A DNA stretch of 64,000 nucleotides from a virus. A program made the position numbers and the translations under genes. The notes under the pieces were generated by a model that saw only the letters and a program-made list of their open reading frames with translations, searched no databases and had not been told where the DNA came from. Of this stretch, positions 1 through 64,000 are shown piece after piece. The DNA is taken from positions 68,859 to 132,858 of the IMG/VR virus record IMGVR_UViG_3300042691_053984. One strand, given 5' to 3'. Within the stretch, counting starts at the first letter, position 1. The number at the start of each line of letters is the position of its first letter.

Positions 1-860
1 ACGCCTATTTTTCGAGACAAATATGAGTCCCTTAGCAACAATTGCAACTTTACCTCAAATTCATTCATGTCAGAATATGTGACTGCATGCTCCATGTTGA
101 GGAAAGGATTGGGAACGATTGTTTGGTACTTTTGGTACAAGCAGCACGATTTTGCTCCGACTGCTTCATAGAACCTGTCGCAGTTGTCTCCGCCTCCCCA
201 TGCATCAATCACAATCCGAGAGCGTGAGATCATGCTCTTGTATTCCTCCGGATTCAGGGAGTTTCCCACACAGATCTTGTAGTTCGAAGACCGAGAAAGT
301 TCTTGAAGTCTGCGAAAAATCGGTTCTCTTAGGCCTGTTGCTGTTTGACCAAACACACAGAACACATCTATGTCCTTTTCAAAGTCAGGGGTGATGTGCC
401 TGTCCATCATACCAAAAGGTAGGGGTGTGATTCCCTTGTTTAAGTCTTCAGGATATGTCTCTCGTTTAAAGTAAAAATCGACAGCCTGTAACATTGGTTC
501 ATTTATCCAGTGAGCGCCTCGCCTCATTCTTGGGCAGACTAGCGAGGCTTTCATCTGATTCTGTTCTGGATAACCCGTGTTTGTCCATTCACTTCCGTCG
601 ACATAGACTTTTTTTACGTCATTTATGTCTGCAAATAAGTGATGCTTGGGTGGCTTGTTGTCTCTCACTTTTCCAAAAAAATACACGATTGCATCTGCGT
701 CGTGTAACTCGAGTCTCAAGACTTCATCAGCGCACGACTCTGTGATTCCGTTACCGACGTCCGATGCATACAATTCGCAGTTTAATTTTTTGAAACCTTC
801 GATGACACACTCAGCGGTGTAATCTCGTTTTCTATCTGGGGTGATGAGTATGAGCTTCAT
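1..860 (-). CDS. Glycosyltransferase (GT-B, CgeB/Glyco_trans_1_2-like), 3'-truncated by the window edge; not in the supplied ORF track
   Basis: My translation from the ATG at 860 (ATGA overlap with the upstream stop) gives MKLILITPDRKRDY...YFKRE...DIDVFCVFG...EEYKSMISRSRIVIDAWGGG...RFYEAVGAKSCCLYQ with no stop before position 1; the C-terminal motif pattern fits CgeB-like GTs. Confidence 0.7.
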   Translation of the reverse strand, partial: MKLILITPDRKRDYTAECVIEGFKKLNCELYASDVGNGITESCADEVLRLELHDADAIVYFFGKVRDNKPPKHHLFADINDVKKVYVDGSEWTNTGYPEQNQMKASLVCPRMRRGAHWINEPMLQAVDFYFKRETYPEDLNKGITPLPFGMMDRHITPDFEKDIDVFCVFGQTATGLREPIFRRLQELSRSSNYKICVGNSLNPEEYKSMISRSRIVIDAWGGGDNCDRFYEAVGAKSCCLYQKYQTIVPNPFLNMEHAVTYSDMNEFEVKLQLLLRDSYLSRKIG

Positions 861-1792
861 TTTTCCATGATTCTAAGGTATGAATTGAAAGAGGAAACTG
901 AATTTAAAGATTCAGCATCTATTTTTGACGTCAGTTTTTTTCTCTGTTCAAACACTTTAAACACTGTGTTCAACACGTCATCAGGAGAGCCAAATTGAAT
1001 TCCGTAGTTTTTGCACATTTCCACGATTCCACCACCATCTTTGTGATATGCAACCGGTAGCCCACATGCAGCCGCCTCAATGTGATGCATTCCACAGGCC
1101 TCCCAACGGGCGGCGGTGACGTACACATCGTGTTTCTTTAACTCATTCCCCAATTCTTTTCCATATAAAGGCGAAATGACCTTTGTGTTTTGTGGTACGT
1201 AGTCCTTGTAGTACCGACCGATGTACGTGAACTCAATGTCTTTCCTACCTGATATTACTTTGTCAAGTTCAATATATGAGTCAAATCCCTTGTTGTAATT
1301 GTCAGACCAGTGATGAGTCACAACCTTGACAACATTATCTTCTTTTTCAGGCTTACCTAGTGGATTGAAGTGGTACAGATTCGTACCGTTTCTGATTACG
1401 TAAGAGTCTTTCCTGAATCCCTTTTCCTGATAGTGTTTTTGCAACCATTCGCTTATGAAGATGGTTTCATCCGCAATCGCAGCATTCGCCCTGATATTGA
1501 GATCCACCAAAAAATTGGTGCCTCTTGGAATGTCGCTATCGTTGATTCGATGTACGACTTTTACGTTCTTTCCGCTGCTTTTTAAATGGTGTTTAAATTG
1601 CAACAGTTGATTTATGTCACCAAAACCTTCATCATCACGTGGATCGACCATGAATATGATGTCAACGTCTGGGTGATATTCATTTGTCACCTGATGCCCC
1701 AACTTTGTCAAATAATCTGCAAAGCCTGTGACAAAATGAACACCGCCGCCCCAAGGAGTACGTCTGAATTTTCTGTTAAAAAATATTTTCAT
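857..1792 (-). CDS. GT4-like (GT-B) glycosyltransferase
   Basis: VIRNGTN motif; DVYVTAARWEACGMHHIEAAACGLPV (E-x7-E). Confidence 0.9.
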   Translation of the reverse strand: MKIFFNRKFRRTPWGGGVHFVTGFADYLTKLGHQVTNEYHPDVDIIFMVDPRDDEGFGDINQLLQFKHHLKSSGKNVKVVHRINDSDIPRGTNFLVDLNIRANAAIADETIFISEWLQKHYQEKGFRKDSYVIRNGTNLYHFNPLGKPEKEDNVVKVVTHHWSDNYNKGFDSYIELDKVISGRKDIEFTYIGRYYKDYVPQNTKVISPLYGKELGNELKKHDVYVTAARWEACGMHHIEAAACGLPVAYHKDGGGIVEMCKNYGIQFGSPDDVLNTVFKVFEQRKKLTSKIDAESLNSVSSFNSYLRIMEK

Positions 1793-2697
1793 GGTGTTAG
1801 TAAATTAATCATTTCGATGTAAGGTTTATAACCTAACGGTAATAACCAGTCTGTTACATGCGGTATTTCAGGTTCCGCCAATCTTAAATCATTGTTTATC
1901 GCAGTGTCAGGCAGCACTTGTCTTGAAATTCCTACATCTCTCGAGACAACAGGAACCCTTAATAACCCACACTCAATCAATGCTTGTGGGCCACCCTCAC
2001 ATCGTGCAGATATTGGATACAAGTCTAAACACTGATATAAGTCATTAATAACTTCATGAGAGGGTCTTTCAAAGTAAGAAAAGCTTATTTTTGCATCTTG
2101 AAGTCTTTTTATGACATATTGACGTCGCCAACCTGCTAAAACAACGTGAATGTCTCTTGGTACAGAGATAGAGCTTTTGTGCTCAACAAAATCAACAAAT
2201 AAATCAGGGCCTTTCTCTAGCTTGGGACTGATTAAATCAAATCCTTCGGTATCTCTTTGAAAAGAGCCAATCAAAAACTTATCTGCAGGAAGATCATACT
2301 TTAGTCTAAGACTAGACTTTGAACCAGTTTTTTTCCATATGTTTTGATTTGCCCAATAGTGGACAAGTTTGATATTTTTACTTGTTAGACTTTTGACAAA
2401 TTCAAAAGTTTTTTCGTTGTATACATGGTAAAGGTCTGTGACCTGATCACGTTTTTGAAAATCTTGTCTTTCTTTTTCTGAAAACTTTTCAGGAACTATG
2501 TGATGAACCGTTGTGATGACATGTTTTGATCGCAAAAGATCATACGGAAGTTGATTCCAACACCAATCAGCCAATAACCAAATTACGTCTGCCTCAAGCA
2601 CATTATAAGTGCTAATTTCAGCATTATCTGAATACCACTCTTTGACAAATCTGTCAACAATCCAGTCTTCGCCTGGGGGTAAAATGAAAACTTTCAT
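1789..2697 (-). CDS. GT4-like (GT-B) glycosyltransferase
   Basis: DLYPISARCEGGPQALIECGLLRVPVVSRDVG (E-x7-E). Confidence 0.85.
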   Translation of the reverse strand: MKVFILPPGEDWIVDRFVKEWYSDNAEISTYNVLEADVIWLLADWCWNQLPYDLLRSKHVITTVHHIVPEKFSEKERQDFQKRDQVTDLYHVYNEKTFEFVKSLTSKNIKLVHYWANQNIWKKTGSKSSLRLKYDLPADKFLIGSFQRDTEGFDLISPKLEKGPDLFVDFVEHKSSISVPRDIHVVLAGWRRQYVIKRLQDAKISFSYFERPSHEVINDLYQCLDLYPISARCEGGPQALIECGLLRVPVVSRDVGISRQVLPDTAINNDLRLAEPEIPHVTDWLLPLGYKPYIEMINLLTP

Positions 2698-3725
2698 CAG
2701 TAAAAAAACCTTCTTTGAGCCCCACTCTGCCTAATTGCAAACAATAGATTCACGTCCATGTAAGCAGATTTGCACGTGTAGCCGTCTGTATTTGATTTAA
2801 TCGCATTAATGTTTTGCGTAAAAATCTCTCTCACGGCAACTTGCTGGTCATTTAAATGACCAATTTCATCATCTTTTGCCCATCTGAACTGGCGACCTGA
2901 AATAACTGCAGATATTTCTTTTGTACTCATGTATTCACCTACAACATTAACATCAATCTTCTCTGTGTCATGAGAATCGCCCAATCTGTGTATCTCAAAT
3001 ACGTTATCATCATTTGTTATTGTACCTCTTGTACAATAAATCCTCATTGACCGTGGTTTTCTAAACTTAGCTCGATTGTAAATTGAACTAAAGTTATAGA
3101 CTGCAGTCTGACCTGATGAAAACTTGATGACACCAAAATCCCAACCTTCTGTTTGATTTGAGATCATTCCGTTGTTGTCGGTATACGAGACTGGGTAGTG
3201 CGGGACGCTCGAGCCCACAACTTCAACTGGCTGTTTTTCAAACCCAATATATCTTCTGAGTTGAGAGATTCCGTGATACTCAAACGTTCGACAATCATTC
3301 ATTACTACGGTTGGCTGCCCGAAAAGGCCTGAATTCAGCAAAGTCATCTTAAATTCTTCGCAAGGAAGAAACGGCGTTTGCTCGTTTACAAAAACCTTTA
3401 CGCCTGCATCAGACGATGCATCATGTATCTCAGAGTCCCACACAGGAGTTTCCATGATGATAGGAATTCCGTACTTGATACAACTCAGCACGACTGATTT
3501 TATGGCGGATGAGTTTATCACAACTAAAAGTGCGTCAGGCCGGTTCTCAGAGATCATTAAATCGATGTCAGTGTATCTTTTCCACCCCCATGTCTTAGCA
3601 ACAAGGTCCCCCTTGTGGTGATCACGGTTCCAGAACCCACAAATCTCAAGATTTGGCATTGTTTTTGTGACAGGCCCATACATTTCGTGGATTCTTTTAC
3701 CTGCCCCAAGTACACAAATTTTCAT
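2697..3725 (-). CDS. Gfo/Idh/MocA family oxidoreductase
   Basis: N-terminal Rossmann MKICVLGAG; YTDIDLMI...PDALLVV; METP at the position of the usual EKP motif. Confidence 0.75.
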   Translation of the reverse strand: MKICVLGAGKRIHEMYGPVTKTMPNLEICGFWNRDHHKGDLVAKTWGWKRYTDIDLMISENRPDALLVVINSSAIKSVVLSCIKYGIPIIMETPVWDSEIHDASSDAGVKVFVNEQTPFLPCEEFKMTLLNSGLFGQPTVVMNDCRTFEYHGISQLRRYIGFEKQPVEVVGSSVPHYPVSYTDNNGMISNQTEGWDFGVIKFSSGQTAVYNFSSIYNRAKFRKPRSMRIYCTRGTITNDDNVFEIHRLGDSHDTEKIDVNVVGEYMSTKEISAVISGRQFRWAKDDEIGHLNDQQVAVREIFTQNINAIKSNTDGYTCKSAYMDVNLLFAIRQSGAQRRFFY

Positions 3726-4453
3726 TTTAGATCCTTTAATCTTTTTTCGTACAAATCATGAAGCACTTTGTGGTGCTCTTTTGACGCATACTTTCTTAGG
3801 TACTGATTTTCAGTTATGAAGTTGTATATCAATCTGATTGATCCCCTTGGATGAACGTCTGGGATCACTCCGTGAAGCATGGAAGTATCAAACAACATCA
3901 CCTGATCATTATTACTGAACAGTATTTCATTTTCAATTGAATTTATCAGATTGTTGTCAAAAGCTTGATTATTTGCATAGCACCTGTGAGAAGAACGTAT
4001 GAATTTTAGTCTTGGCTCAGGATGATCTACCATAGGATAAAAGATGATTTTATGTGCAGGAGGTGTGTTTCCAGCCCAGTGATTTATTCCGTTTTGATGG
4101 GTGTCTCTGTGCCAGTCTTGGTACGATCGCCCTGGTGCTGTTTTTACGACCTGAATATGTGAAAGAGTCAATCTCTTACAGGTGTATAACTCTAGCAAAT
4201 TATAGAGTTTGTTGTCAAACAAAAGATCAAGGAAGCAATTATCGTAACTGAAGACATCCGGTCTTAGATGGAACGAATTTTCCCGTTGCTCCCACGAAAA
4301 ATTGCCTTTAATCTTGTCAAGAAAAAGCAATTCATTCAGCGAATGAACAACTTCATCTTTGCTTTTTCCTCCTATGTTTAGCAGAGCAAAACCATCATGG
4401 TAATATTTTCCTGCTTCATCGAGTTCATCAGACGTGATTGGAGATAACTTCAT
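3722..4453 (-). CDS. PhyH-family 2OG-Fe(II) dioxygenase
   Basis: WHRD (HxD); FIRSSH; LFDTSMLHG distal His; downstream Arg (SIRLIYNF). Confidence 0.8.
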   Translation of the reverse strand: MKLSPITSDELDEAGKYYHDGFALLNIGGKSKDEVVHSLNELLFLDKIKGNFSWEQRENSFHLRPDVFSYDNCFLDLLFDNKLYNLLELYTCKRLTLSHIQVVKTAPGRSYQDWHRDTHQNGINHWAGNTPPAHKIIFYPMVDHPEPRLKFIRSSHRCYANNQAFDNNLINSIENEILFSNNDQVMLFDTSMLHGVIPDVHPRGSIRLIYNFITENQYLRKYASKEHHKVLHDLYEKRLKDLK

Positions 4454-5376
4454 TCTATTTCTCTCACATAATTAACGTAATGATTCATACACGTTTCCAT
4501 TGAGACGTCTACGTCGTACTTTAGGTCATTTTTGTGTGGAAGCCTATCAACTTGGCACAAATCTATTTTAGGCGGATTTGTGTAGTCCACAAGGTCAAAT
4601 TTGTATTCATCTTGCTCTTTTAAAACGACACCAAAGCTTTTTACAAGTTCTTTTGTTCCACCGTGCTCAGAACAAATAACCGGTGTCCTTTGTGACAGGC
4701 ACTCTACAACTGTGTTGGGGCAATGATCTAACCATGCAAGGTGGATCATCCAATCAGCAGCAGAAAACACCTCTAGACACACTTCGTGAGGCTGAGAGCC
4801 TGTATAAAATATGTGGGGGTCTGCAACCATGGTTGGATTGTTCCCCATCACGATCAACGCTGCGGAGTCATATGAATACCTAATGCGTTTAAAGAACTCA
4901 ATGTTGTCAAGCAGTCTTTTTTGAGGATGCCAATTTGCTGAGCACACGAATAACGCCTGATATTGCTGTCGAATTTGTTCCAAAGAGGACACCTTGAATT
5001 CTTTAATTTCTGGTGCGTTTATTCCGTTATGGATTACCTTGCCTGATCGTGGTTGTCCCCACCATTTTGTCACCATGTGCCTGTCAAAATCTGATTGCCA
5101 GATCACTCCATCAGCGCGTTGATACAGGCTTTTGATGGCAACATTCTTTGTCTCAAATTCGTGAGGAGAAAACCAAATGCCGTCTAGTCTTTGAATGACC
5201 CTTTTAGCAAGAGGTCTACCAGAAGGCTCAATAAAAACGATGGAAACATCTGAATTAGAACCGTCCTCTAGTTCAATGTCATGTCCGGTTTCAAGCAACG
5301 CCATTGCAAGTCTTTTTCCAAAAGAGTTAGGCCCCGAGGATGATGACATATCGACGTTGTCAAGGTGGATCTTCAT
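4450..5376 (-). CDS. GT4-like (GT-B) glycosyltransferase
   Basis: VIHNGI; ADWMIHLAWLDHCPNTVVECLSQRTPVICSEHGGTKELV. Confidence 0.85.
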   Translation of the reverse strand: MKIHLDNVDMSSSSGPNSFGKRLAMALLETGHDIELEDGSNSDVSIVFIEPSGRPLAKRVIQRLDGIWFSPHEFETKNVAIKSLYQRADGVIWQSDFDRHMVTKWWGQPRSGKVIHNGINAPEIKEFKVSSLEQIRQQYQALFVCSANWHPQKRLLDNIEFFKRIRYSYDSAALIVMGNNPTMVADPHIFYTGSQPHEVCLEVFSAADWMIHLAWLDHCPNTVVECLSQRTPVICSEHGGTKELVKSFGVVLKEQDEYKFDLVDYTNPPKIDLCQVDRLPHKNDLKYDVDVSMETCMNHYVNYVREIE

Positions 5377-5735
5377 GATCTCTTTTTTACCTCTGCGATG
5401 AAAGGAACTGCGAATGGCGTCTTGTTGAACATCACTGCCATCAACGCAACTTCCTTAGTGTTGATGTTGGACAACTGTGCCCTTTCGGTGAAGATGTTAG
5501 GATCCAACTCCTGACCACCGTTGATCGTGACTGAATCATAGTACATCTGGGCGATGTAATTGACTGATTCGTTAGACAGGGGCGTAGACGTTTGCTCAAA
5601 AACCTTTGACAAAGAGTAGAATATATCCTGATATATTTCAGAGCACACTTGCGAATTAAATTTTTCGCCCTTTCTTTTGGAAAGATTGTGAACTAAAAGA
5701 CCTGTAATGGTTTCATTCAAATTGTTTTGCGTCAT
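5373..5735 (-). CDS. Hypothetical protein (120 aa)
   Basis: ORF translationally coupled (ATGA overlaps) to both neighbours in the operon. Confidence 0.7.
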   Translation of the reverse strand: MTQNNLNETITGLLVHNLSKRKGEKFNSQVCSEIYQDIFYSLSKVFEQTSTPLSNESVNYIAQMYYDSVTINGGQELDPNIFTERAQLSNINTKEVALMAVMFNKTPFAVPFIAEVKKRS

Positions 5736-6487
5736 TTAACATATCCCCTGTGTCTTAAAAAGACGGCTTCGTCCTTCTGAAATTTTGCATCCGGTGTTTG
5801 GTATGTTTCCGGTACGTCATCTATCGTGTAGTGATACATCACCCTTGGGATGAAGCCTTTCATTTTTGCGTTGTGAAGCGCAGGAAGATATATCGCCTGA
5901 TCTCCGGCCCTTTTTATGTAACTTCCGTCTTCACCCCTGAAGTTTTCGTCCTTTACGTCGTTCAACAATCTCTTGCGAAATGTCTTGAGGTGACTAGAAA
6001 CCCATGGGTGCTCATAAGGATTGGAATCATTAGACATGGGACCACTGATGTTTTTATCAGTGAAACCCCACCTATGCGCCGTCCATAACGCATCAGCGTT
6101 TGTCTGTTGATAAAATGAATTCAACATTGACAGTGCGTCAACCTCAGTCAACCAATCGTCTGCGTCTATCCTACACACAATGTCGTCATCTTTACACTTT
6201 GAGATACCAAACAACACATTTGACACTTCCCACTGTTTACCACGAATGGGATCATCAGAGTTCCAAAAAACCTGTATCTTTGATGGGTCACGATCCAGCG
6301 ATTGTAGCAGCACCTGATGTGCTGCGATAATTGATCGGCACTTTTCTCTTTCAAGAGGTGACGAGACGTCGTCTATCAGGATCACCTGCCAGTCATCGTA
6401 AGACTGCGATACGATCGATGATAACATCTGTCCAACGTACGCAGACGCATTGTACATAGGAGCGACAAAAACAAATCTATTCTTCAT
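5732..6487 (-). CDS. GT2 family (GT-A) glycosyltransferase
   Basis: FVAPMYNA; ILIDDVSS; RIDADD (DxD). Confidence 0.9.
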   Translation of the reverse strand: MKNRFVFVAPMYNASAYVGQMLSSIVSQSYDDWQVILIDDVSSPLEREKCRSIIAAHQVLLQSLDRDPSKIQVFWNSDDPIRGKQWEVSNVLFGISKCKDDDIVCRIDADDWLTEVDALSMLNSFYQQTNADALWTAHRWGFTDKNISGPMSNDSNPYEHPWVSSHLKTFRKRLLNDVKDENFRGEDGSYIKRAGDQAIYLPALHNAKMKGFIPRVMYHYTIDDVPETYQTPDAKFQKDEAVFLRHRGYVK

Positions 6488-7422
6488 CTTACGTCCGTCA
6501 CAAATGATCTGATGGTCTCTTCGAGGGCGGACGAAAACTCCCTGTATTCGTGTCCCACGAGAGAATTGCTTTTCTCAGAAGAGATCCAATATTTCTTATC
6601 GTGACCTTTTCTATCTGTGACAAAATCTATCACATCATCAATTTTAAGTTGTGATCCTGTGATTGTATTGTATCCCCTGATTATCTCACGGATGGTATCA
6701 AGATTGGACATTGAGTGACCCGAGGAAATGTTGTATGTGTTTCCATCGGCCCAATTATCGAGAAGCTTCCTGATGATTGAGACGGTGTCCTTTACGTAGG
6801 TCCATTCTCTTTCCTGCGAACCATCTCCGTACACGGGAAATTTCTTTCCGGATGAAATCAGCTGTAACAGTTTTGGAATTAACTTTTCCGGAAACTGCCT
6901 CGGACCAAAGTTGTTTGACGGGCGTACAATGAATGCCTTCACTTTGTGGGTGTTCCTGTACGCAAAGATCATCATGTCTGCCGCAGCTTTTGTCGCCGAG
7001 TAGGGATTCATTGGATGAAGCCGATCATACTCTGTGAAGGGTCTTGTGTCCGCCGGGCCGTATACTTCATCGGTGGATACATGACACAATGGCACCGAGT
7101 GTTCAACACATACATCTAAAACAGACGTTGTGCCCAATACGTTAGAAAAGACAAACTGTCTTGACGCCTTGATCGAATTGTCAACGTGTGTCTCAGCGGC
7201 AAAATTGACGATCACGTCAGGGCTAAAACTTTTCACAACCTCTGATAGTCTTTTGGTGTCGCAGATATCAAACGTTTCAAGACGATGAATTCTGTTAAGT
7301 GATTTGATGTCTGAGGCATAGGTCATCTTATCGACAACTACGACCTCATCGCCGACTGAGGTGAAATGATCATATGCATGGCCGCCGATGAAACCGGCAC
7401 CACCCGTGAGTAGGATCTTCAT
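6484..7422 (-). CDS. rmlB: dTDP-glucose 4,6-dehydratase
   Basis: TGGAGFIG; DKMTYA; NFAAETHVDNSI; HVSTDEVYG; PYSATK; NNFGPRQFPEKLIP. Confidence 0.95.
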   Translation of the reverse strand: MKILLTGGAGFIGGHAYDHFTSVGDEVVVVDKMTYASDIKSLNRIHRLETFDICDTKRLSEVVKSFSPDVIVNFAAETHVDNSIKASRQFVFSNVLGTTSVLDVCVEHSVPLCHVSTDEVYGPADTRPFTEYDRLHPMNPYSATKAAADMMIFAYRNTHKVKAFIVRPSNNFGPRQFPEKLIPKLLQLISSGKKFPVYGDGSQEREWTYVKDTVSIIRKLLDNWADGNTYNISSGHSMSNLDTIREIIRGYNTITGSQLKIDDVIDFVTDRKGHDKKYWISSEKSNSLVGHEYREFSSALEETIRSFVTDVR

Positions 7423-7425
7423 AGT

Positions 7426-8247
7426 TCAACTCCCGTAGTTCTGGATACACCAGTTAAGCGCGGACTCTGCGTTACGAGGCAGGTAGCCTGTGGACGCAAG
7501 TTTTGAAAGATCCAGCAACGTATTGACACGCCTGACCTCAAGCGTCTTGACGTAATCTTCATAGTTTACGCTGTCCACAATTAGTGCAGGATTTAGTGAC
7601 CTTACTCTCAAGGCAATGTCATATGGACTCATGAAACCGCTGTTTGCAACATTATAGATTCCATAGTGCTCACCGGAAATCAGGTGGTCAATCATATCTC
7701 CCATATCTTCAATACATGTCAACGAGTTTTTTGACGTGATGAACTTGCCTGATGTCATTGACACGAATTTAGTGATCATGTTGGTGGGATAAGGTAACTT
7801 TGAGATCAATTGACGAGGTCTCACGATGATAGTTTTTCTGTGGTTCAACCTGACTATCGAACTATCTGCCTCTGCTTTTGTCTTGGTGTACCATGCAGCC
7901 GGCGTTGGTTCATCGTCTTCGGTGTATAACTTTTCCGTCTCGCCTCCGTCAAAAATGCACCCGCTGCTCACGTGCACGAGGCGTAGATCAAGTTCCTTGC
8001 AAACTTTTGCTACGTTGATTGCACCGATAACGTTGACGTCATACGCTTCAATCTTATTGGTCTCGCACCACTCAAGGTTTATCTTTGAGACCGTGTTGAT
8101 AACGGTGACATCGTCTCCTGAAAATTCCCTGAGTCGATTCATTACATTGTTAAAGTCTTTGATTTCAATGTCAGAATGTGACAAAACGACATCAGATTCT
8201 TTCCTGATCACTGTTGCAACTTTTCCTGCCCCTACAATCACCCTCAT
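7426..8247 (-). CDS. NDP-4-keto-6-deoxyglucose reductase, RmlD superfamily; resembles the bifunctional NRS/ER 3,5-epimerase/4-reductase
   Basis: NLEWCETNK; SSGCIFD; YTKTK (YxxxK); NMITK; GIYNVAN; RVNTLLDLSKL. Confidence 0.8.
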   Translation of the reverse strand: MRVIVGAGKVATVIRKESDVVLSHSDIEIKDFNNVMNRLREFSGDDVTVINTVSKINLEWCETNKIEAYDVNVIGAINVAKVCKELDLRLVHVSSGCIFDGGETEKLYTEDDEPTPAAWYTKTKAEADSSIVRLNHRKTIIVRPRQLISKLPYPTNMITKFVSMTSGKFITSKNSLTCIEDMGDMIDHLISGEHYGIYNVANSGFMSPYDIALRVRSLNPALIVDSVNYEDYVKTLEVRRVNTLLDLSKLASTGYLPRNAESALNWCIQNYGS

Positions 8248-8963
8248 TTTTCACCCCACATCATAAGATTTGCCTTTTTGTACGAATCATGAGTCCCGGC
8301 GTCGACCCACCCACACGTCAATTCAACCGAAGAACCTGCGTCATTTTTAACTAGATGAGAATTAACGTCGCTGATTTCGTACTCTCCTCGCGCCGAAGGC
8401 TTCAAGCGATTGATCACTCCAAAGACAGACGGTGAGTAACAATAAAGACCGACTACTGCGTGATCGCTACTAGGAACAGCGGGTTTCTCTGCGATGTCAA
8501 CGATCTTTCCTTCGTGGAATGTTGGAACGCCAAATCTTTCCGGGTCTGGTACACGTTTTGTAAATAGCTTAAACGTGTCATCAGACTCTGCGAATCTTTT
8601 CACGTGTGATGCGACTAAAGGTTGATCGTCAAAGATGTTGTCGCCGAGGATGACTGCAAACTTATCTCCTCCGACAAAGTCCTTACACAACTTCAAGGCT
8701 GCAGCGATTCCATTGGCGGAATCTTGGACCCTGTATGTCAAAGAACAGTTGTATTCCGCACCAGAACCCAGCATTGCAATCACGTGTCCCATGTGATCCG
8801 GTCCTGTGACAAGCATTACCTCTTTCACACCTGCCATTGTCAACACATTGAGACAGTGATTTATGATCGGAAGTCCACCGACGGGAAGAAGACACTTGTT
8901 GGTCACCTTTGTGAGAGGCATGAGCCTTGATCCGGTGCCTCCGGCAAGAATGATTCCTTTCAT
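8244..8963 (-). CDS. rmlA: Glucose-1-phosphate thymidylyltransferase (short form)
   Basis: ILAGGTGSRLMPLTKVTNKCLLPV; LGDN; PERFGV; EKP; SARGEYEISD; WVDAGT. Confidence 0.95.
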   Translation of the reverse strand: MKGIILAGGTGSRLMPLTKVTNKCLLPVGGLPIINHCLNVLTMAGVKEVMLVTGPDHMGHVIAMLGSGAEYNCSLTYRVQDSANGIAAALKLCKDFVGGDKFAVILGDNIFDDQPLVASHVKRFAESDDTFKLFTKRVPDPERFGVPTFHEGKIVDIAEKPAVPSSDHAVVGLYCYSPSVFGVINRLKPSARGEYEISDVNSHLVKNDAGSSVELTCGWVDAGTHDSYKKANLMMWGEK

Positions 8964-10876
8964 CTTTCACCTCTTGTCATTACCAGTGGTTGTTGCCTAA
9001 ACACCACAATGTGTGGTGTACGTGTGAAACCATCCCACTTTCGGTGCCAAATCCAGCCACCGGTCTTTTCAGCGAGAGATCTTGCCCGTTCTGTCAGCAT
9101 CTCATCAGTCACCTGAGACCAAGCAGCGTCAAACATCATATTGTTTTGAGCGGTGTCAGAAGTGTCCTTACCCCACAGACCATTCCAGTGATTTTGCCAG
9201 TAATCTCTGTATAACTTCATCTTTCTTGGAAGATCATACCAAGAATAGTGAAACACACAAGGGATGTTCGTTGCAACCTGATTGAACCAGTCTTGGTACT
9301 GCAATAATGCCTCGGTTGATCCTTGCATTGCCGCAATCCTAACTTGCTCTGCGTCGTGAGAATAGAAGCTTAAGTGAGGAATTCTTTCTCCTGACTTTGC
9401 ATCAATCATGTCGCAACCGTCGGTACCCTCTTTGGCCATTTGACGGCCCTCAGAATCAATTGTCCTTAATTCAAGTGGTATTCCATGGGTGATATTTTTC
9501 TTATTCCTAGACAACCTCCATTTCCATGGTTGGATGTCAACTCTTGTCTTGTCAGGGCCACCCCAGTACTCTATCACTGGCAACGAGATCAGATCAACCT
9601 CCTTTGGGAAGGACTGACAAAGAATTATCACTTTTTCACAGTCTTCTTCGTGAACCACTTCATCTGAGTCCATTTGCCAACAAAAATTACCAGTGCACAT
9701 TGCACGAGCTTCTGCTTTTTGCATTCCGTCGTAGACAGCGTGACGTGGATTATCCCAATCTCTTGGTACTTGCTTGATTTTTACCCGTGGGTCTTTTTGT
9801 GAAAGCGAAACCAGAAGTTCCCATGTGCCATCGGTGGAGCCTCCGTCAACAATGCAAACTTCTTCACAGAATCCCAACATCGATTCGATCGATTGTTGAA
9901 ATGGATATTGTTGTTTTATGGCGTTGTACGTTGTAGTGTACCCAGAGACGCTAGGCTTGAAGTTCATGATCTTTCCAATCGAGCTCCAAAACATTTGTCT
10001 TGATGACACAAGATAATCGTTGATGGAGTCTAGATCGTCAGTATTAAACCATTCTTCGTCTTTATGTTGAACATTTTCATTTAGTTGTAACTTACAACCT
10101 AACAATTTTGCTTCAATCACCATTCTTGGGCAGGTGTCTTTGCCTGCAGGCAGATAAACAAAGCCTTCCGCCGCTGACAATTTTGCAATTACTTGATCAT
10201 ACGGAACGTTCCACACAACTTCAAATTGCTTATTGTTTTCTTCACACCACTGCTTGGCTGAATCAAACCCTTTGACCCAAGAATTAGATCCCAACACAAT
10301 CCAACCACTTCTTTCTTGGGGAGGAATTTTATCACGTAAGAACCTCATCATACCAAGTGTAGACTGGCTAAAAACGCTAGAAAGCACGATGTTATCTTTT
10401 TCACCCAAGAAAGGAAATAACTTCAAGTAATGAAGCTTCTGTCCCTCCGACATCCAGTAGATGGATTGGGCTCCGAAAAAGAAAGACGATACAATCTTTC
10501 CATTCATGTTTTCGCTACAATCACAGTCACTTCCAGTCTCTGATTTATGTTTCTCTGGAGATCTGAATCTACAGTACTTATAGTCATATTCTAAAATTGA
10601 ATATTTCAAGTTCCCAATTATGCTGGGGATTAACTCTGCATTAAGAGAGGCAAAATTTCCAAAGATCCAAAATCTGTCAAACCCTTGCTTCAATAAATCT
10701 AACGTCACAAATTTTGACTTGATTTTGAAGACGTTAAAGGGACTTGATTCAATCAAAGCCTGAGTTGTCAACTCAGCGCCTCCGACGTAATCTTCGACAA
10801 ATAAATCAGCAACCAGGATTATCTGGGCATCTTGAGGGATCTTTGCGCCAAACTGAAATACTGGATTTGAGAACAT
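8960..10876 (-). CDS. Two-domain glycosyltransferase (N-terminal GT-B plus C-terminal GT2)
   Basis: DTCPRMVIEAKLLGC (GT-B); GYTTTYNA...VDGGSTDGT...QMDSDE (GT-A); start moved to the ATG at 10876, which has a GAGG Shine-Dalgarno. Confidence 0.85.
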   Translation of the reverse strand: MFSNPVFQFGAKIPQDAQIILVADLFVEDYVGGAELTTQALIESSPFNVFKIKSKFVTLDLLKQGFDRFWIFGNFASLNAELIPSIIGNLKYSILEYDYKYCRFRSPEKHKSETGSDCDCSENMNGKIVSSFFFGAQSIYWMSEGQKLHYLKLFPFLGEKDNIVLSSVFSQSTLGMMRFLRDKIPPQERSGWIVLGSNSWVKGFDSAKQWCEENNKQFEVVWNVPYDQVIAKLSAAEGFVYLPAGKDTCPRMVIEAKLLGCKLQLNENVQHKDEEWFNTDDLDSINDYLVSSRQMFWSSIGKIMNFKPSVSGYTTTYNAIKQQYPFQQSIESMLGFCEEVCIVDGGSTDGTWELLVSLSQKDPRVKIKQVPRDWDNPRHAVYDGMQKAEARAMCTGNFCWQMDSDEVVHEEDCEKVIILCQSFPKEVDLISLPVIEYWGGPDKTRVDIQPWKWRLSRNKKNITHGIPLELRTIDSEGRQMAKEGTDGCDMIDAKSGERIPHLSFYSHDAEQVRIAAMQGSTEALLQYQDWFNQVATNIPCVFHYSWYDLPRKMKLYRDYWQNHWNGLWGKDTSDTAQNNMMFDAAWSQVTDEMLTERARSLAEKTGGWIWHRKWDGFTRTPHIVVFRQQPLVMTRGER

Positions 10877-11010
10877 AACGACCTCTTTTACGAAAATACT
10901 ATTCTTTTTTCTGGGTCGTTGTTTAGTCAAAATTTAAAGAATATTTATTTAAAATAGTGCTTGTACATTTCTACAAATTTGGAGAAATTAAGTCTGTAGC
11001 TAAATCTAGC

Positions 11011-11026
11011 TAAATAAATTTATTTA
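11011..11026. promoter_or_regulatory. 16-bp palindrome TAAATAAATTTATTTA between divergent operons; candidate bidirectional late promoter
   Basis: Perfect palindrome that presents TTATTTA on both strands; preceded by a TAGCTAAAT direct repeat (10997-11005, 11007-11015). Confidence 0.45.
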
Positions 11027-11054
11027 AATTCTATCTGAAATAGAGGTTTTTCTT

Positions 11055-11609
11055 ATGGATAAGAAAATAGTAAAAGACATAGTTAGACCTCTGCAAAAAA
11101 AACAGCACCTGTATGCTGTGGCGTCGAGGCCTGCAGATGAAACGTCTGCAGAAATCCTCCAGGACATTCAAAGAAAAGTAAATGAATCGTCAAATCTAAA
11201 TTCAAAATTTGACGCTTTGATGTTTAAAGTCGAAAAGATAGAAGAAGAACAGTCAAAAGTATCAAAAACAGTGGGACTGATTCACAACGCTCTGTATGAT
11301 CCAGATAACGGTCTTTTTTCAAGAATTGCAGCAGTTAAATCTACACATTCAGAGGAGAAAGCCGACATAGAAAAACAACTGATTGAAATAAATGCATGGA
11401 AAAATCAATCAGAGAAAGATGAAAATCGTTCCTCGGCAGAGGGAAAAGAGATTCACAAAAAAGTTGAATCTCATCAGAACACTATTGAATCTCTTGAAAG
11501 ATGGAAAGGCAACGTAAATTCATTGGGAAAGTGGACGCTTGCGGCAATTGCAGGTGGAACCATCACAATCATTTTTAGGGCAGTGTACGAACTTTTCATT
11601 GTTCAATGA
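11055..11609 (+). CDS. Hypothetical coiled-coil protein with a C-terminal hydrophobic/TM segment
   Basis: 184 aa; heptad-like middle; ends WTLAAIAGGTITIIFRAVYELFIVQ; GAGG SD. Confidence 0.7.
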   Translation: MDKKIVKDIVRPLQKKQHLYAVASRPADETSAEILQDIQRKVNESSNLNSKFDALMFKVEKIEEEQSKVSKTVGLIHNALYDPDNGLFSRIAAVKSTHSEEKADIEKQLIEINAWKNQSEKDENRSSAEGKEIHKKVESHQNTIESLERWKGNVNSLGKWTLAAIAGGTITIIFRAVYELFIVQ

Positions 11610-11635
11610 CACCAGAAATGTGTTAAATTGTTGGA

Positions 11636-12868
11636 ATGAACTCAGAAGTTTTTACTGAAAATGACTTAAAAGTTGCAACAAAAGAACTGTTAAAAAACAT
11701 CAAAAATCTACTCAAAGAAGTGGATTCTGTTGTTTTGACTGACTCTAAAACCGGTTTGTCATTGTTGACAAAATATCAGTTCATGTTTGGTTGGAAACCG
11801 CGGTCTTTGTTACAAGCACGTTTGTATGAGCTCATACTGAGACTTGCAGTCGATGCAGAAAAACTAGGCCCAGGGTCGTTTGATCGAGTGCTTGAGCGGT
11901 TATCTGAGCACCCGAATAATCTTACCAATGATTACAGTGATGATTTTGATAATAAGGGACTGTCAACCGTTCCTGCGTCTCTCGCTGATCTTAAAACTTT
12001 CACCGAAGATTACTTCAAAAGTGCAGGAGAGCGTGCACATCATATCTTCTTAGAGGCGCTTGATCTTGCCGGATTTGGGGGTAAAATTGTCGTAGAAAAG
12101 ACACATGCCGGTGTTCCATCGGTTGAGCTTACTCATGGTTATGCCTTTGACGTAAAACCTGCATGGGACGTTAATCTGAAGCTCGAAAATACCCGGATTT
12201 TTGTGATTGATGGATACGTAGAATCTGTCTCGGAAATTCATCACCTGTTAGAATCGCAGGCCGTCAAGAAAGAAAACTCTGTCATATTTTTAAGAGGAAT
12301 GTCTCAAGACGTGATTCACACCCTCAGGGTCAACTTTGACAGGGGGACTTTAACCGCAATTCCCGTAATCGTCAATTTTGACATTGAAGGCATCAATACG
12401 TTAAACGATGTGGCAATTATCACAGGTTGTGATGTTGTGTCATCCAACAAGGGAAACCTAATAAGTTCCATTGACTACAACTCTGCAACAATTGTTGAGT
12501 CTGTGACTTTGTATCCTTCAAAGGTTGTGATTCAACATAAGAAAACTTCTTTGTCGATTGCAACACATGTGAATTTTTTGAAAAACAAAAGAATGGAAAA
12601 AAGTGCCGTAGAAGACATGGGGAAATTGTACGACAAAAGGATTAGATCATTGACGCCAAATCAGGTGATCATTAGACTTTCTGACGACAAGGATTTCATT
12701 AAGACTTCACAGTCAATAGATCTTGCGCTACGTACCGTCAAGTCGTTAATAGAGTACGGAGTTTCAACAAAAAATAAGTTACCTGCAATGACTGAGTTCT
12801 CTACGCAAAAATATTTACGTTATTGCGTAGAGACTCTTTCAAATTTAGGCGCTATTATTTGCGCTTAA
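11636..12868 (+). CDS. Divergent, shortened GroEL/Cpn60-like protein
   Basis: EALDLAGFGGKIVVEK...ELTHGYAFD...LNDVAIITGCDVVS aligns by eye with the GroEL intermediate and apical domains; GDGTTT motif absent. Confidence 0.75.
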   Translation: MNSEVFTENDLKVATKELLKNIKNLLKEVDSVVLTDSKTGLSLLTKYQFMFGWKPRSLLQARLYELILRLAVDAEKLGPGSFDRVLERLSEHPNNLTNDYSDDFDNKGLSTVPASLADLKTFTEDYFKSAGERAHHIFLEALDLAGFGGKIVVEKTHAGVPSVELTHGYAFDVKPAWDVNLKLENTRIFVIDGYVESVSEIHHLLESQAVKKENSVIFLRGMSQDVIHTLRVNFDRGTLTAIPVIVNFDIEGINTLNDVAIITGCDVVSSNKGNLISSIDYNSATIVESVTLYPSKVVIQHKKTSLSIATHVNFLKNKRMEKSAVEDMGKLYDKRIRSLTPNQVIIRLSDDKDFIKTSQSIDLALRTVKSLIEYGVSTKNKLPAMTEFSTQKYLRYCVETLSNLGAIICA

Positions 12869-13988
12869 GTATTTCGCTTAAGGCTTTTTTGTCAATTGAG
12901 ACCGTGATCATTCCTTTTTCCATTGCTTCGGTTAATTTGCCTTGAGATGCAAGCCATTGCATGATATTCTTCGTGGTGTTCATTGCAAATGATGAACGTC
13001 CAAGTTTTAAATCAACTCTTGCTTTGTCGATTAAAGCATCTAATAATGGCGAATCAGGAGAGATTTTTTCCGGTGTCAGTGGTTTCTGAGGTTGTTCCAC
13101 GTTTCGTGGGGGAGGAATCGGTCGCATCTCTCGAGCTGTGGGTTTGTAATCTTCATCGTCGGCAAACGAAAAATCATCCGTATCATCCAGTAATGACTTC
13201 GGATTTTTTGCGCCATAAGTGGGCCCACCCGTCTTCTTTGTATTTTTTGATGGTTTGTCTACGTCAACAAAAACATCATCATCTTCCACAGATCCGATTA
13301 CGCTTCCCAACTCATTTTCAATTGAAGGACCTTGCTCCCACTCTGCAATCATCTTCTGTACATCTTTCATTGACATGTGCATAATAGCACTTGTCATAAT
13401 TTCATCAATGTCTTCGTTAAATTTTTTGTCAGCCGGATTTCCAAATCTAAAAAATTTTAATAAACCACTTGCAATATTTTTGACTGCATTTTTTGCCGTT
13501 TGCCAAGTGCTTGACTCCGCTGGAGAAAATGCGGTCATCAAAACAGTCTTTAAGCTTTCAGACCCAACGTCCTCGAGGTATCTTGTCTCTCTTTCATCAG
13601 CAAGATACTTTATCTTTTCATTTGAATTTTTTATTTCTGTAAATTTTCTACGTCCAAAAAAGTTGTTAAAAATGGTATTTAATTGACTTATACCCTGTTC
13701 AAGAACTGCAAGAAACGCACCTGCCGCGATGACGCTGCCGGTAAACTCTTTTTCGTTACCTCCTGCTTCAATTGCATTAAGGTGTTTGTCTATTTCAACC
13801 TCAAGAGCAGCCTTATAGGTTCCTGAAATTCTAATGCTTTTTAAAAACTCAAGTTTTTCTCTGTAGTTTTCTGCATCATCTAAAATCTTGGTTTCAATTC
13901 TTTCAACAAGAAGAACGCTTCTTTTGAATTCTTCCTTCAGAAGAAGCTCTTTTTTTGTCTCATAGTTTTCTTTTAGCGTTCTTGTCAT
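12855..13988 (-). CDS. Hypothetical protein, probable head-associated; shares terminal motifs with 14027-15034
   Basis: Start MTRTLKENYE (GAGG SD); C-terminus WLASQGKLTEAMEKGMITVSIDKK. Confidence 0.75.
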   Translation of the reverse strand: MTRTLKENYETKKELLLKEEFKRSVLLVERIETKILDDAENYREKLEFLKSIRISGTYKAALEVEIDKHLNAIEAGGNEKEFTGSVIAAGAFLAVLEQGISQLNTIFNNFFGRRKFTEIKNSNEKIKYLADERETRYLEDVGSESLKTVLMTAFSPAESSTWQTAKNAVKNIASGLLKFFRFGNPADKKFNEDIDEIMTSAIMHMSMKDVQKMIAEWEQGPSIENELGSVIGSVEDDDVFVDVDKPSKNTKKTGGPTYGAKNPKSLLDDTDDFSFADDEDYKPTAREMRPIPPPRNVEQPQKPLTPEKISPDSPLLDALIDKARVDLKLGRSSFAMNTTKNIMQWLASQGKLTEAMEKGMITVSIDKKALSEILKRK

Positions 13989-14026
13989 TTTGTCCTCATA
14001 TTTCCTTAAGTATATAAGCAAAAGCC

Positions 14027-15034
14027 TCAAAGAAGCTGTGAAAGTTTTTTGTTAAATTTGATTTTTATTACACCTCTTTCAAGAGCTTCCACCAATTTTC
14101 CTTTGCTATTTAACCACATTAAAAAGTGCAAATGAGGTTTTTGATTTTTTAATGCTTTTTCATCTTCAGGCAGGTCTTTTCTCTTTATATTTAGGTACTC
14201 ATTTTCCAACTTTTGGAGTTTGGTAGCGCTAAGTAATTTCCCCCCACCGGCTTCCGAACCTTGAGGCGGTGCACCCGTTGGACCACCCGCGGCAGCCCCG
14301 CCTCGAGTAGCTGCGGCTCCTCCTCTTACCGGACCACCTGCAGCGGCACCACCTCTTGCTGGACCACCCGCGGCAGGTGCACCACCACCACTTTCAGCCG
14401 CCGCCGTGGTAATTGCTCCACCTGCGGCCGACAAAAGCTCAGTATCGTCAATGTTGATGTAACTATTTGCCATTTCAACTACGTCACCAACAGCCATTTC
14501 CATCAATGAATTTGCAATCAATTTTCCGGTATTTTCAAATACAGTTCCACCCGTAAAGAACTTTTTAATCTTTTTTCCAAGGTCGTCTTTTGATTTTTTG
14601 TCAAATAGATCAATCAGCGCTTCTTTGAATTTTTCTTCTCCTCCGTCAAATCTATTTTCTGCATAATCTTTTAACTTAGCGCCAGTCTCTGGTGCCACTG
14701 CTCCAATCTTCAAAGTTAATTTGAGAAATTTTGGAAGATTTTTTACGCCTTTTTGAAAAGAGTTGAGAAAGTGAACTGCTGCCGCAAAATCATCTTTGCC
14801 TTTGACTTTTTTAAAAAATTTAATGGGATTTATTCCGGAGTCTAACGCTGAAGAAGCATTGGAAACGCTTTGTACGTAACTACCAACCAGTTGCTTCAAC
14901 TCACGGCCAAGTCCACGTAAATTTTGTATATCTTTTAAACGTTTGACTAACTTGTCAAGCTTGTCCAGTTGCTTTAGGTCAATTGCCTCAAGAATCAAAC
15001 TTCCATGCTCATAGCTTTCTTTCAAAGTTTGCAT
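14027..15034 (-). CDS. Hypothetical protein with a Gly/Ala/Pro low-complexity linker
   Basis: Start MQTLKESYE; GGAAAGGP repeats; C-terminus WLNSKGKLVEALERGVIKIKFNKK. Confidence 0.75.
   Translation of the reverse strand: MQTLKESYEHGSLILEAIDLKQLDKLDKLVKRLKDIQNLRGLGRELKQLVGSYVQSVSNASSALDSGINPIKFFKKVKGKDDFAAAVHFLNSFQKGVKNLPKFLKLTLKIGAVAPETGAKLKDYAENRFDGGEEKFKEALIDLFDKKSKDDLGKKIKKFFTGGTVFENTGKLIANSLMEMAVGDVVEMANSYINIDDTELLSAAGGAITTAAAESGGGAPAAGGPARGGAAAGGPVRGGAAATRGGAAAGGPTGAPPQGSEAGGGKLLSATKLQKLENEYLNIKRKDLPEDEKALKNQKPHLHFLMWLNSKGKLVEALERGVIKIKFNKKLSQLL
14260..14405 (-). repeat. GC-rich coding repeat (GGP/GGAAA units)
   Basis: GGACCACCCGCGGCAG occurs at 14280 and 14361, with a degenerate copy between them. 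Confidence 0.7.
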
Positions 15035-15103
15035 AATTCCATTCCTTATGTTTTACTCTTACACTAAATATGTAATTAATCTTCTTAAGAAGGAAAAATA
15101 TAC

Positions 15104-15367
15104 ATGCACAAAGACAAGATCATCAAGGCGTCTTGGAATCACTTTGAGGGCGCAAAGAACATTCTCATCAATAATATTCTCACTGCTGTGAGGGATCAAA
15201 AGATTAAAATCGACAACACTGAACTAAATCAGTTAGTGTTTTTGATGACAACTTCTCTTGAAGAGGGATATCATAAAGGATACAAGACATTTGACAGAGA
15301 GTTAACGTCTTGCCTCGCAGATACAAGCAAGTCGCAACCAAAGGTAGCTCAGTCGAAAAAAAACTGA
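15104..15367 (+). CDS. Hypothetical protein
   Basis: 87 aa ORF with an AAGGA SD. Confidence 0.65.
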   Translation: MHKDKIIKASWNHFEGAKNILINNILTAVRDQKIKIDNTELNQLVFLMTTSLEEGYHKGYKTFDRELTSCLADTSKSQPKVAQSKKN

Positions 15368-15407
15368 GAATTCTTGGTAAGATTTTATCTTTATTTAAAG
15401 TTGGATC

Positions 15408-15881
15408 ATGATGTCAACTGGTGTAAAACACTTAGTTAAATGTCGTTGCGTTTTACCGCAATTTAAAAGTTTACATGAACCTCCAGTTCATCAATTTGTC
15501 GTCTTTTCCGTCGTTGATGATTCAGACAAGGTTCAAATCAAGTTTGCTCAATGTAATAATTGCGGTGTGATTCACAAAGTGACAGACATATGCAGGTCTG
15601 AAATCTTGATGAATAAAGAGGACATGGGTTCGCTATTGAGCATTAACGACATTAGTCAAGGTCTACCTCAAAATCTGGTCAAGATTCTTGAATCCAACAG
15701 TTGTGACCTTCCCACGTGGGAAGCATGCAGTTTCATTGTTGAAAACAAGCAATGGGGAAACTTTGTCGTGTTAACCACCGACGCTGAGCACGGAACGAGG
15801 CAAGGAAAATACGTGCAAATAATTGGTGAAAATATGTTTAAGGTAAATACATTCACTCGTGAAGAGTTTATTAAGGGATAA
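15408..15881 (+). CDS. Hypothetical protein, possibly Zn-binding
   Basis: CRC and CNNC motifs. Confidence 0.65.
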   Translation: MMSTGVKHLVKCRCVLPQFKSLHEPPVHQFVVFSVVDDSDKVQIKFAQCNNCGVIHKVTDICRSEILMNKEDMGSLLSINDISQGLPQNLVKILESNSCDLPTWEACSFIVENKQWGNFVVLTTDAEHGTRQGKYVQIIGENMFKVNTFTREEFIKG

Positions 15882-15883
15882 GG

Positions 15884-16141
15884 ATGAATCAAGTTCAACT
15901 CTACGGACAGATGCAGTCAGAGAAGACTGCGGAAGAGAATAGGACAGTCAGGGACATTGTCAAAGAAATATCTAACTTTGGAATCAATGAAAGGCAGAGG
16001 TGGTTGATAATCTATCAACTTGCCCTGGAGTTTGAAAACGTTGATGACCTGAGAGAGGTCACGTCTTTTATCAAAGAGTACAAGGGTAGCGAATTGTTTT
16101 TATCAAGCAAGGAAGTGTTAGATGGGTCGTTCAACAAATAA
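15884..16141 (+). CDS. Hypothetical protein
   Basis: 85 aa ORF with an AAGGA SD, inside the operon. Confidence 0.65.
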   Translation: MNQVQLYGQMQSEKTAEENRTVRDIVKEISNFGINERQRWLIIYQLALEFENVDDLREVTSFIKEYKGSELFLSSKEVLDGSFNK

Positions 16142-16781
16142 TACAAACAGCGCAATCTCGGTCAGGGGACCCTCCGCTTCACCTGAAGACATGCTGATGC
16201 AGTCACTGATTGTTCAGCATGATAATGTTAGAATTGTGGTTCTCCACGGCGATGTAAATGAGCACACAATCTCACATGTCATTGTCCAGCTTCTGCAACT
16301 TGCAAACCAAAATCACAAGCCGATTCACCTTGTCATCTCTACTTATGGAGGCTCGGTGGACGAAATGTTCTCCCTGTACGACACGATCAAATTCTTGCCG
16401 TGTCCGGTTCACACCATCGCCCTTGGTAAGGTAATGTCCGCTGGTGTGTTGTTGTTGGCCTCAGGTGTCAAAGGCAAAAGGTTGATCGGTCGATCTGCCC
16501 GTATCATGATCCATCCTATCTCTGGTGGATTGTACGGAAACGTGTTTGAGGCACTCAATGAGGTGAAGGAGCACGAAAGATTGCAGCGTCTCATGGCAGA
16601 CGCACTTCTTAAGGAGACAAAGATGTCAGCCGAAGAGATCGAGAAGATCATGAAGGCGGGACACGACTGTTACCTTACACCGGAAGAGGCGATTAAGATG
16701 GGAATCGTGGACGGTTACATTGGCGATGATTCCATATCTGCAATGACGTCTGAGAAGAAAAAGTCAAAACGAGCCAAGTGA
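16122..16781 (+). CDS. clpP: ClpP-family protease proteolytic subunit
   Basis: ISTYGGSV; GKVMSAG (catalytic Ser); IMIHP (His); DCYLTPEEAIKMGIVD (Asp). Confidence 0.92.
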   Translation: MGRSTNNTNSAISVRGPSASPEDMLMQSLIVQHDNVRIVVLHGDVNEHTISHVIVQLLQLANQNHKPIHLVISTYGGSVDEMFSLYDTIKFLPCPVHTIALGKVMSAGVLLLASGVKGKRLIGRSARIMIHPISGGLYGNVFEALNEVKEHERLQRLMADALLKETKMSAEEIEKIMKAGHDCYLTPEEAIKMGIVDGYIGDDSISAMTSEKKKSKRAK

Positions 16782-16824
16782 TTCTTGTAAATTGAGGTTG
16801 TTATAGGTGTACGATACGATTCGT

Positions 16825-18486
16825 ATGCCTCGACACAACTACGATTGCTTCTTTCCTTTCTCAAAGATTCGTCCTGAACAGAGAAAGGCCATTGAATTTG
16901 CGCTTGATGCCTTTGAAAATGGCAAAAGATACGTTGTCTTGAACATGGGGACCGGCTGTGGAAAGTCTGCCACGGCTGTCACAATTGCTCGTTACATGCA
17001 AGCTCACGGTGAACGTACCTTTGATGAAGACAACGTTCCACTGTCCGGAGCCTATGTTCTAACAACACAAAAGGTGTTGCAACAGCAATATCTTGATGAT
17101 TTTGGACCAGGTGTAGGTCCATCAAAGAACCTGATGCTAAGCATCAAGTCTTCATCCAACTATAAGTGTGGATTTTATCCTGATCAAACCTGTGCTGAAT
17201 CAAGGCGCGTCCTGAATCAATTAGGGAAAAAAATACTCGGGACAGAGTTTCACAAGCATTGCAAGGGATTTTGCGGTTATTCGAAGGACAAGCAAGATTT
17301 CATTGAATCTCCGATCAGCGTCACAAACTTTTCGTATTTTTTTGCAGAAACGATGTACAGCAAAAAGCTGACACCTCGTGACCTGCTCATCATTGACGAG
17401 TGTCATAACACTGAGACAGAACTAGGAAAGTTCGTTGAAGTGACGTTTTCTGAAAAGTTTGCAAAAGAAATCTTGAAGTGTAAGATTCCTCAACATCTAA
17501 ATTCGCAGATTGATGTCTTTGATTGGATTAAAAAGACTTACCAACCATCATTGGCAAAGTATTTTAAGCAGGTTGAAAAAGCAATATCGCAAAAGTTGAA
17601 CGAAAATTCTGTGGGATTTAGCGACCTCAGCAAACAGTTTGAGATGCTAGATAAACACATCTGCAAAGTCGATAGGTTTTTGTCGACCTACACCAATGAC
17701 AATTGGATCTGTAATATCGTACATCCTGATGATTTTAAAAAGAGAGCACAAAGAAAGTTTGAGTTCAAACCAGTTGACGTTTCACGCTTTAGTTACGAGA
17801 ACTTATTTAAATTTGGTGGTAGATCTTTACTTTTGTCTGCAACAATAATTGATAAGCACATCTTCTGTCAATCAATCGGTCTCAAACCCAATGATATTGA
17901 ATACCTCAGCATTGAGTCGCCATTTCCCGCAGAGAATAGGCCGATACATTTTGTTCCTGTTGGCTCACTGTCAAAGGCAACGATAGACAATACCTTACCT
18001 AATCTCGTGGAAGCAGTGAAGATGTTGCTGGAGCAACATCATGACCAAAAGGGGATCATTCACTGTGTGAACTTTCGTATTGCCCAACATCTCGTTGATT
18101 CATTAAAGTCTCCAAGATTGTTAAGCCATAACTCCGAGAATCGTGATGAAATCCTTAAATCCCACATAAGCTCAAAAGAGCCTACCGTTCTGGTGTCTCC
18201 ATCTATGATGGAAGGCGTTGACCTTGCAGGTGATGCTTCAAGATTTCAGATCCTCTGTAAGGTCCCGTTTCCTTATCTCGGAGATCAGGTCATTAAAAAG
18301 AGAATGGAAAATAATAAACAGTGGTACACCTACCAAACAATTAAATCAGTGGTTCAAGCAATGGGTAGATCCATCAGAAACGAAACAGATCATGCAAGTT
18401 CATACATTCTTGATGCAGATTGGGAGAGGTTTTTTAGGATGAACAGGCACATGTTTCCCGCTGATTTCATTGTAGCGCTATCTTAA
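16825..18486 (+). CDS. DinG/XPD (Rad3)-like SF2 helicase with a probable Fe-S cluster
   Basis: RPEQ Q-motif; GTGCGKS; DECH; LSAT; EGVDLAGD; CKVPFP; QAMGRSIR; four Cys between motifs I and II. Confidence 0.9.
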   Translation: MPRHNYDCFFPFSKIRPEQRKAIEFALDAFENGKRYVVLNMGTGCGKSATAVTIARYMQAHGERTFDEDNVPLSGAYVLTTQKVLQQQYLDDFGPGVGPSKNLMLSIKSSSNYKCGFYPDQTCAESRRVLNQLGKKILGTEFHKHCKGFCGYSKDKQDFIESPISVTNFSYFFAETMYSKKLTPRDLLIIDECHNTETELGKFVEVTFSEKFAKEILKCKIPQHLNSQIDVFDWIKKTYQPSLAKYFKQVEKAISQKLNENSVGFSDLSKQFEMLDKHICKVDRFLSTYTNDNWICNIVHPDDFKKRAQRKFEFKPVDVSRFSYENLFKFGGRSLLLSATIIDKHIFCQSIGLKPNDIEYLSIESPFPAENRPIHFVPVGSLSKATIDNTLPNLVEAVKMLLEQHHDQKGIIHCVNFRIAQHLVDSLKSPRLLSHNSENRDEILKSHISSKEPTVLVSPSMMEGVDLAGDASRFQILCKVPFPYLGDQVIKKRMENNKQWYTYQTIKSVVQAMGRSIRNETDHASSYILDADWERFFRMNRHMFPADFIVALS

Positions 18487-18537
18487 GCTTTACAATGGAC
18501 AAAACGTTATTATAGATACCCAAGGAGGTATCACAAA

Positions 18538-18744
18538 ATGTCGACAGAACCAAATAGTCAGATATTGCTTACGTGGAGTGAAATTAAGAACATAATTGAA
18601 GGACTTGAATTTGATGTCCTAAAGAGTGCAAGGGGAGTTGCAGCTGCAGGAGTTAGGGCAAGGAAGGGTTTACGTGCATTGAAGGCAAGATCTCACGATC
18701 TAGTGAAGCTCACCTTTGAAGAAAAGCCAAAGAAGGAAGATTGA
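18538..18744 (+). CDS. Histone H1-like nucleoprotein (Hc1 family-like)
   Basis: KSARGVAAAGVRARKGLRALK resembles the Hc1-family GNKAAGxRARK motif; AAGGAGG SD. Confidence 0.6.
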   Translation: MSTEPNSQILLTWSEIKNIIEGLEFDVLKSARGVAAAGVRARKGLRALKARSHDLVKLTFEEKPKKED

Positions 18745-18749
18745 TCCAG

Positions 18750-18778
18750 AAAAAACGCCTTTTAACGGGCGTTTTTTT
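18750..18778 (+). terminator. Rho-independent terminator
   Basis: AAAAAACGCC(T)-TTTAAC-(G)GGCGTTTTTTT hairpin with a T-tract just after the stop codon. Confidence 0.85.
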
Positions 18779-18813
18779 ATTTCTGTTGATTAATTACACG
18801 TAAAAGGAGATAA

Positions 18814-19134
18814 TTGATGCCATCACCTAGAGCCGTGTTAGCAGATCTAACAAAAATGTCGTTAAACACAAAGAAACCGTGGTCAACAATAGGAAAAAAC
18901 GGTCACCTTTCCGGTAACGTACCAGTTCATGTAACTGAAACACCTTTAGTTGTTAAAGAGGCTGAGGTTGCGGAATCCACTGTTGTTGCGGATGTTCATC
19001 CTGTTGTATTAGAAGTAGAAGATACCATAACGGTTCCAGAACACGTTGTTACAGAAACAATTGATGAAGTTCAAGATCTTGGCCTTGACATTGAGGATCC
19101 ATTCAAGGCAAAGAAAAAGAAAAAATTAGTATGA
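18814..19134 (+). CDS. Hypothetical protein (Val/Glu-rich, basic tail)
   Basis: AAGGAG SD; 106 aa. Confidence 0.6.
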   Translation: MMPSPRAVLADLTKMSLNTKKPWSTIGKNGHLSGNVPVHVTETPLVVKEAEVAESTVVADVHPVVLEVEDTITVPEHVVTETIDEVQDLGLDIEDPFKAKKKKKLV

Positions 19135-19467
19135 TTTCTTGATCTTTTCATAAATGTTTTTTTCTATCTGACATATTCTCATTCTTGTCAGACCATATAT
19201 CTTACCTATTTCCTGCAAAGTATGAGGTCCTTCGTTGGCGGTAATCATCACACAATTGTGTCCTTCCGGGTGTGAAATCCACTGTGAGCAGTTTTTCCGT
19301 TGACAATCAACATCATGTTTAGAAAGTATAGAGAAGCAAGTTACGCCCTTCACAACTTCATCGTTTACATCGGTGCTTGACGGAGGGCGTTTTTTATTAT
19401 TTTGCAATTGGTATCTCCTGATTTTTAACAAATTTAAAATAGCATAAATTTTTGTACAAGTTTTCAT
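19126..19467 (-). CDS. Small sigma70 region-4-like HTH protein with a Cys/His-rich N-terminal part
   Basis: HTLQEIGKIYGLTRMRICQIEKNIYEKIK; CQRKNCSQW...HNC. Confidence 0.8.
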   Translation of the reverse strand: MKTCTKIYAILNLLKIRRYQLQNNKKRPPSSTDVNDEVVKGVTCFSILSKHDVDCQRKNCSQWISHPEGHNCVMITANEGPHTLQEIGKIYGLTRMRICQIEKNIYEKIKKSY

Positions 19468-19485
19468 TACAACACGGAGAATAAT

Positions 19486-20865
19486 GTGAGTAACATCAAA
19501 ACGTATGTCCTGGATACAAACGTCCTACTGAGCGATCCTTCGTCTTTATTTTCCTTTGAGGAAAACAACGTCATCATACCACTTGCTGTTCTTGAAGAAC
19601 TGGACAATCACAAAAGTAGACAAGATGAAGTCGGACAAAATGCAAGATCTGTCAGTCGTACGCTAGACGAACTGAGATTACAGGGAAGTTTGTTGGATGG
19701 AATCGGACTAAAAAATGGAGGAAATCTGCGGGTTGTTTCCATTCCTCACGAAAAGTTCACAGAGCTTCCGATTGAACTGAGGTCAGTGGAATCCAAAGTT
19801 GACAATATGATCATTGCTTTGATGAATTCATATGACAAGGATGCGATCCTTGTTTCCAAAGACATCAATGTAAGATTGAAATGTGATGCACTTGGCATCC
19901 GTTGTGAAGACTATTTAAAAATGAGAGTAGCTGATGACCCCAAGAATTTCTATAGGGGCGTAGAAGTGATTGAGCTACCATATGAACTGATAGAATCATT
20001 CTATGAAAATGACGAACTTGATCTACCTCAAGAGTATGTCAACGGAAAACTTCACCCTAATCAGATTTTGATCCTGAAAAATTCCGTTGATGGAAAGACT
20101 GTAAAGTCAGCGATAGCAAAATACGTTTCGCACGATAAACCGGTAAAACCGATTCAAAAAATAGAGCAGGCGTTTAACCTGAAACCTAGAAATAAGGAAC
20201 AAAGTTTTTCACTTGATCTATTGTTTGATGAAAGCATTAAGTTGCTTACACTGGTTGGACCGTCTGGCACTGGGAAAACATTACTTGCAATATCTGCGGC
20301 TCTTGCTCAATTGAAAGGACTGGGAGACGAACCAAGGTACGACAAGTTGATTGTATCAAGGCCGGTACAACCCCTCGGGAAGGATATTGGCTTTCTTCCA
20401 GGTACAATGGAAGAAAAAATGGAGCCATGGGTCGCCCCTATAAGAGACAACATCAACTTTTTGATGGGTTCAGGTAAAAAGCAATCAAGAAGATCTCGAC
20501 CAAATCATGATGAACATGAAAGTAAGATGCATTATCTCAACCTTTTGCAAGAAAAAGGCTTGATAGAAATAGAGGCCATCACTTTCATCAGAGGTCGTTC
20601 CATACCTAACGCATTTATCATCATTGATGAAGCCCAAAATTTGTCTATGCACGAATTAAAGACCATTGTGACACGTGTTGGAGATAACACAAAGATTGTA
20701 TTGACAGGAGACGTAGAGCAGATTGACAACGTTCACGTTGACGTATATTCAAATGGTCTAACTGTTGCAGTAGAAAAGTTCAAAGATTATTCAGTGGCTG
20801 GACACGTGACATTGATTAAGGGCGAACGTTCTGAACTGGCGACACTTGCATCAAAGATTCTTTGA
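19486..20865 (+). CDS. phoH: PhoH-like ATPase with an N-terminal PIN domain (YlaK/PhoH2 type)
   Basis: YVLDTNVLL PIN motif; GPSGTGKT; GFLPG; FIRGRSI; IIDEAQN; LTGDVEQID. Confidence 0.93.
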   Translation: MSNIKTYVLDTNVLLSDPSSLFSFEENNVIIPLAVLEELDNHKSRQDEVGQNARSVSRTLDELRLQGSLLDGIGLKNGGNLRVVSIPHEKFTELPIELRSVESKVDNMIIALMNSYDKDAILVSKDINVRLKCDALGIRCEDYLKMRVADDPKNFYRGVEVIELPYELIESFYENDELDLPQEYVNGKLHPNQILILKNSVDGKTVKSAIAKYVSHDKPVKPIQKIEQAFNLKPRNKEQSFSLDLLFDESIKLLTLVGPSGTGKTLLAISAALAQLKGLGDEPRYDKLIVSRPVQPLGKDIGFLPGTMEEKMEPWVAPIRDNINFLMGSGKKQSRRSRPNHDEHESKMHYLNLLQEKGLIEIEAITFIRGRSIPNAFIIIDEAQNLSMHELKTIVTRVGDNTKIVLTGDVEQIDNVHVDVYSNGLTVAVEKFKDYSVAGHVTLIKGERSELATLASKIL

Positions 20866-20909
20866 AATTAGGTCAATAGAATTATTTAGAAAAGGTATAA
20901 TTTACAAAT

Positions 20910-21947
20910 ATGAGCGGAATTCTTGACAAAAAATCCAGAGTGCTTGACAGTATCATCACCCTGGAAGGCAGAAAGCAACTGTCTAATGGTGGAATTAACA
21001 TACGCTATGTTACGTTTACTGATGGTGCAACTTTTTATAAAGCCGACATGGATAATGGTTCCGCTGATGCAACGCTAAGGCTTTATTTGGAGTCATGTCA
21101 TTTACCACAGGATGAAATAACATTTCAATCAGATGATGATGGAAAACTTGTTTCATTTAAATCCTCTCTAGATAAACTCATAAAAGATGGAAAGTTATTA
21201 AACACAGACGTAATTTTACCCAGTGATTCTGAGATGCTCAGCGGATCATCTATTTTTGTTTCAACTCAAGAAAGAGGAACTTTTCTACAACAATCAGCAG
21301 AATCATTGCTCACTTCATCAATTGACAACCTGAAAAAAATGCAGATCATCGGCACAAAAGATTCTTTGTTCGATGATAATGATTTTTCTATCGGCAGCAC
21401 AGATGTAGAATTTGTTATTACTGAAACCGGACCTATTCCCATTGATTTTGGCGTTATCACTGATGTACGTCAACTAGAGAACATAATTGCAGATCCTAGG
21501 TTTAGTAACTTAGTTAATTTTAAATACTTACCACCAATTAACAAGACTGATGAAATTGTTAATAAATCAAACGTAGACAACTTAAGTAAGTATTTGTTGG
21601 GAAGTTATCCTGCGTGGAATAGTATTCCCTCACGTGTTCTTTCACATCGTGAAGTGATAAATGAACACGCTTATTACGCAAGAAATGGATTCTCAAAAAT
21701 TTTGAATTTTGATCCAACTTCATACTCAAATAACTTATTTTTTCAAGCGTTTGAAGTAACAAATGACACGATGTATAAGCTCGACATCATTGATTTTGGA
21801 ATAAATCAATCAGTTGTAAGACAGAGCGAAGACACAAGGTTTTCACCAGGACCTATAACAAATATATTTTTTATAGGCAGATTAATAACAAAATCTGAAA
21901 CAAACACTCACTCTTTTGTGCATCTTTTTACGCTAATTTTTGGATAA
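20910..21947 (+). CDS. Probable virion structural (tail/baseplate) protein
   Basis: N-terminus ILDKKSRVLDSIITLEGRKQL...TFTD resembles the N-terminus of 30081. Confidence 0.6.
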   Translation: MSGILDKKSRVLDSIITLEGRKQLSNGGINIRYVTFTDGATFYKADMDNGSADATLRLYLESCHLPQDEITFQSDDDGKLVSFKSSLDKLIKDGKLLNTDVILPSDSEMLSGSSIFVSTQERGTFLQQSAESLLTSSIDNLKKMQIIGTKDSLFDDNDFSIGSTDVEFVITETGPIPIDFGVITDVRQLENIIADPRFSNLVNFKYLPPINKTDEIVNKSNVDNLSKYLLGSYPAWNSIPSRVLSHREVINEHAYYARNGFSKILNFDPTSYSNNLFFQAFEVTNDTMYKLDIIDFGINQSVVRQSEDTRFSPGPITNIFFIGRLITKSETNTHSFVHLFTLIFG

Positions 21948-21950
21948 ATT

Positions 21951-24350
21951 ATGTATTTTTCAAGTGAAAGAAATTTAAAATTATTGAAAATAAACGATAA
22001 TTTTGCATCATTACGTAAAATTAACGAAGATGGTTCATATGAATTTGAGTTTCGTTATTCAATAAGTCAAACAGAGGCCATAAAAAAGTCAACAATCAGC
22101 GTGAACGTAACGGTCTATTACGATAACTCCACTGTCAATAACTCAAAAGATAAATATTTTCAAGTTAAAAATGAAAAAATTCATAATATTTTGACAGGAT
22201 TTTCAAATCAAAAGCTAAACATAAAAAATCAAGATAATACCACAGTATTCTCTACAAACAGTGACATCTCTGCGTTTATAGACAATAGTTACGTATCTGA
22301 AGTTTTGAGATCGAAATCAATAAAAAAAACTCAATCAAAACTTGTTTTAAAAAATGTAGGCTTATTGAAAAAAAATAGGCAAAACATTCGTCACTTACAG
22401 CAAGTTCTCATAAAAGAAGATCAACTACAACAAAAGTCAGTACAAAAATCAAATAAAAAATTGTGTCACAGTCTTTTATTTGAGCACTGTATAGATCCAT
22501 CTGAAATAAAAGAGTTATCATCTTACGTAATTGATCCATATCAGCTTTCACAAGGTGTTTTAAGTCCACGAAACAATCGTAGGCCTCAAGTGCTCACTGA
22601 GTTATATGATCAATTTGTACTCGGCGGAATATCAAAATTTGATGAATCATCTACAAGTGACTCAAGCTATGTAGTCACCCTTGACAACGTAGAGGCAGAT
22701 CAACTAGAGATTCCTGTTAATGCAACTTTTAAGTTGCCAAAAAACACTTCTGTTCAAAATTCATTAAATCTATTTGTTAAGTTTGAACTAATAGATGTGA
22801 GCAACAATGTTCCCACTGAGACAATTGTAAAAGAGCTAAATGTCCTTAAATACGATATTTCTTACTGGAAACCTGATGACGCTCCTGAGGTCACAGTTGA
22901 TTACATTGATAGATCTAATGCGTTGATAAACATAAAACAGATTGCAAAAAATGCAAACTTTGTTAATGTCTATAAAAAAAGCTTGTCTGACGTGCTAAAC
23001 CCAGACGAGTATTCTTTTGTTCAAAGACTAAACCTGGAACAAGGCCAATCTGTCAGCCTTAACGTTTTGTCTTCAGAAAGTCCAACAATATACAGGGTCA
23101 TATCTGCACACAATAACTTACTTAGCGACAAGTTCAAAAATGTTGTCATCTGTTCACAACTTACAAATGTGACAAGACAAATTTCCATAACCAGCGTTTC
23201 CACTGAAAGCGGGGTTATGCTAGAGGCAAGGAATTTACCTTTTGATGCAATTGAGTTGCAATTCTTAAAAAAGAATTTGTCTCAATTTGATTCTAAATTT
23301 GACACAATTAACGAAAAAAGATTCTTGATTAAGCAAGAAGATGATCTGATTGTTGAAAATTTGATAAACAGCGAATTAAACGAAGGAGACATTTATGAGT
23401 TCTCTGCGAGGGTGTATTTTTCAAATGGATCAAGTATTGACACAGGATCAGAAATTATCGAATATGCCAAAAATAGCTCAACAAACTACTTGAACATGTT
23501 GATTGAAAATGTCATCATAGACGGAGATGATGATGTAAAATTTAACGTAAAGTTTTCACCAACTGAAAGTGGGATTGATCAAATAAAAAATATACTCAAA
23601 AGCCAAGGTAATATTTCATTTTTTGAAAAAAACATAGCCTCTCAAAAAGATGAATTGCAAAAATTACTTGCGTACTCTGTGCAAAGAATCAACCTAACAA
23701 CTGGCGATAGAGAGGATTTTGGAATAATAACGAAGGGATTTTTTTCAGACAGAGGATTAAGAAATTCTGCCGGAATAAAAAAACTAAATCCCAAGAACAA
23801 TTACAGATATGTAATAACAGCTTTTGTTAGAGACACAACAACGGTTTTATCGTCATATAAAGAGAAAAAAACAGATCCATTAACAAATAAAAGTTATCTT
23901 TATCGACCTGCTAAATTTCTTCAACCTTACACGTTAAAGACGGGTACGATTATATCAGAATCAACGAATCTTTCTTACGTAAATGGTAAAAGCGTCTTTG
24001 AACAAGGTGACTCCGGAATAACATCTAAGTTAGATGTTACGTTCAACAAAAAAAAGTTTGAAGTAAAAAATGCCAGTGTATCAAGATTTGACTTATCTAC
24101 CCTGCTTATAAAATGTAATTACGTTAACAACTTATCTGACGTTGATCATTTTGTAATTTCTAAAGAAATATTAGGAATAAGGTCAATCATAACTTGCATA
24201 CACTCTCAATTTGAGAATGGATTAGTGTTTCACTACAAGTTATCAACTGATGATTTGGGTTATGTAAAATTTGTAATAACACCTGTGCTAAAAGATTACT
24301 CTTTGAGCAAAGAGTCCACAACAAACGAGATATTGATTGAGGCACTATGA
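21951..24350 (+). CDS. Large hypothetical protein, probably structural, beta-rich
   Basis: 799 aa ORF in the structural cluster; AT-rich. Confidence 0.6.
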   Translation: MYFSSERNLKLLKINDNFASLRKINEDGSYEFEFRYSISQTEAIKKSTISVNVTVYYDNSTVNNSKDKYFQVKNEKIHNILTGFSNQKLNIKNQDNTTVFSTNSDISAFIDNSYVSEVLRSKSIKKTQSKLVLKNVGLLKKNRQNIRHLQQVLIKEDQLQQKSVQKSNKKLCHSLLFEHCIDPSEIKELSSYVIDPYQLSQGVLSPRNNRRPQVLTELYDQFVLGGISKFDESSTSDSSYVVTLDNVEADQLEIPVNATFKLPKNTSVQNSLNLFVKFELIDVSNNVPTETIVKELNVLKYDISYWKPDDAPEVTVDYIDRSNALINIKQIAKNANFVNVYKKSLSDVLNPDEYSFVQRLNLEQGQSVSLNVLSSESPTIYRVISAHNNLLSDKFKNVVICSQLTNVTRQISITSVSTESGVMLEARNLPFDAIELQFLKKNLSQFDSKFDTINEKRFLIKQEDDLIVENLINSELNEGDIYEFSARVYFSNGSSIDTGSEIIEYAKNSSTNYLNMLIENVIIDGDDDVKFNVKFSPTESGIDQIKNILKSQGNISFFEKNIASQKDELQKLLAYSVQRINLTTGDREDFGIITKGFFSDRGLRNSAGIKKLNPKNNYRYVITAFVRDTTTVLSSYKEKKTDPLTNKSYLYRPAKFLQPYTLKTGTIISESTNLSYVNGKSVFEQGDSGITSKLDVTFNKKKFEVKNASVSRFDLSTLLIKCNYVNNLSDVDHFVISKEILGIRSIITCIHSQFENGLVFHYKLSTDDLGYVKFVITPVLKDYSLSKESTTNEILIEAL

Positions 24351-27300
24351 AAGACACGTTCTTGATATCATCGCAAAGATCACAGGTTAAAACCGGTAAT
24401 GTTGAAACTCAACCGTTGCCAATAATTCTTGACGATAAAAATAGATTATCAGCAGACGTTTCTTTAAATAACGTGTCTTATGTTGTAAGGCGAGATGAGA
24501 CATCTCAGGTAACAAGAGGCCAGTCAATTACGTCAATCGTTAATGACATCAAGATCAACAATCCAATCCTTACTACCTTAAGGGGAGAAAACATCAATAG
24601 AGTTGATTTTGATGATGCAAACGCAGTCCAACAAGATCAACCGATCGTAAGCAACGATACCATTTCATATTCTGAATATGAATCACTGGCGGGTATGTCA
24701 CAGTCTGAGCCTCAAATTATTTTGTTGACTGATTTTAAGCCAATATATTCTTTACAAAGATTAAACGAAAATGGTGTTTTTTTTGATAAGCAAAATAACA
24801 TAAAAAAAGTAAAAAATCACAACATAAAGCACATAATTGATTTTAATAAAAAAATATCAGACAAGTTTGAGACGCAACTACAAAATCGTGTGATTGACTT
24901 TAATTCAAAAATAAGTCACATTGAAAATTATTTGTCGTTTATAAAACTTGTAATTCTTGAATCAGACAACACAAACGTTTTTTCAAAACAAATATTATTG
25001 TCAACAACATACGATGAATCGTACGTTCCAACAAATTACAGTGAAAACATGATTACTTCTTTGGAGGTTAAGGAGACATTAACACCGAAGCTATTTCTAA
25101 AGAACATGGGCTTTGATGAAGAAGCAGTAAGCGAAAATTTCCTTTCTACAAAAATTGGATTTCAATTTCTGACTGAGACTAAAGACGCGGTGAAATTCCA
25201 CTCACCAGTACTAATAAATCTTCAAGATGAAAACAAACGCAACGACTCTTCAAAAGAGACAATAATAAATAAACCAATTAACTACTATCAATTTAGCGAT
25301 AGGCTTTATTTGAAAGATAGTTCAATTCCAAGTTTAAATTTTTTTCGTAGCTATGACCCACAGGACACAGAAGCAATAAAAAATGCAACACCATCACAAT
25401 GGTCAGACGGAGAAACTGTGTATGGTCAACCATTTTATGGGTTTGATGTCATAACTCCTGAGGCTCGTGAATATTTTTCAAAGCTACAAACTGAATTTGG
25501 ATCATTGCAACAAAATTCATTTGAAAACTTGGAAAGTGATTTAGCTGCAAATATTTACGACATATCAAAAGAGTTTGATATGTCAAATCGATTGAATCTT
25601 AATGAAACAAAAGTTTTTTTAAAAACAAAATTTAATTACGATGTTGACCTTGAAGAGGTCAAAACTTCAATATTTGATTCTATTTTTGGGTATTCTGGTG
25701 ATGACGTTGCAACTGCTGCAGCGAATACAGTGAAGACCTCTCTTGGTTCAGTGTTTTCATATCAGGAAGGAAATATACGTGTACTTCCATTTGAAAAAAA
25801 GTTGCCCGCCTCATTAGAAACAAGTTTTGTCTCAGGCTTTTCTACAAATCTAGCGCGTCAAAAAGAAAGAATTGAACAATATGCTGAAAACTTAAGGTTA
25901 TTAATTGATAACTTTAGTCAAGCAATAAATAAATTAAATTTACTATCCATACGTGATTCTAATTTTAGCGTTTCACAGTTGTTTTACGGGGATTTAATTA
26001 ATGATCTAGGTCTAGAATACGACAATAACACCGCTTTAAATTTGTCTAATTCCGACAAACTTATATTTTCTTTGTTTGAATGGTCTTTCAAAGATTCCTA
26101 CATGTCGTTTTTACTGTTTTTGTATTGCATAATTAATGACAATAATGAAAAATTTCGTGTTGTAATTGAGGGTCAAATTACAAAATGGATAACAGAGAAC
26201 GTGAGGTATAGGCTTCCTAGCGTTTCACAAGAAACTCTATCGCTCCAGGCCTTTGAGACAGTAAGTACAATTCGTTCTTTAGATTTTATTGCCGGAAGCA
26301 ATAACTTGCTTGACGTCATGTATGTTACTAAATTTGATTTATCAGAGCACTTGAGAAATTCACCTTTAATCAAGTCGATCAAGTCAAGGTTGATGCTTCC
26401 GGAATTGCAACAGATTGGTCAGATTGGTGAGGCGACTTTTTACAGAAATTATCCTGCGTTGAAAGTTGCAATGTCGCTATTTCAGTCAATATTAAAAATG
26501 ATTCAAACCGAAAACCCCGTCAACAAGTATTCTTTTTACGGAATGTTTTTCTCAGATGGTGTTGACACAAGTGATGGATTTTTTATTGGACGAAAACAAT
26601 CTCAATACAATGGTGCCAACGTTATTCAATTAATGAAAAATGAATGTCTTTCCGTTAGAACATCAGTTTTGTGCTTGTTGAACGTGTTAAAGACTTTACA
26701 CGTTAATTGTGTCAATTACAAAAATTTTTTAAACTCACTGGTTTCATCAACTCAGTATCGTGAAATCAGTCAAATTTTTTCTTCTGACGAAAAACTCATT
26801 AACTTGCTATTTGACAATCGACAGCACTTGTCATTAATAAAAAATCAATTTAATCTAATTAAAGATTCCCTAGTCAAACCTGTAACAAATATTCAAAATC
26901 AATCCTTATCATGGGAAAGTACTTCAGATCTGACAACAGCACCTGGTCAGGTGCAAACTGATTCAAGTGAAATAAAGTCAATAGATGAATCGTTGACTGG
27001 GGATCGCCTCTATGAGATTTTGCGGGCATATCTTAAAGAAGATGTTTTGTCTTCTCATGAAGCCACAAATTTGAAAATAATGACAATTGGAATTCCTCAC
27101 AAACTTTTTCAAAATTTTCTTTTTGACGAAAATGCAAGAAATACCCAGAGATCAAGAAAAAATGGATTGCTAACATTTGAGGTGTACAAAGTAAATCAGC
27201 AACATCCGGACATTATTTTAAAACCACAAATGTTTACTTTTGAAATATCACGTTTTCCGGTGATGTCGGATAACTTAATTCAGCCTGTGGTTCGTGATTC

Positions 27301-28264
27301 TCAATCAATCTACGAGTTGATCAACCTAGTGCCAACAAGACGTTATGACGTCGAACTACCAGATAGTCAACTCGGATTTTTAAATCCCGAACAGGGTCAG
27401 CGTGCAGCCTTTGATCAAGGCTATTCATTTTTAACAGAACTACAGAAAAAAGAGATTTATAAAAATCATATTGTAAGCATGCTTCTTGAGCATTATCTAA
27501 AAATAATGACAGGAATATCAACTAATGACTCTGAATTTCAGTTCTTGTTTAAAGATAGAGGATGGATTGACTCAGATTTGATCAAACTTTTGACAGACGT
27601 TCACATTGAAAACTACGTTTCATCAAAAGACAAACATAGACCTCGTACGAGAGGAAGGTTATTTTTTGATTTTGAGAATTATGCAGGAACACTTGATCCA
27701 AATTTGTCAACTAGCGATGTCACTGCACTGTCTCATTACACCAATAATTCAACCATATCAAAAGCAATAACTGATGCAAAATCTTCACTTTTGACATTAT
27801 CAAGATCTCAGATAAATCCGTTATTGCACCAATTAAGTGTAATATCAGAGTTCTCAAGAACATTTTCAAATGTTTCAAATCCTTCTAAGTTAGAAGAATA
27901 CATTTTAACACCAAAGATATTCGATAGAATCTTTAATGTGATGATTGACACAAACGCATTTACGATAGACGAGCAATTAACCAGAGCAACCTATCAGGGA
28001 AATTCTGAACTTGATTCTCTTTTAAGGCAAGGGATTATAACCCAAGTTGAGAAAGATACGTCAAATCAATTTTTAAACGCAGGACAAAACATTCAAGTTC
28101 AACCGCAAAACCTTAATATAGTAGCCAATCCACTGACTGGTAATGCAGGTTCTCAAACACAAACAAAAGATTACGTTTTTGCAAAAAGAAATAGATCTGA
28201 AAACAACATCATATTTGAAAAATATTTTGTAGCTGTAAAAACTTTTTCCGAGGAAGAATTCTGA
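24347..28264 (+). CDS. Large hypothetical protein (1305 aa), probably structural
   Basis: Long ORF coupled to both neighbours; no recognised motif. Confidence 0.6.
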   Translation: MKDTFLISSQRSQVKTGNVETQPLPIILDDKNRLSADVSLNNVSYVVRRDETSQVTRGQSITSIVNDIKINNPILTTLRGENINRVDFDDANAVQQDQPIVSNDTISYSEYESLAGMSQSEPQIILLTDFKPIYSLQRLNENGVFFDKQNNIKKVKNHNIKHIIDFNKKISDKFETQLQNRVIDFNSKISHIENYLSFIKLVILESDNTNVFSKQILLSTTYDESYVPTNYSENMITSLEVKETLTPKLFLKNMGFDEEAVSENFLSTKIGFQFLTETKDAVKFHSPVLINLQDENKRNDSSKETIINKPINYYQFSDRLYLKDSSIPSLNFFRSYDPQDTEAIKNATPSQWSDGETVYGQPFYGFDVITPEAREYFSKLQTEFGSLQQNSFENLESDLAANIYDISKEFDMSNRLNLNETKVFLKTKFNYDVDLEEVKTSIFDSIFGYSGDDVATAAANTVKTSLGSVFSYQEGNIRVLPFEKKLPASLETSFVSGFSTNLARQKERIEQYAENLRLLIDNFSQAINKLNLLSIRDSNFSVSQLFYGDLINDLGLEYDNNTALNLSNSDKLIFSLFEWSFKDSYMSFLLFLYCIINDNNEKFRVVIEGQITKWITENVRYRLPSVSQETLSLQAFETVSTIRSLDFIAGSNNLLDVMYVTKFDLSEHLRNSPLIKSIKSRLMLPELQQIGQIGEATFYRNYPALKVAMSLFQSILKMIQTENPVNKYSFYGMFFSDGVDTSDGFFIGRKQSQYNGANVIQLMKNECLSVRTSVLCLLNVLKTLHVNCVNYKNFLNSLVSSTQYREISQIFSSDEKLINLLFDNRQHLSLIKNQFNLIKDSLVKPVTNIQNQSLSWESTSDLTTAPGQVQTDSSEIKSIDESLTGDRLYEILRAYLKEDVLSSHEATNLKIMTIGIPHKLFQNFLFDENARNTQRSRKNGLLTFEVYKVNQQHPDIILKPQMFTFEISRFPVMSDNLIQPVVRDSQSIYELINLVPTRRYDVELPDSQLGFLNPEQGQRAAFDQGYSFLTELQKKEIYKNHIVSMLLEHYLKIMTGISTNDSEFQFLFKDRGWIDSDLIKLLTDVHIENYVSSKDKHRPRTRGRLFFDFENYAGTLDPNLSTSDVTALSHYTNNSTISKAITDAKSSLLTLSRSQINPLLHQLSVISEFSRTFSNVSNPSKLEEYILTPKIFDRIFNVMIDTNAFTIDEQLTRATYQGNSELDSLLRQGIITQVEKDTSNQFLNAGQNIQVQPQNLNIVANPLTGNAGSQTQTKDYVFAKRNRSENNIIFEKYFVAVKTFSEEEF

Positions 28265-29991
28265 TGTCGCAACAAGGTTCAACAAATCCGTCAAGAGAAG
28301 TATCTGTGGCAGATGTTCCCGAGGTTAAAAATCTAAAAGTAAATTTTGTGTACAATTATTTTGTTCCCGATGAAAAATTAAATGAAGCAAGCGGAATTCC
28401 TGATAAAGTTGTTTCAAACAGATCAATACTATTTGACCCAAATCTTGAAAAATCTTTTACGTCTAGAATCCCAAGATATGTAGACATACAGTGGAAACCT
28501 GTTTTATCTCCAGGTGAACCAATCACTCCTTTTGAAGGTAATGTTATTGCCTCAAACTTAGATAAAATAATTTCAGAAGATTCTTTTTCAAATAAAAATT
28601 TTATTGGTGTCACTTTTCAAGACGCTGACATTGATTCTAAAATATTTTCAATGTTGTCTGGAACACTTGAGCAACTCAGATTAACTGAAGAAATTGATAG
28701 CGGTTTGAATTACGAACAATCATCTTTGGCATTAAGCAACTTGCTGCCAAACATAAGCAAAGACTTTGTCACAAATGGCCTTGTACAACCAACAAGATCT
28801 CATGGTGCGCGCTATTATTCAAACAATCCACAAGATTCACTAAATGAAGATGCTTATCTGTCGACCAAGATTCACGCATCTTTAGCGAAAGACATGATCA
28901 ATAGGATCATTACAGATCCTCAATCGTCATATGACGCAGACCTACACGACATATATTCACGAATATCAACAATAATTTCAAATACAAATTCCCAAAATTC
29001 AGATGTAACAATCCAGCCTATAAGACATCAAGTAATATCAAATTTAGGTGAAAATCCCAACAAGATGAAAATCGCAGGATTTGTCATAGACAAATATGAA
29101 TTACTAGATAATGGAAATTATCAAAGATTGGGTTCAATCGTCATTGAGAACCCATCAATCAATTCTCTAATAGATCCATTTATTAAATATGGAAAAACAT
29201 ATTGTTATTCGGTCAAAACCATATCAATGCTTACAATGGTGCTAATAGACAGAGATACTACAACGTTGGGACTGGCTGATATCCTGGTTTCATCAAAACC
29301 TGTCAAAAAATACGTTACGACCACAGAGACTTTGGCGCCTCAACCTCCTACTGATATTTTATTTTTTTGGGATTATGAAACAGACAAGCTTGTGTTGAGT
29401 TGGTCGTTTCCAACCAATCCTCAAAGAGATATTAAAAAGTTTCAAGTATTTAGACGTCAGTTTTTAACTGACGCATTTGAATTGATAAAAGAATACGATT
29501 TTAACGATTCACTCGTAAAGTCAGCAAATCTAGAATCACCAGAAAAAAGACTTGTTGAAACTAAAAATTCACCGTCAACAGTTTACATAGACGATGATTT
29601 CAAAAAAGACTCTGTTTTTATCTACGCGTTATGTTCTGTTGATGCGCATGGATTTACGTCTTGTTATAGTTCGCAATACAGGACGACATTTGACATCTTT
29701 AAGAATGAGTTAACATACGCCCAGATAAGTCAAAGTGGTGCCCCAAAGCAATATCCAAACATGTATGTAAGAGGTCGTGGGTTCACTAACGTGGGATATG
29801 TAAATGGGAATTATTCCAAAAGGGCGTTTTTGTATTTCACGCCTCAATTTTATCAGTTGAAAGAAAGAGACGGCAAGATAAACGACGTTGTTTCAACTAA
29901 TCAAAATGGTGGTTCATATAAGTTTCAATTTATAAATGTAGATAATCAAAAAAGCGAAATATTAAACGTCAAAATAGAAAATACGTTATGA
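28264..29991 (+). CDS. Hypothetical structural protein with a fibronectin type III-like domain
   Basis: APQPPTD...LVLSWSFP...FQVFRR...YIDD...YALCSVDAHG. Confidence 0.6.
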   Translation: MSQQGSTNPSREVSVADVPEVKNLKVNFVYNYFVPDEKLNEASGIPDKVVSNRSILFDPNLEKSFTSRIPRYVDIQWKPVLSPGEPITPFEGNVIASNLDKIISEDSFSNKNFIGVTFQDADIDSKIFSMLSGTLEQLRLTEEIDSGLNYEQSSLALSNLLPNISKDFVTNGLVQPTRSHGARYYSNNPQDSLNEDAYLSTKIHASLAKDMINRIITDPQSSYDADLHDIYSRISTIISNTNSQNSDVTIQPIRHQVISNLGENPNKMKIAGFVIDKYELLDNGNYQRLGSIVIENPSINSLIDPFIKYGKTYCYSVKTISMLTMVLIDRDTTTLGLADILVSSKPVKKYVTTTETLAPQPPTDILFFWDYETDKLVLSWSFPTNPQRDIKKFQVFRRQFLTDAFELIKEYDFNDSLVKSANLESPEKRLVETKNSPSTVYIDDDFKKDSVFIYALCSVDAHGFTSCYSSQYRTTFDIFKNELTYAQISQSGAPKQYPNMYVRGRGFTNVGYVNGNYSKRAFLYFTPQFYQLKERDGKINDVVSTNQNGGSYKFQFINVDNQKSEILNVKIENTL

Positions 29992-30080
29992 AAATGTTTT
30001 ATCAAATTAATTTAACTGATGGCAAATTTTTCGTATCTTATATACGTAAGACAAACATTACAAATAAGGTGTAAAAACAC

Positions 30081-30842
30081 ATGGGATTTCTTGATCATTC
30101 AACAAACAACATTATTCTTGATGCAGTTTTGACAGACGTTGGTAGACAGCTTCTGGCAAGAAATGACAACAGTTTTTCCATAAAAAAGTTTGCATTAGGC
30201 GACGATGAAATCAACTACTCAATTATAAAAAAGTACGGTAGAACAGTAGGAAGGGAAAAAATTGAGAAGAATACTCCAATTTTTGAGGCATTGACGAATC
30301 AAGAGCATGCGCTCAAGTATAAGTTGAATACAGTATCAAATCCCAACTTGAACAACCTCCCAAGGCTTCAATTGTCAGGTGGAAATGTTTTTGATGTAGA
30401 TGCGTTAGTTAACACAATAAAATTGAGTTTTGGATCGACTGATTTTGGCGGAGCATTTGGCAACATAGGCCCAAGGCCATCAACGTCAGTGTCAGTAACC
30501 GTAGAACAGACTTCGTACACCCAATCAAATATTGAACCCGAATTAAGAGACTCTGTGTTTACGGTAGACGTACCAGACATGCTTTGTTCAATTTCTGGTA
30601 ATACACCAAACATGATTGATTCTCAAAAACGTGCAACCTATACGATAAGAAGAATTGATGAGCAGAATTCATATGGTGGATCAAAGACAAGATTTACTAT
30701 TGCGGCAAAAAGTTTAACAACTTCAATTTTTCAAATCTATGGTACGCCTTATGGGAATAGCACTTACATACGTTCCTACATTCGAGTAACAGGTCTCCAG
30801 TCTGGATCTGTTCTTGACATAAATCTCGATATTTATAGATAA
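30081..30842 (+). CDS. Probable tail/baseplate structural protein
   Basis: LTDVGRQLLA...KFALGDDE resembles the N-terminus of tail-collar/tail-fibre attachment (DUF3751-type) domains. Confidence 0.6.
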   Translation: MGFLDHSTNNIILDAVLTDVGRQLLARNDNSFSIKKFALGDDEINYSIIKKYGRTVGREKIEKNTPIFEALTNQEHALKYKLNTVSNPNLNNLPRLQLSGGNVFDVDALVNTIKLSFGSTDFGGAFGNIGPRPSTSVSVTVEQTSYTQSNIEPELRDSVFTVDVPDMLCSISGNTPNMIDSQKRATYTIRRIDEQNSYGGSKTRFTIAAKSLTTSIFQIYGTPYGNSTYIRSYIRVTGLQSGSVLDINLDIYR

Positions 30843-30864
30843 GAAGATATTAGGATAACATCAC

Positions 30865-32100
30865 ATGGCAATTTTTAAAGACATAGCACCCTCTGACATC
30901 AAGACCGCAAGATCTTTTCTTAACCAGTTAATTGACGTCCTTCAGGAGGACATCAGCGGGTCAATCACGCGTAGAAAATATCAAGTGTTTGTAACTGGTG
31001 GAATTGGTCCTGGTGTCACAAGCTCCCTATATCAGACTGTCTATGATCAAGATTTTACTTTACAGACAGCAAATCCTGTGTTTGATATGACATTCGGGAT
31101 AAGACCTGGAGGAACAGTTGCATCAACGAGTCAGGTTGGATCTGACGCTTTTGGCAAAGAACTTTTTCCGTCTTCGTCAATGATGATGAGGGAAAAACTT
31201 GACATTTACAGGCAGTTTTCTCAAGCTCTTTTGGGAGACTCTTCTGCTGCATTTAAGGCACCGATGGACTCGACCACAACCTCTGACGTGATTGATACAG
31301 GGTTGTTCCTCGCATTCAAGAGACTGTTTGCAAGAGATCAGATAAAGAGAGAGACGTTTGCAATGCGTTTTTATCAATCTGCAAGTTACGTTAGTGTATA
31401 TGGAGGAGCAGATGCACCGCCAGCCGAGCATGCATACGGTCGTCCCAATCTTTGGGCAACGTCAACCACTGGTTCTACCATATACACTGACATTGGGTCA
31501 GCAAACAACAGATTGACACAAGTCGGTGGACAGTTTGGTTACATAGTAGATAGCGCAAACACCTCCAAAACAGTGGGATTGATGTTTTATGATCGTGGTG
31601 TTGCAGTGCTTGACCTTGCTAAGATTACATCCGGTTCACAATTTATGTCAGGTACAATTGACGCGATAAATCCGGTAGGAAATATTACGTTGGGAGGTGT
31701 TGGTACCGAGACAGAAGATAGGTCTAAGTTCATACCTGATTTTGTAGTCTCTGCATCGATAGACAATGTTATTGATCATATTGCAGGTTGTAGGTTTGGA
31801 TCAGGACCACAGTCAGCAATAACGTTCCAGAACGTCACAAATATAAACAGCACGTTGATTTTCTGTAGGGCGACGGCCGATGAATTTAATTATTCTACAA
31901 ATCCGACGTTCACAGACCAAAATGGCAAATTAGTTGTCATAGATCCAGGATTTGAAGATTCACAACAGACTTTTACCTTTGTGACGTCTGTCGGTTTATA
32001 CGATGGAAATAATCGACTGCTTGCAGTCGCAAAATTGTCAAGACCTGTTGAAAAATCACCTGAAAGAGATTTGACGTTAAGAATACGATTGGACTTCTAA
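30865..32100 (+). CDS. Probable tail/baseplate structural protein
   Basis: C-terminus FNYSTNPTF...VTSVGLYDGNNRLLAVAKLSRPVEK...IRLDF. Confidence 0.65.
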   Translation: MAIFKDIAPSDIKTARSFLNQLIDVLQEDISGSITRRKYQVFVTGGIGPGVTSSLYQTVYDQDFTLQTANPVFDMTFGIRPGGTVASTSQVGSDAFGKELFPSSSMMMREKLDIYRQFSQALLGDSSAAFKAPMDSTTTSDVIDTGLFLAFKRLFARDQIKRETFAMRFYQSASYVSVYGGADAPPAEHAYGRPNLWATSTTGSTIYTDIGSANNRLTQVGGQFGYIVDSANTSKTVGLMFYDRGVAVLDLAKITSGSQFMSGTIDAINPVGNITLGGVGTETEDRSKFIPDFVVSASIDNVIDHIAGCRFGSGPQSAITFQNVTNINSTLIFCRATADEFNYSTNPTFTDQNGKLVVIDPGFEDSQQTFTFVTSVGLYDGNNRLLAVAKLSRPVEKSPERDLTLRIRLDF

Positions 32101-32115
32101 TAAGGTCATAACCAC

Positions 32116-34641
32116 ATGTCGATCATTCCTGTCGTTCAAGGCGACTTAGAAACATTTAGCGTAATTACAAATCCGTTACGCACTTATTCTTCTTCGTCTC
32201 AAGGCGTAACAGGTTCGGTTTATGTTTTTTCGAGAAGAAGTCAACGAGAAAAAGATCTTGCGCCGTCTCCTGCGTTCATTGACTCTACTTATGATGATGA
32301 AGATATTAACGTATTTTTACAAGAATGCGTTTCAGCGGGAAAAATTGCAAAGCAATACACTGATTCCGGCGCCGAAGGCATTGAATACGCAGAAAATGCG
32401 ACAAAGAAATTTGGCTCATTAATGAGTCAATATCTTGACAAGATAAATAAGCAAGGCACCTCTGCTAGAAAGTTTAAATTTGTTGATGTGATCAGGTTCA
32501 CTCCGACCACAAGGTTTACGTCAAATACCGTCAGAAAATTAGTCGTTAAAGATGTATTAAATTCATACTACAAAACAAGACAACCGTCAGCAAATTGGGC
32601 GTATACAAACTATAATACCCTAAATTTTTTCAAATCAGAAACGGTTCCAGATAGTTCTGCGTTATTGTATCCAAATGTTGAAGGTCCGAGTGTTACTCGG
32701 CACGAAGGATACGTAACAGGAGCCTACAGTTTAAGCGGTTCGTTTTCATTTGATTTTTATATAAATCCCAGATATCAGCAGGCAGAGATTGATAGTGAAT
32801 TTAAAGCAGGAACAATTTTTCATCTGTCTTCAAGTTACGCATTATCATTAATTTCCGGTTCTGCAAAAGATCAAAACGGTCGTGCAACAGGATTCATGTT
32901 GCAACTACAACTCAGTCATAGCGCTGATATTTCACCGTCACAAGCAAATCAAGGTGTTTTCCCAAGAGACCTAGTCTTCAGGTCAAACGACAATTCATTA
33001 AAACTAAACAATTGGCACCATGTTGTGGTGAGGTGGGGAACAAATTTAATTAATGGTGGTTCTGGTAGTTTTAATATCGACGGCGTAGATGTTGGTGACA
33101 TTGTGATTCCATCAGGAACCATTTCTCCAAAGTTATTTAACATCTCTACCTCAGATCAACCGAGCGTTCTGTGTGTTGGAAATTATTGGGAAGGAAGAAA
33201 TTATGGTGCGTCTGCACAATCTACGTTCTTTGCAAAAGATCCCGCAGACAGAGATGGCCTTGTTGTGATTGAGCCTTCTACCGGAGTAGAAGAGCCTAAT
33301 TCATATGTTTTTGCGCATCCCTTAAGTGCTGAACTTCATGATTTATCGATCAAGCGTTATTACATGACAGATGAAGACATACGCGCATCTGCAGGCTTAG
33401 GTCCGTCTCAATTAGATGAAAGAATTGCGTTGTATATTCCTCCTTTTTTTACTGAAGAGTCACCGTTTAGAAAAATGGTAAATGACCATGGCGGTGTGAT
33501 GCAAACACCTTTTTTTGAAATAAACGGATCGACCAATGATCCATTTAACGTTGCAATGTCGTTTGGCGTAAATGGGCACTACATAAACATTGAAAACTAC
33601 GTAAGAGATTTTGCGAACAATTCGTATCCAAGGCTACATCACATGACCGGGTCTGTCATCACAGATTCAACGCAGGCACTCGAGGCAAATGACCACCTAT
33701 ATGGTGATCCATTCGTGAGGAGAAGAAATCTTCTTATTTTACCTTGTGACGATGGAAAGTTTTTTCCCGATTATAGATTGCTCGGTAATGAAGTTAGACA
33801 AAACATGTTTGTAAATGACGAAAAGGTGATCGATTTTAGCCTTGTTAGTTTGAACGACTTGCTGTCAACTTCGTCATTGATATTCGGCACAACTTTTTCT
33901 GACGTGGAAGGACAGTCCCTGATATCAGATGATCTTCCTGAGGAACTCATTGGTCCAACACCTGAAAACCCTGAAAAACCACCTGGCGAAGCTTTCCTAA
34001 ACTATCAAAGATTGGTAAATTACAATGTCTCAGCGGGCGCGTACGACCCAGGAATTCATTCCTCGGCTCCGCTAACCATCTATCAGAGGACGCTCGATCC
34101 GTCATCAAATCAGGTGACATTCTTTGACATCAGTAATCTTTTCTATGGAAAACAGATAAAACCTGGTAGTTTTGTCATCTCTGATTCAAACATAACGGGT
34201 TCCGGTGGCGCCATCAAGATGACGCTTAGGGACGATGGTTTGGGCAACATCTATCGTGCGGATTGCAAAACGCCAGCATCAAAATGGAACAGCTGTGGTA
34301 ACATATACTACAGTGAAGGTATCGTCGTAATTAAAAATCCGCACCTATACTTCTTTGGCAAGAACGATTTTGATATCTCGTTCCGCGGAGAACAGAACAT
34401 TCATACGTTAAAACTTGAGGTAATAGCCGCCTCAAATACATTGAACTCAAGCTCAAATCCCGGTTTCATACAGTTGCCTGCGTCTGGCATTGAGACCGAC
34501 ACAGATCCGAATTATGTTTACATCACCGGCCTTAATTTTCACGATGAAAATTTGAACGTCGTTGCAAAGACGCAACTGGCGCAACCTATCGTAAAAAGAC
34601 ATGGAGATAGGATTATGTTCAAGGTCACGCTCGACCTATGA
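32116..34641 (+). CDS. Probable tail/baseplate protein with a LamG/concanavalin A-like domain
   Basis: SFSFDFYINP...LNNWHHVVVRW...FNIDG; C-terminus YITGLNFHDENLNVVAKTQLAQPIVK...VTLDL. Confidence 0.7.
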   Translation: MSIIPVVQGDLETFSVITNPLRTYSSSSQGVTGSVYVFSRRSQREKDLAPSPAFIDSTYDDEDINVFLQECVSAGKIAKQYTDSGAEGIEYAENATKKFGSLMSQYLDKINKQGTSARKFKFVDVIRFTPTTRFTSNTVRKLVVKDVLNSYYKTRQPSANWAYTNYNTLNFFKSETVPDSSALLYPNVEGPSVTRHEGYVTGAYSLSGSFSFDFYINPRYQQAEIDSEFKAGTIFHLSSSYALSLISGSAKDQNGRATGFMLQLQLSHSADISPSQANQGVFPRDLVFRSNDNSLKLNNWHHVVVRWGTNLINGGSGSFNIDGVDVGDIVIPSGTISPKLFNISTSDQPSVLCVGNYWEGRNYGASAQSTFFAKDPADRDGLVVIEPSTGVEEPNSYVFAHPLSAELHDLSIKRYYMTDEDIRASAGLGPSQLDERIALYIPPFFTEESPFRKMVNDHGGVMQTPFFEINGSTNDPFNVAMSFGVNGHYINIENYVRDFANNSYPRLHHMTGSVITDSTQALEANDHLYGDPFVRRRNLLILPCDDGKFFPDYRLLGNEVRQNMFVNDEKVIDFSLVSLNDLLSTSSLIFGTTFSDVEGQSLISDDLPEELIGPTPENPEKPPGEAFLNYQRLVNYNVSAGAYDPGIHSSAPLTIYQRTLDPSSNQVTFFDISNLFYGKQIKPGSFVISDSNITGSGGAIKMTLRDDGLGNIYRADCKTPASKWNSCGNIYYSEGIVVIKNPHLYFFGKNDFDISFRGEQNIHTLKLEVIAASNTLNSSSNPGFIQLPASGIETDTDPNYVYITGLNFHDENLNVVAKTQLAQPIVKRHGDRIMFKVTLDL

Positions 34642-35030
34642 AAAGACCTCGTAGACGAAGAGGACACTACAAGCGGGGGTCTTATATTTCTCTCAAGTCT
34701 GGCAAGGAATTTAAGTTCAGGTCTGGGTGGGAAGCAAATTACATGATTCACCTGGACAAGGATGGAAGCGTGTCTGATTGGTCATATGAGTCCGTGAGCA
34801 TAGATTACGTAAGCAACGTCAGGACAGGCAGAAAGAGAAAATACTATCCTGATTTTATCGTTGAATATCTTGACGGTCGAAAGGAGCTGGTGGAGATAAA
34901 ACCAAAAAAAAGGTTGAATCAACTCACGGTGAAGAAAAAGATTGACGCTGCGACCGATTGGTGCTCGACGAATGCCTATACTTTCAAAGTTCTCACCGAG
35001 GTTGAGTTGAAACAGATGGGCGTGATTTAA
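34638..35030 (+). CDS. TnsA-N-like PD-(D/E)xK nuclease; T4 gp4-like head completion protein
   Basis: FRSGWE...WSYESVSIDY...YYPDF...LVEIKP. Confidence 0.8.
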   Translation: MKRPRRRRGHYKRGSYISLKSGKEFKFRSGWEANYMIHLDKDGSVSDWSYESVSIDYVSNVRTGRKRKYYPDFIVEYLDGRKELVEIKPKKRLNQLTVKKKIDAATDWCSTNAYTFKVLTEVELKQMGVI

Positions 35031-35052
35031 CGTGAATTTACTTCAATCGTAA

Positions 35053-35637
35053 ATGCCATTAGATATCAAGATGAACAAATTGATCATTGGGCTCGACGTA
35101 TCAACGTCAGTGACAGGAGTGTGTATCATAAATCCAGAATCCAGTCAGATCGTCGGTGGATCTCACATTCTCAAGATAGACAGGATTGAATTTAAAGGTG
35201 CCGATTCCTTGTGGAAAAAGGCAGATATGGTCTCAGGTGCCCTTGAGGAAATTAAGGGGATGTACCCAGGGTCGGAATGGAATTTTGCACTAGAAGAACC
35301 GCTCCTGGGCTTCCAGAAGGGAATGTCGTCGGCGGCGACAATCACTACCTTGATGAGGTTCAACGGAATCGTCTCCTACATAGGCAGGCGTGTGTTCTCC
35401 GTAGATCCGGTGTATATCTCTGCGGCCCATGCAAGGAAATTGTGTGGTATAAAGATGCAACGTACATCAGTCGCAGGAATGAGTGGAAAGGAACAAGTCT
35501 TTAAATACATGACAGAAAATGATCTGAGTCACGTTGTATGGCCGAAAAAAAAGAACGGTGCTGCGGTTGACTGGTCTCGAGATGCCACTGATGCTTACGT
35601 CATTGCGCGTGCACATTGTTTGCAAGTGAATACTTAA
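35053..35637 (+). CDS. RuvC-like Holliday junction resolvase
   Basis: IIGLDVSTSVTG; ALEEP; DATDAYVIA. Confidence 0.85.
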   Translation: MPLDIKMNKLIIGLDVSTSVTGVCIINPESSQIVGGSHILKIDRIEFKGADSLWKKADMVSGALEEIKGMYPGSEWNFALEEPLLGFQKGMSSAATITTLMRFNGIVSYIGRRVFSVDPVYISAAHARKLCGIKMQRTSVAGMSGKEQVFKYMTENDLSHVVWPKKKNGAAVDWSRDATDAYVIARAHCLQVNT

Positions 35638-35641
35638 TGTC

Positions 35642-36169
35642 ATGAATCATGATACGCGCCTCCTAAAAACCCTTATAAGAGAGTATCTCATAATCGAAGG
35701 ATACTACGACTTGAGCCGTATGAGACCAACACCCAGCATCAAATACGTCATTGATGAATGGGTGAGGTCAGGTAATAAGGCGTATGATCCTGACGAAACC
35801 TATCATGCTATGTATCCCGCGGAGGAAATCTGGCCATACAGGGAGTACTCATGGAGTTCAGAGACCGCAGCCGGACAAGATGTGATTGGTAAGGACATGA
35901 ATCCTTACCAAGACAAATGGCACTTTGTTCCAATGGATGATGAAGGCCTTGTTGTAGGTCGATCACGGTGGGATTTCATGGTGGAAGAGTTGAGGAAGAA
36001 AGGATGGAAACCAACTGACCCTCTGTACTTTGAAATCGGTAAGAACGGTGTTGCTAAGGTGGGGGAAGGTAATCACCGTCTTGCAATTGCAAGGGAACTG
36101 GACATGATGGTGCCTGTCTTGTTCTCTTTCAAACAACACGTCGAAAAATCACGTGCATCAAACGTCTAG
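35642..36169 (+). CDS. ParB/Srx-like domain protein with the N-terminal leader
   Basis: LRKKGWKP...VGEGNHRLAIA...VPV; N-terminus LLKTLIREYL. Confidence 0.7.
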   Translation: MNHDTRLLKTLIREYLIIEGYYDLSRMRPTPSIKYVIDEWVRSGNKAYDPDETYHAMYPAEEIWPYREYSWSSETAAGQDVIGKDMNPYQDKWHFVPMDDEGLVVGRSRWDFMVEELRKKGWKPTDPLYFEIGKNGVAKVGEGNHRLAIARELDMMVPVLFSFKQHVEKSRASNV

Positions 36170-36179
36170 GAAGTGCTAC

Positions 36180-37490
36180 ATGAACATATTGAAAGAATAC
36201 GTTTACGGCGTGATATCTGAGCTAAACAGGTACAAAAGGGAGACAGGTAAAGATCTTGACCTCACCCGTGAGGACCCTAAAACCGGAGAGGTGATTCACT
36301 ACGGACACTCTGCTGACTCATTGTCGTTTTACGACAAAAAAGGATACTTTGTGCACTTTGGAAAAGTGCCAAAAGCCGGACTGCAATTTAACAATACCAG
36401 TCCAGACACACCGATCGGATTTTATGTTTATCCTCTGGACAAGGAAAAGATTGCCAAGTTTGCAATCAATAGAAGATATGCAATGATCGTGAAACCAAAA
36501 CAGTCCGCAAATATCCTGGACATGGGTTCGTACGATGAATCTAGTTACAAGTCTGACGTACGAAAGTTGTCGTCAATTGGATTTGACAGGAAATTAGAGG
36601 ATGCCGTAAAGAAGGACGGTAAAGGAAATTCAGCGGCAAGTCTGCTTTGGCAAGTGACTCGTAGGTTGGCGTGTTCACCCGAAAGACGCTATCTTAGCGG
36701 CCTCCCACACGGGACCGACAACAATTTTCGTGATCAGGATGTAAAGACTTGGACGAACATCTTCACAAATGTGCTTAACTACGATGGCGTGACAGATCCC
36801 GGAATGGGTGTTATTTACGAAGGTGAACCTGCACAATCAGTGTTCTTTCGAATGAACCAGATTCAACTCGTTGATGTGATCGATACGTTTAACGTTGATC
36901 GTAAGGTCACTTCTGTTGATCGCTTGTTTACTCGTGACAAAAGTCCAAGACTGACGTCTAAAGAATTCTCAAAGAGAAACATTGAAAAACTGGATTTCAC
37001 GAACAGAAGAAAAGAGATACAGGTGAACAACGTAGTCATTAACAGAGGAGACTTTTTTGGCGTTGTAGGTCCTGTAAAATACGCCTTTAACGATTCAACA
37101 ATGACAAATTGTGACTTTTCCGAATCGGAGAGATTGAACTGGACGTTTAATAGATGTAATTTGCAGAATAGCGATTTTTCCAAATTGGGAGGCTTGGGCG
37201 TGAACGTGTTGTCGTTCAACGAGTCTAACGTGGACGGCGTCAGTTTTTCTGGATCGACCCTTAAATTGAGTTTAACGGGCTGTTCGTTTGACTTTGTTGA
37301 TTTATCTGATTCAACTGTCGTAAATGGCAAAATAGACAAAGTTGATGGACTGAAGGTCAATAACACGACATTTGACTCTTGCGTTTTTATTGCTGATTTT
37401 TCTGGTGTTGATTTAAGAGGTGCAACATTTGTACGTTGTGATTTTTCAAGGTCCACTAATGTGAACCTTGATGACCTCAAGGTTTCTTGA
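36180..37490 (+). CDS. Hypothetical protein: putative ART-like N-terminal domain plus C-terminal pentapeptide repeats
   Basis: VHFG...TPIGFYVYP...YDGVTDPG...EPAQSVFF; repeats such as NCDFS, NSDFS, GVSFS, GVDLR/GATFV/RCDFS. Confidence 0.6.
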   Translation: MNILKEYVYGVISELNRYKRETGKDLDLTREDPKTGEVIHYGHSADSLSFYDKKGYFVHFGKVPKAGLQFNNTSPDTPIGFYVYPLDKEKIAKFAINRRYAMIVKPKQSANILDMGSYDESSYKSDVRKLSSIGFDRKLEDAVKKDGKGNSAASLLWQVTRRLACSPERRYLSGLPHGTDNNFRDQDVKTWTNIFTNVLNYDGVTDPGMGVIYEGEPAQSVFFRMNQIQLVDVIDTFNVDRKVTSVDRLFTRDKSPRLTSKEFSKRNIEKLDFTNRRKEIQVNNVVINRGDFFGVVGPVKYAFNDSTMTNCDFSESERLNWTFNRCNLQNSDFSKLGGLGVNVLSFNESNVDGVSFSGSTLKLSLTGCSFDFVDLSDSTVVNGKIDKVDGLKVNNTTFDSCVFIADFSGVDLRGATFVRCDFSRSTNVNLDDLKVS

Positions 37491-38514
37491 ACAAGACGGA
37501 TTCAGGTCTTATGATAAGATTGTGCATTCCATCTCTCAGAAATTAGCCTTCATTGAAGGAGTCTTCGGAAAAGGGGTTCTTGCCTCAAACGGCAAGAACT
37601 TCAGCGTAAGATGTCCTATTTGCGCGCCGTCAGATCTCAACAAGAGAAAGCTTGCAATCAGGACATCCGATGATGCTCATCACTGTTGGACGTGTGGGTG
37701 GCGGTCGTATTCATTGGCACCGCTCATCAAAAAGTACGGCAGTGCATCTCAGCTACATCGTTATAGGACTGAATTTTTACCGGAAGGCCTAAAAAACAGG
37801 CGTGAAAATCCGGATCCTGAGTCGAAAACTGTCACACCACTTCCGACAGATTTTACCCTTCTTTCACTTGCAAATCTCGCAAACCCTGATGTAAAGGCCG
37901 CCTGGACCTATCTCAACAGCAGGGGAATTGACATCAGGGATGCATGGCACTATAAGCTCGGCTTTTCAAACGAATACAGGTGGCGCCGTCGAATCATGAT
38001 GCCGTCATTTGACACATGCGGTGCGCTTAACTTCTTTGTGGCGAGGAATATCGACGCAAACGACAGGCGTACAAAATACGACAATCCAGATGACGTAAAG
38101 ACAGACATCGTCTTCAACGAGCTCAGTATAGATTGGAATCGTCAACTTGTGATCTGTGAAGGACCGTTTGACATGATGAAATGTGGTGACAATTCGACCG
38201 CATTGCTGGGTTCTGACCTGAGTCCAAGTTCAAGACTATTTTCTCAGATACTGTTGAATAATACTCCGATTGCTCTTGCACTTGACGCAGACATGTGGTA
38301 CACAAAGACCCCGAAGTATGTCAAACTGCTCAGGTCTTATGACATTGACGTAGTCGTGGTCGACACACGCTTAACACAAGATCCTGGGTCTATGACAAAA
38401 TCTCAGTTTGCAGACTCTTTGCGATGTGCGTTGTCTCCATCTTGGGAAGATTCATTCATGGACAAATTGTCGAAGTTATCAGAAGTCAGTCTGCGACTAA
38501 AACATGCGTATTGA
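37468..38514 (+). CDS. DNA primase (DnaG-type; T4 gp61-like)
   Basis: Zn finger CPIC...HCWTC; TOPRIM ICEGPFD; LALDAD. Confidence 0.92.
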   Translation: MMTSRFLEQDGFRSYDKIVHSISQKLAFIEGVFGKGVLASNGKNFSVRCPICAPSDLNKRKLAIRTSDDAHHCWTCGWRSYSLAPLIKKYGSASQLHRYRTEFLPEGLKNRRENPDPESKTVTPLPTDFTLLSLANLANPDVKAAWTYLNSRGIDIRDAWHYKLGFSNEYRWRRRIMMPSFDTCGALNFFVARNIDANDRRTKYDNPDDVKTDIVFNELSIDWNRQLVICEGPFDMMKCGDNSTALLGSDLSPSSRLFSQILLNNTPIALALDADMWYTKTPKYVKLLRSYDIDVVVVDTRLTQDPGSMTKSQFADSLRCALSPSWEDSFMDKLSKLSEVSLRLKHAY

Positions 38515-38551
38515 TAAACATTAAAACAACCGTATTGTACCGTTATAACCC

Positions 38552-41500
38552 ATGATTCGTATTGCCCACACCGCTGACATCCACATCAGAGCCTTATCAC
38601 GTCACGATGAATACAGGGAAACATTTCAAAGTTTCATCGACGATTGCAGAGATCAGAAGACAGATCACATATTTGTGGGAGGAGACATCTTTCACACCAA
38701 GACAACCGGTATCTCTCCGGAATACATAGACTTGTTGTCTTGGTGGTTGACGGAAATGTCAAAAGTTGCACCGGTACATATGATTCTAGGCAATCATGAC
38801 GGCAACCTTGTCAACATGTCAAGGCAAGACGCTGTGTCGCCCATTGTGGATGCATTGGGTAATCCAAGGATCCACCTCTACAAAAAAAGCGGAGTGTACG
38901 AGTTTTCGCCGGGTTATAATTTTTGTGTGTACTCTCTCTTTGATGAGGAGGGTTGGGATCAGGTAAAACCTGTTCCTGGAGATTTCAACATTGCATGTTA
39001 TCATGGTTCTGTCTTGGGCAGCAAGACTGAATCTGATTGGGCAGTTGAAGACGGTATCGGAGTTTCTTTTTTTAAAGATTACGATATCACCTTACTAGGC
39101 GATATTCATAAACGACAGTTCTTGTCCTACAGGGACTACAGACCAGTCATGGCATATCCAGGAACTCTAATCCAGCAAAATTACGCGGAAGAGCTTGATC
39201 ACGGATATTTGATCTGGGATATACACTCACACTCTGAGTGGGGTGTCGAATATAGGTCACTTCCCAACACGAAGCCATTTGTGACTCTTGAATGGGCAGG
39301 CTCGCTTGAGTCTACGTTTATGCTAGCAAGCGACTTTCCTTCCGGCGCAAGGTTTAGGGTCAAGAGCCTTTCTCATATAAGTCATCATGAAATTCAAGGC
39401 TTGACTTCTCGCTTGAAGCAGGATCTTCATGCGTCGGAAGTCACTTTTAAAATAGACCAACAGGTCGACAAAGAGGTCATTGCAACAGAGACCCAAGTGT
39501 TGCATAGAGCCGATTTACGCGAGCCAGATATGTTACTTTCTTTGTTGAAGAATTACCACGTATCATCAGGACAAAATGATGACATGTGGCAAAGGGTCGG
39601 AGAGCAAGTCAAGTCTTATCTTTCCCAGGTTGCATCATCTGACGACTCTGCAAGAAATACGAAGTGGTCGTTGAAGAACATCAAGTTTGACAACTTGTTT
39701 TCTTACGGCGAAGGGAATGAAATCAATTTTGATGATTTAAACGGCATTGTCGGTATTTTTGGATCAAACAGGGCAGGAAAGTCGTCAATTGTCGGCAGCA
39801 TCATGTATTCGTTGTTCAACACCACTGACCGTGGGCCTATGAAAAACCTTTATGTATGCAACATCAGAAAGCCTTTTTGCTATTCAAGGGCGTTGATCAG
39901 GGTGAACGGTGTGGATTATGTCATTGAAAGGCAGACCACAAAAAATGAAAACAAGAAGGGAGTCGTAAACGCTGCAACTGCATTAAATCTCTATCGGATA
40001 GATTCCAAAGGAGAGGCACATGACCTTGCAGGCGAGCAAAGAAACGATACGGAGAAGGCCGTCAGACGCCTGATAGGAAATCCAGATGATTTTTTGATGA
40101 CGTCTCTTTCTGCGCAGGGTGAGATTAATCAGTTTATTCAACATGGTTCTTCTAAGAGAAGGACGATCTTGTCTAAATTTCTTGACCTGGATGTTTTTGA
40201 GAAGATGTACGATTTGGCAAACAAGGATCTTGGCGTCTCAAAGGCACAGTTAAAAATACTTCCTGATCGTGATTGGAAGGCCCTCGAGCTTTCTAATAAA
40301 AATGGACTTTTGGAGTGTGACAGAAGCATTTCTGATCTTCGTAGGATTTCAGAGGAACAGACTGAAAAGTTGTCAGAACTGAGACAAAGACTGGCGCAAC
40401 ACAGCGATTTTACGCCTGTCACGCCGTCTCAAGTTGAATCACAAAAAAGCAAAGTGTTAGATCTAGACAAGAGGTTGAACGAAAGCCGGAGTGCTCTCAG
40501 GACGCTTCAGGATGACTCTGAAAAATTAAAAGGTAAGATCAATCAAATCAATTCATTGAGTGAGGAAAATGACATCTCGAGCCTTAAGAAGAGACAAGAT
40601 TTTTTTGTACAGCTGGAGTCTTCTGTCAAAGAACTCAAGTTGATGCATGAAAAAGAGTCTTCGCTACTAAAGCAGCAGGAAAGATCTGCAAAGATTCTTG
40701 ATGATGTTCCATGTGGAGATATGTTTCCGACGTGCAAGTTCATCAAGGATGCACACACCGCAAAGGGAAAGATAGAGGAACAGAAAGGTAAGTCTGCAAA
40801 AGCACTGGAAAAACTTGAAAAAGTTTCGGAGTCTCTGGAAAAGTTGAAGGTGGAAAACATCCAAGACAAGTTAGGCAAACTTCAGAAGTTGCAAGACATG
40901 CACACGAAACTGACGATTGAACTTTCAAAGAAGCAGACGGAATTAGTGAGACTTGAAAGTACGATTGAGTCAATTGAATTGTTGGTTGAACCGGCTCGTA
41001 ATCGTCTTAATGAGTTGGAAGAGGCGTTAAGGAACGATGAAAATGCTGAAATTGTCTCATTGCGAGCCGAGATAGACGCTATCACAAAGAATTTGTCACG
41101 TTTAGATAGTGAAAAAATTCAACTTGCAAGCAAACTGGGTAAATTGAACTCAGAACTCGAGAAATTTTCTGATGAGAGGTTTTCGCGTGAAACAGTCCTT
41201 CAAAAAATGAAGGTACACGAGCTCATTACAACTGCATTTTCCAGAAAGGGCGTTCCGTCTGTGGTCGTTGCGTCGCAAATGCCTGCCATCAACTCAGAGA
41301 TCTCAAAGATTCTCTCGGGAATAGTGGACTTCACGGTTGAACTAGAGGTTGACGAAGAGTCTGACTCAATGGAAGTCTATATCAACTATGGTGATTCAAG
41401 GAGAATTATTGAGCTTGGATCGGGCATGGAAAAGATGATTAGCTCAATAGCTATCAGAGTTGCACTTATCAATGTTTCCTCCTTGCCCAAGACAGATATG

Positions 41501-41692
41501 TTCATCATAGACGAAGGATTTGGGGCCCTTGATGATGCAGGTGTTGAATCTTGTAATAGGCTTTTGGCTTCCTTAAAGAGATATTTCAAGACTGTCATCG
41601 TAATCACTCACGTAGACGGCGTCAAGGATGCAGCTGACGTTGTGTTGGAGATCACAAAAAATGAGAAGGATTCAAGCGTGCGTTATGCATAA
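38552..41692 (+). CDS. Mre11/SbcD nuclease - Rad50/SbcC ATPase fusion (gp47-gp46-like)
   Basis: HTADIH, GGDIFH, LGNHD, LGDIH; GSNRAGKSS Walker A; coiled coil with PCGDMFPTC; GSGMEK signature; IIDEGFGALD; ITH. Confidence 0.92.
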   Translation: MIRIAHTADIHIRALSRHDEYRETFQSFIDDCRDQKTDHIFVGGDIFHTKTTGISPEYIDLLSWWLTEMSKVAPVHMILGNHDGNLVNMSRQDAVSPIVDALGNPRIHLYKKSGVYEFSPGYNFCVYSLFDEEGWDQVKPVPGDFNIACYHGSVLGSKTESDWAVEDGIGVSFFKDYDITLLGDIHKRQFLSYRDYRPVMAYPGTLIQQNYAEELDHGYLIWDIHSHSEWGVEYRSLPNTKPFVTLEWAGSLESTFMLASDFPSGARFRVKSLSHISHHEIQGLTSRLKQDLHASEVTFKIDQQVDKEVIATETQVLHRADLREPDMLLSLLKNYHVSSGQNDDMWQRVGEQVKSYLSQVASSDDSARNTKWSLKNIKFDNLFSYGEGNEINFDDLNGIVGIFGSNRAGKSSIVGSIMYSLFNTTDRGPMKNLYVCNIRKPFCYSRALIRVNGVDYVIERQTTKNENKKGVVNAATALNLYRIDSKGEAHDLAGEQRNDTEKAVRRLIGNPDDFLMTSLSAQGEINQFIQHGSSKRRTILSKFLDLDVFEKMYDLANKDLGVSKAQLKILPDRDWKALELSNKNGLLECDRSISDLRRISEEQTEKLSELRQRLAQHSDFTPVTPSQVESQKSKVLDLDKRLNESRSALRTLQDDSEKLKGKINQINSLSEENDISSLKKRQDFFVQLESSVKELKLMHEKESSLLKQQERSAKILDDVPCGDMFPTCKFIKDAHTAKGKIEEQKGKSAKALEKLEKVSESLEKLKVENIQDKLGKLQKLQDMHTKLTIELSKKQTELVRLESTIESIELLVEPARNRLNELEEALRNDENAEIVSLRAEIDAITKNLSRLDSEKIQLASKLGKLNSELEKFSDERFSRETVLQKMKVHELITTAFSRKGVPSVVVASQMPAINSEISKILSGIVDFTVELEVDEESDSMEVYINYGDSRRIIELGSGMEKMISSIAIRVALINVSSLPKTDMFIIDEGFGALDDAGVESCNRLLASLKRYFKTVIVITHVDGVKDAADVVLEITKNEKDSSVRYA

Positions 41693-41996
41693 ATTAGAAA
41701 AAAGACCATATTTACGTGATCGCTGGATCGTTACACACCCAAAACAATTCTACGTAATTACTCCTGTTGAGTTTCACAGAAACATACCGATCAGTTGTCC
41801 GGTTTGTGAAACGTTGCTCAGGTCAAAAGATGACGAAGATGCATATGAAGAATTTTCATGTTGTCACAGGTGCTCCATGGCGTGGGCATCCTCGAGAAGA
41901 GAAAAGTGGAAGGATGGGTGGAGACCAGCTCCAAATGAGTTAAAGTTAGAGGTATCTTCAAGACCTCCATTAAACATCAATTTTAAAATCGAATGA
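41685..41996 (+). CDS. Small Zn-binding hypothetical protein
   Basis: CPVC...CCHRC; ATG overlaps the upstream stop. Confidence 0.65.
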   Translation: MHKLEKRPYLRDRWIVTHPKQFYVITPVEFHRNIPISCPVCETLLRSKDDEDAYEEFSCCHRCSMAWASSRREKWKDGWRPAPNELKLEVSSRPPLNINFKIE

Positions 41997-42025
41997 TTGT
42001 AATACTTATCTGACAGGAGCTTCAT

Positions 42026-42409
42026 ATGCCAAATGCCGACATTGATTATAACGCCTTGGGACAGGCGATGGATACTTCGTGGGGTCGTTCATCTACGCCG
42101 GCAACCGCAGGTTGCTCTGTGAAGTTTAATCTTCATGGTAACATGCTTACGGCAACGTATATCGTGATGATAAACTTCGGTACGGAGAAAGAAATGATCC
42201 TGACAAAGAGATCATGCTCAGAAGAATCCATATCGGTGACCAATGAAGTCATGTCAAAGGTTAAAAGCACTTACAAAGACATCTCAGGAAAGTCGCTAAC
42301 CGTCAAGCAGATGTTTACAGGTGATTCCATGGAAATTGTTGGCTTTGGTATCCACAATCCAAAGCGGACCGCTTGTTACAGGCGTAAGACAACATTTGAA
42401 GTCGGATGA
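42026..42409 (+). CDS. Hypothetical protein upstream of the terminase
   Basis: AGGAG SD; 127 aa. Confidence 0.7.
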   Translation: MPNADIDYNALGQAMDTSWGRSSTPATAGCSVKFNLHGNMLTATYIVMINFGTEKEMILTKRSCSEESISVTNEVMSKVKSTYKDISGKSLTVKQMFTGDSMEIVGFGIHNPKRTACYRRKTTFEVG

Positions 42410-42412
42410 TCC

Positions 42413-44026
42413 ATGGCCCAACCTTCAGGTAGAGAACATCAGGTCAAGGAGGTCTTGAAGTGCGGACGTGACGCAGTCTACTTCATGAGATCATACGCAA
42501 GGATTCAACATCCAAAAAAGGGATTGATTCCGTTTGAGACGTACCCATTCCAGGACGATTGCGTCCATGATTTTGAAAAGAACAGATTCAACATCATTCT
42601 TAAGTCTCGTCAGTTAGGTCTGTCCACTGTCACCGCTGCGTATGCAGTGTGGTACGCCATTTTCAAGAAAGACAAGAACATCCTCGTCATTGCTACAAAG
42701 TTGCAAACTGCAATGAACTTCATCAAAAAGGTGAAGACAATGCTGGATGGTCTTCCAAAGTGGCTGTTGCTGACAAAGTTTGAGCCGACTCGACAACAGA
42801 TCAGGTTTTCAAATGGATCAACGATCACCGCCATTCCAACTTCACCTGACGCAGGTCGTTCAGAGGCTTTGTCTCTTCTAATCGTCGATGAGGCAGCATT
42901 TATTAGGGATTTCGAGGACATCTGGACCGGTCTATATCCCACGCTTTCAACGGGTGGTTCAGCCATTATCATCTCTACACCAAACGGCGTAGGGGGAATG
43001 TATTACAAACTATGGACAGATGGTGTCTCTCAACAAAACGAGTTCAACACCATCAATTTGCCATGGTGGGTACATCCGGAACACGATCAGGAATGGTTTG
43101 ACAAAGAGACCAGAAACCTTCCTAAAAGGAAGGTTGCACAGGAGTTTCTCTGTGACTTCATCTCGTCAGGTGACACGTTTTTACAAGAGACTGAGATGGA
43201 GTATCTCAGGTCGATGATCGAATCTCCGAGAAAAAAACAAGGACCAGCAAACGCCGTGTGGATCTGGGATGATCCACGACCGGGCAAAAAGTACGCAATC
43301 TCCGCTGACGTGGCCCGTGGTGACGGTGCTGACTTCTCAGCATTTCACGTCATTGACGCAGCAGAATGCCAAGTGGTGGCAGAGTACATGGGCAAAATAC
43401 CACCAGATAAACTTGCAGATCTTTTGTTAGAATACGGCAAGATGTACAATAACGCTCTGTTATGTCCTGAAAGGAACACATTTGGTTATTTCACCTGCGT
43501 AAAGTTACGTGACTCAGGTTATAAGAGGTTATGGTATAGGTCGACATCGGGAGACCCCTGGGAATATGCATGCTCGGACATAGAAGCAGTACCAGGATTT
43601 GAAACACAAGGAAATACAAGGCCACAGATTCTTGGTAAACTGGAAGAGTTGATCAGGAACAAGGTAATCAAGACGTATTCTCAAAGAACCTACGATCAAC
43701 TACAAGCATTTATTTGGCAAGGATCCAAGGCACAGGCCTCTCGTGAGAGTCACGATGACCTAATCTTGAGCCTTGCAATTGGTACATGGTTGACAAATGG
43801 AACTTCCTCCTCAAATGAGTCAGGAATGGAACACGCGATAGCGATGCTAAGATCAACAAGGGTCGAAAAGAGAGATACCAGTTCAATGCCCAGTGACATT
43901 AATTCAGTTAGACCTGTAAACAATCCACATGTTCATGGTTTCACTCCATATAGCGCTACAACGCCTAGGGATTCTTCGTCGGTAAAACACGGAGGAACGT
44001 CAGATTTTAGTTGGTTGTTGCGTTGA
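42413..44026 (+). CDS. terL: Terminase large subunit (T4 gp17-like)
   Basis: YPFQ; LKSRQLGLST Walker A; LIVDEAAF Walker B; ISTPNG; ADVARGDGADFS; HDDLILS. Confidence 0.96.
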   Translation: MAQPSGREHQVKEVLKCGRDAVYFMRSYARIQHPKKGLIPFETYPFQDDCVHDFEKNRFNIILKSRQLGLSTVTAAYAVWYAIFKKDKNILVIATKLQTAMNFIKKVKTMLDGLPKWLLLTKFEPTRQQIRFSNGSTITAIPTSPDAGRSEALSLLIVDEAAFIRDFEDIWTGLYPTLSTGGSAIIISTPNGVGGMYYKLWTDGVSQQNEFNTINLPWWVHPEHDQEWFDKETRNLPKRKVAQEFLCDFISSGDTFLQETEMEYLRSMIESPRKKQGPANAVWIWDDPRPGKKYAISADVARGDGADFSAFHVIDAAECQVVAEYMGKIPPDKLADLLLEYGKMYNNALLCPERNTFGYFTCVKLRDSGYKRLWYRSTSGDPWEYACSDIEAVPGFETQGNTRPQILGKLEELIRNKVIKTYSQRTYDQLQAFIWQGSKAQASRESHDDLILSLAIGTWLTNGTSSSNESGMEHAIAMLRSTRVEKRDTSSMPSDINSVRPVNNPHVHGFTPYSATTPRDSSSVKHGGTSDFSWLLR

Positions 44027-44057
44027 TACATATATTTAGCATGAAGAGGAAAATGAT

Positions 44058-44375
44058 ATGAAAAACAAGATTACGATCAATAGGCTCAAGACTATCATTT
44101 CTGAAGAAATTTCTTCCCTGGTAAGTGAAGACTCCTCTAAGTCAAACAAGGTTGCAAAACTTGTGACAAGCGCAAGCAAACTTTTGACCGCGCTTGAGTC
44201 GTTCAGGGACAGCGTCTCAGATAGAAAAGCCATAGATGCCGTGTCGCCACACCTGGATTCTTTGATGACCATAATGGATCAGATGGTTGATCACGCCTCA
44301 ACTTACGTAGACGATCCGAAAGTTGAGCCAAAAAAGGTTATCTTAAAAGTTTCAAAAGAAAAGGGCGTGATGTAA
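44058..44375 (+). CDS. Hypothetical head-associated protein with the N-terminal leader
   Basis: ITINRLKTIISEEI; GAGG SD. Confidence 0.7.
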   Translation: MKNKITINRLKTIISEEISSLVSEDSSKSNKVAKLVTSASKLLTALESFRDSVSDRKAIDAVSPHLDSLMTIMDQMVDHASTYVDDPKVEPKKVILKVSKEKGVM

Positions 44376-44450
44376 CGTAAATTCCTATACTGGGAAAGAT
44401 ACCGGCTTACAATTCCTTGAGCCATGTCTCTAATAGGCAGGCAAACAATT

Positions 44451-46424
44451 ATGGTAAAAAAACAAAATCAATCTTTGTTCAAGAAGCTGACCGACCTTTT
44501 TCGAAGCGGTCCTGTCGTCAAGAGAAAGATTAAAACAATTGACACAGCGATCGCCGTACCTGATAGGACAAAGTCTTCAGGCGCTCTTCTATTTCAGAAG
44601 TCACTCGCTCCCACTTACGCCACCATAACGGCCAACGCGTATAACCTTTCTGAACGCTTGATGCGCTATCAAGATTTTCAAGAAATGGAATATACTCCTG
44701 AAATTGCTGCCGCCCTTGACATCTACGCAGATGAATCCTGTTCGCAGGATGAAAAGGGTCGAGTGATGCATATCTACTCTGACAACGAGAAGATCAAAGA
44801 AATCCTAGAAGATCTATTCTACAATACCCTTAACACCGAATTCAATCTGAGGTCATGGACAAGAAACCTAGTAAAATACGGTGACTTTTTCCTCTATAAC
44901 GACGTACACCCAGATTATGGCGTTGTCTCCGCATTTCCTGTCCCTGTCAATGAAATAGAAAGGGAAGAGAACTTTGACAGGGATGATCCTTTTGCAGTCA
45001 GGTATCGTTGGGTCACATTGGGAAACAGGGTTTTAGAAAATTGGGAGATCACACACTTCCGCCTACTTGGTAATGACATGTTCTTGCCATACGGTTCATC
45101 AGTTATTGAACCTGCACGTAGAATTTGGCGTCAGCTCATTCTGATTGAAGACGCCATGCTTGTGTACAGGGTTGTGAGAGCTCCTGAGAGAAGGGTATTT
45201 TACATTGACGTGGCCAACATTCCAGCTGCAGACGTGCCACTCTACGTGGAAGAGCAAAGGAAGAACCTTAAAACAAATCAAGTGGTAGATAGGAACACCG
45301 GCAGAGTGGATCTCAGGTACAATCCTATGAGCGTAGATGAGGATTTTATAATCCCGGTTCGTGGTACAGACACAGGAACTCGCATCGAAACCCTTGCTGG
45401 CGGTCAAAACACCGCTGCAGTCGAAGACGTTGCGTACATACAAAAAAAGTTATTCGCGGCGTTGAAGATCCCACGAGCATATCTCGGCTATGACGAAATG
45501 CTTTCAAGCAAGGCGACACTTGCACAAGAAGACATCAGGTTCTCAAGAACCATCAACGTTATTCAACGGGTTCTTTTATCTGAGCTCAACAAGCTTGCGA
45601 TTATTCACTTGTACGCTCACGGTTTTGATGGCGATGATCTTCAAAATTTCACGTTGAGATTGTCTAACCCATCCACTGTTGCGCAGCAGCAGAAGCTGGA
45701 GCTTTGGAGAACCAAATTTGAGATCGCGGGATCTGCGCCAGAAGGTTACGTAAACAAAAACTTCATCCGTAAGGAGATCTGGGGCCTTAACGATGAAGAG
45801 TGCAATGAGATTGACGATGAACGTAAGAAGGACAAGATCATTGATCAACAAGTTGAGACCGCTGGTGCAGACGCAGTGGGCGAAGACACTGGGGGCGGCG
45901 ACGCAGGATCTGACCTTGGTGACCTCGACGCTGACCTTGGCGATACCGGTGGCGGAGACGATACCACCCCACCTGAAGAAAACGCCGGTGAAACTCCCGA
46001 AGAGGACAGTGAACCCGGGATATCTCTTTTGACGTCAGGCGATGATTATGATGATTTTGAGGGGGCGTCATACTCCCTTAAGGAACTTGATTTTCCGATC
46101 AACATCAGAAACAATATCAAGGAATCAAACCTTGTCGCTCGAAATAAAAGAAACAGTAAACGACGGAAAAGAGCGATGAAGCACATGCCAGATTTTGCGT
46201 CAATGTTGTCGCATGACAACAGAAGCTTCAAAGATGTGACAGGTCTAAAGTCCGTCCTTGAGACAAGGTTAAGTTCAAGCCCACAGCCAACGAGGACCAA
46301 TCTTCCACCTGACGTGTTGTCTGCGTTAAGGCAGTGGAAACAAAGACACGGTGTCACAAACTCGATATTGAAAGAGTCAGAGCAAGACCTATTTATTCTT
46401 GACGATGAAGGTGATGAGACATGA
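44451..46424 (+). CDS. Portal protein (T4 gp20-like) with an acidic C-terminal extension
   Basis: MEYTPEIAAALDIYADE; IEDAMLVYRVVRAPERRVFYIDV; EDFIIPVRG...IETLAGG; KKLFAALKIP. Confidence 0.95.
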   Translation: MVKKQNQSLFKKLTDLFRSGPVVKRKIKTIDTAIAVPDRTKSSGALLFQKSLAPTYATITANAYNLSERLMRYQDFQEMEYTPEIAAALDIYADESCSQDEKGRVMHIYSDNEKIKEILEDLFYNTLNTEFNLRSWTRNLVKYGDFFLYNDVHPDYGVVSAFPVPVNEIEREENFDRDDPFAVRYRWVTLGNRVLENWEITHFRLLGNDMFLPYGSSVIEPARRIWRQLILIEDAMLVYRVVRAPERRVFYIDVANIPAADVPLYVEEQRKNLKTNQVVDRNTGRVDLRYNPMSVDEDFIIPVRGTDTGTRIETLAGGQNTAAVEDVAYIQKKLFAALKIPRAYLGYDEMLSSKATLAQEDIRFSRTINVIQRVLLSELNKLAIIHLYAHGFDGDDLQNFTLRLSNPSTVAQQQKLELWRTKFEIAGSAPEGYVNKNFIRKEIWGLNDEECNEIDDERKKDKIIDQQVETAGADAVGEDTGGGDAGSDLGDLDADLGDTGGGDDTTPPEENAGETPEEDSEPGISLLTSGDDYDDFEGASYSLKELDFPINIRNNIKESNLVARNKRNSKRRKRAMKHMPDFASMLSHDNRSFKDVTGLKSVLETRLSSSPQPTRTNLPPDVLSALRQWKQRHGVTNSILKESEQDLFILDDEGDET

Positions 46425-47284
46425 ACAACAAAACGCACAATAAGAAAAGAAATGCAGGCCTGTTGTACGAATTTCTTGTAAGGACTATTTCAAGTGCTCT
46501 TGTGGAAGGCAATCAGAGAAAATCTGCAGCCTCCTTAAGAATATTGAAGAGACACTTTAGACCTGGAACTGAGCTTTACAGGGAATTTCGGCTCATCAAC
46601 TCGTTGATCAAAACGACAGTAAGCTCTACTTCGACTGCGTCGTCAATCATCAGCGAAGCAAGGGGTGCAGCCTGTACATACGACATGGCAGTGCTGGACA
46701 GGCAGAAGTCGCTGTTAATCAAGCACATCAACTATGCGTTGAAAGATGAAAATTTCTACGACCAACAGATCAACGAATACAAGATGTATGCCACGGTGCA
46801 GATGTTGTTAAATAACTGGAGGACGCCAAGCAAAGATAAGGACATTGGAAGGCTCGCCGATTATGAAAATCAACTCAACAATTGGCTCGTTTCAGAAAAG
46901 GTAAATCACGACGACCATGTCATCGCAGAGGATTCATCCGGCACTTCACGACTTTTGATGAAAGTGATGACAAAAAAGTTGAACGAAAAGTATTCAGGCA
47001 TGTTGACAGAGAGTCAAAAGTCTCTTGTCAAGTCTTATGTGTTTTCGACAGTGAATGACGACCCCGAAATCATCAGAGGAAAACTCGCCGAAATACGTGA
47101 CGATCTGATGAGGAAAATATCGATGCACGAATCATCTTTCTCAGAAAACAGATACATTTCTAATAAGCTCACTGAGGCAAAAGATAGATTAATCACAGAA
47201 AACTTTGAATCAATCAACGATGATACGATAACACGTTTCATGCTATACACAAAACTCAGTTCAGAACTAGACAGCGAGGAGTGA
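46421..47284 (+). CDS. Hypothetical head-module protein
   Basis: Lies between portal and protease; begins HNKKRNAGLLYEFL. Confidence 0.75.
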   Translation: MNNKTHNKKRNAGLLYEFLVRTISSALVEGNQRKSAASLRILKRHFRPGTELYREFRLINSLIKTTVSSTSTASSIISEARGAACTYDMAVLDRQKSLLIKHINYALKDENFYDQQINEYKMYATVQMLLNNWRTPSKDKDIGRLADYENQLNNWLVSEKVNHDDHVIAEDSSGTSRLLMKVMTKKLNEKYSGMLTESQKSLVKSYVFSTVNDDPEIIRGKLAEIRDDLMRKISMHESSFSENRYISNKLTEAKDRLITENFESINDDTITRFMLYTKLSSELDSEE

Positions 47285-47288
47285 CAAA

Positions 47289-47942
47289 ATGCTTATCGGT
47301 GAAAAACGCCTCTTAGACACATACGACGTCTTTGATTACAAAATCGTGACTGAGGTCGTGAAACCTGCAACAGTGGTTGAAGACTCCTCGGGTAACAGGA
47401 TCGAAGTGCCGGCCGTTAAAAAGGTATATATGAAGGGTGTCCTGCAGAAGGCGGATACCTTGAATCAGAACGGACGAATCTATCCTTTGCACCTCCTAGA
47501 GAGAGAGGTCAGAAATTACCAGAAGTTCATCATTGAGAACCGAGCCTTGGGTGAACTAGATCACCCAGATTCCTCTGTCGTCAATTTAAAGAATGTGTCT
47601 CACATCATTCGTGAGGCCCACCTTGAAAATGGGGTGGTATATGGTACAGCTGAAATTCTTGACACACCTTCTGGAAAGATCCTGCAGTCTCTTGTGGAGA
47701 GTGGTGTGAAACTTGGCATCTCATCTCGAGGAGTGGGCTCAACAAAGAAGCAGGGAGAATATCACATAGTCCAAGACGACTTTCAGTTGATTTGTTGGGA
47801 CTATGTGTCGGAGCCATCAACACCAGGTGCTTTCATGATCCCCGAGGGGAAGAGGATTGCCGAGGCAGAACTGAAGAAAATCTTCAATAAGAGTGACAGG
47901 ATTGACAGGGCTCTAAACGATATTTTGTCTTGCAAGTTTTAA
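47289..47942 (+). CDS. Prohead core protease (T4 gp21-like)
   Basis: NQNGRIYP; ALGELDHP (His); LGISSRGVGS (Ser); DYVSEPSTPGA. Confidence 0.95.
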   Translation: MLIGEKRLLDTYDVFDYKIVTEVVKPATVVEDSSGNRIEVPAVKKVYMKGVLQKADTLNQNGRIYPLHLLEREVRNYQKFIIENRALGELDHPDSSVVNLKNVSHIIREAHLENGVVYGTAEILDTPSGKILQSLVESGVKLGISSRGVGSTKKQGEYHIVQDDFQLICWDYVSEPSTPGAFMIPEGKRIAEAELKKIFNKSDRIDRALNDILSCKF

Positions 47943-47959
47943 TCTTAACAGGAATCTAA

Positions 47960-48433
47960 ATGAATAACGGCATAAAAATGACTAGATCACACCTTAAGTC
48001 TCTCGTGAAGGAATGCCTCGTTGAAATCCTTCAAGAAGGTCTGGGGTCTGTGGTGCCCACAAGACCAAACGAACATGTCGTAGAGAGCAGACTGCCACAA
48101 GGCAAAAACGCTCAACAGGTGCAAAGACCTCGTAGCGCAAGTCTTGATACCCCCTTGGTTTCAAAAAAACCACAATTATCAAAATCACTCATTGAAACCA
48201 TTAGGCACGAGTCTAACGGAAATTCAATAATGGCTGACATCCTTGCCGATACCGCGACAACCACTCTACCAAAAATGTTATCAGGGGGTGATTCTTCCAA
48301 CATGTCACATTCTACAAGGATGTCGCAGGTGGAACACTTCAATGGAACACCTGAGCAGGTCTTCGGAGACGAAGTTGCATCAAGGTGGGCAAATCTTGCA
48401 TTTATGGACGTGTCAAACAGAAAAATGTCGTGA
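47960..48433 (+). CDS. Hypothetical head protein with the leader and a C-terminal RWANLA motif
   Basis: LKSLVKECLVEILQEG ... SRWANLAF. Confidence 0.75.
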   Translation: MNNGIKMTRSHLKSLVKECLVEILQEGLGSVVPTRPNEHVVESRLPQGKNAQQVQRPRSASLDTPLVSKKPQLSKSLIETIRHESNGNSIMADILADTATTTLPKMLSGGDSSNMSHSTRMSQVEHFNGTPEQVFGDEVASRWANLAFMDVSNRKMS

Positions 48434-48463
48434 TGGCACCTAATTAGAGAAATGTAGTGTCAA

Positions 48464-48721
48464 ATGGAGAACAAAATGAGACTTACGCCAAAAATGTTAA
48501 AAAAGTTGATCCTCGATGAGGCAGGCAAGTTTGGAAAGATGCAGGACGTTGAAGACGTGGAGGCACGTGAAGTTGATGCAGACGAATTTGCTGATTCTCT
48601 TGAGAAAAAGATTGATTATGTAAAGGCTTTGAAGTTGGAAGAAAGCAGGTTACGTAAGCGCTTGGCAAAGATTGCTGAGACGCGTACCCGAGTCGTAAAA
48701 TCTATGTCAGACACAATCTAA
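48464..48721 (+). CDS. Small hypothetical head protein
   Basis: LTPKMLKKLILDEA; coiled-coil C-terminus. Confidence 0.7.
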   Translation: MENKMRLTPKMLKKLILDEAGKFGKMQDVEDVEAREVDADEFADSLEKKIDYVKALKLEESRLRKRLAKIAETRTRVVKSMSDTI

Positions 48722-48732
48722 GGGGGGATCAC

Positions 48733-49251
48733 ATGCCGGGCAAGGGTAAATACACAACGTACAATTCAAATTCTAGTCCGAGAAAAACGTTTCTTGCAAG
48801 TCTGTTTAAAGGCAGTCCCTATGCAGACAAAGGACCGGAACAGGTCAGGCAAGAAGTTGTTGCGTTGGGAAATAGTATCCTGCGTGCAGGAGAGACGGGA
48901 GGAGTGGCAGCGGGTGATGGTCAGATGTTCCCCAAGGGGGTTGATCTCACTTACGCAGGCAGCAATCTGCCTTATGGTCCTCCTGACGGAGACGTAAAGG
49001 TTGATGCAGCAGGCGCACCAATGAACGCGTTCGTGCCCGACGTTTCTTCACCAGGACCAGGCAAGACAGATGGACTTGATAAGGTTCCAGGATTAAATCC
49101 GAAGTTAAAACCAGAAGAATACAAGCCGGGATACGTTGAATCTGCGAACACGAGACTTCCTGTCGAATCTAGTGCTCGTGTTTACAGCGCTAACGTTCTC
49201 GGAGACGACAATCTGTTCAATACTACTGAACCTGTGCAGATACCTGTTTAA
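48733..49251 (+). CDS. Hypothetical Pro/Gly-rich protein (possible head decoration)
   Basis: 172 aa ORF with a GGGG SD, in the head operon. Confidence 0.65.
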   Translation: MPGKGKYTTYNSNSSPRKTFLASLFKGSPYADKGPEQVRQEVVALGNSILRAGETGGVAAGDGQMFPKGVDLTYAGSNLPYGPPDGDVKVDAAGAPMNAFVPDVSSPGPGKTDGLDKVPGLNPKLKPEEYKPGYVESANTRLPVESSARVYSANVLGDDNLFNTTEPVQIPV

Positions 49252-49296
49252 ATTAAATCTGATTGATAATTATTTCGAAAAATCGTGGGGAAAAAT

Positions 49297-51021
49297 ATGT
49301 CGAAACAACTCTACGAAGAAGCGTTGGCTGATGTTAAGAAGCTAAAGGAAGTCGCTGAGGATAATGCGAAGCGAGCCTTGGTTGAAGCAGTGACCCCGCG
49401 AATTCGTGACCTGATAGAGAGGGAACTGTTGAGGGAATACAATGAGATGGACGGAGATGCAGTGGGTGCGCCCGGCTCCGTTCCTCCTCACGGTGACCTA
49501 ATGACAGATGACTATGAATCACTTTCCGGACCGGAAGAGGGTGGCAAAGTTACCCTTGACCTTGACGATCTGATGGCCGACACAGGTGGTTCTCCTGTCG
49601 GCCCACCGATGTTTGGCGGAGATTACGCCATGGACGACATGGTCTATGGGCTCGACACTGAATCGGTGAAGATGTTGCTGCCTGTCATAAATTCAGTTTC
49701 ATTGAACGAGAATTTTGAGGAAAAACTGTCGCAACTGGAAGAAAGCATCAAGAATATCAAATATTCTGTGTACTTTCTAAAGGAGTCAAAGGATGGGGCT
49801 TCATCCGTACCAAAGTTGATTTCTCTGGTTGAAGATATGTATTCACACCTGCAGGAGAACCTTGCGTCTTCCGGCAAGAAGAAAAAGTATGAACTGACAT
49901 TAGAAAGTTACTATCAACAACTCAACAAGCTCCAGGAGCAAAATATGCGCAGAAATAGATCTAGAAGGTTATTTGAGGATGACAGCGAAGGCGGAGGAAA
50001 GAAGGAACTTTCCTTCCTTGTCAAGTTTGGGGATCAGTTCCCTGAAGAGGCCTTGGACGATGTTGAAATTGAAGTTACACCCGGTGGAGACATGGGTGGA
50101 GATGACTTCGGCGACGACGAAGACATGGGCGACGAAGACATGGGCGACGAAGAGATGGGCGATGATGAGGACATGGGCGACATGGGTGACGACGAAGACA
50201 TGGGCGACATGGGAGATGAAGACATGGGTGACGAAGGTGGCGATGAAGAAGAGCCACAAGAGGAAGGTCAATACATGGAATCCCGAGTTCTCAGGAACAA
50301 TCTTGTCGTTGAGATCGATGAGGGAATGCTTCGTCGTGAGATCGGTCGCATGAAGACTCTTCGCGAGGCTCGTGCACGTCATCAGCGCAGACTCAATGAA
50401 GCCCGTAGGCTCAGGTCGCAGCGCAGAAATCTGCGTGAATCTGCACCGGTTCCTTCCACGAAGGGACACGGCCCCGGAAAGACAGTCAACAGCTTTGGCG
50501 GCGCTAAGTCCAAGGGAGACCCCTGGCTTGATCAGGAACTCACCCTTGAGATCGACGAGATGGAACTCGAAAATGACGAGATGGAGACCACTCAGTCGCA
50601 GCAAATGGAATCATATCGCAGAAATTCGAGATTGGCTTCTCGCAATGGTGCACGTCACAGTGACGCACCCAGCAGGCACGCGGTTCAGGCCGAATCAGTA
50701 CTCCGCGCAAAGTTGGCAGAATCGAATCTGTTCAACGCAAAGTTGATTTACGCGAACAAGCTGCTCCAGAATGAGTCGCTTTCGAGGAGGCAGAAGGCAC
50801 AGGTCATCGAGCGCCTTGATGAAGCTTCAAACCTGCGTGAAGTCAAGCTTGTCTATGAGAGCCTGACCAAGGCGTTGGCAGGAACCTCACGCCCATTGTC
50901 GGAGTCGGCTGATCGCAAGGTCATCGGATCTTCGTCCATGGCAACCCGTCCGGCGGCAACGAACCTCAATGAAGGATTTGAGACCGATCGTTGGGCACGT
51001 CTGGCCGGTATCAACAAGTGA
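49297..51021 (+). CDS. Prohead core scaffolding protein (T4 gp22-like)
   Basis: Directly upstream of the MCP; acidic and coiled-coil; LFNAKLIYANKL; many LxE motifs; ends DRWARLAGINK. Confidence 0.85.
   Translation: MSKQLYEEALADVKKLKEVAEDNAKRALVEAVTPRIRDLIERELLREYNEMDGDAVGAPGSVPPHGDLMTDDYESLSGPEEGGKVTLDLDDLMADTGGSPVGPPMFGGDYAMDDMVYGLDTESVKMLLPVINSVSLNENFEEKLSQLEESIKNIKYSVYFLKESKDGASSVPKLISLVEDMYSHLQENLASSGKKKKYELTLESYYQQLNKLQEQNMRRNRSRRLFEDDSEGGGKKELSFLVKFGDQFPEEALDDVEIEVTPGGDMGGDDFGDDEDMGDEDMGDEEMGDDEDMGDMGDDEDMGDMGDEDMGDEGGDEEEPQEEGQYMESRVLRNNLVVEIDEGMLRREIGRMKTLREARARHQRRLNEARRLRSQRRNLRESAPVPSTKGHGPGKTVNSFGGAKSKGDPWLDQELTLEIDEMELENDEMETTQSQQMESYRRNSRLASRNGARHSDAPSRHAVQAESVLRAKLAESNLFNAKLIYANKLLQNESLSRRQKAQVIERLDEASNLREVKLVYESLTKALAGTSRPLSESADRKVIGSSSMATRPAATNLNEGFETDRWARLAGINK
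50088..50250 (+). repeat. Coding tandem repeat (D-M-G-D-E units) in the scaffold
   Basis: GAC/GAG-ATG-GG(C/T/A) units repeated about eight times with variable acidic spacers. Confidence 0.85.
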
Positions 51022-51075
51022 TGCATTGAACAGTCGATTATAATAACCAACAAACAAACACACGGAGTTTTTAAG

Positions 51076-52974
51076 ATGAAGCACTTTACACTAGATCAGT
51101 TAACCCAGGGTATTCGCGAGAAGCACATCGGTGCTGAGCGTGCCCGCCTCGTGGAGAAGTGGAGCCGCACAGGCCTCCTCCGCGGCCTCGACGGCGTTCG
51201 CCGTGAGACAATGTCGCAACTCCTGGAGAATCAGGCAGCTCAGGTCCTCAAGGAGTCCAACTCACTCTCGACCGGTGGCGGTAACGTCGCCTCGTCAGGT
51301 CAGATCCAGGGCTTCAGCAATATCGCGTTCCCGATCGTTCGTCGTGTGTTCGGTGGCCTCGTCGCCAACGAGCTCGTCTCGATCCAGCCGATGTCGCTCC
51401 CCTCGGGCCTCATTTTCTACCTAGATTACACCTACGGCTCGAACGTCGGTGGTGACGCCGGTGTGGGTCTCTCGAATTCAGCAACGTTCGAGACGTACCA
51501 GCGTGGTCAGTCCATCTACAACAACCCGACCGGTAAGGGCATCCGCTCAGGATCGCTCGCCACGGGTGGTATGTACGACCTCGTCAACACGGGCTACACC
51601 AAGGTCCACTCGGGTTCGCTGGCCCTTGCCACTGCATCGATCGGTGCATGGACGGCAAATGGAGACGTCTGGTCTGTCCATGGAATCGTCAAGTCGGTAA
51701 CCGATCTTTCGGGCACAAACATTCGCCAGCTCCAGTTTGACCCACAGGTCGAAAACGATGTCTCTGACAACGCCCTTGACGTCTCCTTCGTTGTGGTTTC
51801 AACCTCTGACCTGCAGGCAGTCCTGCCCAAGGTTGACCTCCTCGCGGTCGATCAGATTGCCCTCTTTGGTCTCGGCACCAACGGCGGCGCGACAGCATGG
51901 GGTGAGACATATCAGTCAGGTAAGGGTGTGCTCAACCTGCGTCGTTTGAACCGCCGTGGTAACTGGACGGGTTCAGTGTTCACACCTGATCCGCTCAATG
52001 GAAACCACGTTCTGTTCGTTGTCAAGCTTACAAACACCGGGGCCACCCCCACGGTGCAGGTCGCAGATCGAAACACCCTCAAGGTCTCGGCCGCATTGAC
52101 AGACGCCCTCGAGATCGACTCGACGTCAGGTGCAGCGCTGACGGTTCCCTCGTTCGAGTCTGACTTCGGCTCGTCGCCCACTGCGGCGATCCCCGAGATC
52201 GACATCAAGATCGAGTCGATCGCCATCACGGCCACGACCCGTAAGTTGCGCGCTCGCTGGTCGCCGGAACTCGCACAGGACCTCAACGCCTATCACTCGA
52301 TGGACGCCGAGGTTGAGCTCACGTCGATCCTCTCAGAGCAGATCGCCCTCGAGATCGACCGCGAGATCCTGAGCGACCTCGTGACGACAGCCAACGGTGC
52401 CAACTACTACTGGTCACGCAGCCCAGGCCGCTTCCTCAACAAGGTGACGGGAGTTCGTCAGAACCTCGCCGACTCGTTGCAGATCGGACCGCAGTTCACC
52501 GGTACGGTTCGTGAGTGGTACGAGACCCTCGTTGAGACGGTCATCGACGTTGCCAACACAATCCACCGTAAGACACTTCGCGGCTCGGCCAACTTCCTCG
52601 TCACGTCGCCCGACGTCTGCACCATCCTCGAGTCATCGGTCCTCTACAAGCCGAAGTTCTCGATCGACGGTGAGGGTCAGGTCGGTTCGCCGTTCACAAT
52701 CGGCGCAGAGGCAATCGGCACAGTCTCGAACCGCTTCACGGTCTATAAGGACCCCTACTTCCCACGTAACAAGATCCTCATCGGTTACAAGGGCGGCAGC
52801 TACCTCGAGACCGGCTATGTGTATGCTCCTTACGTTCCGCTCATCGTGACACCCACGATCTTCGCTCCTGAGGACTTCACACCGCGTAAGGGCGTCATGA
52901 CAAGGTACGGCAAGAAGGTCATCCGTAGCGACTTTTACGGGACAGTGACTGTTCTCGACATGAACGTGATATGA
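51076..52974 (+). CDS. Major capsid protein (T4 gp23-like)
   Basis: FPIVRRVF...IQPMSLPSGLIFYL; TRKLRARWSPELAQDLNAYH; EQIALEIDREI; YAPYVPL; FTPRKGVMTRYG. Confidence 0.97.
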   Translation: MKHFTLDQLTQGIREKHIGAERARLVEKWSRTGLLRGLDGVRRETMSQLLENQAAQVLKESNSLSTGGGNVASSGQIQGFSNIAFPIVRRVFGGLVANELVSIQPMSLPSGLIFYLDYTYGSNVGGDAGVGLSNSATFETYQRGQSIYNNPTGKGIRSGSLATGGMYDLVNTGYTKVHSGSLALATASIGAWTANGDVWSVHGIVKSVTDLSGTNIRQLQFDPQVENDVSDNALDVSFVVVSTSDLQAVLPKVDLLAVDQIALFGLGTNGGATAWGETYQSGKGVLNLRRLNRRGNWTGSVFTPDPLNGNHVLFVVKLTNTGATPTVQVADRNTLKVSAALTDALEIDSTSGAALTVPSFESDFGSSPTAAIPEIDIKIESIAITATTRKLRARWSPELAQDLNAYHSMDAEVELTSILSEQIALEIDREILSDLVTTANGANYYWSRSPGRFLNKVTGVRQNLADSLQIGPQFTGTVREWYETLVETVIDVANTIHRKTLRGSANFLVTSPDVCTILESSVLYKPKFSIDGEGQVGSPFTIGAEAIGTVSNRFTVYKDPYFPRNKILIGYKGGSYLETGYVYAPYVPLIVTPTIFAPEDFTPRKGVMTRYGKKVIRSDFYGTVTVLDMNVI

Positions 52975-53005
52975 TATGAATGTTATCTAATACGATAACA
53001 TAATC

Positions 53006-53033
53006 AAGGGCCACTTTTTAGTGGCCCTTTTTT
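53006..53033 (+). terminator. Rho-independent terminator after the MCP gene
   Basis: AAGGGCCAC-TTTTTA-GTGGCCCTT followed by a T-run; a second 8-bp hairpin lies at 52980-53001. Confidence 0.9.
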
Positions 53034-53035
53034 AG

Positions 53036-53063
53036 TTTACATTTAATAGTTGCTGTTTATTAT
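53036..53063 (+). promoter_or_regulatory. Possible sigma70-like promoter for the endonuclease gene
   Basis: TTTACA-N16-TATTAT. Confidence 0.35.
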
Positions 53064-53071
53064 ATAGTTAT

Positions 53072-54016
53072 ATGTTAACTATGCTAGACAATAAATGTAA
53101 AATATGCGAAAAAGAATTTGGCTCCCTAGAGTCAGTCTTCAGGCACATCAAGGTCCACGAAATAAAAGCTAAAGAGTACGTCCTAAAGTGGAAGCACAAT
53201 GGTATTGCACCGCTATGTTCTTGCGGATGTGGGGGAGAAACTAATTGGAATATAGCTTTAAAGGATTTTGCAAAGTTTATTCAAGGACATCATGCACACG
53301 GAAGAGCTAAGTCTGATGACGAAAAGAGAAGAATCGGAGAAAAAAATAGGGCCAATATGAAGGCGTGGATGGCAAGACATCCAGATGTAGCAAAGAAAAG
53401 AGCCGAAAGCATGGCAAGCATTAGAACTCCTGATTTTGAAGAACGTCGCATTAATTCAACACGCAAAGCCTACGAGTCAATGACCGCAGAAGACAAGCAA
53501 AAGTTCTCTGATCATTTTAAAAGACTTTGGGAGGATGGGACACTAACAGAAGCCCATGTTAAATCTAGCGAAACGTTCAAGCGTCGTTTTGCAAATGGAG
53601 AATATGATTTTGCTGAGCGAAATGAGAAGATCTCCGCTATCATAACCCAGTTATATCTTGATGGCGGATTCGAGTGGTCTACAGGCCAATACATTTCTGT
53701 GAAATCTGGAAAGACATTCAACTACAGGTCTTCATGGGAGCTTGAATTAATGAGGCAGTTGGATGAAGACGCAGTCGTTGAGCTTTGGAATTATGAGCCC
53801 TTTTCGATACCTTACCTCTTCGAGGGCAAGGTTCGTAGATATGTCCCAGACTTTCATATTGTAACTGACGATGGGCAAGACGTGCTTGTAGAAGTTAAGC
53901 CTGCTAGCCTTAGTGGCACAGAGAAAAACTCTTGTAAACGGTTAGCCGCTGTGGAATTTTGTCAAAAAAATGGGTGGAGATATCTTGAGTGGAAGCCCGG
54001 CGATAAAATACCGTGA
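53072..54016 (+). CDS. Putative free-standing homing endonuclease (Zn finger + NUMOD3-like + TnsA-N PD-(D/E)xK)
   Basis: CKIC...HIKVH; PLCSCGCG; KSDDEKRRIGE; YRSSWE...YEPFSIPY...YVPDF...LVEVKP. Confidence 0.8.
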   Translation: MLTMLDNKCKICEKEFGSLESVFRHIKVHEIKAKEYVLKWKHNGIAPLCSCGCGGETNWNIALKDFAKFIQGHHAHGRAKSDDEKRRIGEKNRANMKAWMARHPDVAKKRAESMASIRTPDFEERRINSTRKAYESMTAEDKQKFSDHFKRLWEDGTLTEAHVKSSETFKRRFANGEYDFAERNEKISAIITQLYLDGGFEWSTGQYISVKSGKTFNYRSSWELELMRQLDEDAVVELWNYEPFSIPYLFEGKVRRYVPDFHIVTDDGQDVLVEVKPASLSGTEKNSCKRLAAVEFCQKNGWRYLEWKPGDKIP

Positions 54017-54034
54017 TTAGCTTTTGCCTAGCTT

Positions 54035-54060
54035 GAGGCTACCGAAAGGCAGCTTTTTTT
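54035..54060 (+). terminator. Rho-independent terminator
   Basis: GAGGCTACC-GAAA-GGCAGCTTTTTTT (one mismatch in the stem). Confidence 0.7.
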
Positions 54061-54132
54061 TTATTTGGAGTGTATTATTTGTTTTTTCTAATTAGTTATT
54101 TACGAATGTCACGCGTGACGGGAGAAGCACAC

Positions 54133-55266
54133 ATGAGAATGAGTTCTTTGCAGCTAAAGAGATTGATAGAGTCTGAGGTAAAGGGTGCCATGGAGTCGAA
54201 GAGACGGACAAAGAGACGCCCAATGAGAGAGGCTTCGTTCAGGCCTAGCTTGGTCTCGCTAATTTTTGAAGAGTTAAGCGACGCAGAGACTGAAAATTTG
54301 ATTAGTAAAAATATCACACAGCCCTTGTCATCGACAGCAGACAAGACGACAGTAGAAAAGATAGTTCAGTTTTTAAACTCAAGTGAGGGTCAAGACCAAA
54401 AAGTAAGAGATAAGCTGGCGTCTGGTGCAAATGACGGTAACCCATCTGACGAAGTTATGGAAGTTGGGGTAGAGACATTGCCTGTCTTGAAACTCAAACC
54501 CTCTCAGTCACAAATTGGTTTGCCTAATTCAATCGGGTTTGCGTTTACTTCAAAGGGGAAAAAAGTGGGGGCCTTGGAGGCCGCGTTGAAGGGAAATGTG
54601 AACTCAACGGAAATTGTCGCGTGTGGCGACGGCATTGATAATAACTTTATCATCGATGGTCACCACAGGTGGTCGTCGGCAATCGCCGTAAATCCAGCTG
54701 CAAATATCACCGTCTCTTTCATTAAAGGAGACGATGCATTCAAAGTGCTGTCAATATGCCAGCTTGCCATTGCTACTTACAAGCCAGGTAAACTACCATC
54801 TAACACTTCTGAACCTGACACAAACTTACTTACCATGAGCGCCGACGCAATCGCACAGTACGCAAAAGACAACGTCGGAAAAGTCGTTGATGAAAAGGCA
54901 GGCTCCCCGCTTTTGACTGACGATATCTTAGACTTCCTTGCCGGGCAAGGCTATGGAGGCGCATCAGCGACAGATGACAGAGACACGAAGCTGGATAAGA
55001 TCTGCACCAAGATCGGAGAGAACTGCAAAAAAGTGCCAACACCTGGTGACGCGCCTGACAGAGTTCATATGCCGCAGTTTGATCCAAAATCGGGCGGTCC
55101 GACGCTTGATCAAGTTAAAGATAAATTTACGGGCGGGCAATTAAACTTTAAAGATCCTGTTGGTTCATCAGGCGGAGGAAAGCAGCAGGTCACTGCGGAA
55201 TCTTGGGATCGCCAAGGTGCAGTCGTCGTAGAGCGCTGGCAGCGGCTTGCTGGATTGATCAAGTAA
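54133..55266 (+). CDS. ParB/Srx-domain protein with the N-terminal leader and C-terminal RWQRLAG tag
   Basis: LKPSQ...FIIDGHHRWS; GGAG SD supports the start at 54133. Confidence 0.8.
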   Translation: MRMSSLQLKRLIESEVKGAMESKRRTKRRPMREASFRPSLVSLIFEELSDAETENLISKNITQPLSSTADKTTVEKIVQFLNSSEGQDQKVRDKLASGANDGNPSDEVMEVGVETLPVLKLKPSQSQIGLPNSIGFAFTSKGKKVGALEAALKGNVNSTEIVACGDGIDNNFIIDGHHRWSSAIAVNPAANITVSFIKGDDAFKVLSICQLAIATYKPGKLPSNTSEPDTNLLTMSADAIAQYAKDNVGKVVDEKAGSPLLTDDILDFLAGQGYGGASATDDRDTKLDKICTKIGENCKKVPTPGDAPDRVHMPQFDPKSGGPTLDQVKDKFTGGQLNFKDPVGSSGGGKQQVTAESWDRQGAVVVERWQRLAGLIK

Positions 55267-55281
55267 GATTGGAGAAAATAC

Positions 55282-56343
55282 ATGAGATACAACAACAACA
55301 GAAATAGTGAGCTTTTTAGATTGCGTCAGACGATCAGGAGAATCATCAAGGAAGAGGCGGAGAACGTAATCCCTGGAGATGCGTCGCCTGATAAGCAGGT
55401 TCACGTGTTTGACTTCGATGACACTCTCGGTGAGACGTCGAACGCCAACGGGATCATGTTGCATCAGGACGGGAAACCCGTTCACAAGTCAGAAGGAGAG
55501 GCTCGTGATTGGGCAAAGTCTATGGGGCTGACAAACTCTGACTTCCTTCCGCCTGAAGTTGCACAGATCTCCAACAGAGACGGTGGCTATGCGATCTACG
55601 TGACGTCAAAAGCGCTAGCTAAAGTGCAGAACCTCTTTAAACCCTCGAAGACAAAGCAGGCGATCACGGGTGTGAGCGAGCCTCCAGCAAAGGGTCCATC
55701 TATCTTAATTGACTTTACACCGTCGGCAGACGTAAGTATAGAAACGACTAAACCAATCGACTCGACTATCGACAGGTTGAAGGACGCAAATTCGAAGGGA
55801 TCAAAGACCATCGTCATCACTGCGAGGCAGGCCGACGGCGAAGGCACAAACTTTAAAGGCGAAAAAGTCGGAGCGACAAATGCCAAAGACATGAATGCAT
55901 TTCTATCGAAGCAGGGTGCCAAGCCGACTGACGGCGTATTGGGAGTCGTGGGTCAAAACAAGGGAGATGCTATCATCGACAAGTACCTGAAGTCAGGGGA
56001 GCCTCCCGAAGAGATACACTTCTACGACGACTTGGAGAAAAACACGAGTGAGGTCGAGGCAGCCGTAGGAAAACAAGTACCATCAGAGCTTTTTGTCTAC
56101 GGCCCAGGAGAATTTGCCCACGGTCAGGCAAGCGCGGATAGTCCTCGGGCGAAATTTCCCAAGGACGAAGCTTCAGAAGAAGACTGGAAGAAGCGTGACA
56201 CAGATCGTCGTGCAGCAAACAAGGCAGCTCGTGCAGCTGCAGATGCAGCCGCAGCTGCACAAGCTCAAAACTCGAGCCGCTTCAGGGACGGTGCGGTCAT
56301 GGTGGAACGCTGGCAGCGCCTCGCAGGTTTAATCAAGGATTGA
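55282..56343 (+). CDS. HAD-superfamily phosphatase with the N-terminal leader and C-terminal RWQRLAG tag
   Basis: VFDFDDTL (motif I); VITAR (II); NKG (III); FYDD (IV). Confidence 0.85.
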   Translation: MRYNNNRNSELFRLRQTIRRIIKEEAENVIPGDASPDKQVHVFDFDDTLGETSNANGIMLHQDGKPVHKSEGEARDWAKSMGLTNSDFLPPEVAQISNRDGGYAIYVTSKALAKVQNLFKPSKTKQAITGVSEPPAKGPSILIDFTPSADVSIETTKPIDSTIDRLKDANSKGSKTIVITARQADGEGTNFKGEKVGATNAKDMNAFLSKQGAKPTDGVLGVVGQNKGDAIIDKYLKSGEPPEEIHFYDDLEKNTSEVEAAVGKQVPSELFVYGPGEFAHGQASADSPRAKFPKDEASEEDWKKRDTDRRAANKAARAAADAAAAAQAQNSSRFRDGAVMVERWQRLAGLIKD

Positions 56344-56378
56344 TATATATATAAGCAGATGTCAGCAGGAGAAAACAC

Positions 56379-57395
56379 ATGAGAATCAGCCCACAGACGT
56401 TGAATAGAATCATCACATCAGAGATCAGGTCACTAATGGAGTCAAAGAAAAGAGTGACCAGAGGTAAAGGAAGACCCAGTCTATATTCTGCTTTATTTGA
56501 AGATGCAGACCCAGGTAAGATCGATCCGAATAGATTCCCACTAGAGTTGGGATCTGTGAATATAGATTCAGCAAAAAAATTCGTGTCAGGTGGTCTCAAC
56601 GATGGCGATAAAAAAGATGATGTGATCAGCGCAAAAGTAAACGCAAGTTTGGGCACTGTCAAAGACTTAAAACCGTCTCAGACTTCTATGAACCTAGGCA
56701 AAGCTTGGTCATTTGCTCTTAGCATGATTAACGGCACAATGCCTGGTTCTGATGGCCCTGGAGGGAACCTTGATGCCTTTGTTTCTAGCGATAACTACAT
56801 TATGGATGGACACCATAGGTGGATCGCAAGCTGGATGGTCGATCCTGTTGCTGAGATGAAAGGCCATAAAGTGAATATGCCTGGCGAAAAGCTTGTCGCA
56901 GTTTTAAACGCAGTCACAAAGGGTCTACATGGTATTGAAAAAGGAAATCCATCAACAGGCGGTTTTGACCAGTTTAAAGACAAGCAAAAGATGACAGATG
57001 CCTGTAAGGCTGGGATTGAAGCAGGCCCGATTAATGGTAATGTTGAAGATTTGAAAAAGAAATTAAAAGATTGGACGGGCACGCAAGACGATGCCGGGCT
57101 CGTTGACGCGACTGTTGAAAAAGTCATGGACAACTTGTCGTCGTTACCAAGCGATATCATGCCAAATGCTCCATCAAGAGAGAATATGCCGGTGATTGAT
57201 GACAAGAAGACATCCGGCGCTACGAAAAAAACTCTCATGGCCCTAGCTGGTGGCCAAATTGACGTCAATCCTCCATACGCTTCTGAAGAAGGAGAAGAAG
57301 GCGATAAGCCAAAGACTGCGCAGAACTCAGGCCGCCTGAGGGGCGGTGAGGTCATGGTGGAACGGTGGCAGCGTCTCGCGGGTCTCGTACGCTGA
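56379..57395 (+). CDS. ParB/Srx-domain protein (paralog of 54133) with the leader and RWQRLAG tag
   Basis: LKPSQ...YIMDGHHRWI; shared RPSL-x-S-x-x-FE and MP-x-x-D motifs. Confidence 0.8.
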   Translation: MRISPQTLNRIITSEIRSLMESKKRVTRGKGRPSLYSALFEDADPGKIDPNRFPLELGSVNIDSAKKFVSGGLNDGDKKDDVISAKVNASLGTVKDLKPSQTSMNLGKAWSFALSMINGTMPGSDGPGGNLDAFVSSDNYIMDGHHRWIASWMVDPVAEMKGHKVNMPGEKLVAVLNAVTKGLHGIEKGNPSTGGFDQFKDKQKMTDACKAGIEAGPINGNVEDLKKKLKDWTGTQDDAGLVDATVEKVMDNLSSLPSDIMPNAPSRENMPVIDDKKTSGATKKTLMALAGGQIDVNPPYASEEGEEGDKPKTAQNSGRLRGGEVMVERWQRLAGLVR

Positions 57396-57855
57396 GGGGC
57401 CACCATACAGGGGGTCCTGTGAACCGCCACCGTGCGAACCTCACTTTGTCCCCCACGTAGTAAGATCGATAAGATTCCACAGGTGTCTCCCTGTGATATT
57501 GGGGATCCTTGATGGCCACCACAAACGGCGTCAGGGGTCCCTCAGTCACTTCAGGAGGCACGTTTTCTTTGCACCATTGGATTACCTCCTCTGATTTGTG
57601 TACCTTCCCGTAGCGCCTCGTGTACTCACGGCACAGGGCCAACCCGTGCTCCGCTAGCCAACCATAGTTGGCTGTCGTCGTGCGAGCCCACACCGTGCAT
57701 GGGTGGTTGTAGTGAGTTCGCTTCCACGGCGCTCCACCGACCGGATGAGCGGCGCACAGCATCTGGCCGCTCTCGATGATCATCTTGACGACGTGCTTGT
57801 CGCACTGCATCTGCGCCGCCTCCACTGGATCCTCGGATAGGACGAATATGTTCAT
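57352..57855 (-). CDS. denV: Pyrimidine-dimer DNA glycosylase (DenV/endonuclease V family)
   Basis: MNIFVL...CDKHVVKMIIESGQML...HYNHPCTVWAR...EYTRRYGKVH...YRSYY. Confidence 0.85.
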   Translation of the reverse strand: MNIFVLSEDPVEAAQMQCDKHVVKMIIESGQMLCAAHPVGGAPWKRTHYNHPCTVWARTTTANYGWLAEHGLALCREYTRRYGKVHKSEEVIQWCKENVPPEVTEGPLTPFVVAIKDPQYHRETPVESYRSYYVGDKVRFARWRFTGPPVWWPLSVRDPRDAATVPP

Positions 57856-57918
57856 GTGGGCATCATATATCGATACGTGCACATGTTTCGTGCGGGAGAC
57901 GTGATATATACTGTATGT

Positions 57919-58380
57919 ATGAAGATAACACGAGAACATCATGAAGTCAGGTTGTTGCGGATGTTGGTGCGCGAGGCGGTGCGTAACCTGATCAAAGAGG
58001 AATCGACGAAACCCACGGACTCTACGACTCCGACAGATAAGAATACGGCCAAACCCGGTGAAGAGAAGAAGGGAGCTTTACGTAAGCAAGCCTTAAACAA
58101 GGCAAAAAACAACCTATCTGCGGCCGGAGAACAGGCCGTAGACATGGCGGCGAAAGGACCGGGATCAGACGCAGACAAGATTGTCGATGCAGCATCTGCG
58201 TTTTCCCAGAAGATGGCCGAGAAATTATTCTCCCTAAAGCCAGACAAGATCAAGGACATGAACGGCTCTCAGATAAAACAAAAGATGTACGCATTGGGAG
58301 ACAGCCTGGACAAAAGTGTCAGCGACATGCAAAAATCGCAGGTTGAACTTGATAAAATGTTGTCCAAAAATGCGACATAA
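57919..58380 (+). CDS. Hypothetical protein with the N-terminal leader
   Basis: MKITRE...LLRMLVREAVRNLIKEE. Confidence 0.65.
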   Translation: MKITREHHEVRLLRMLVREAVRNLIKEESTKPTDSTTPTDKNTAKPGEEKKGALRKQALNKAKNNLSAAGEQAVDMAAKGPGSDADKIVDAASAFSQKMAEKLFSLKPDKIKDMNGSQIKQKMYALGDSLDKSVSDMQKSQVELDKMLSKNAT

Positions 58381-58395
58381 AAATCTTGATTTGAC

Positions 58396-58424
58396 TTGTC
58401 CAATCCTGAACGATGGATTATGAT
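58396..58424 (+). promoter_or_regulatory. Possible sigma70-like promoter
   Basis: TTGTCC-N17-TATGAT, 35 nt upstream of the ATG at 58459. Confidence 0.45.
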
Positions 58425-58458
58425 ATCTTCACGGACTTTACAAAACCGTGGAGATAAT

Positions 58459-58752
58459 ATGTCGCGTAAGATTTCAAACTTTGATAGCATTCAGGATAAC
58501 ACCACTACTCGAGTCAAGAATCGCAACTCCAATATTCGTGTGTCTGAAGACAACAATGGAGAACTTCGTACCGAAACTCGCAATAGAGACGAAGGATCTG
58601 CGTGTTTTGCCATCACTACCAACGCAGGATCTAAGGCAAGCTCACTTTACATTGATCTTCCCAACACTTCTGTCAGGCTTTCAGGTTCTGAGGCACGTAC
58701 CCTTTATAGGCTTTTAAATAAGCATTATACCTTTACAGGTAAGTCTGTATAA
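58459..58752 (+). CDS. Hypothetical protein
   Basis: GGAG SD; begins MSRKISNFDS. Confidence 0.7.
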   Translation: MSRKISNFDSIQDNTTTRVKNRNSNIRVSEDNNGELRTETRNRDEGSACFAITTNAGSKASSLYIDLPNTSVRLSGSEARTLYRLLNKHYTFTGKSV

Positions 58753-58794
58753 GTTATTATTGTGATAACGGCGCTTGTCTGATTTGGAGGTTTT

Positions 58795-59358
58795 ATGTTT
58801 TTAAATAGGTCTGATGCCCTTCTTTTACACAAGGTTCTATTTCACTACGAAAAGATGATGAATTGTGATCAATCTTTCGGTGATGTTCTGGATGAACTTT
58901 CAGCCTTGAACGAAAAGATAGAGGAATATCTTGTGTCTGATTCAAGTCAGACAGCGTCCGTGTTTACACAAGACAAGTCAGGTGTCCAAGTTTCAAGTGA
59001 TCATGATGATGATGATGATTTAGATGAAGATGAGACGGACGATGCCGAAGATGGCAAGTCTCAGGAAAAAATGCCTGAGGCGTCTCATACATTGAGTTGT
59101 TCTACTTTACATGATTTACCTCCATTGGAGACAGATCATGGTCTTTTAGAGTTTGAGAATGAAGATGATGAAGTAAACCTCCTTATTGATGGTGATTTTT
59201 ATGATGATCTCGCTGTTTCTCTCGTAAAAAGAGTTGGTAAATCTATTGATATTTGGGTTGCATCAAATGAAAAGTATGTTTTTGAACTTAGAAAGTTGAA
59301 TAAGGAGTGGAAGAAAGTGCTTGTTGACGGTCTTGTGTATAAAGTGATTGATGATTAA
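58795..59358 (+). CDS. Hypothetical acidic protein
   Basis: GGAGG SD; Asp-rich linker. Confidence 0.7.
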   Translation: MFLNRSDALLLHKVLFHYEKMMNCDQSFGDVLDELSALNEKIEEYLVSDSSQTASVFTQDKSGVQVSSDHDDDDDLDEDETDDAEDGKSQEKMPEASHTLSCSTLHDLPPLETDHGLLEFENEDDEVNLLIDGDFYDDLAVSLVKRVGKSIDIWVASNEKYVFELRKLNKEWKKVLVDGLVYKVIDD

Positions 59359-59557
59359 GATAGATTTACATCCCGATGAATTTGTGACGTTATACGATCT
59401 TTTATCATTGCAACAACTCCAATCCGGAGAACAGATACTTCAATCCCTAAGGAGCAAAATGAAGGAGACACTTCTTCAAGCTTTAAAGGAAAAAGATGAT
59501 GTTCAGTTTGAAAGGTGGGAAAGAGAGCAAAAAGAAAAGATGGCAAAGTTAAAGTAA
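59348..59557 (+). CDS. Small hypothetical protein
   Basis: 69 aa; overlaps the upstream gene in operon fashion. Confidence 0.55.
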   Translation: MMIKIDLHPDEFVTLYDLLSLQQLQSGEQILQSLRSKMKETLLQALKEKDDVQFERWEREQKEKMAKLK

Positions 59558-59567
59558 TGTTTGGTAA

Positions 59568-59601
59568 AACAAAACCCGGGTTTTAAAACCCGGGTTTTGT
59601 T
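59568..59601. terminator. 34-bp perfect palindrome; probable bidirectional terminator
   Basis: AACAAAACCCGGGTTTTAAAACCCGGGTTTTGTT. Confidence 0.7.
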
Positions 59602-59663
59602 CATTTAAACTGTGGTATTTTTTCTGAAAAGCCGACTAGATAATTTATGCTTATGGTATTATC

Positions 59664-60476
59664 ATGAAAGACACCCACACAGTCAAACCGTTTCCATTTT
59701 ATGAAGGACCGAAGGCGCCGGTCAACGATTCTTATTTGTCATCCCAGATTAGATCTGGGATGAACACGCTTTTGATAGACGGATACAGGCAAGGCACAGA
59801 GATAATAACACAACGACACTTCGTGTCAGGGATGTTCAAAATACACGCCGGAGAATATGACTACGAAAATAACATAAATCACGTAGTCAAACAGAATCGG
59901 TTTGGAATGGACAATCAAACAAATAGACGCGACGCGGCGTTCACTGATAACGAGAAATTCAATCCAGTCAAATTTATTCAGATACAAGAAAAGTTTTCTT
60001 ACATCTACGCAAACTTAATCACCCTACCTTTTTACGTAGACGATAATGATGAAACCTCGGTAGACAACTACGACGGAGTCATAGAGCCTCTAGACATCAG
60101 GGCAACAGTCGCCTTAAGGCCTACCGAGGTTCCGTTTTTGGCACACAGTATTAAGGCATCTCTCACCAATAGCGATGATGCGTACGGTGCGGTACAGATA
60201 TTACAATCTGATTATTTTAGACCTGAAACCTCCATCGTGATTTACGATGATGAGGGGTATTTTAAAAATGAATTCATCAGAAACAAACCTTTTGACGACA
60301 TAAAAAGGTACTCTCAATATTGGAGTGCAGACATAATTAATGCGCAGGAAAGCATGAGGGGATCAACTGATGATTATATTTCAACTAAACAAAGGTCTTC
60401 CTGCACAGGTCGGGACTATGACAACAATACCTCAGTCGGAACAGATTCAATTGCGTTTGGAGGCTTGACATACTAA
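59664..60476 (+). CDS. Hypothetical protein, probably structural
   Basis: 270 aa; TAATG-coupled to the downstream giant ORF. Confidence 0.65.
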   Translation: MKDTHTVKPFPFYEGPKAPVNDSYLSSQIRSGMNTLLIDGYRQGTEIITQRHFVSGMFKIHAGEYDYENNINHVVKQNRFGMDNQTNRRDAAFTDNEKFNPVKFIQIQEKFSYIYANLITLPFYVDDNDETSVDNYDGVIEPLDIRATVALRPTEVPFLAHSIKASLTNSDDAYGAVQILQSDYFRPETSIVIYDDEGYFKNEFIRNKPFDDIKRYSQYWSADIINAQESMRGSTDDYISTKQRSSCTGRDYDNNTSVGTDSIAFGGLTY

Positions 60477-63400
60477 TGCCAACCGCAAAAGAACGCAGGG
60501 CTCCGCCCGCACAAGTTTTCGAAAATTATGTTTTTAACAGGATTACCGGCCCAACAGTGAAACTGTTCCCGATTGCCTCTTCGGCAATGTGGGGATTTTC
60601 TGATGGTTTTGGTAGTGGCAACGTTGATGAAGATGTTTCTGAAACCACAGAATTAGGATTTGACCTTAGGTTCAACGAAAAGACCTATGACAGATTCGTA
60701 GTTCACACGAATGGATTCATGATCCTGAGAGAAAAATCTGACGTTGGCGTCTTTTCAGTCTCTGACTATATATCAGTGACATCACCGACAACGTTGAATG
60801 ATTACATACGTAGTCGTTTCACAACGGGTGGTGTTATGTTGTGTCCATGGTTTGGAGACTTGAGGACGGCTTATGACAACGTCTCTCAACTTGCATACAC
60901 AACCCCAAAACAAAAGCAAAACATTCAAAGAGGTATCTCACTACCTCCCACGCCCTTGGATCCCACTCGTTCAGGAATAAAATATAAAAAAACTACCAGC
61001 CCTAGCGGTGTGAAGTGTCTCATAGTGAGGTGGAGGTCTTTTTCTTCATATACCTCGTTGCCTGAGTCAATCATTACATTTGAAGTAATCATCTACGAAA
61101 ATGGCAAGATTGAATTTAGGTATGACACAAGGAAAACGTTGACCCCATATGGGTGTAACGCTGTGACTGACGGTGCAACGATCGGTATTTTTGTAAATGA
61201 TACAATAAATTCAGATCTCACTTATTGGAGATTTCGTGACCTATCTGTAGGATTGGGACACCCGGGTGACTCGACGCGATCAACGTCAAAGTTTGGTGGC
61301 GCAGTTTACGACAGCGCTTACGGAGATTCAAACCTGTTTTATCCGTCGGTTCCGTACAACGTAACCATGTATCCATCCAACGTAGATGTTACTGCCCCGT
61401 CCGGTCTATTAGGAAGAATTTCTAATTGGCCGGGTCAGGAACTCTTTTGCTGTGGTATTACGTTCTCTCCTCCGGTGAATCGCATGAGGATTTTGCCCAG
61501 GAAAGAGGTTCATGTCGGTGACACACGGGCATCATATCCCGTGATCATCAGGACCGGCGATGCTTCGAACAACAGGGTTTCATTCGATATGTTCGATGAT
61601 CGTCGTTCCATAGCATACGGAGGGTCATCAATAGTCAATCTTCCGACGACATTGCCGAGAGGTTATTCCTTTAACGTACCTGGTGCAATCGAAAGACAAG
61701 GAATCTATGGAGACATGGAAATCACGGCCAGCATATCAAAGACTGCGGCCGAGCAATTTTTGTCGTTCATCCCGGTAGATTACGTTTCACCTTTCTGTGA
61801 TCACAACAGGCCTGAGCAGGGCATGGCAAGCCAATATTATATGACAGGTTCACCTGCCTCTCTTTTCGGAGAGAGCTTAAGGTATCCGCTGAGGTCAAAA
61901 ACACAAATCAAGTTTGACCTACCTTTGAATCATCCTTTGCAGATGCTTGAAACAGGATCTGCCATATACTACTACAACAATAAGATCAAAGGTATGTTCA
62001 TCCCACAAGTGGGAGGCGCGCCGTCAGACATTGCAGACCCTCGAGATGCACTAGGTTCTTCCTACGGTGAATTTTGGCCCGAGGATTCACGTTGTTTTGG
62101 ACCGATAGGAAATGTTGTTGCGTCAGGATCTATTGATATTTCATTTCCGGCATTATCATCAGACCCAAACTTTGGACGTGATTCAGAGGATTGGGTCGAC
62201 GTTGAATCTCCCATTGACACCTTATCAAAGACTTATTTGAAAAACCCGCAGATCAATCCCGACTATAACGCGTCAGATGATGAGTTGATCACAATTCCCA
62301 TTAACCAGCCTTTCGTGGTAGAAAAGGCAGTGTTTAACATACCCGTAAAGATGGGACCAGGTTGGTTTAATGATAAGACTACGTCCTGTACCCCGCTGGG
62401 GGCTACAAGTGGAGCAGGCTCTCCCACAGATCGAGGGGTTGTCTCAAACGTCTTTGATTTTGCCGGACCTGCGATAACCTTATCGCTTTTCAATCAGATA
62501 AAAAATGGCGAACTTGTTCACAGAGACTTAATCCTGACAGGAACGGTGATTCCGGAAGGCGACAGTTATGGTAGCGTAACAGTTAGACAATCATGGCTTA
62601 AGTCTGGTGGTTCACCATATCCCATCTGGACTTTTGAACCTGAAGGATTTGTCAAATACAACTCATCGCCCTCTGTTGTTGTGAAGCAGTCGTCTGCGGG
62701 CACGTATACAGGTTCTTTATCGATTCCCACCGAGGCAGGTATCTCAAACGGTGTGACTTTACGTCAACTATTGAGAATGACGACATATGCTCCCGCTTTA
62801 TCTCTCCCTGTTGCCACAGCACGGGCACAAGCAACAATTGACTACATGACGAGGCCAACTATAAGTGTTTATGAAAATGTGGTTAATGATGGAGGAAAGG
62901 GCTACGTAATCAGTTCAAACGTTAAAAGCGTAAATCCTTTCGGAAGAGACTCGAGGGGAAATAACGTAAGTGGCAGATCCATTTTCGGAAAGGAGTTCAC
63001 TACATTTCAAAGTCTGGATCAAATGACAGTAAAGAATCCGTTGTTTGTGTCATCAAGTTTTAGTGATTTTCCAACCTCATTGAGTGACTATCTTGACATC
63101 AATAACAATTCTGAATTTCAGGCATACATTCAATATGCAGTCCCGATAGAACAGAACTCTAAATCACCTTATTTGCTGATGCCGGGCGACAAATTGATAT
63201 TTGCACTGTCTAAGAATAGGCCCGCCATGCACACAAATGGAATACAGGCTGTGACCCGTGCATCGGTTGACGTGTTCAGGCAGGGTCTAAGACACGACGT
63301 GTGGATCAATACCGGATCAATTAGCGTCACTTTATATGGTTCCTTGTTGAGAGAAGGTAAAGAGTTTCATGACACAATGAACCAAAATCTGGCGTCAAAC

Positions 63401-64000
63401 CAGATACACGAAGCGTTGGGATCCGAACCAGTGACAGATCAATTTCAGGTAGAATACCAAGATTCTTTCTATGGTTCGTACACTGACAGCATGGTGACAG
63501 GTTCGATGTTCCCACGGACCCAAAATAAAATATTTTACCACGTGACACAGTCGTTCGGTTTCTCAGTTACACCCGTCAGTGAAGTTTATTCGAAAGTACA
63601 GGAAAAAATATCCATAGGAACTACCCGTGGAAGTATTGCAAGCAATCTCTTTGCAAGAGATTCATTGTTTGATGAAACAACCAGCTCTATCACGGAACTG
63701 GCGTCAGTAGGAAATAAGTCTAAAATCTTGCAACCGGCATACGAAAGATCAGGCAGACAGACTTATGTTAGAATCTCGTCTGATCACGAAAGATTCTTTG
63801 ACTCAATGGTGCCAAATCTTTTTGATTGCCTCAAAATTGACGGTCAATATGTTCACGCTGTGACAAATCCAAACAGGATATTTTTTCCTGATAGTCCTCC
63901 ATTCATTGGAGCGTTTGATCGTGAAAAACAGTACGGTATGATAGAAATCAACTCAGTTCCATTGGTTGACAACGCAGATTTTCGACGAATGAATTCAAGC
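60476..64000 (+). CDS. Large (>1175 aa) probable virion/tail protein with an N-terminal NIDO-like domain; truncated by the window edge; not in the supplied ORF track
   Basis: My translation: MPTAKERRAP...LGFDLRFNEKTYDRFVVHTNGF...LCPWFGDL...TFEVIIYENGKIEFRY; frame open at the points checked, including the last codons. Confidence 0.7.
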   Translation, partial: MPTAKERRAPPAQVFENYVFNRITGPTVKLFPIASSAMWGFSDGFGSGNVDEDVSETTELGFDLRFNEKTYDRFVVHTNGFMILREKSDVGVFSVSDYISVTSPTTLNDYIRSRFTTGGVMLCPWFGDLRTAYDNVSQLAYTTPKQKQNIQRGISLPPTPLDPTRSGIKYKKTTSPSGVKCLIVRWRSFSSYTSLPESIITFEVIIYENGKIEFRYDTRKTLTPYGCNAVTDGATIGIFVNDTINSDLTYWRFRDLSVGLGHPGDSTRSTSKFGGAVYDSAYGDSNLFYPSVPYNVTMYPSNVDVTAPSGLLGRISNWPGQELFCCGITFSPPVNRMRILPRKEVHVGDTRASYPVIIRTGDASNNRVSFDMFDDRRSIAYGGSSIVNLPTTLPRGYSFNVPGAIERQGIYGDMEITASISKTAAEQFLSFIPVDYVSPFCDHNRPEQGMASQYYMTGSPASLFGESLRYPLRSKTQIKFDLPLNHPLQMLETGSAIYYYNNKIKGMFIPQVGGAPSDIADPRDALGSSYGEFWPEDSRCFGPIGNVVASGSIDISFPALSSDPNFGRDSEDWVDVESPIDTLSKTYLKNPQINPDYNASDDELITIPINQPFVVEKAVFNIPVKMGPGWFNDKTTSCTPLGATSGAGSPTDRGVVSNVFDFAGPAITLSLFNQIKNGELVHRDLILTGTVIPEGDSYGSVTVRQSWLKSGGSPYPIWTFEPEGFVKYNSSPSVVVKQSSAGTYTGSLSIPTEAGISNGVTLRQLLRMTTYAPALSLPVATARAQATIDYMTRPTISVYENVVNDGGKGYVISSNVKSVNPFGRDSRGNNVSGRSIFGKEFTTFQSLDQMTVKNPLFVSSSFSDFPTSLSDYLDINNNSEFQAYIQYAVPIEQNSKSPYLLMPGDKLIFALSKNRPAMHTNGIQAVTRASVDVFRQGLRHDVWINTGSISVTLYGSLLREGKEFHDTMNQNLASNQIHEALGSEPVTDQFQVEYQDSFYGSYTDSMVTGSMFPRTQNKIFYHVTQSFGFSVTPVSEVYSKVQEKISIGTTRGSIASNLFARDSLFDETTSSITELASVGNKSKILQPAYERSGRQTYVRISSDHERFFDSMVPNLFDCLKIDGQYVHAVTNPNRIFFPDSPPFIGAFDREKQYGMIEINSVPLVDNADFRRMNSS

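Follow-up and report, generated by a model that had tools for sequence, protein, structure and literature searches.

A C-terminal peptide of the prohead scaffold recurs on unrelated enzymes of a T4-like phage and may address them to the head interior

The window, a stretch of 64,000 nucleotides of viral DNA (positions 68,859 to 132,858 of IMG/VR record IMGVR_UViG_3300042691_053984), contains a head module of T4 type. Genes for the terminase (42413-44026) and the portal (44424-46424) are followed on the plus strand by the gene of a prohead core serine protease of the T4 gp21 / MEROPS S77 type (47289-47942; Pfam PF03420, Peptidase_S77, E 1.7e-27), presumably the enzyme that trims the leaders and tails described below, and by that of a small head-module protein (47960-48433, plus strand), which has the leader ..HLKSLVKECLVE.. 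and carries SRWANLAF at 48383-48430, 16 residues ahead of the stop codon. The scaffold or prohead core protein (49285-51021, plus strand, with the ATG at 49297 as likely true start) was assigned by synteny, by its acidic, low-complexity composition and by homology at both ends to gp203 of the Flavobacterium phage immuto (E 5e-17). Its gene is placed between those of the S77 protease and the major capsid protein (MCP), and the gene order at this locus is that of T4 genes 21-22-23. The MCP (51076-52974, plus strand) belongs to the T4 gp23 family (Pfam PF07068, Gp23, E 1.1e-75) and has relatives at 70-81% identity in more than 598 viral loci; an N-terminal alignment reveals a conserved Q[VIL]LKE↓S, a putative maturation site.

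Downstream of the MCP gene, the plus strand encodes three enzymes that are candidate cargo. The first is a ParB/Srx-like protein with a DGHHRW motif (ParB1, 54133-55266; start picked via alignment to its paralogue), with the leader MRMSSLQLKRLIESE at 54133-54177, the tail RWQRLAGLIK at 55234-55263 and the C-terminus VVVERWQRLAGLIK. The second is a HAD phosphatase-like protein (DUF2608, 55282-56343), with the leader ..LRQTIRRIIKEE at 55282-55356, the tail RWQRLAGLIKD at 56308-56340 and the C-terminus VMVERWQRLAGLIKD, and the third is a ParB/Srx-like paralogue of the first (ParB2, 56379-57395), with the leader MRISPQTLNRIITSE at 56379-56423, the tail RWQRLAGLVR at 57363-57392 and the C-terminus VMVERWQRLAGLVR. 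For the T4 late promoter TATAAATA, the window has a single occurrence where 1.6 would be expected, and scans for consensus promoters and terminators yielded nothing beyond a strong terminator 3' of the MCP gene; these scans thus lend no support to late co-expression.

All three tails resemble that of the scaffold, which ends in DRWARLAGINK (RWARLAGINK at 50989-51018), and the four C-termini quoted in a first-pass annotation of this DNA are indeed present at the ends claimed for them. A six-frame scan of the 132,858-bp genome finds RW..LAG four times, in the scaffold and the three enzymes, each time at most 11 residues before the stop codon; 300 block shuffles of the genome gave a mean of 0.07 and a maximum of 2. 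The weaker SRWANLAF of the small head protein is also real, as the C-terminus ..FG.E..SKWA.LAF..KK of its family is conserved in about 40 related loci. The S77 protease ends in ..RIDRALNDILSCKF, unlike the tags. A consistent difference at two positions separates the cargo tails (ERWQ) from those of scaffolds (DRWA), and the two types may thus differ in binding partner or affinity. The HAD protein and ParB2 share nothing but their last 25 residues (76% identity), while their bodies do not align; the DNA of the two tails is about 90% identical over 39 nucleotides, and the differing sites are mostly third codon positions, which bears out the earlier observation of near-identical tail DNA on unrelated bodies.

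ParB1 and ParB2 are true paralogues (27% identity over the full length, E 1e-23), and DGHHRW is invariant in 14 homologues. Their profile matches the same motif in 1vk1 and SerK (E 0.06), and the eight best matches of a structural search (VIA) all belong to the ParB/Srx superfamily, with modest Z-scores of 4.2-5.6 compared to 3.1 or less for unrelated structures. No Pfam or NCBIfam model, those for ParB-like nucleases and ParB-N included, was matched at E <=0.01, and the only PHROGs match is phrog_2859, of unknown function. With the fold and the DG-x-HR nucleotide-site motif of the superfamily, both are ParB/Srx-fold proteins that come closest to serine kinase and sulfiredoxin, which corrects the plain label ParB of the first-pass annotation; a nuclease or CTPase role is at most putative. 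A ParB/Srx homologue in Ackermannviridae is annotated as virion protein following mass spectrometry of LIMEstone1, where LIMEstone1 ORF102 is linked to it solely through a chain of annotations, its size (17.3 kDa) and the genes around it. The HAD protein matches Pfam PF11019 (DUF2608) with 28.5 bits (gathering cut-off 22.6), and its HAD motifs I (DxDxT), II (T/S), III (K) and IV (DD) are invariant in 24 homologues (D44, D46, T48, T180, K227, D249, D250). The top Foldseek matches are mostly HAD proteins (MDP-1, AphA, Ceg4, P domains of P-type ATPases), all at E >=0.01; the protein has no relative among cultured phage records.

In AF2 models of the HAD protein and ParB2, the tags are predicted as isolated helices apart from a confident body. 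ParB2 has a body with pLDDT of about 90, a leader helix (5-21), a disordered linker (301-323, pLDDT <50) and a tail helix (324-337); the HAD protein (pLDDT 88) has a leader helix (6-26), a long Ala-rich helix (299-330) and a tail helix (337-347). The flexible linker that the first-pass annotation saw before each tag is therefore predicted for ParB2 but not for the HAD protein.

Among relatives, no other part of the fast-changing scaffold is as well conserved as its tail: LNEG.E..RWA[RKQ]LAGI.K is kept in about 78 of 80 related viral loci, and distant cultured relatives with an MCP identity of 35-47% retain a version of it (SRWQKLAGIIK in immuto, ERMKKLAGIVK in Mel-JY01, ERIKRLAGL in RM378). 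The link between tail and scaffold C-terminus thus holds over a large clade. The N-terminus of immuto gp187 reads ..RRMQKLAGIITE. BLASTP detects no similarity between the scaffold and T4 gp22, which ends in ..YAKVASRF, and on inspection the motif is absent from T4 gp22, P-SSM2 gp22 and the C-terminus of T4 Alt. Some large relatives have the scaffold tail and no cargo tail, and the number of tagged proteins per genome ranges from 0 to 3, indicating that the proposed loading system is accessory. The published papers on Mel-JY01 and immuto hold no usable virion proteome.

The first-pass annotation had suggested that the tag was shuffled as a module and that the motif be searched in the genome and its relatives; the search agrees with this view. 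A 30-position profile of the cargo tail, run against 1.84e9 representative proteins, matched 137 clusters, in 136 of which the G lies 2-9 residues from the C-terminal end, and the 89 matched proteins of at least 150 amino acids comprise 21 bodies unrelated by BLAST. In viral contigs, tail carriers form 15 BLAST clusters and the motif is C-terminal in 65 of 78 proteins with ERWQ[RK][LIM]AG (the E at position -2 was fixed by the search pattern in part of the set). With 15 and 21 unrelated clusters, the motif is not confined to true paralogues. Every synonymous codon is in use among 62 tail DNAs, so selection acts on the peptide. In the HAD family, 86 of 120 homologues end in an RW..LAG tail (44 of the ERWQ type and 42 of a scaffold-like type, E[GS].DL.RWA), and others have a leader-like motif instead. 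Most tagged bodies remain without a name in Pfam, NCBIfam and PHROGs. In one relative with the tail, a peptidoglycan-binding domain hints at activity at the cell envelope of the host. A tblastn search with the 25-residue tail, a weak method for such short queries, found no match in 50,697 phage records, and a full-text search of the literature found no description of the RW..LAG motif. Two other sources of the tail, paralogy alone and a signal at the DNA or RNA level, do not account for so many unrelated bodies and such diverse codons and were rejected.

The tag had also been read as one half of a two-ended address, consisting of leader and tail. Part of this stands: an N-terminal leader is present in 20 of 48 tail proteins, compared to 6.7% of background ORFs. 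The leaders of this genome have the form L-[RK]-x-[LI]-I-x-x-E and look CTS-like; a regular expression for them, purely a matter of sequence pattern, has about 14 matching ORFs in the genome. However, other jumbo phages have the RW..LAG peptide itself as N-terminal leader, on HAD homologues too (L136 and L163); the tag is a module independent of position, and to call it the C-terminal half of such an address is too strict. The N-terminal leaders of this genome are not detected by the tail profile; here leader and tail are separate motifs despite the N-terminal RW..LAG in other phages. Putative cleavage sites accompany both. T4 gp21 cleaves after L/I-x-E, and Alt of T4 carries a propeptide at each end (PMC9026906). 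A Glu-ending site before each tail fits this specificity, a rule taken from T4 that may differ in this clade: candidate sites are [ILV]-x-E↓RW in cargo, L-N-E↓G in the scaffold and [LIV]-x-x-E in leaders, and the MCP retains [LIV]-x-E↓S at the expected maturation site.

The presence of the same peptide on at least 21 unrelated protein families makes a head-loading address its most likely role. Specifically, (E)RW-x-[RK]-LAG-[LI]-x-K may be a portable address for the prohead interior, copied from the scaffold C-terminus, removable by the protease and accompanied by a CTS-like leader, a proposal that in our judgement could equally prove right or wrong. In the course of binding, cleavage, packaging and ejection that we infer, the short amphipathic helix of the scaffold would grip the inner face of the gp23-type shell, and enzymes with the same helix on a flexible linker would dock at the sites of the scaffold and become enclosed, with the N-terminal T4 CTS-like leader as a second hold on the core. 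The S77 prohead protease would then cut after the conserved Glu beside each tag, and the trimmed enzymes would be set free inside the head, from where they could exit with the DNA at infection. Leader-based loading is the known principle of the T4 CTS; the new part is thus the copy of the scaffold tail.

The tag could have the scaffold core as its partner, rather than the shell, if the RW..LAG helix associates with itself and tagged proteins co-polymerise with the core, as is supposed for the T4 CTS proteins. T4 targets its internal proteins through the core and not the shell: they co-purify with gp22 (PMC9026906), and the CTS is said to act via the core (PMC7411985). The occurrence of the motif at either terminus would suit helix-helix packing, and the pair of small residues (A-G) in mid-helix would suit close helix contacts. 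We still regard this as unlikely, if a serious contender, because the scaffold C-termini that have been studied bind capsid protein (80alpha/CpmB and, from general knowledge, P22 and herpesviruses) and because high conservation of the tail in a fast-changing scaffold is expected for contact with a slowly changing MCP. It is rather improbable that the tagged proteins are transient helpers of assembly or maturation, degraded or expelled with the scaffold and not delivered to the host. Their genes sit in the head module, and they share with the scaffold, which is itself removed, the tail and the nearby Glu sites; but their bodies are confidently predicted as enzyme folds with few internal low-complexity stretches, a variable accessory set is typical of ejected effectors such as T4 IPs rather than of core assembly factors, and the peptidoglycan-binding domain of one relative suggests action at the host envelope.

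We give little credence to the peptide being a short linear motif for a partner outside the capsid (a phage GroEL-like chaperonin, a host factor or a degradation system) with the scaffold as one client among others. Short and helical, it does resemble many docking motifs, but its most constant carrier is the scaffold, at the extreme C-terminus and with the MCP gene adjoining, in hundreds of phages; moreover, the tag is found together with CTS-like leaders and Glu sites, and the tagged genes are grouped just downstream of the MCP gene. That the shared tail is functionless in itself, left over from paralogy or from a recent recombination of adjacent genes, is barely credible: the paralogy of ParB1 and ParB2 and the similar tail DNA of the HAD protein and ParB2 would fit, but not the 21 unrelated bodies, the C-terminal position in 136 of 137 clusters, the diverse codons and the retention of the scaffold tail at 35-47% MCP identity.

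If the tag is an address within the prohead, it has parallels in several known systems. The C-termini of the P22, phi29 and herpesvirus scaffolds bind capsid protein, and the herpesvirus protease and scaffold (UL26/UL26.5) share an MCP-binding C-terminal tail that is cut at the M site. There, as proposed here, an enzyme enters the procapsid via the C-terminal tail of the scaffold, which the maturation protease then removes; however, the herpesvirus tail stems from nested in-frame genes, while here it is a module on independent genes of many families. The HK97 protease has a C-terminal extension that targets the enzyme into the prohead and is then removed. A C-terminal propeptide of the SPN3US prohead protease gp245 has likewise been proposed as targeting and is removed (PMC7411985). 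These propeptides share with the tag the position and the proposed fate, but serve the protease alone, whereas the protease of this phage ends differently. Encapsulin cargo is loaded by short C-terminal peptides. As here, the peptide follows a flexible linker on many types of cargo (see also 10.1101/2021.03.18.436031), and the cargo gene adjoins the gene of an HK97-fold shell; the peptide sequence is different, and the present case has in addition a scaffold and a tag that can be removed. Identity with an encapsulin was ruled out by terminase, portal and S77 protease in this phage and by sheath and tube genes in relatives.

T4 is a parallel in gene content: the head module here is of its type, including an S77 protease and an MCP of the gp23 family. 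The CTS of the T4 proteins IPI-III and Alt is trimmed by gp21 (Mullaney & Black 1996; review PMC9026906). Both systems have short terminal peptides on unrelated proteins, with a Glu-ending cut site adjoining the tag, and Alt is processed at both ends; the N-terminal leaders here are CTS-like. The T4 CTS, however, sits at the N-terminus, spans about 10 residues and has no sequence relation to the tag, while the tail here is mostly C-terminal and is the scaffold's own C-terminal peptide, with no RW..LAG in T4 gp22. A copied scaffold peptide is known from SaPI1: the RIIK C-terminus of CpmB copies that of the 80alpha scaffold and binds the same site on the capsid protein, as seen by cryo-EM (PMC6893505). 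Here too, a second protein carries the conserved C-terminal peptide of the scaffold, but CpmB is the rival scaffold of a satellite that alters capsid size, whereas the copies here are on the phage's own enzymes, and their motif is a different one, known from sequence alone.

Detailed knowledge of how tailed phages choose proteins for packaging is limited to the N-terminal CTS of T4 and a few other cases. The tag would offer a readable sequence rule for a widespread uncultured group, with more than 598 capsid loci and at least 137 tagged clusters, and would predict which unknown proteins are virion cargo. It would tie cargo loading directly to the anchoring peptide of the scaffold, and would make it possible to test, in a natural setting, whether the scaffolds of phages and the cargo peptides of encapsulins follow one principle on HK97-fold shells. 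It is possible, though we hold this wider view only tentatively, that RW..LAG serves quite generally as an address, independent of position and removable by the protease, that fits the scaffold's pocket on the gp23-type shell, and that the proteins carrying it are those ejected by uncultured T4-like jumbo phages throughout a large clade. If so, the 10-residue peptide would be a tool for loading foreign proteins into T4-type capsids from either terminus. The ejected set would be dominated by enzymes that handle nucleotides and phosphate, namely ParB/Srx-like proteins (near kinases), HAD phosphatases and P-loop/zeta-like kinases. In the opening seconds of an infection, these enzymes would have host nucleotides or nucleic-acid ends as substrates, for instance to counter defence systems.

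The RW..LAG peptide occurs four times in the six frames of the 132,858-bp virus record, of which the window is the final 64 kb; every copy lies at most 11 residues before a stop, and the expectation is 0.07 copies per genome with a maximum of two (300 block shuffles). All four tagged C-termini quoted in the first-pass annotation were found in the sequence: that of the scaffold, and those of three tightly spaced genes 3' of a TnsA-like endonuclease gene, encoding ParB1 (54133-55266), a HAD protein (55282-56343) and ParB2 (56379-57395). ParB1 and ParB2 are paralogs (27% identity, E 1e-23), while the body of the HAD protein is, as had been claimed, unrelated to ParB2: only the last 25 residues are common to both (76% identity). 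The scaffold has only DRWARLAGINK in common with the enzymes.

The tagged genes belong to a T4-type head region with terminase (42413-44026), portal (44424-46424), a prohead protease of the S77 (T4 gp21-like) type (47289-47942; Pfam E 1.7e-27), a pair of small ORFs with leaders, an acidic protein of 578 amino acids (49285-51021) and MCP, the major capsid protein of the gp23 family (51076-52974; Pfam E 1.1e-75). The acidic protein has the position of gene 22 in T4, and homology to gp203 of the Flavobacterium phage immuto covers both of its ends (E 5e-17); BLASTP detects no similarity to T4 gp22, and we call the protein scaffold on synteny and composition. The annotation of immuto gp203 (L122:7725-8966, MW353176.1 immuto35A_203) as 'DNA polymerase phi-like protein' is probably spurious, a hit produced by the acidic low-complexity region. 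Between the MCP and cargo genes, past a strong terminator (53006-53029), the plus strand encodes a C2H2 zinc finger and TnsA-like/endonuclease I-like protein (53072-54016) that looks like a free-standing homing endonuclease, its placement resembling that of T4 segD, located after gene 23. A DenV-like pyrimidine-dimer glycosylase (57352-57942, minus strand; PF03013) runs convergently to ParB2, with a 44-nucleotide overlap at the ParB2 3' end; in the Ackermannviridae phage rabagast (L193), a DenV-like gene is two genes away from a ParB/Srx-like 'structural protein'. An ORF of more than 1175 amino acids (60476-64000, plus strand) continues past the window end. For five relatives of 140-278 kb (G001-G005, the records of L012, L049, L059, L060 and L043), CheckV estimates 39-84% completeness, indicating genomes of roughly 330 kb, and the record itself may be a fragment.

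The scaffold tail is conserved. An MCP with 70-81% identity to ours is present in more than 598 viral loci, and in about 78 of the 80 loci fetched from these, the protein upstream of MCP ends with L-N-E-G-[YF]-E-A-[DE]-R-W-A-[RKQ]-L-A-G-I-x-K. Distant cultured relatives (35-47% MCP identity) retain a version of it: SRWQKLAGIIK in immuto, ERMKKLAGIVK in Microcystis phage Mel-JY01 and ERIKRLAGL in Rhodothermus phage RM378. The gp22 proteins of T4 and P-SSM2 are without an RW..LAG tail.

The tail is a conserved, terminal and portable module. Two back-translated pattern scans of viral contigs identified 78 distinct proteins with ERWQ[RK][LIM]AG, the motif being C-terminal in 65, N-terminal in four and internal in nine; their bodies form 15 BLAST-unrelated clusters. 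A 30-position tail profile, run against 1.84 billion representative proteins (E 0.001 or better), returned 137 clusters, in 136 of which the G of the motif is 2-9 residues from the end, and the 89 proteins with 150 amino acids or more fall into 21 unrelated clusters. Few tagged bodies are named by Pfam (SWIRM, Zeta_toxin, DUF2608, PG_binding_1). The peptidoglycan-binding PG_binding_1 protein (L091:3214-4197, plus strand; E 1e-11) could be ejected and act on the cell wall. One tail-bearing family (L108:4276-5850, L166:1984-3492) has a Walker A motif (GPPAAGKG), and one of its members in the representative library matches Zeta_toxin, a P-loop kinase family. All synonymous codons occur across 62 tail DNAs, which points to selection at the level of the peptide and not of the tail DNA or RNA.

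Judged by motif and modelled structure, ParB1 and ParB2 are ParB/Srx-fold proteins. DGHHRW is invariant in their family (14 homologs), and the family profile matches the DGHHRW motif of PF0380/1vk1 and free serine kinase at E 0.06. The AF2 model of ParB2 (body pLDDT about 90) has eight best structural matches that all belong to the ParB/Srx superfamily (Z 4.2-5.6, unrelated rows at most 3.1), among them SerK, sulfiredoxin, Atu1540, SbnI, PadC, pNOB8 ParB-N and KorB. The HAD protein scores above the DUF2608 gathering score, HAD motifs I-IV are invariant in its family, and its model (pLDDT 88) matches mostly HAD enzymes, but weakly. A 149-aa Ackermannviridae ParB/Srx homolog (28% identity, E 1e-4) is annotated as structural protein after LIMEstone1, whose virion mass spectrometry list includes a 17.31-kDa unknown structural protein (5 peptides) with matching neighbourhood; the link, by size and gene order only, gives one indirect hint from experiment.

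All three enzymes begin with the leader L-[RK]-x-[LI]-I-x-x-E. The pattern is found on about 14 ORFs genome-wide, six outside the window and the others at 35663, 44085, 47993, 48497, 54154, 55333, 56400 and 57955, which suggests a set of head-addressed proteins larger than the three with tails; it is present in 20 of 48 tail-bearing proteins versus 6.7% of background ORFs. In T4, gp21 cleaves after L/I-x-E, the CTS is an N-terminal propeptide of 10 residues and both ends of Alt are processed (PMC9026906). Cargo tails have [VIL]-[ILVM]-[VLM]-E immediately before RW, scaffold tails have L-N-E|G seven residues upstream, and MCP keeps Q-[VIL]-L-K-E|S at the gp23 maturation position. In the AF2 models of ParB2 and the HAD protein, leader and tail are lone helices apart from the folded body, with a disordered linker (ParB2) or an Ala-rich helix (HAD protein) as spacer. 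Leaders, predicted Glu sites and lone helices are consistent with removable tags.

Among 120 metagenomic HAD homologs, 86 end with an RW..LAG-type tail, either of the ERWQ type (44) or scaffold-like (..KE[GS].DL.RWA.LAG..; 42); in seven, a C-terminal extension bears a leader-like motif (..KLKEITKKII..) in place of the tail, and in 11 the C-end is short and untagged. Two homologs from other jumbo-phage contigs (L136:2387-3676 and L163:4888-6381, both minus strand) have RW.KLAG followed by ..E at the N-terminus, and the L163 protein carries a leader-like ..KKQLRKIIREA.. close to its C-terminus, indicating that the two tag types exchange ends. Small-protein clusters in contigs as large as 461 kb start with M..K(E)RWQ[KR]LAG[IL][LIV].E; runs of small unrelated jumbo-phage proteins with N-terminal M..K(E)RWQ[KR]LAG[IL]..E (L094:2128-5124, L152:2269-9386) resemble an array of cargo tagged at the N-terminus. 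The N-terminus of immuto gp187 reads ..RRMQKLAGIITE. These N-terminal copies suggest that the tag can function from either protein end. Five longer HAD homologs (P0036, P0041, P0053, P0065, P0087) continue past the HAD body with a leader-like internal motif (..ALRSLIRHEILRE.., ..LKKIIKEELE..) and another domain, and could be polyproteins with tag and cut sites as junctions.

Loading T4-type heads by means of a tag is a known principle, and so is scaffold-tail mimicry; full-text searches found no description of the RW..LAG motif. Herpesvirus UL26/UL26.5, the HK97 protease tail and encapsulin cargo peptides follow the same principle as the proposed tag. So does the SPN3US protease propeptide (PMC7411985), and the closest proven precedent for copying a scaffold peptide is SaPI1 CpmB, which reproduces the 80alpha scaffold's RIIK motif at its own C-terminus and binds the capsid protein where that scaffold does (PMC6893505). 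In the main rival reading, the tag's partner would be the scaffold core and not the shell, the arrangement assumed for the T4 CTS. In the mechanism that we propose, the cargo tag would duplicate the peptide by which the scaffold is anchored and would dock cargo at the prohead site that the scaffold uses, most probably on the inner face of MCP; clipping by the S77 protease would afterwards remove the tag.
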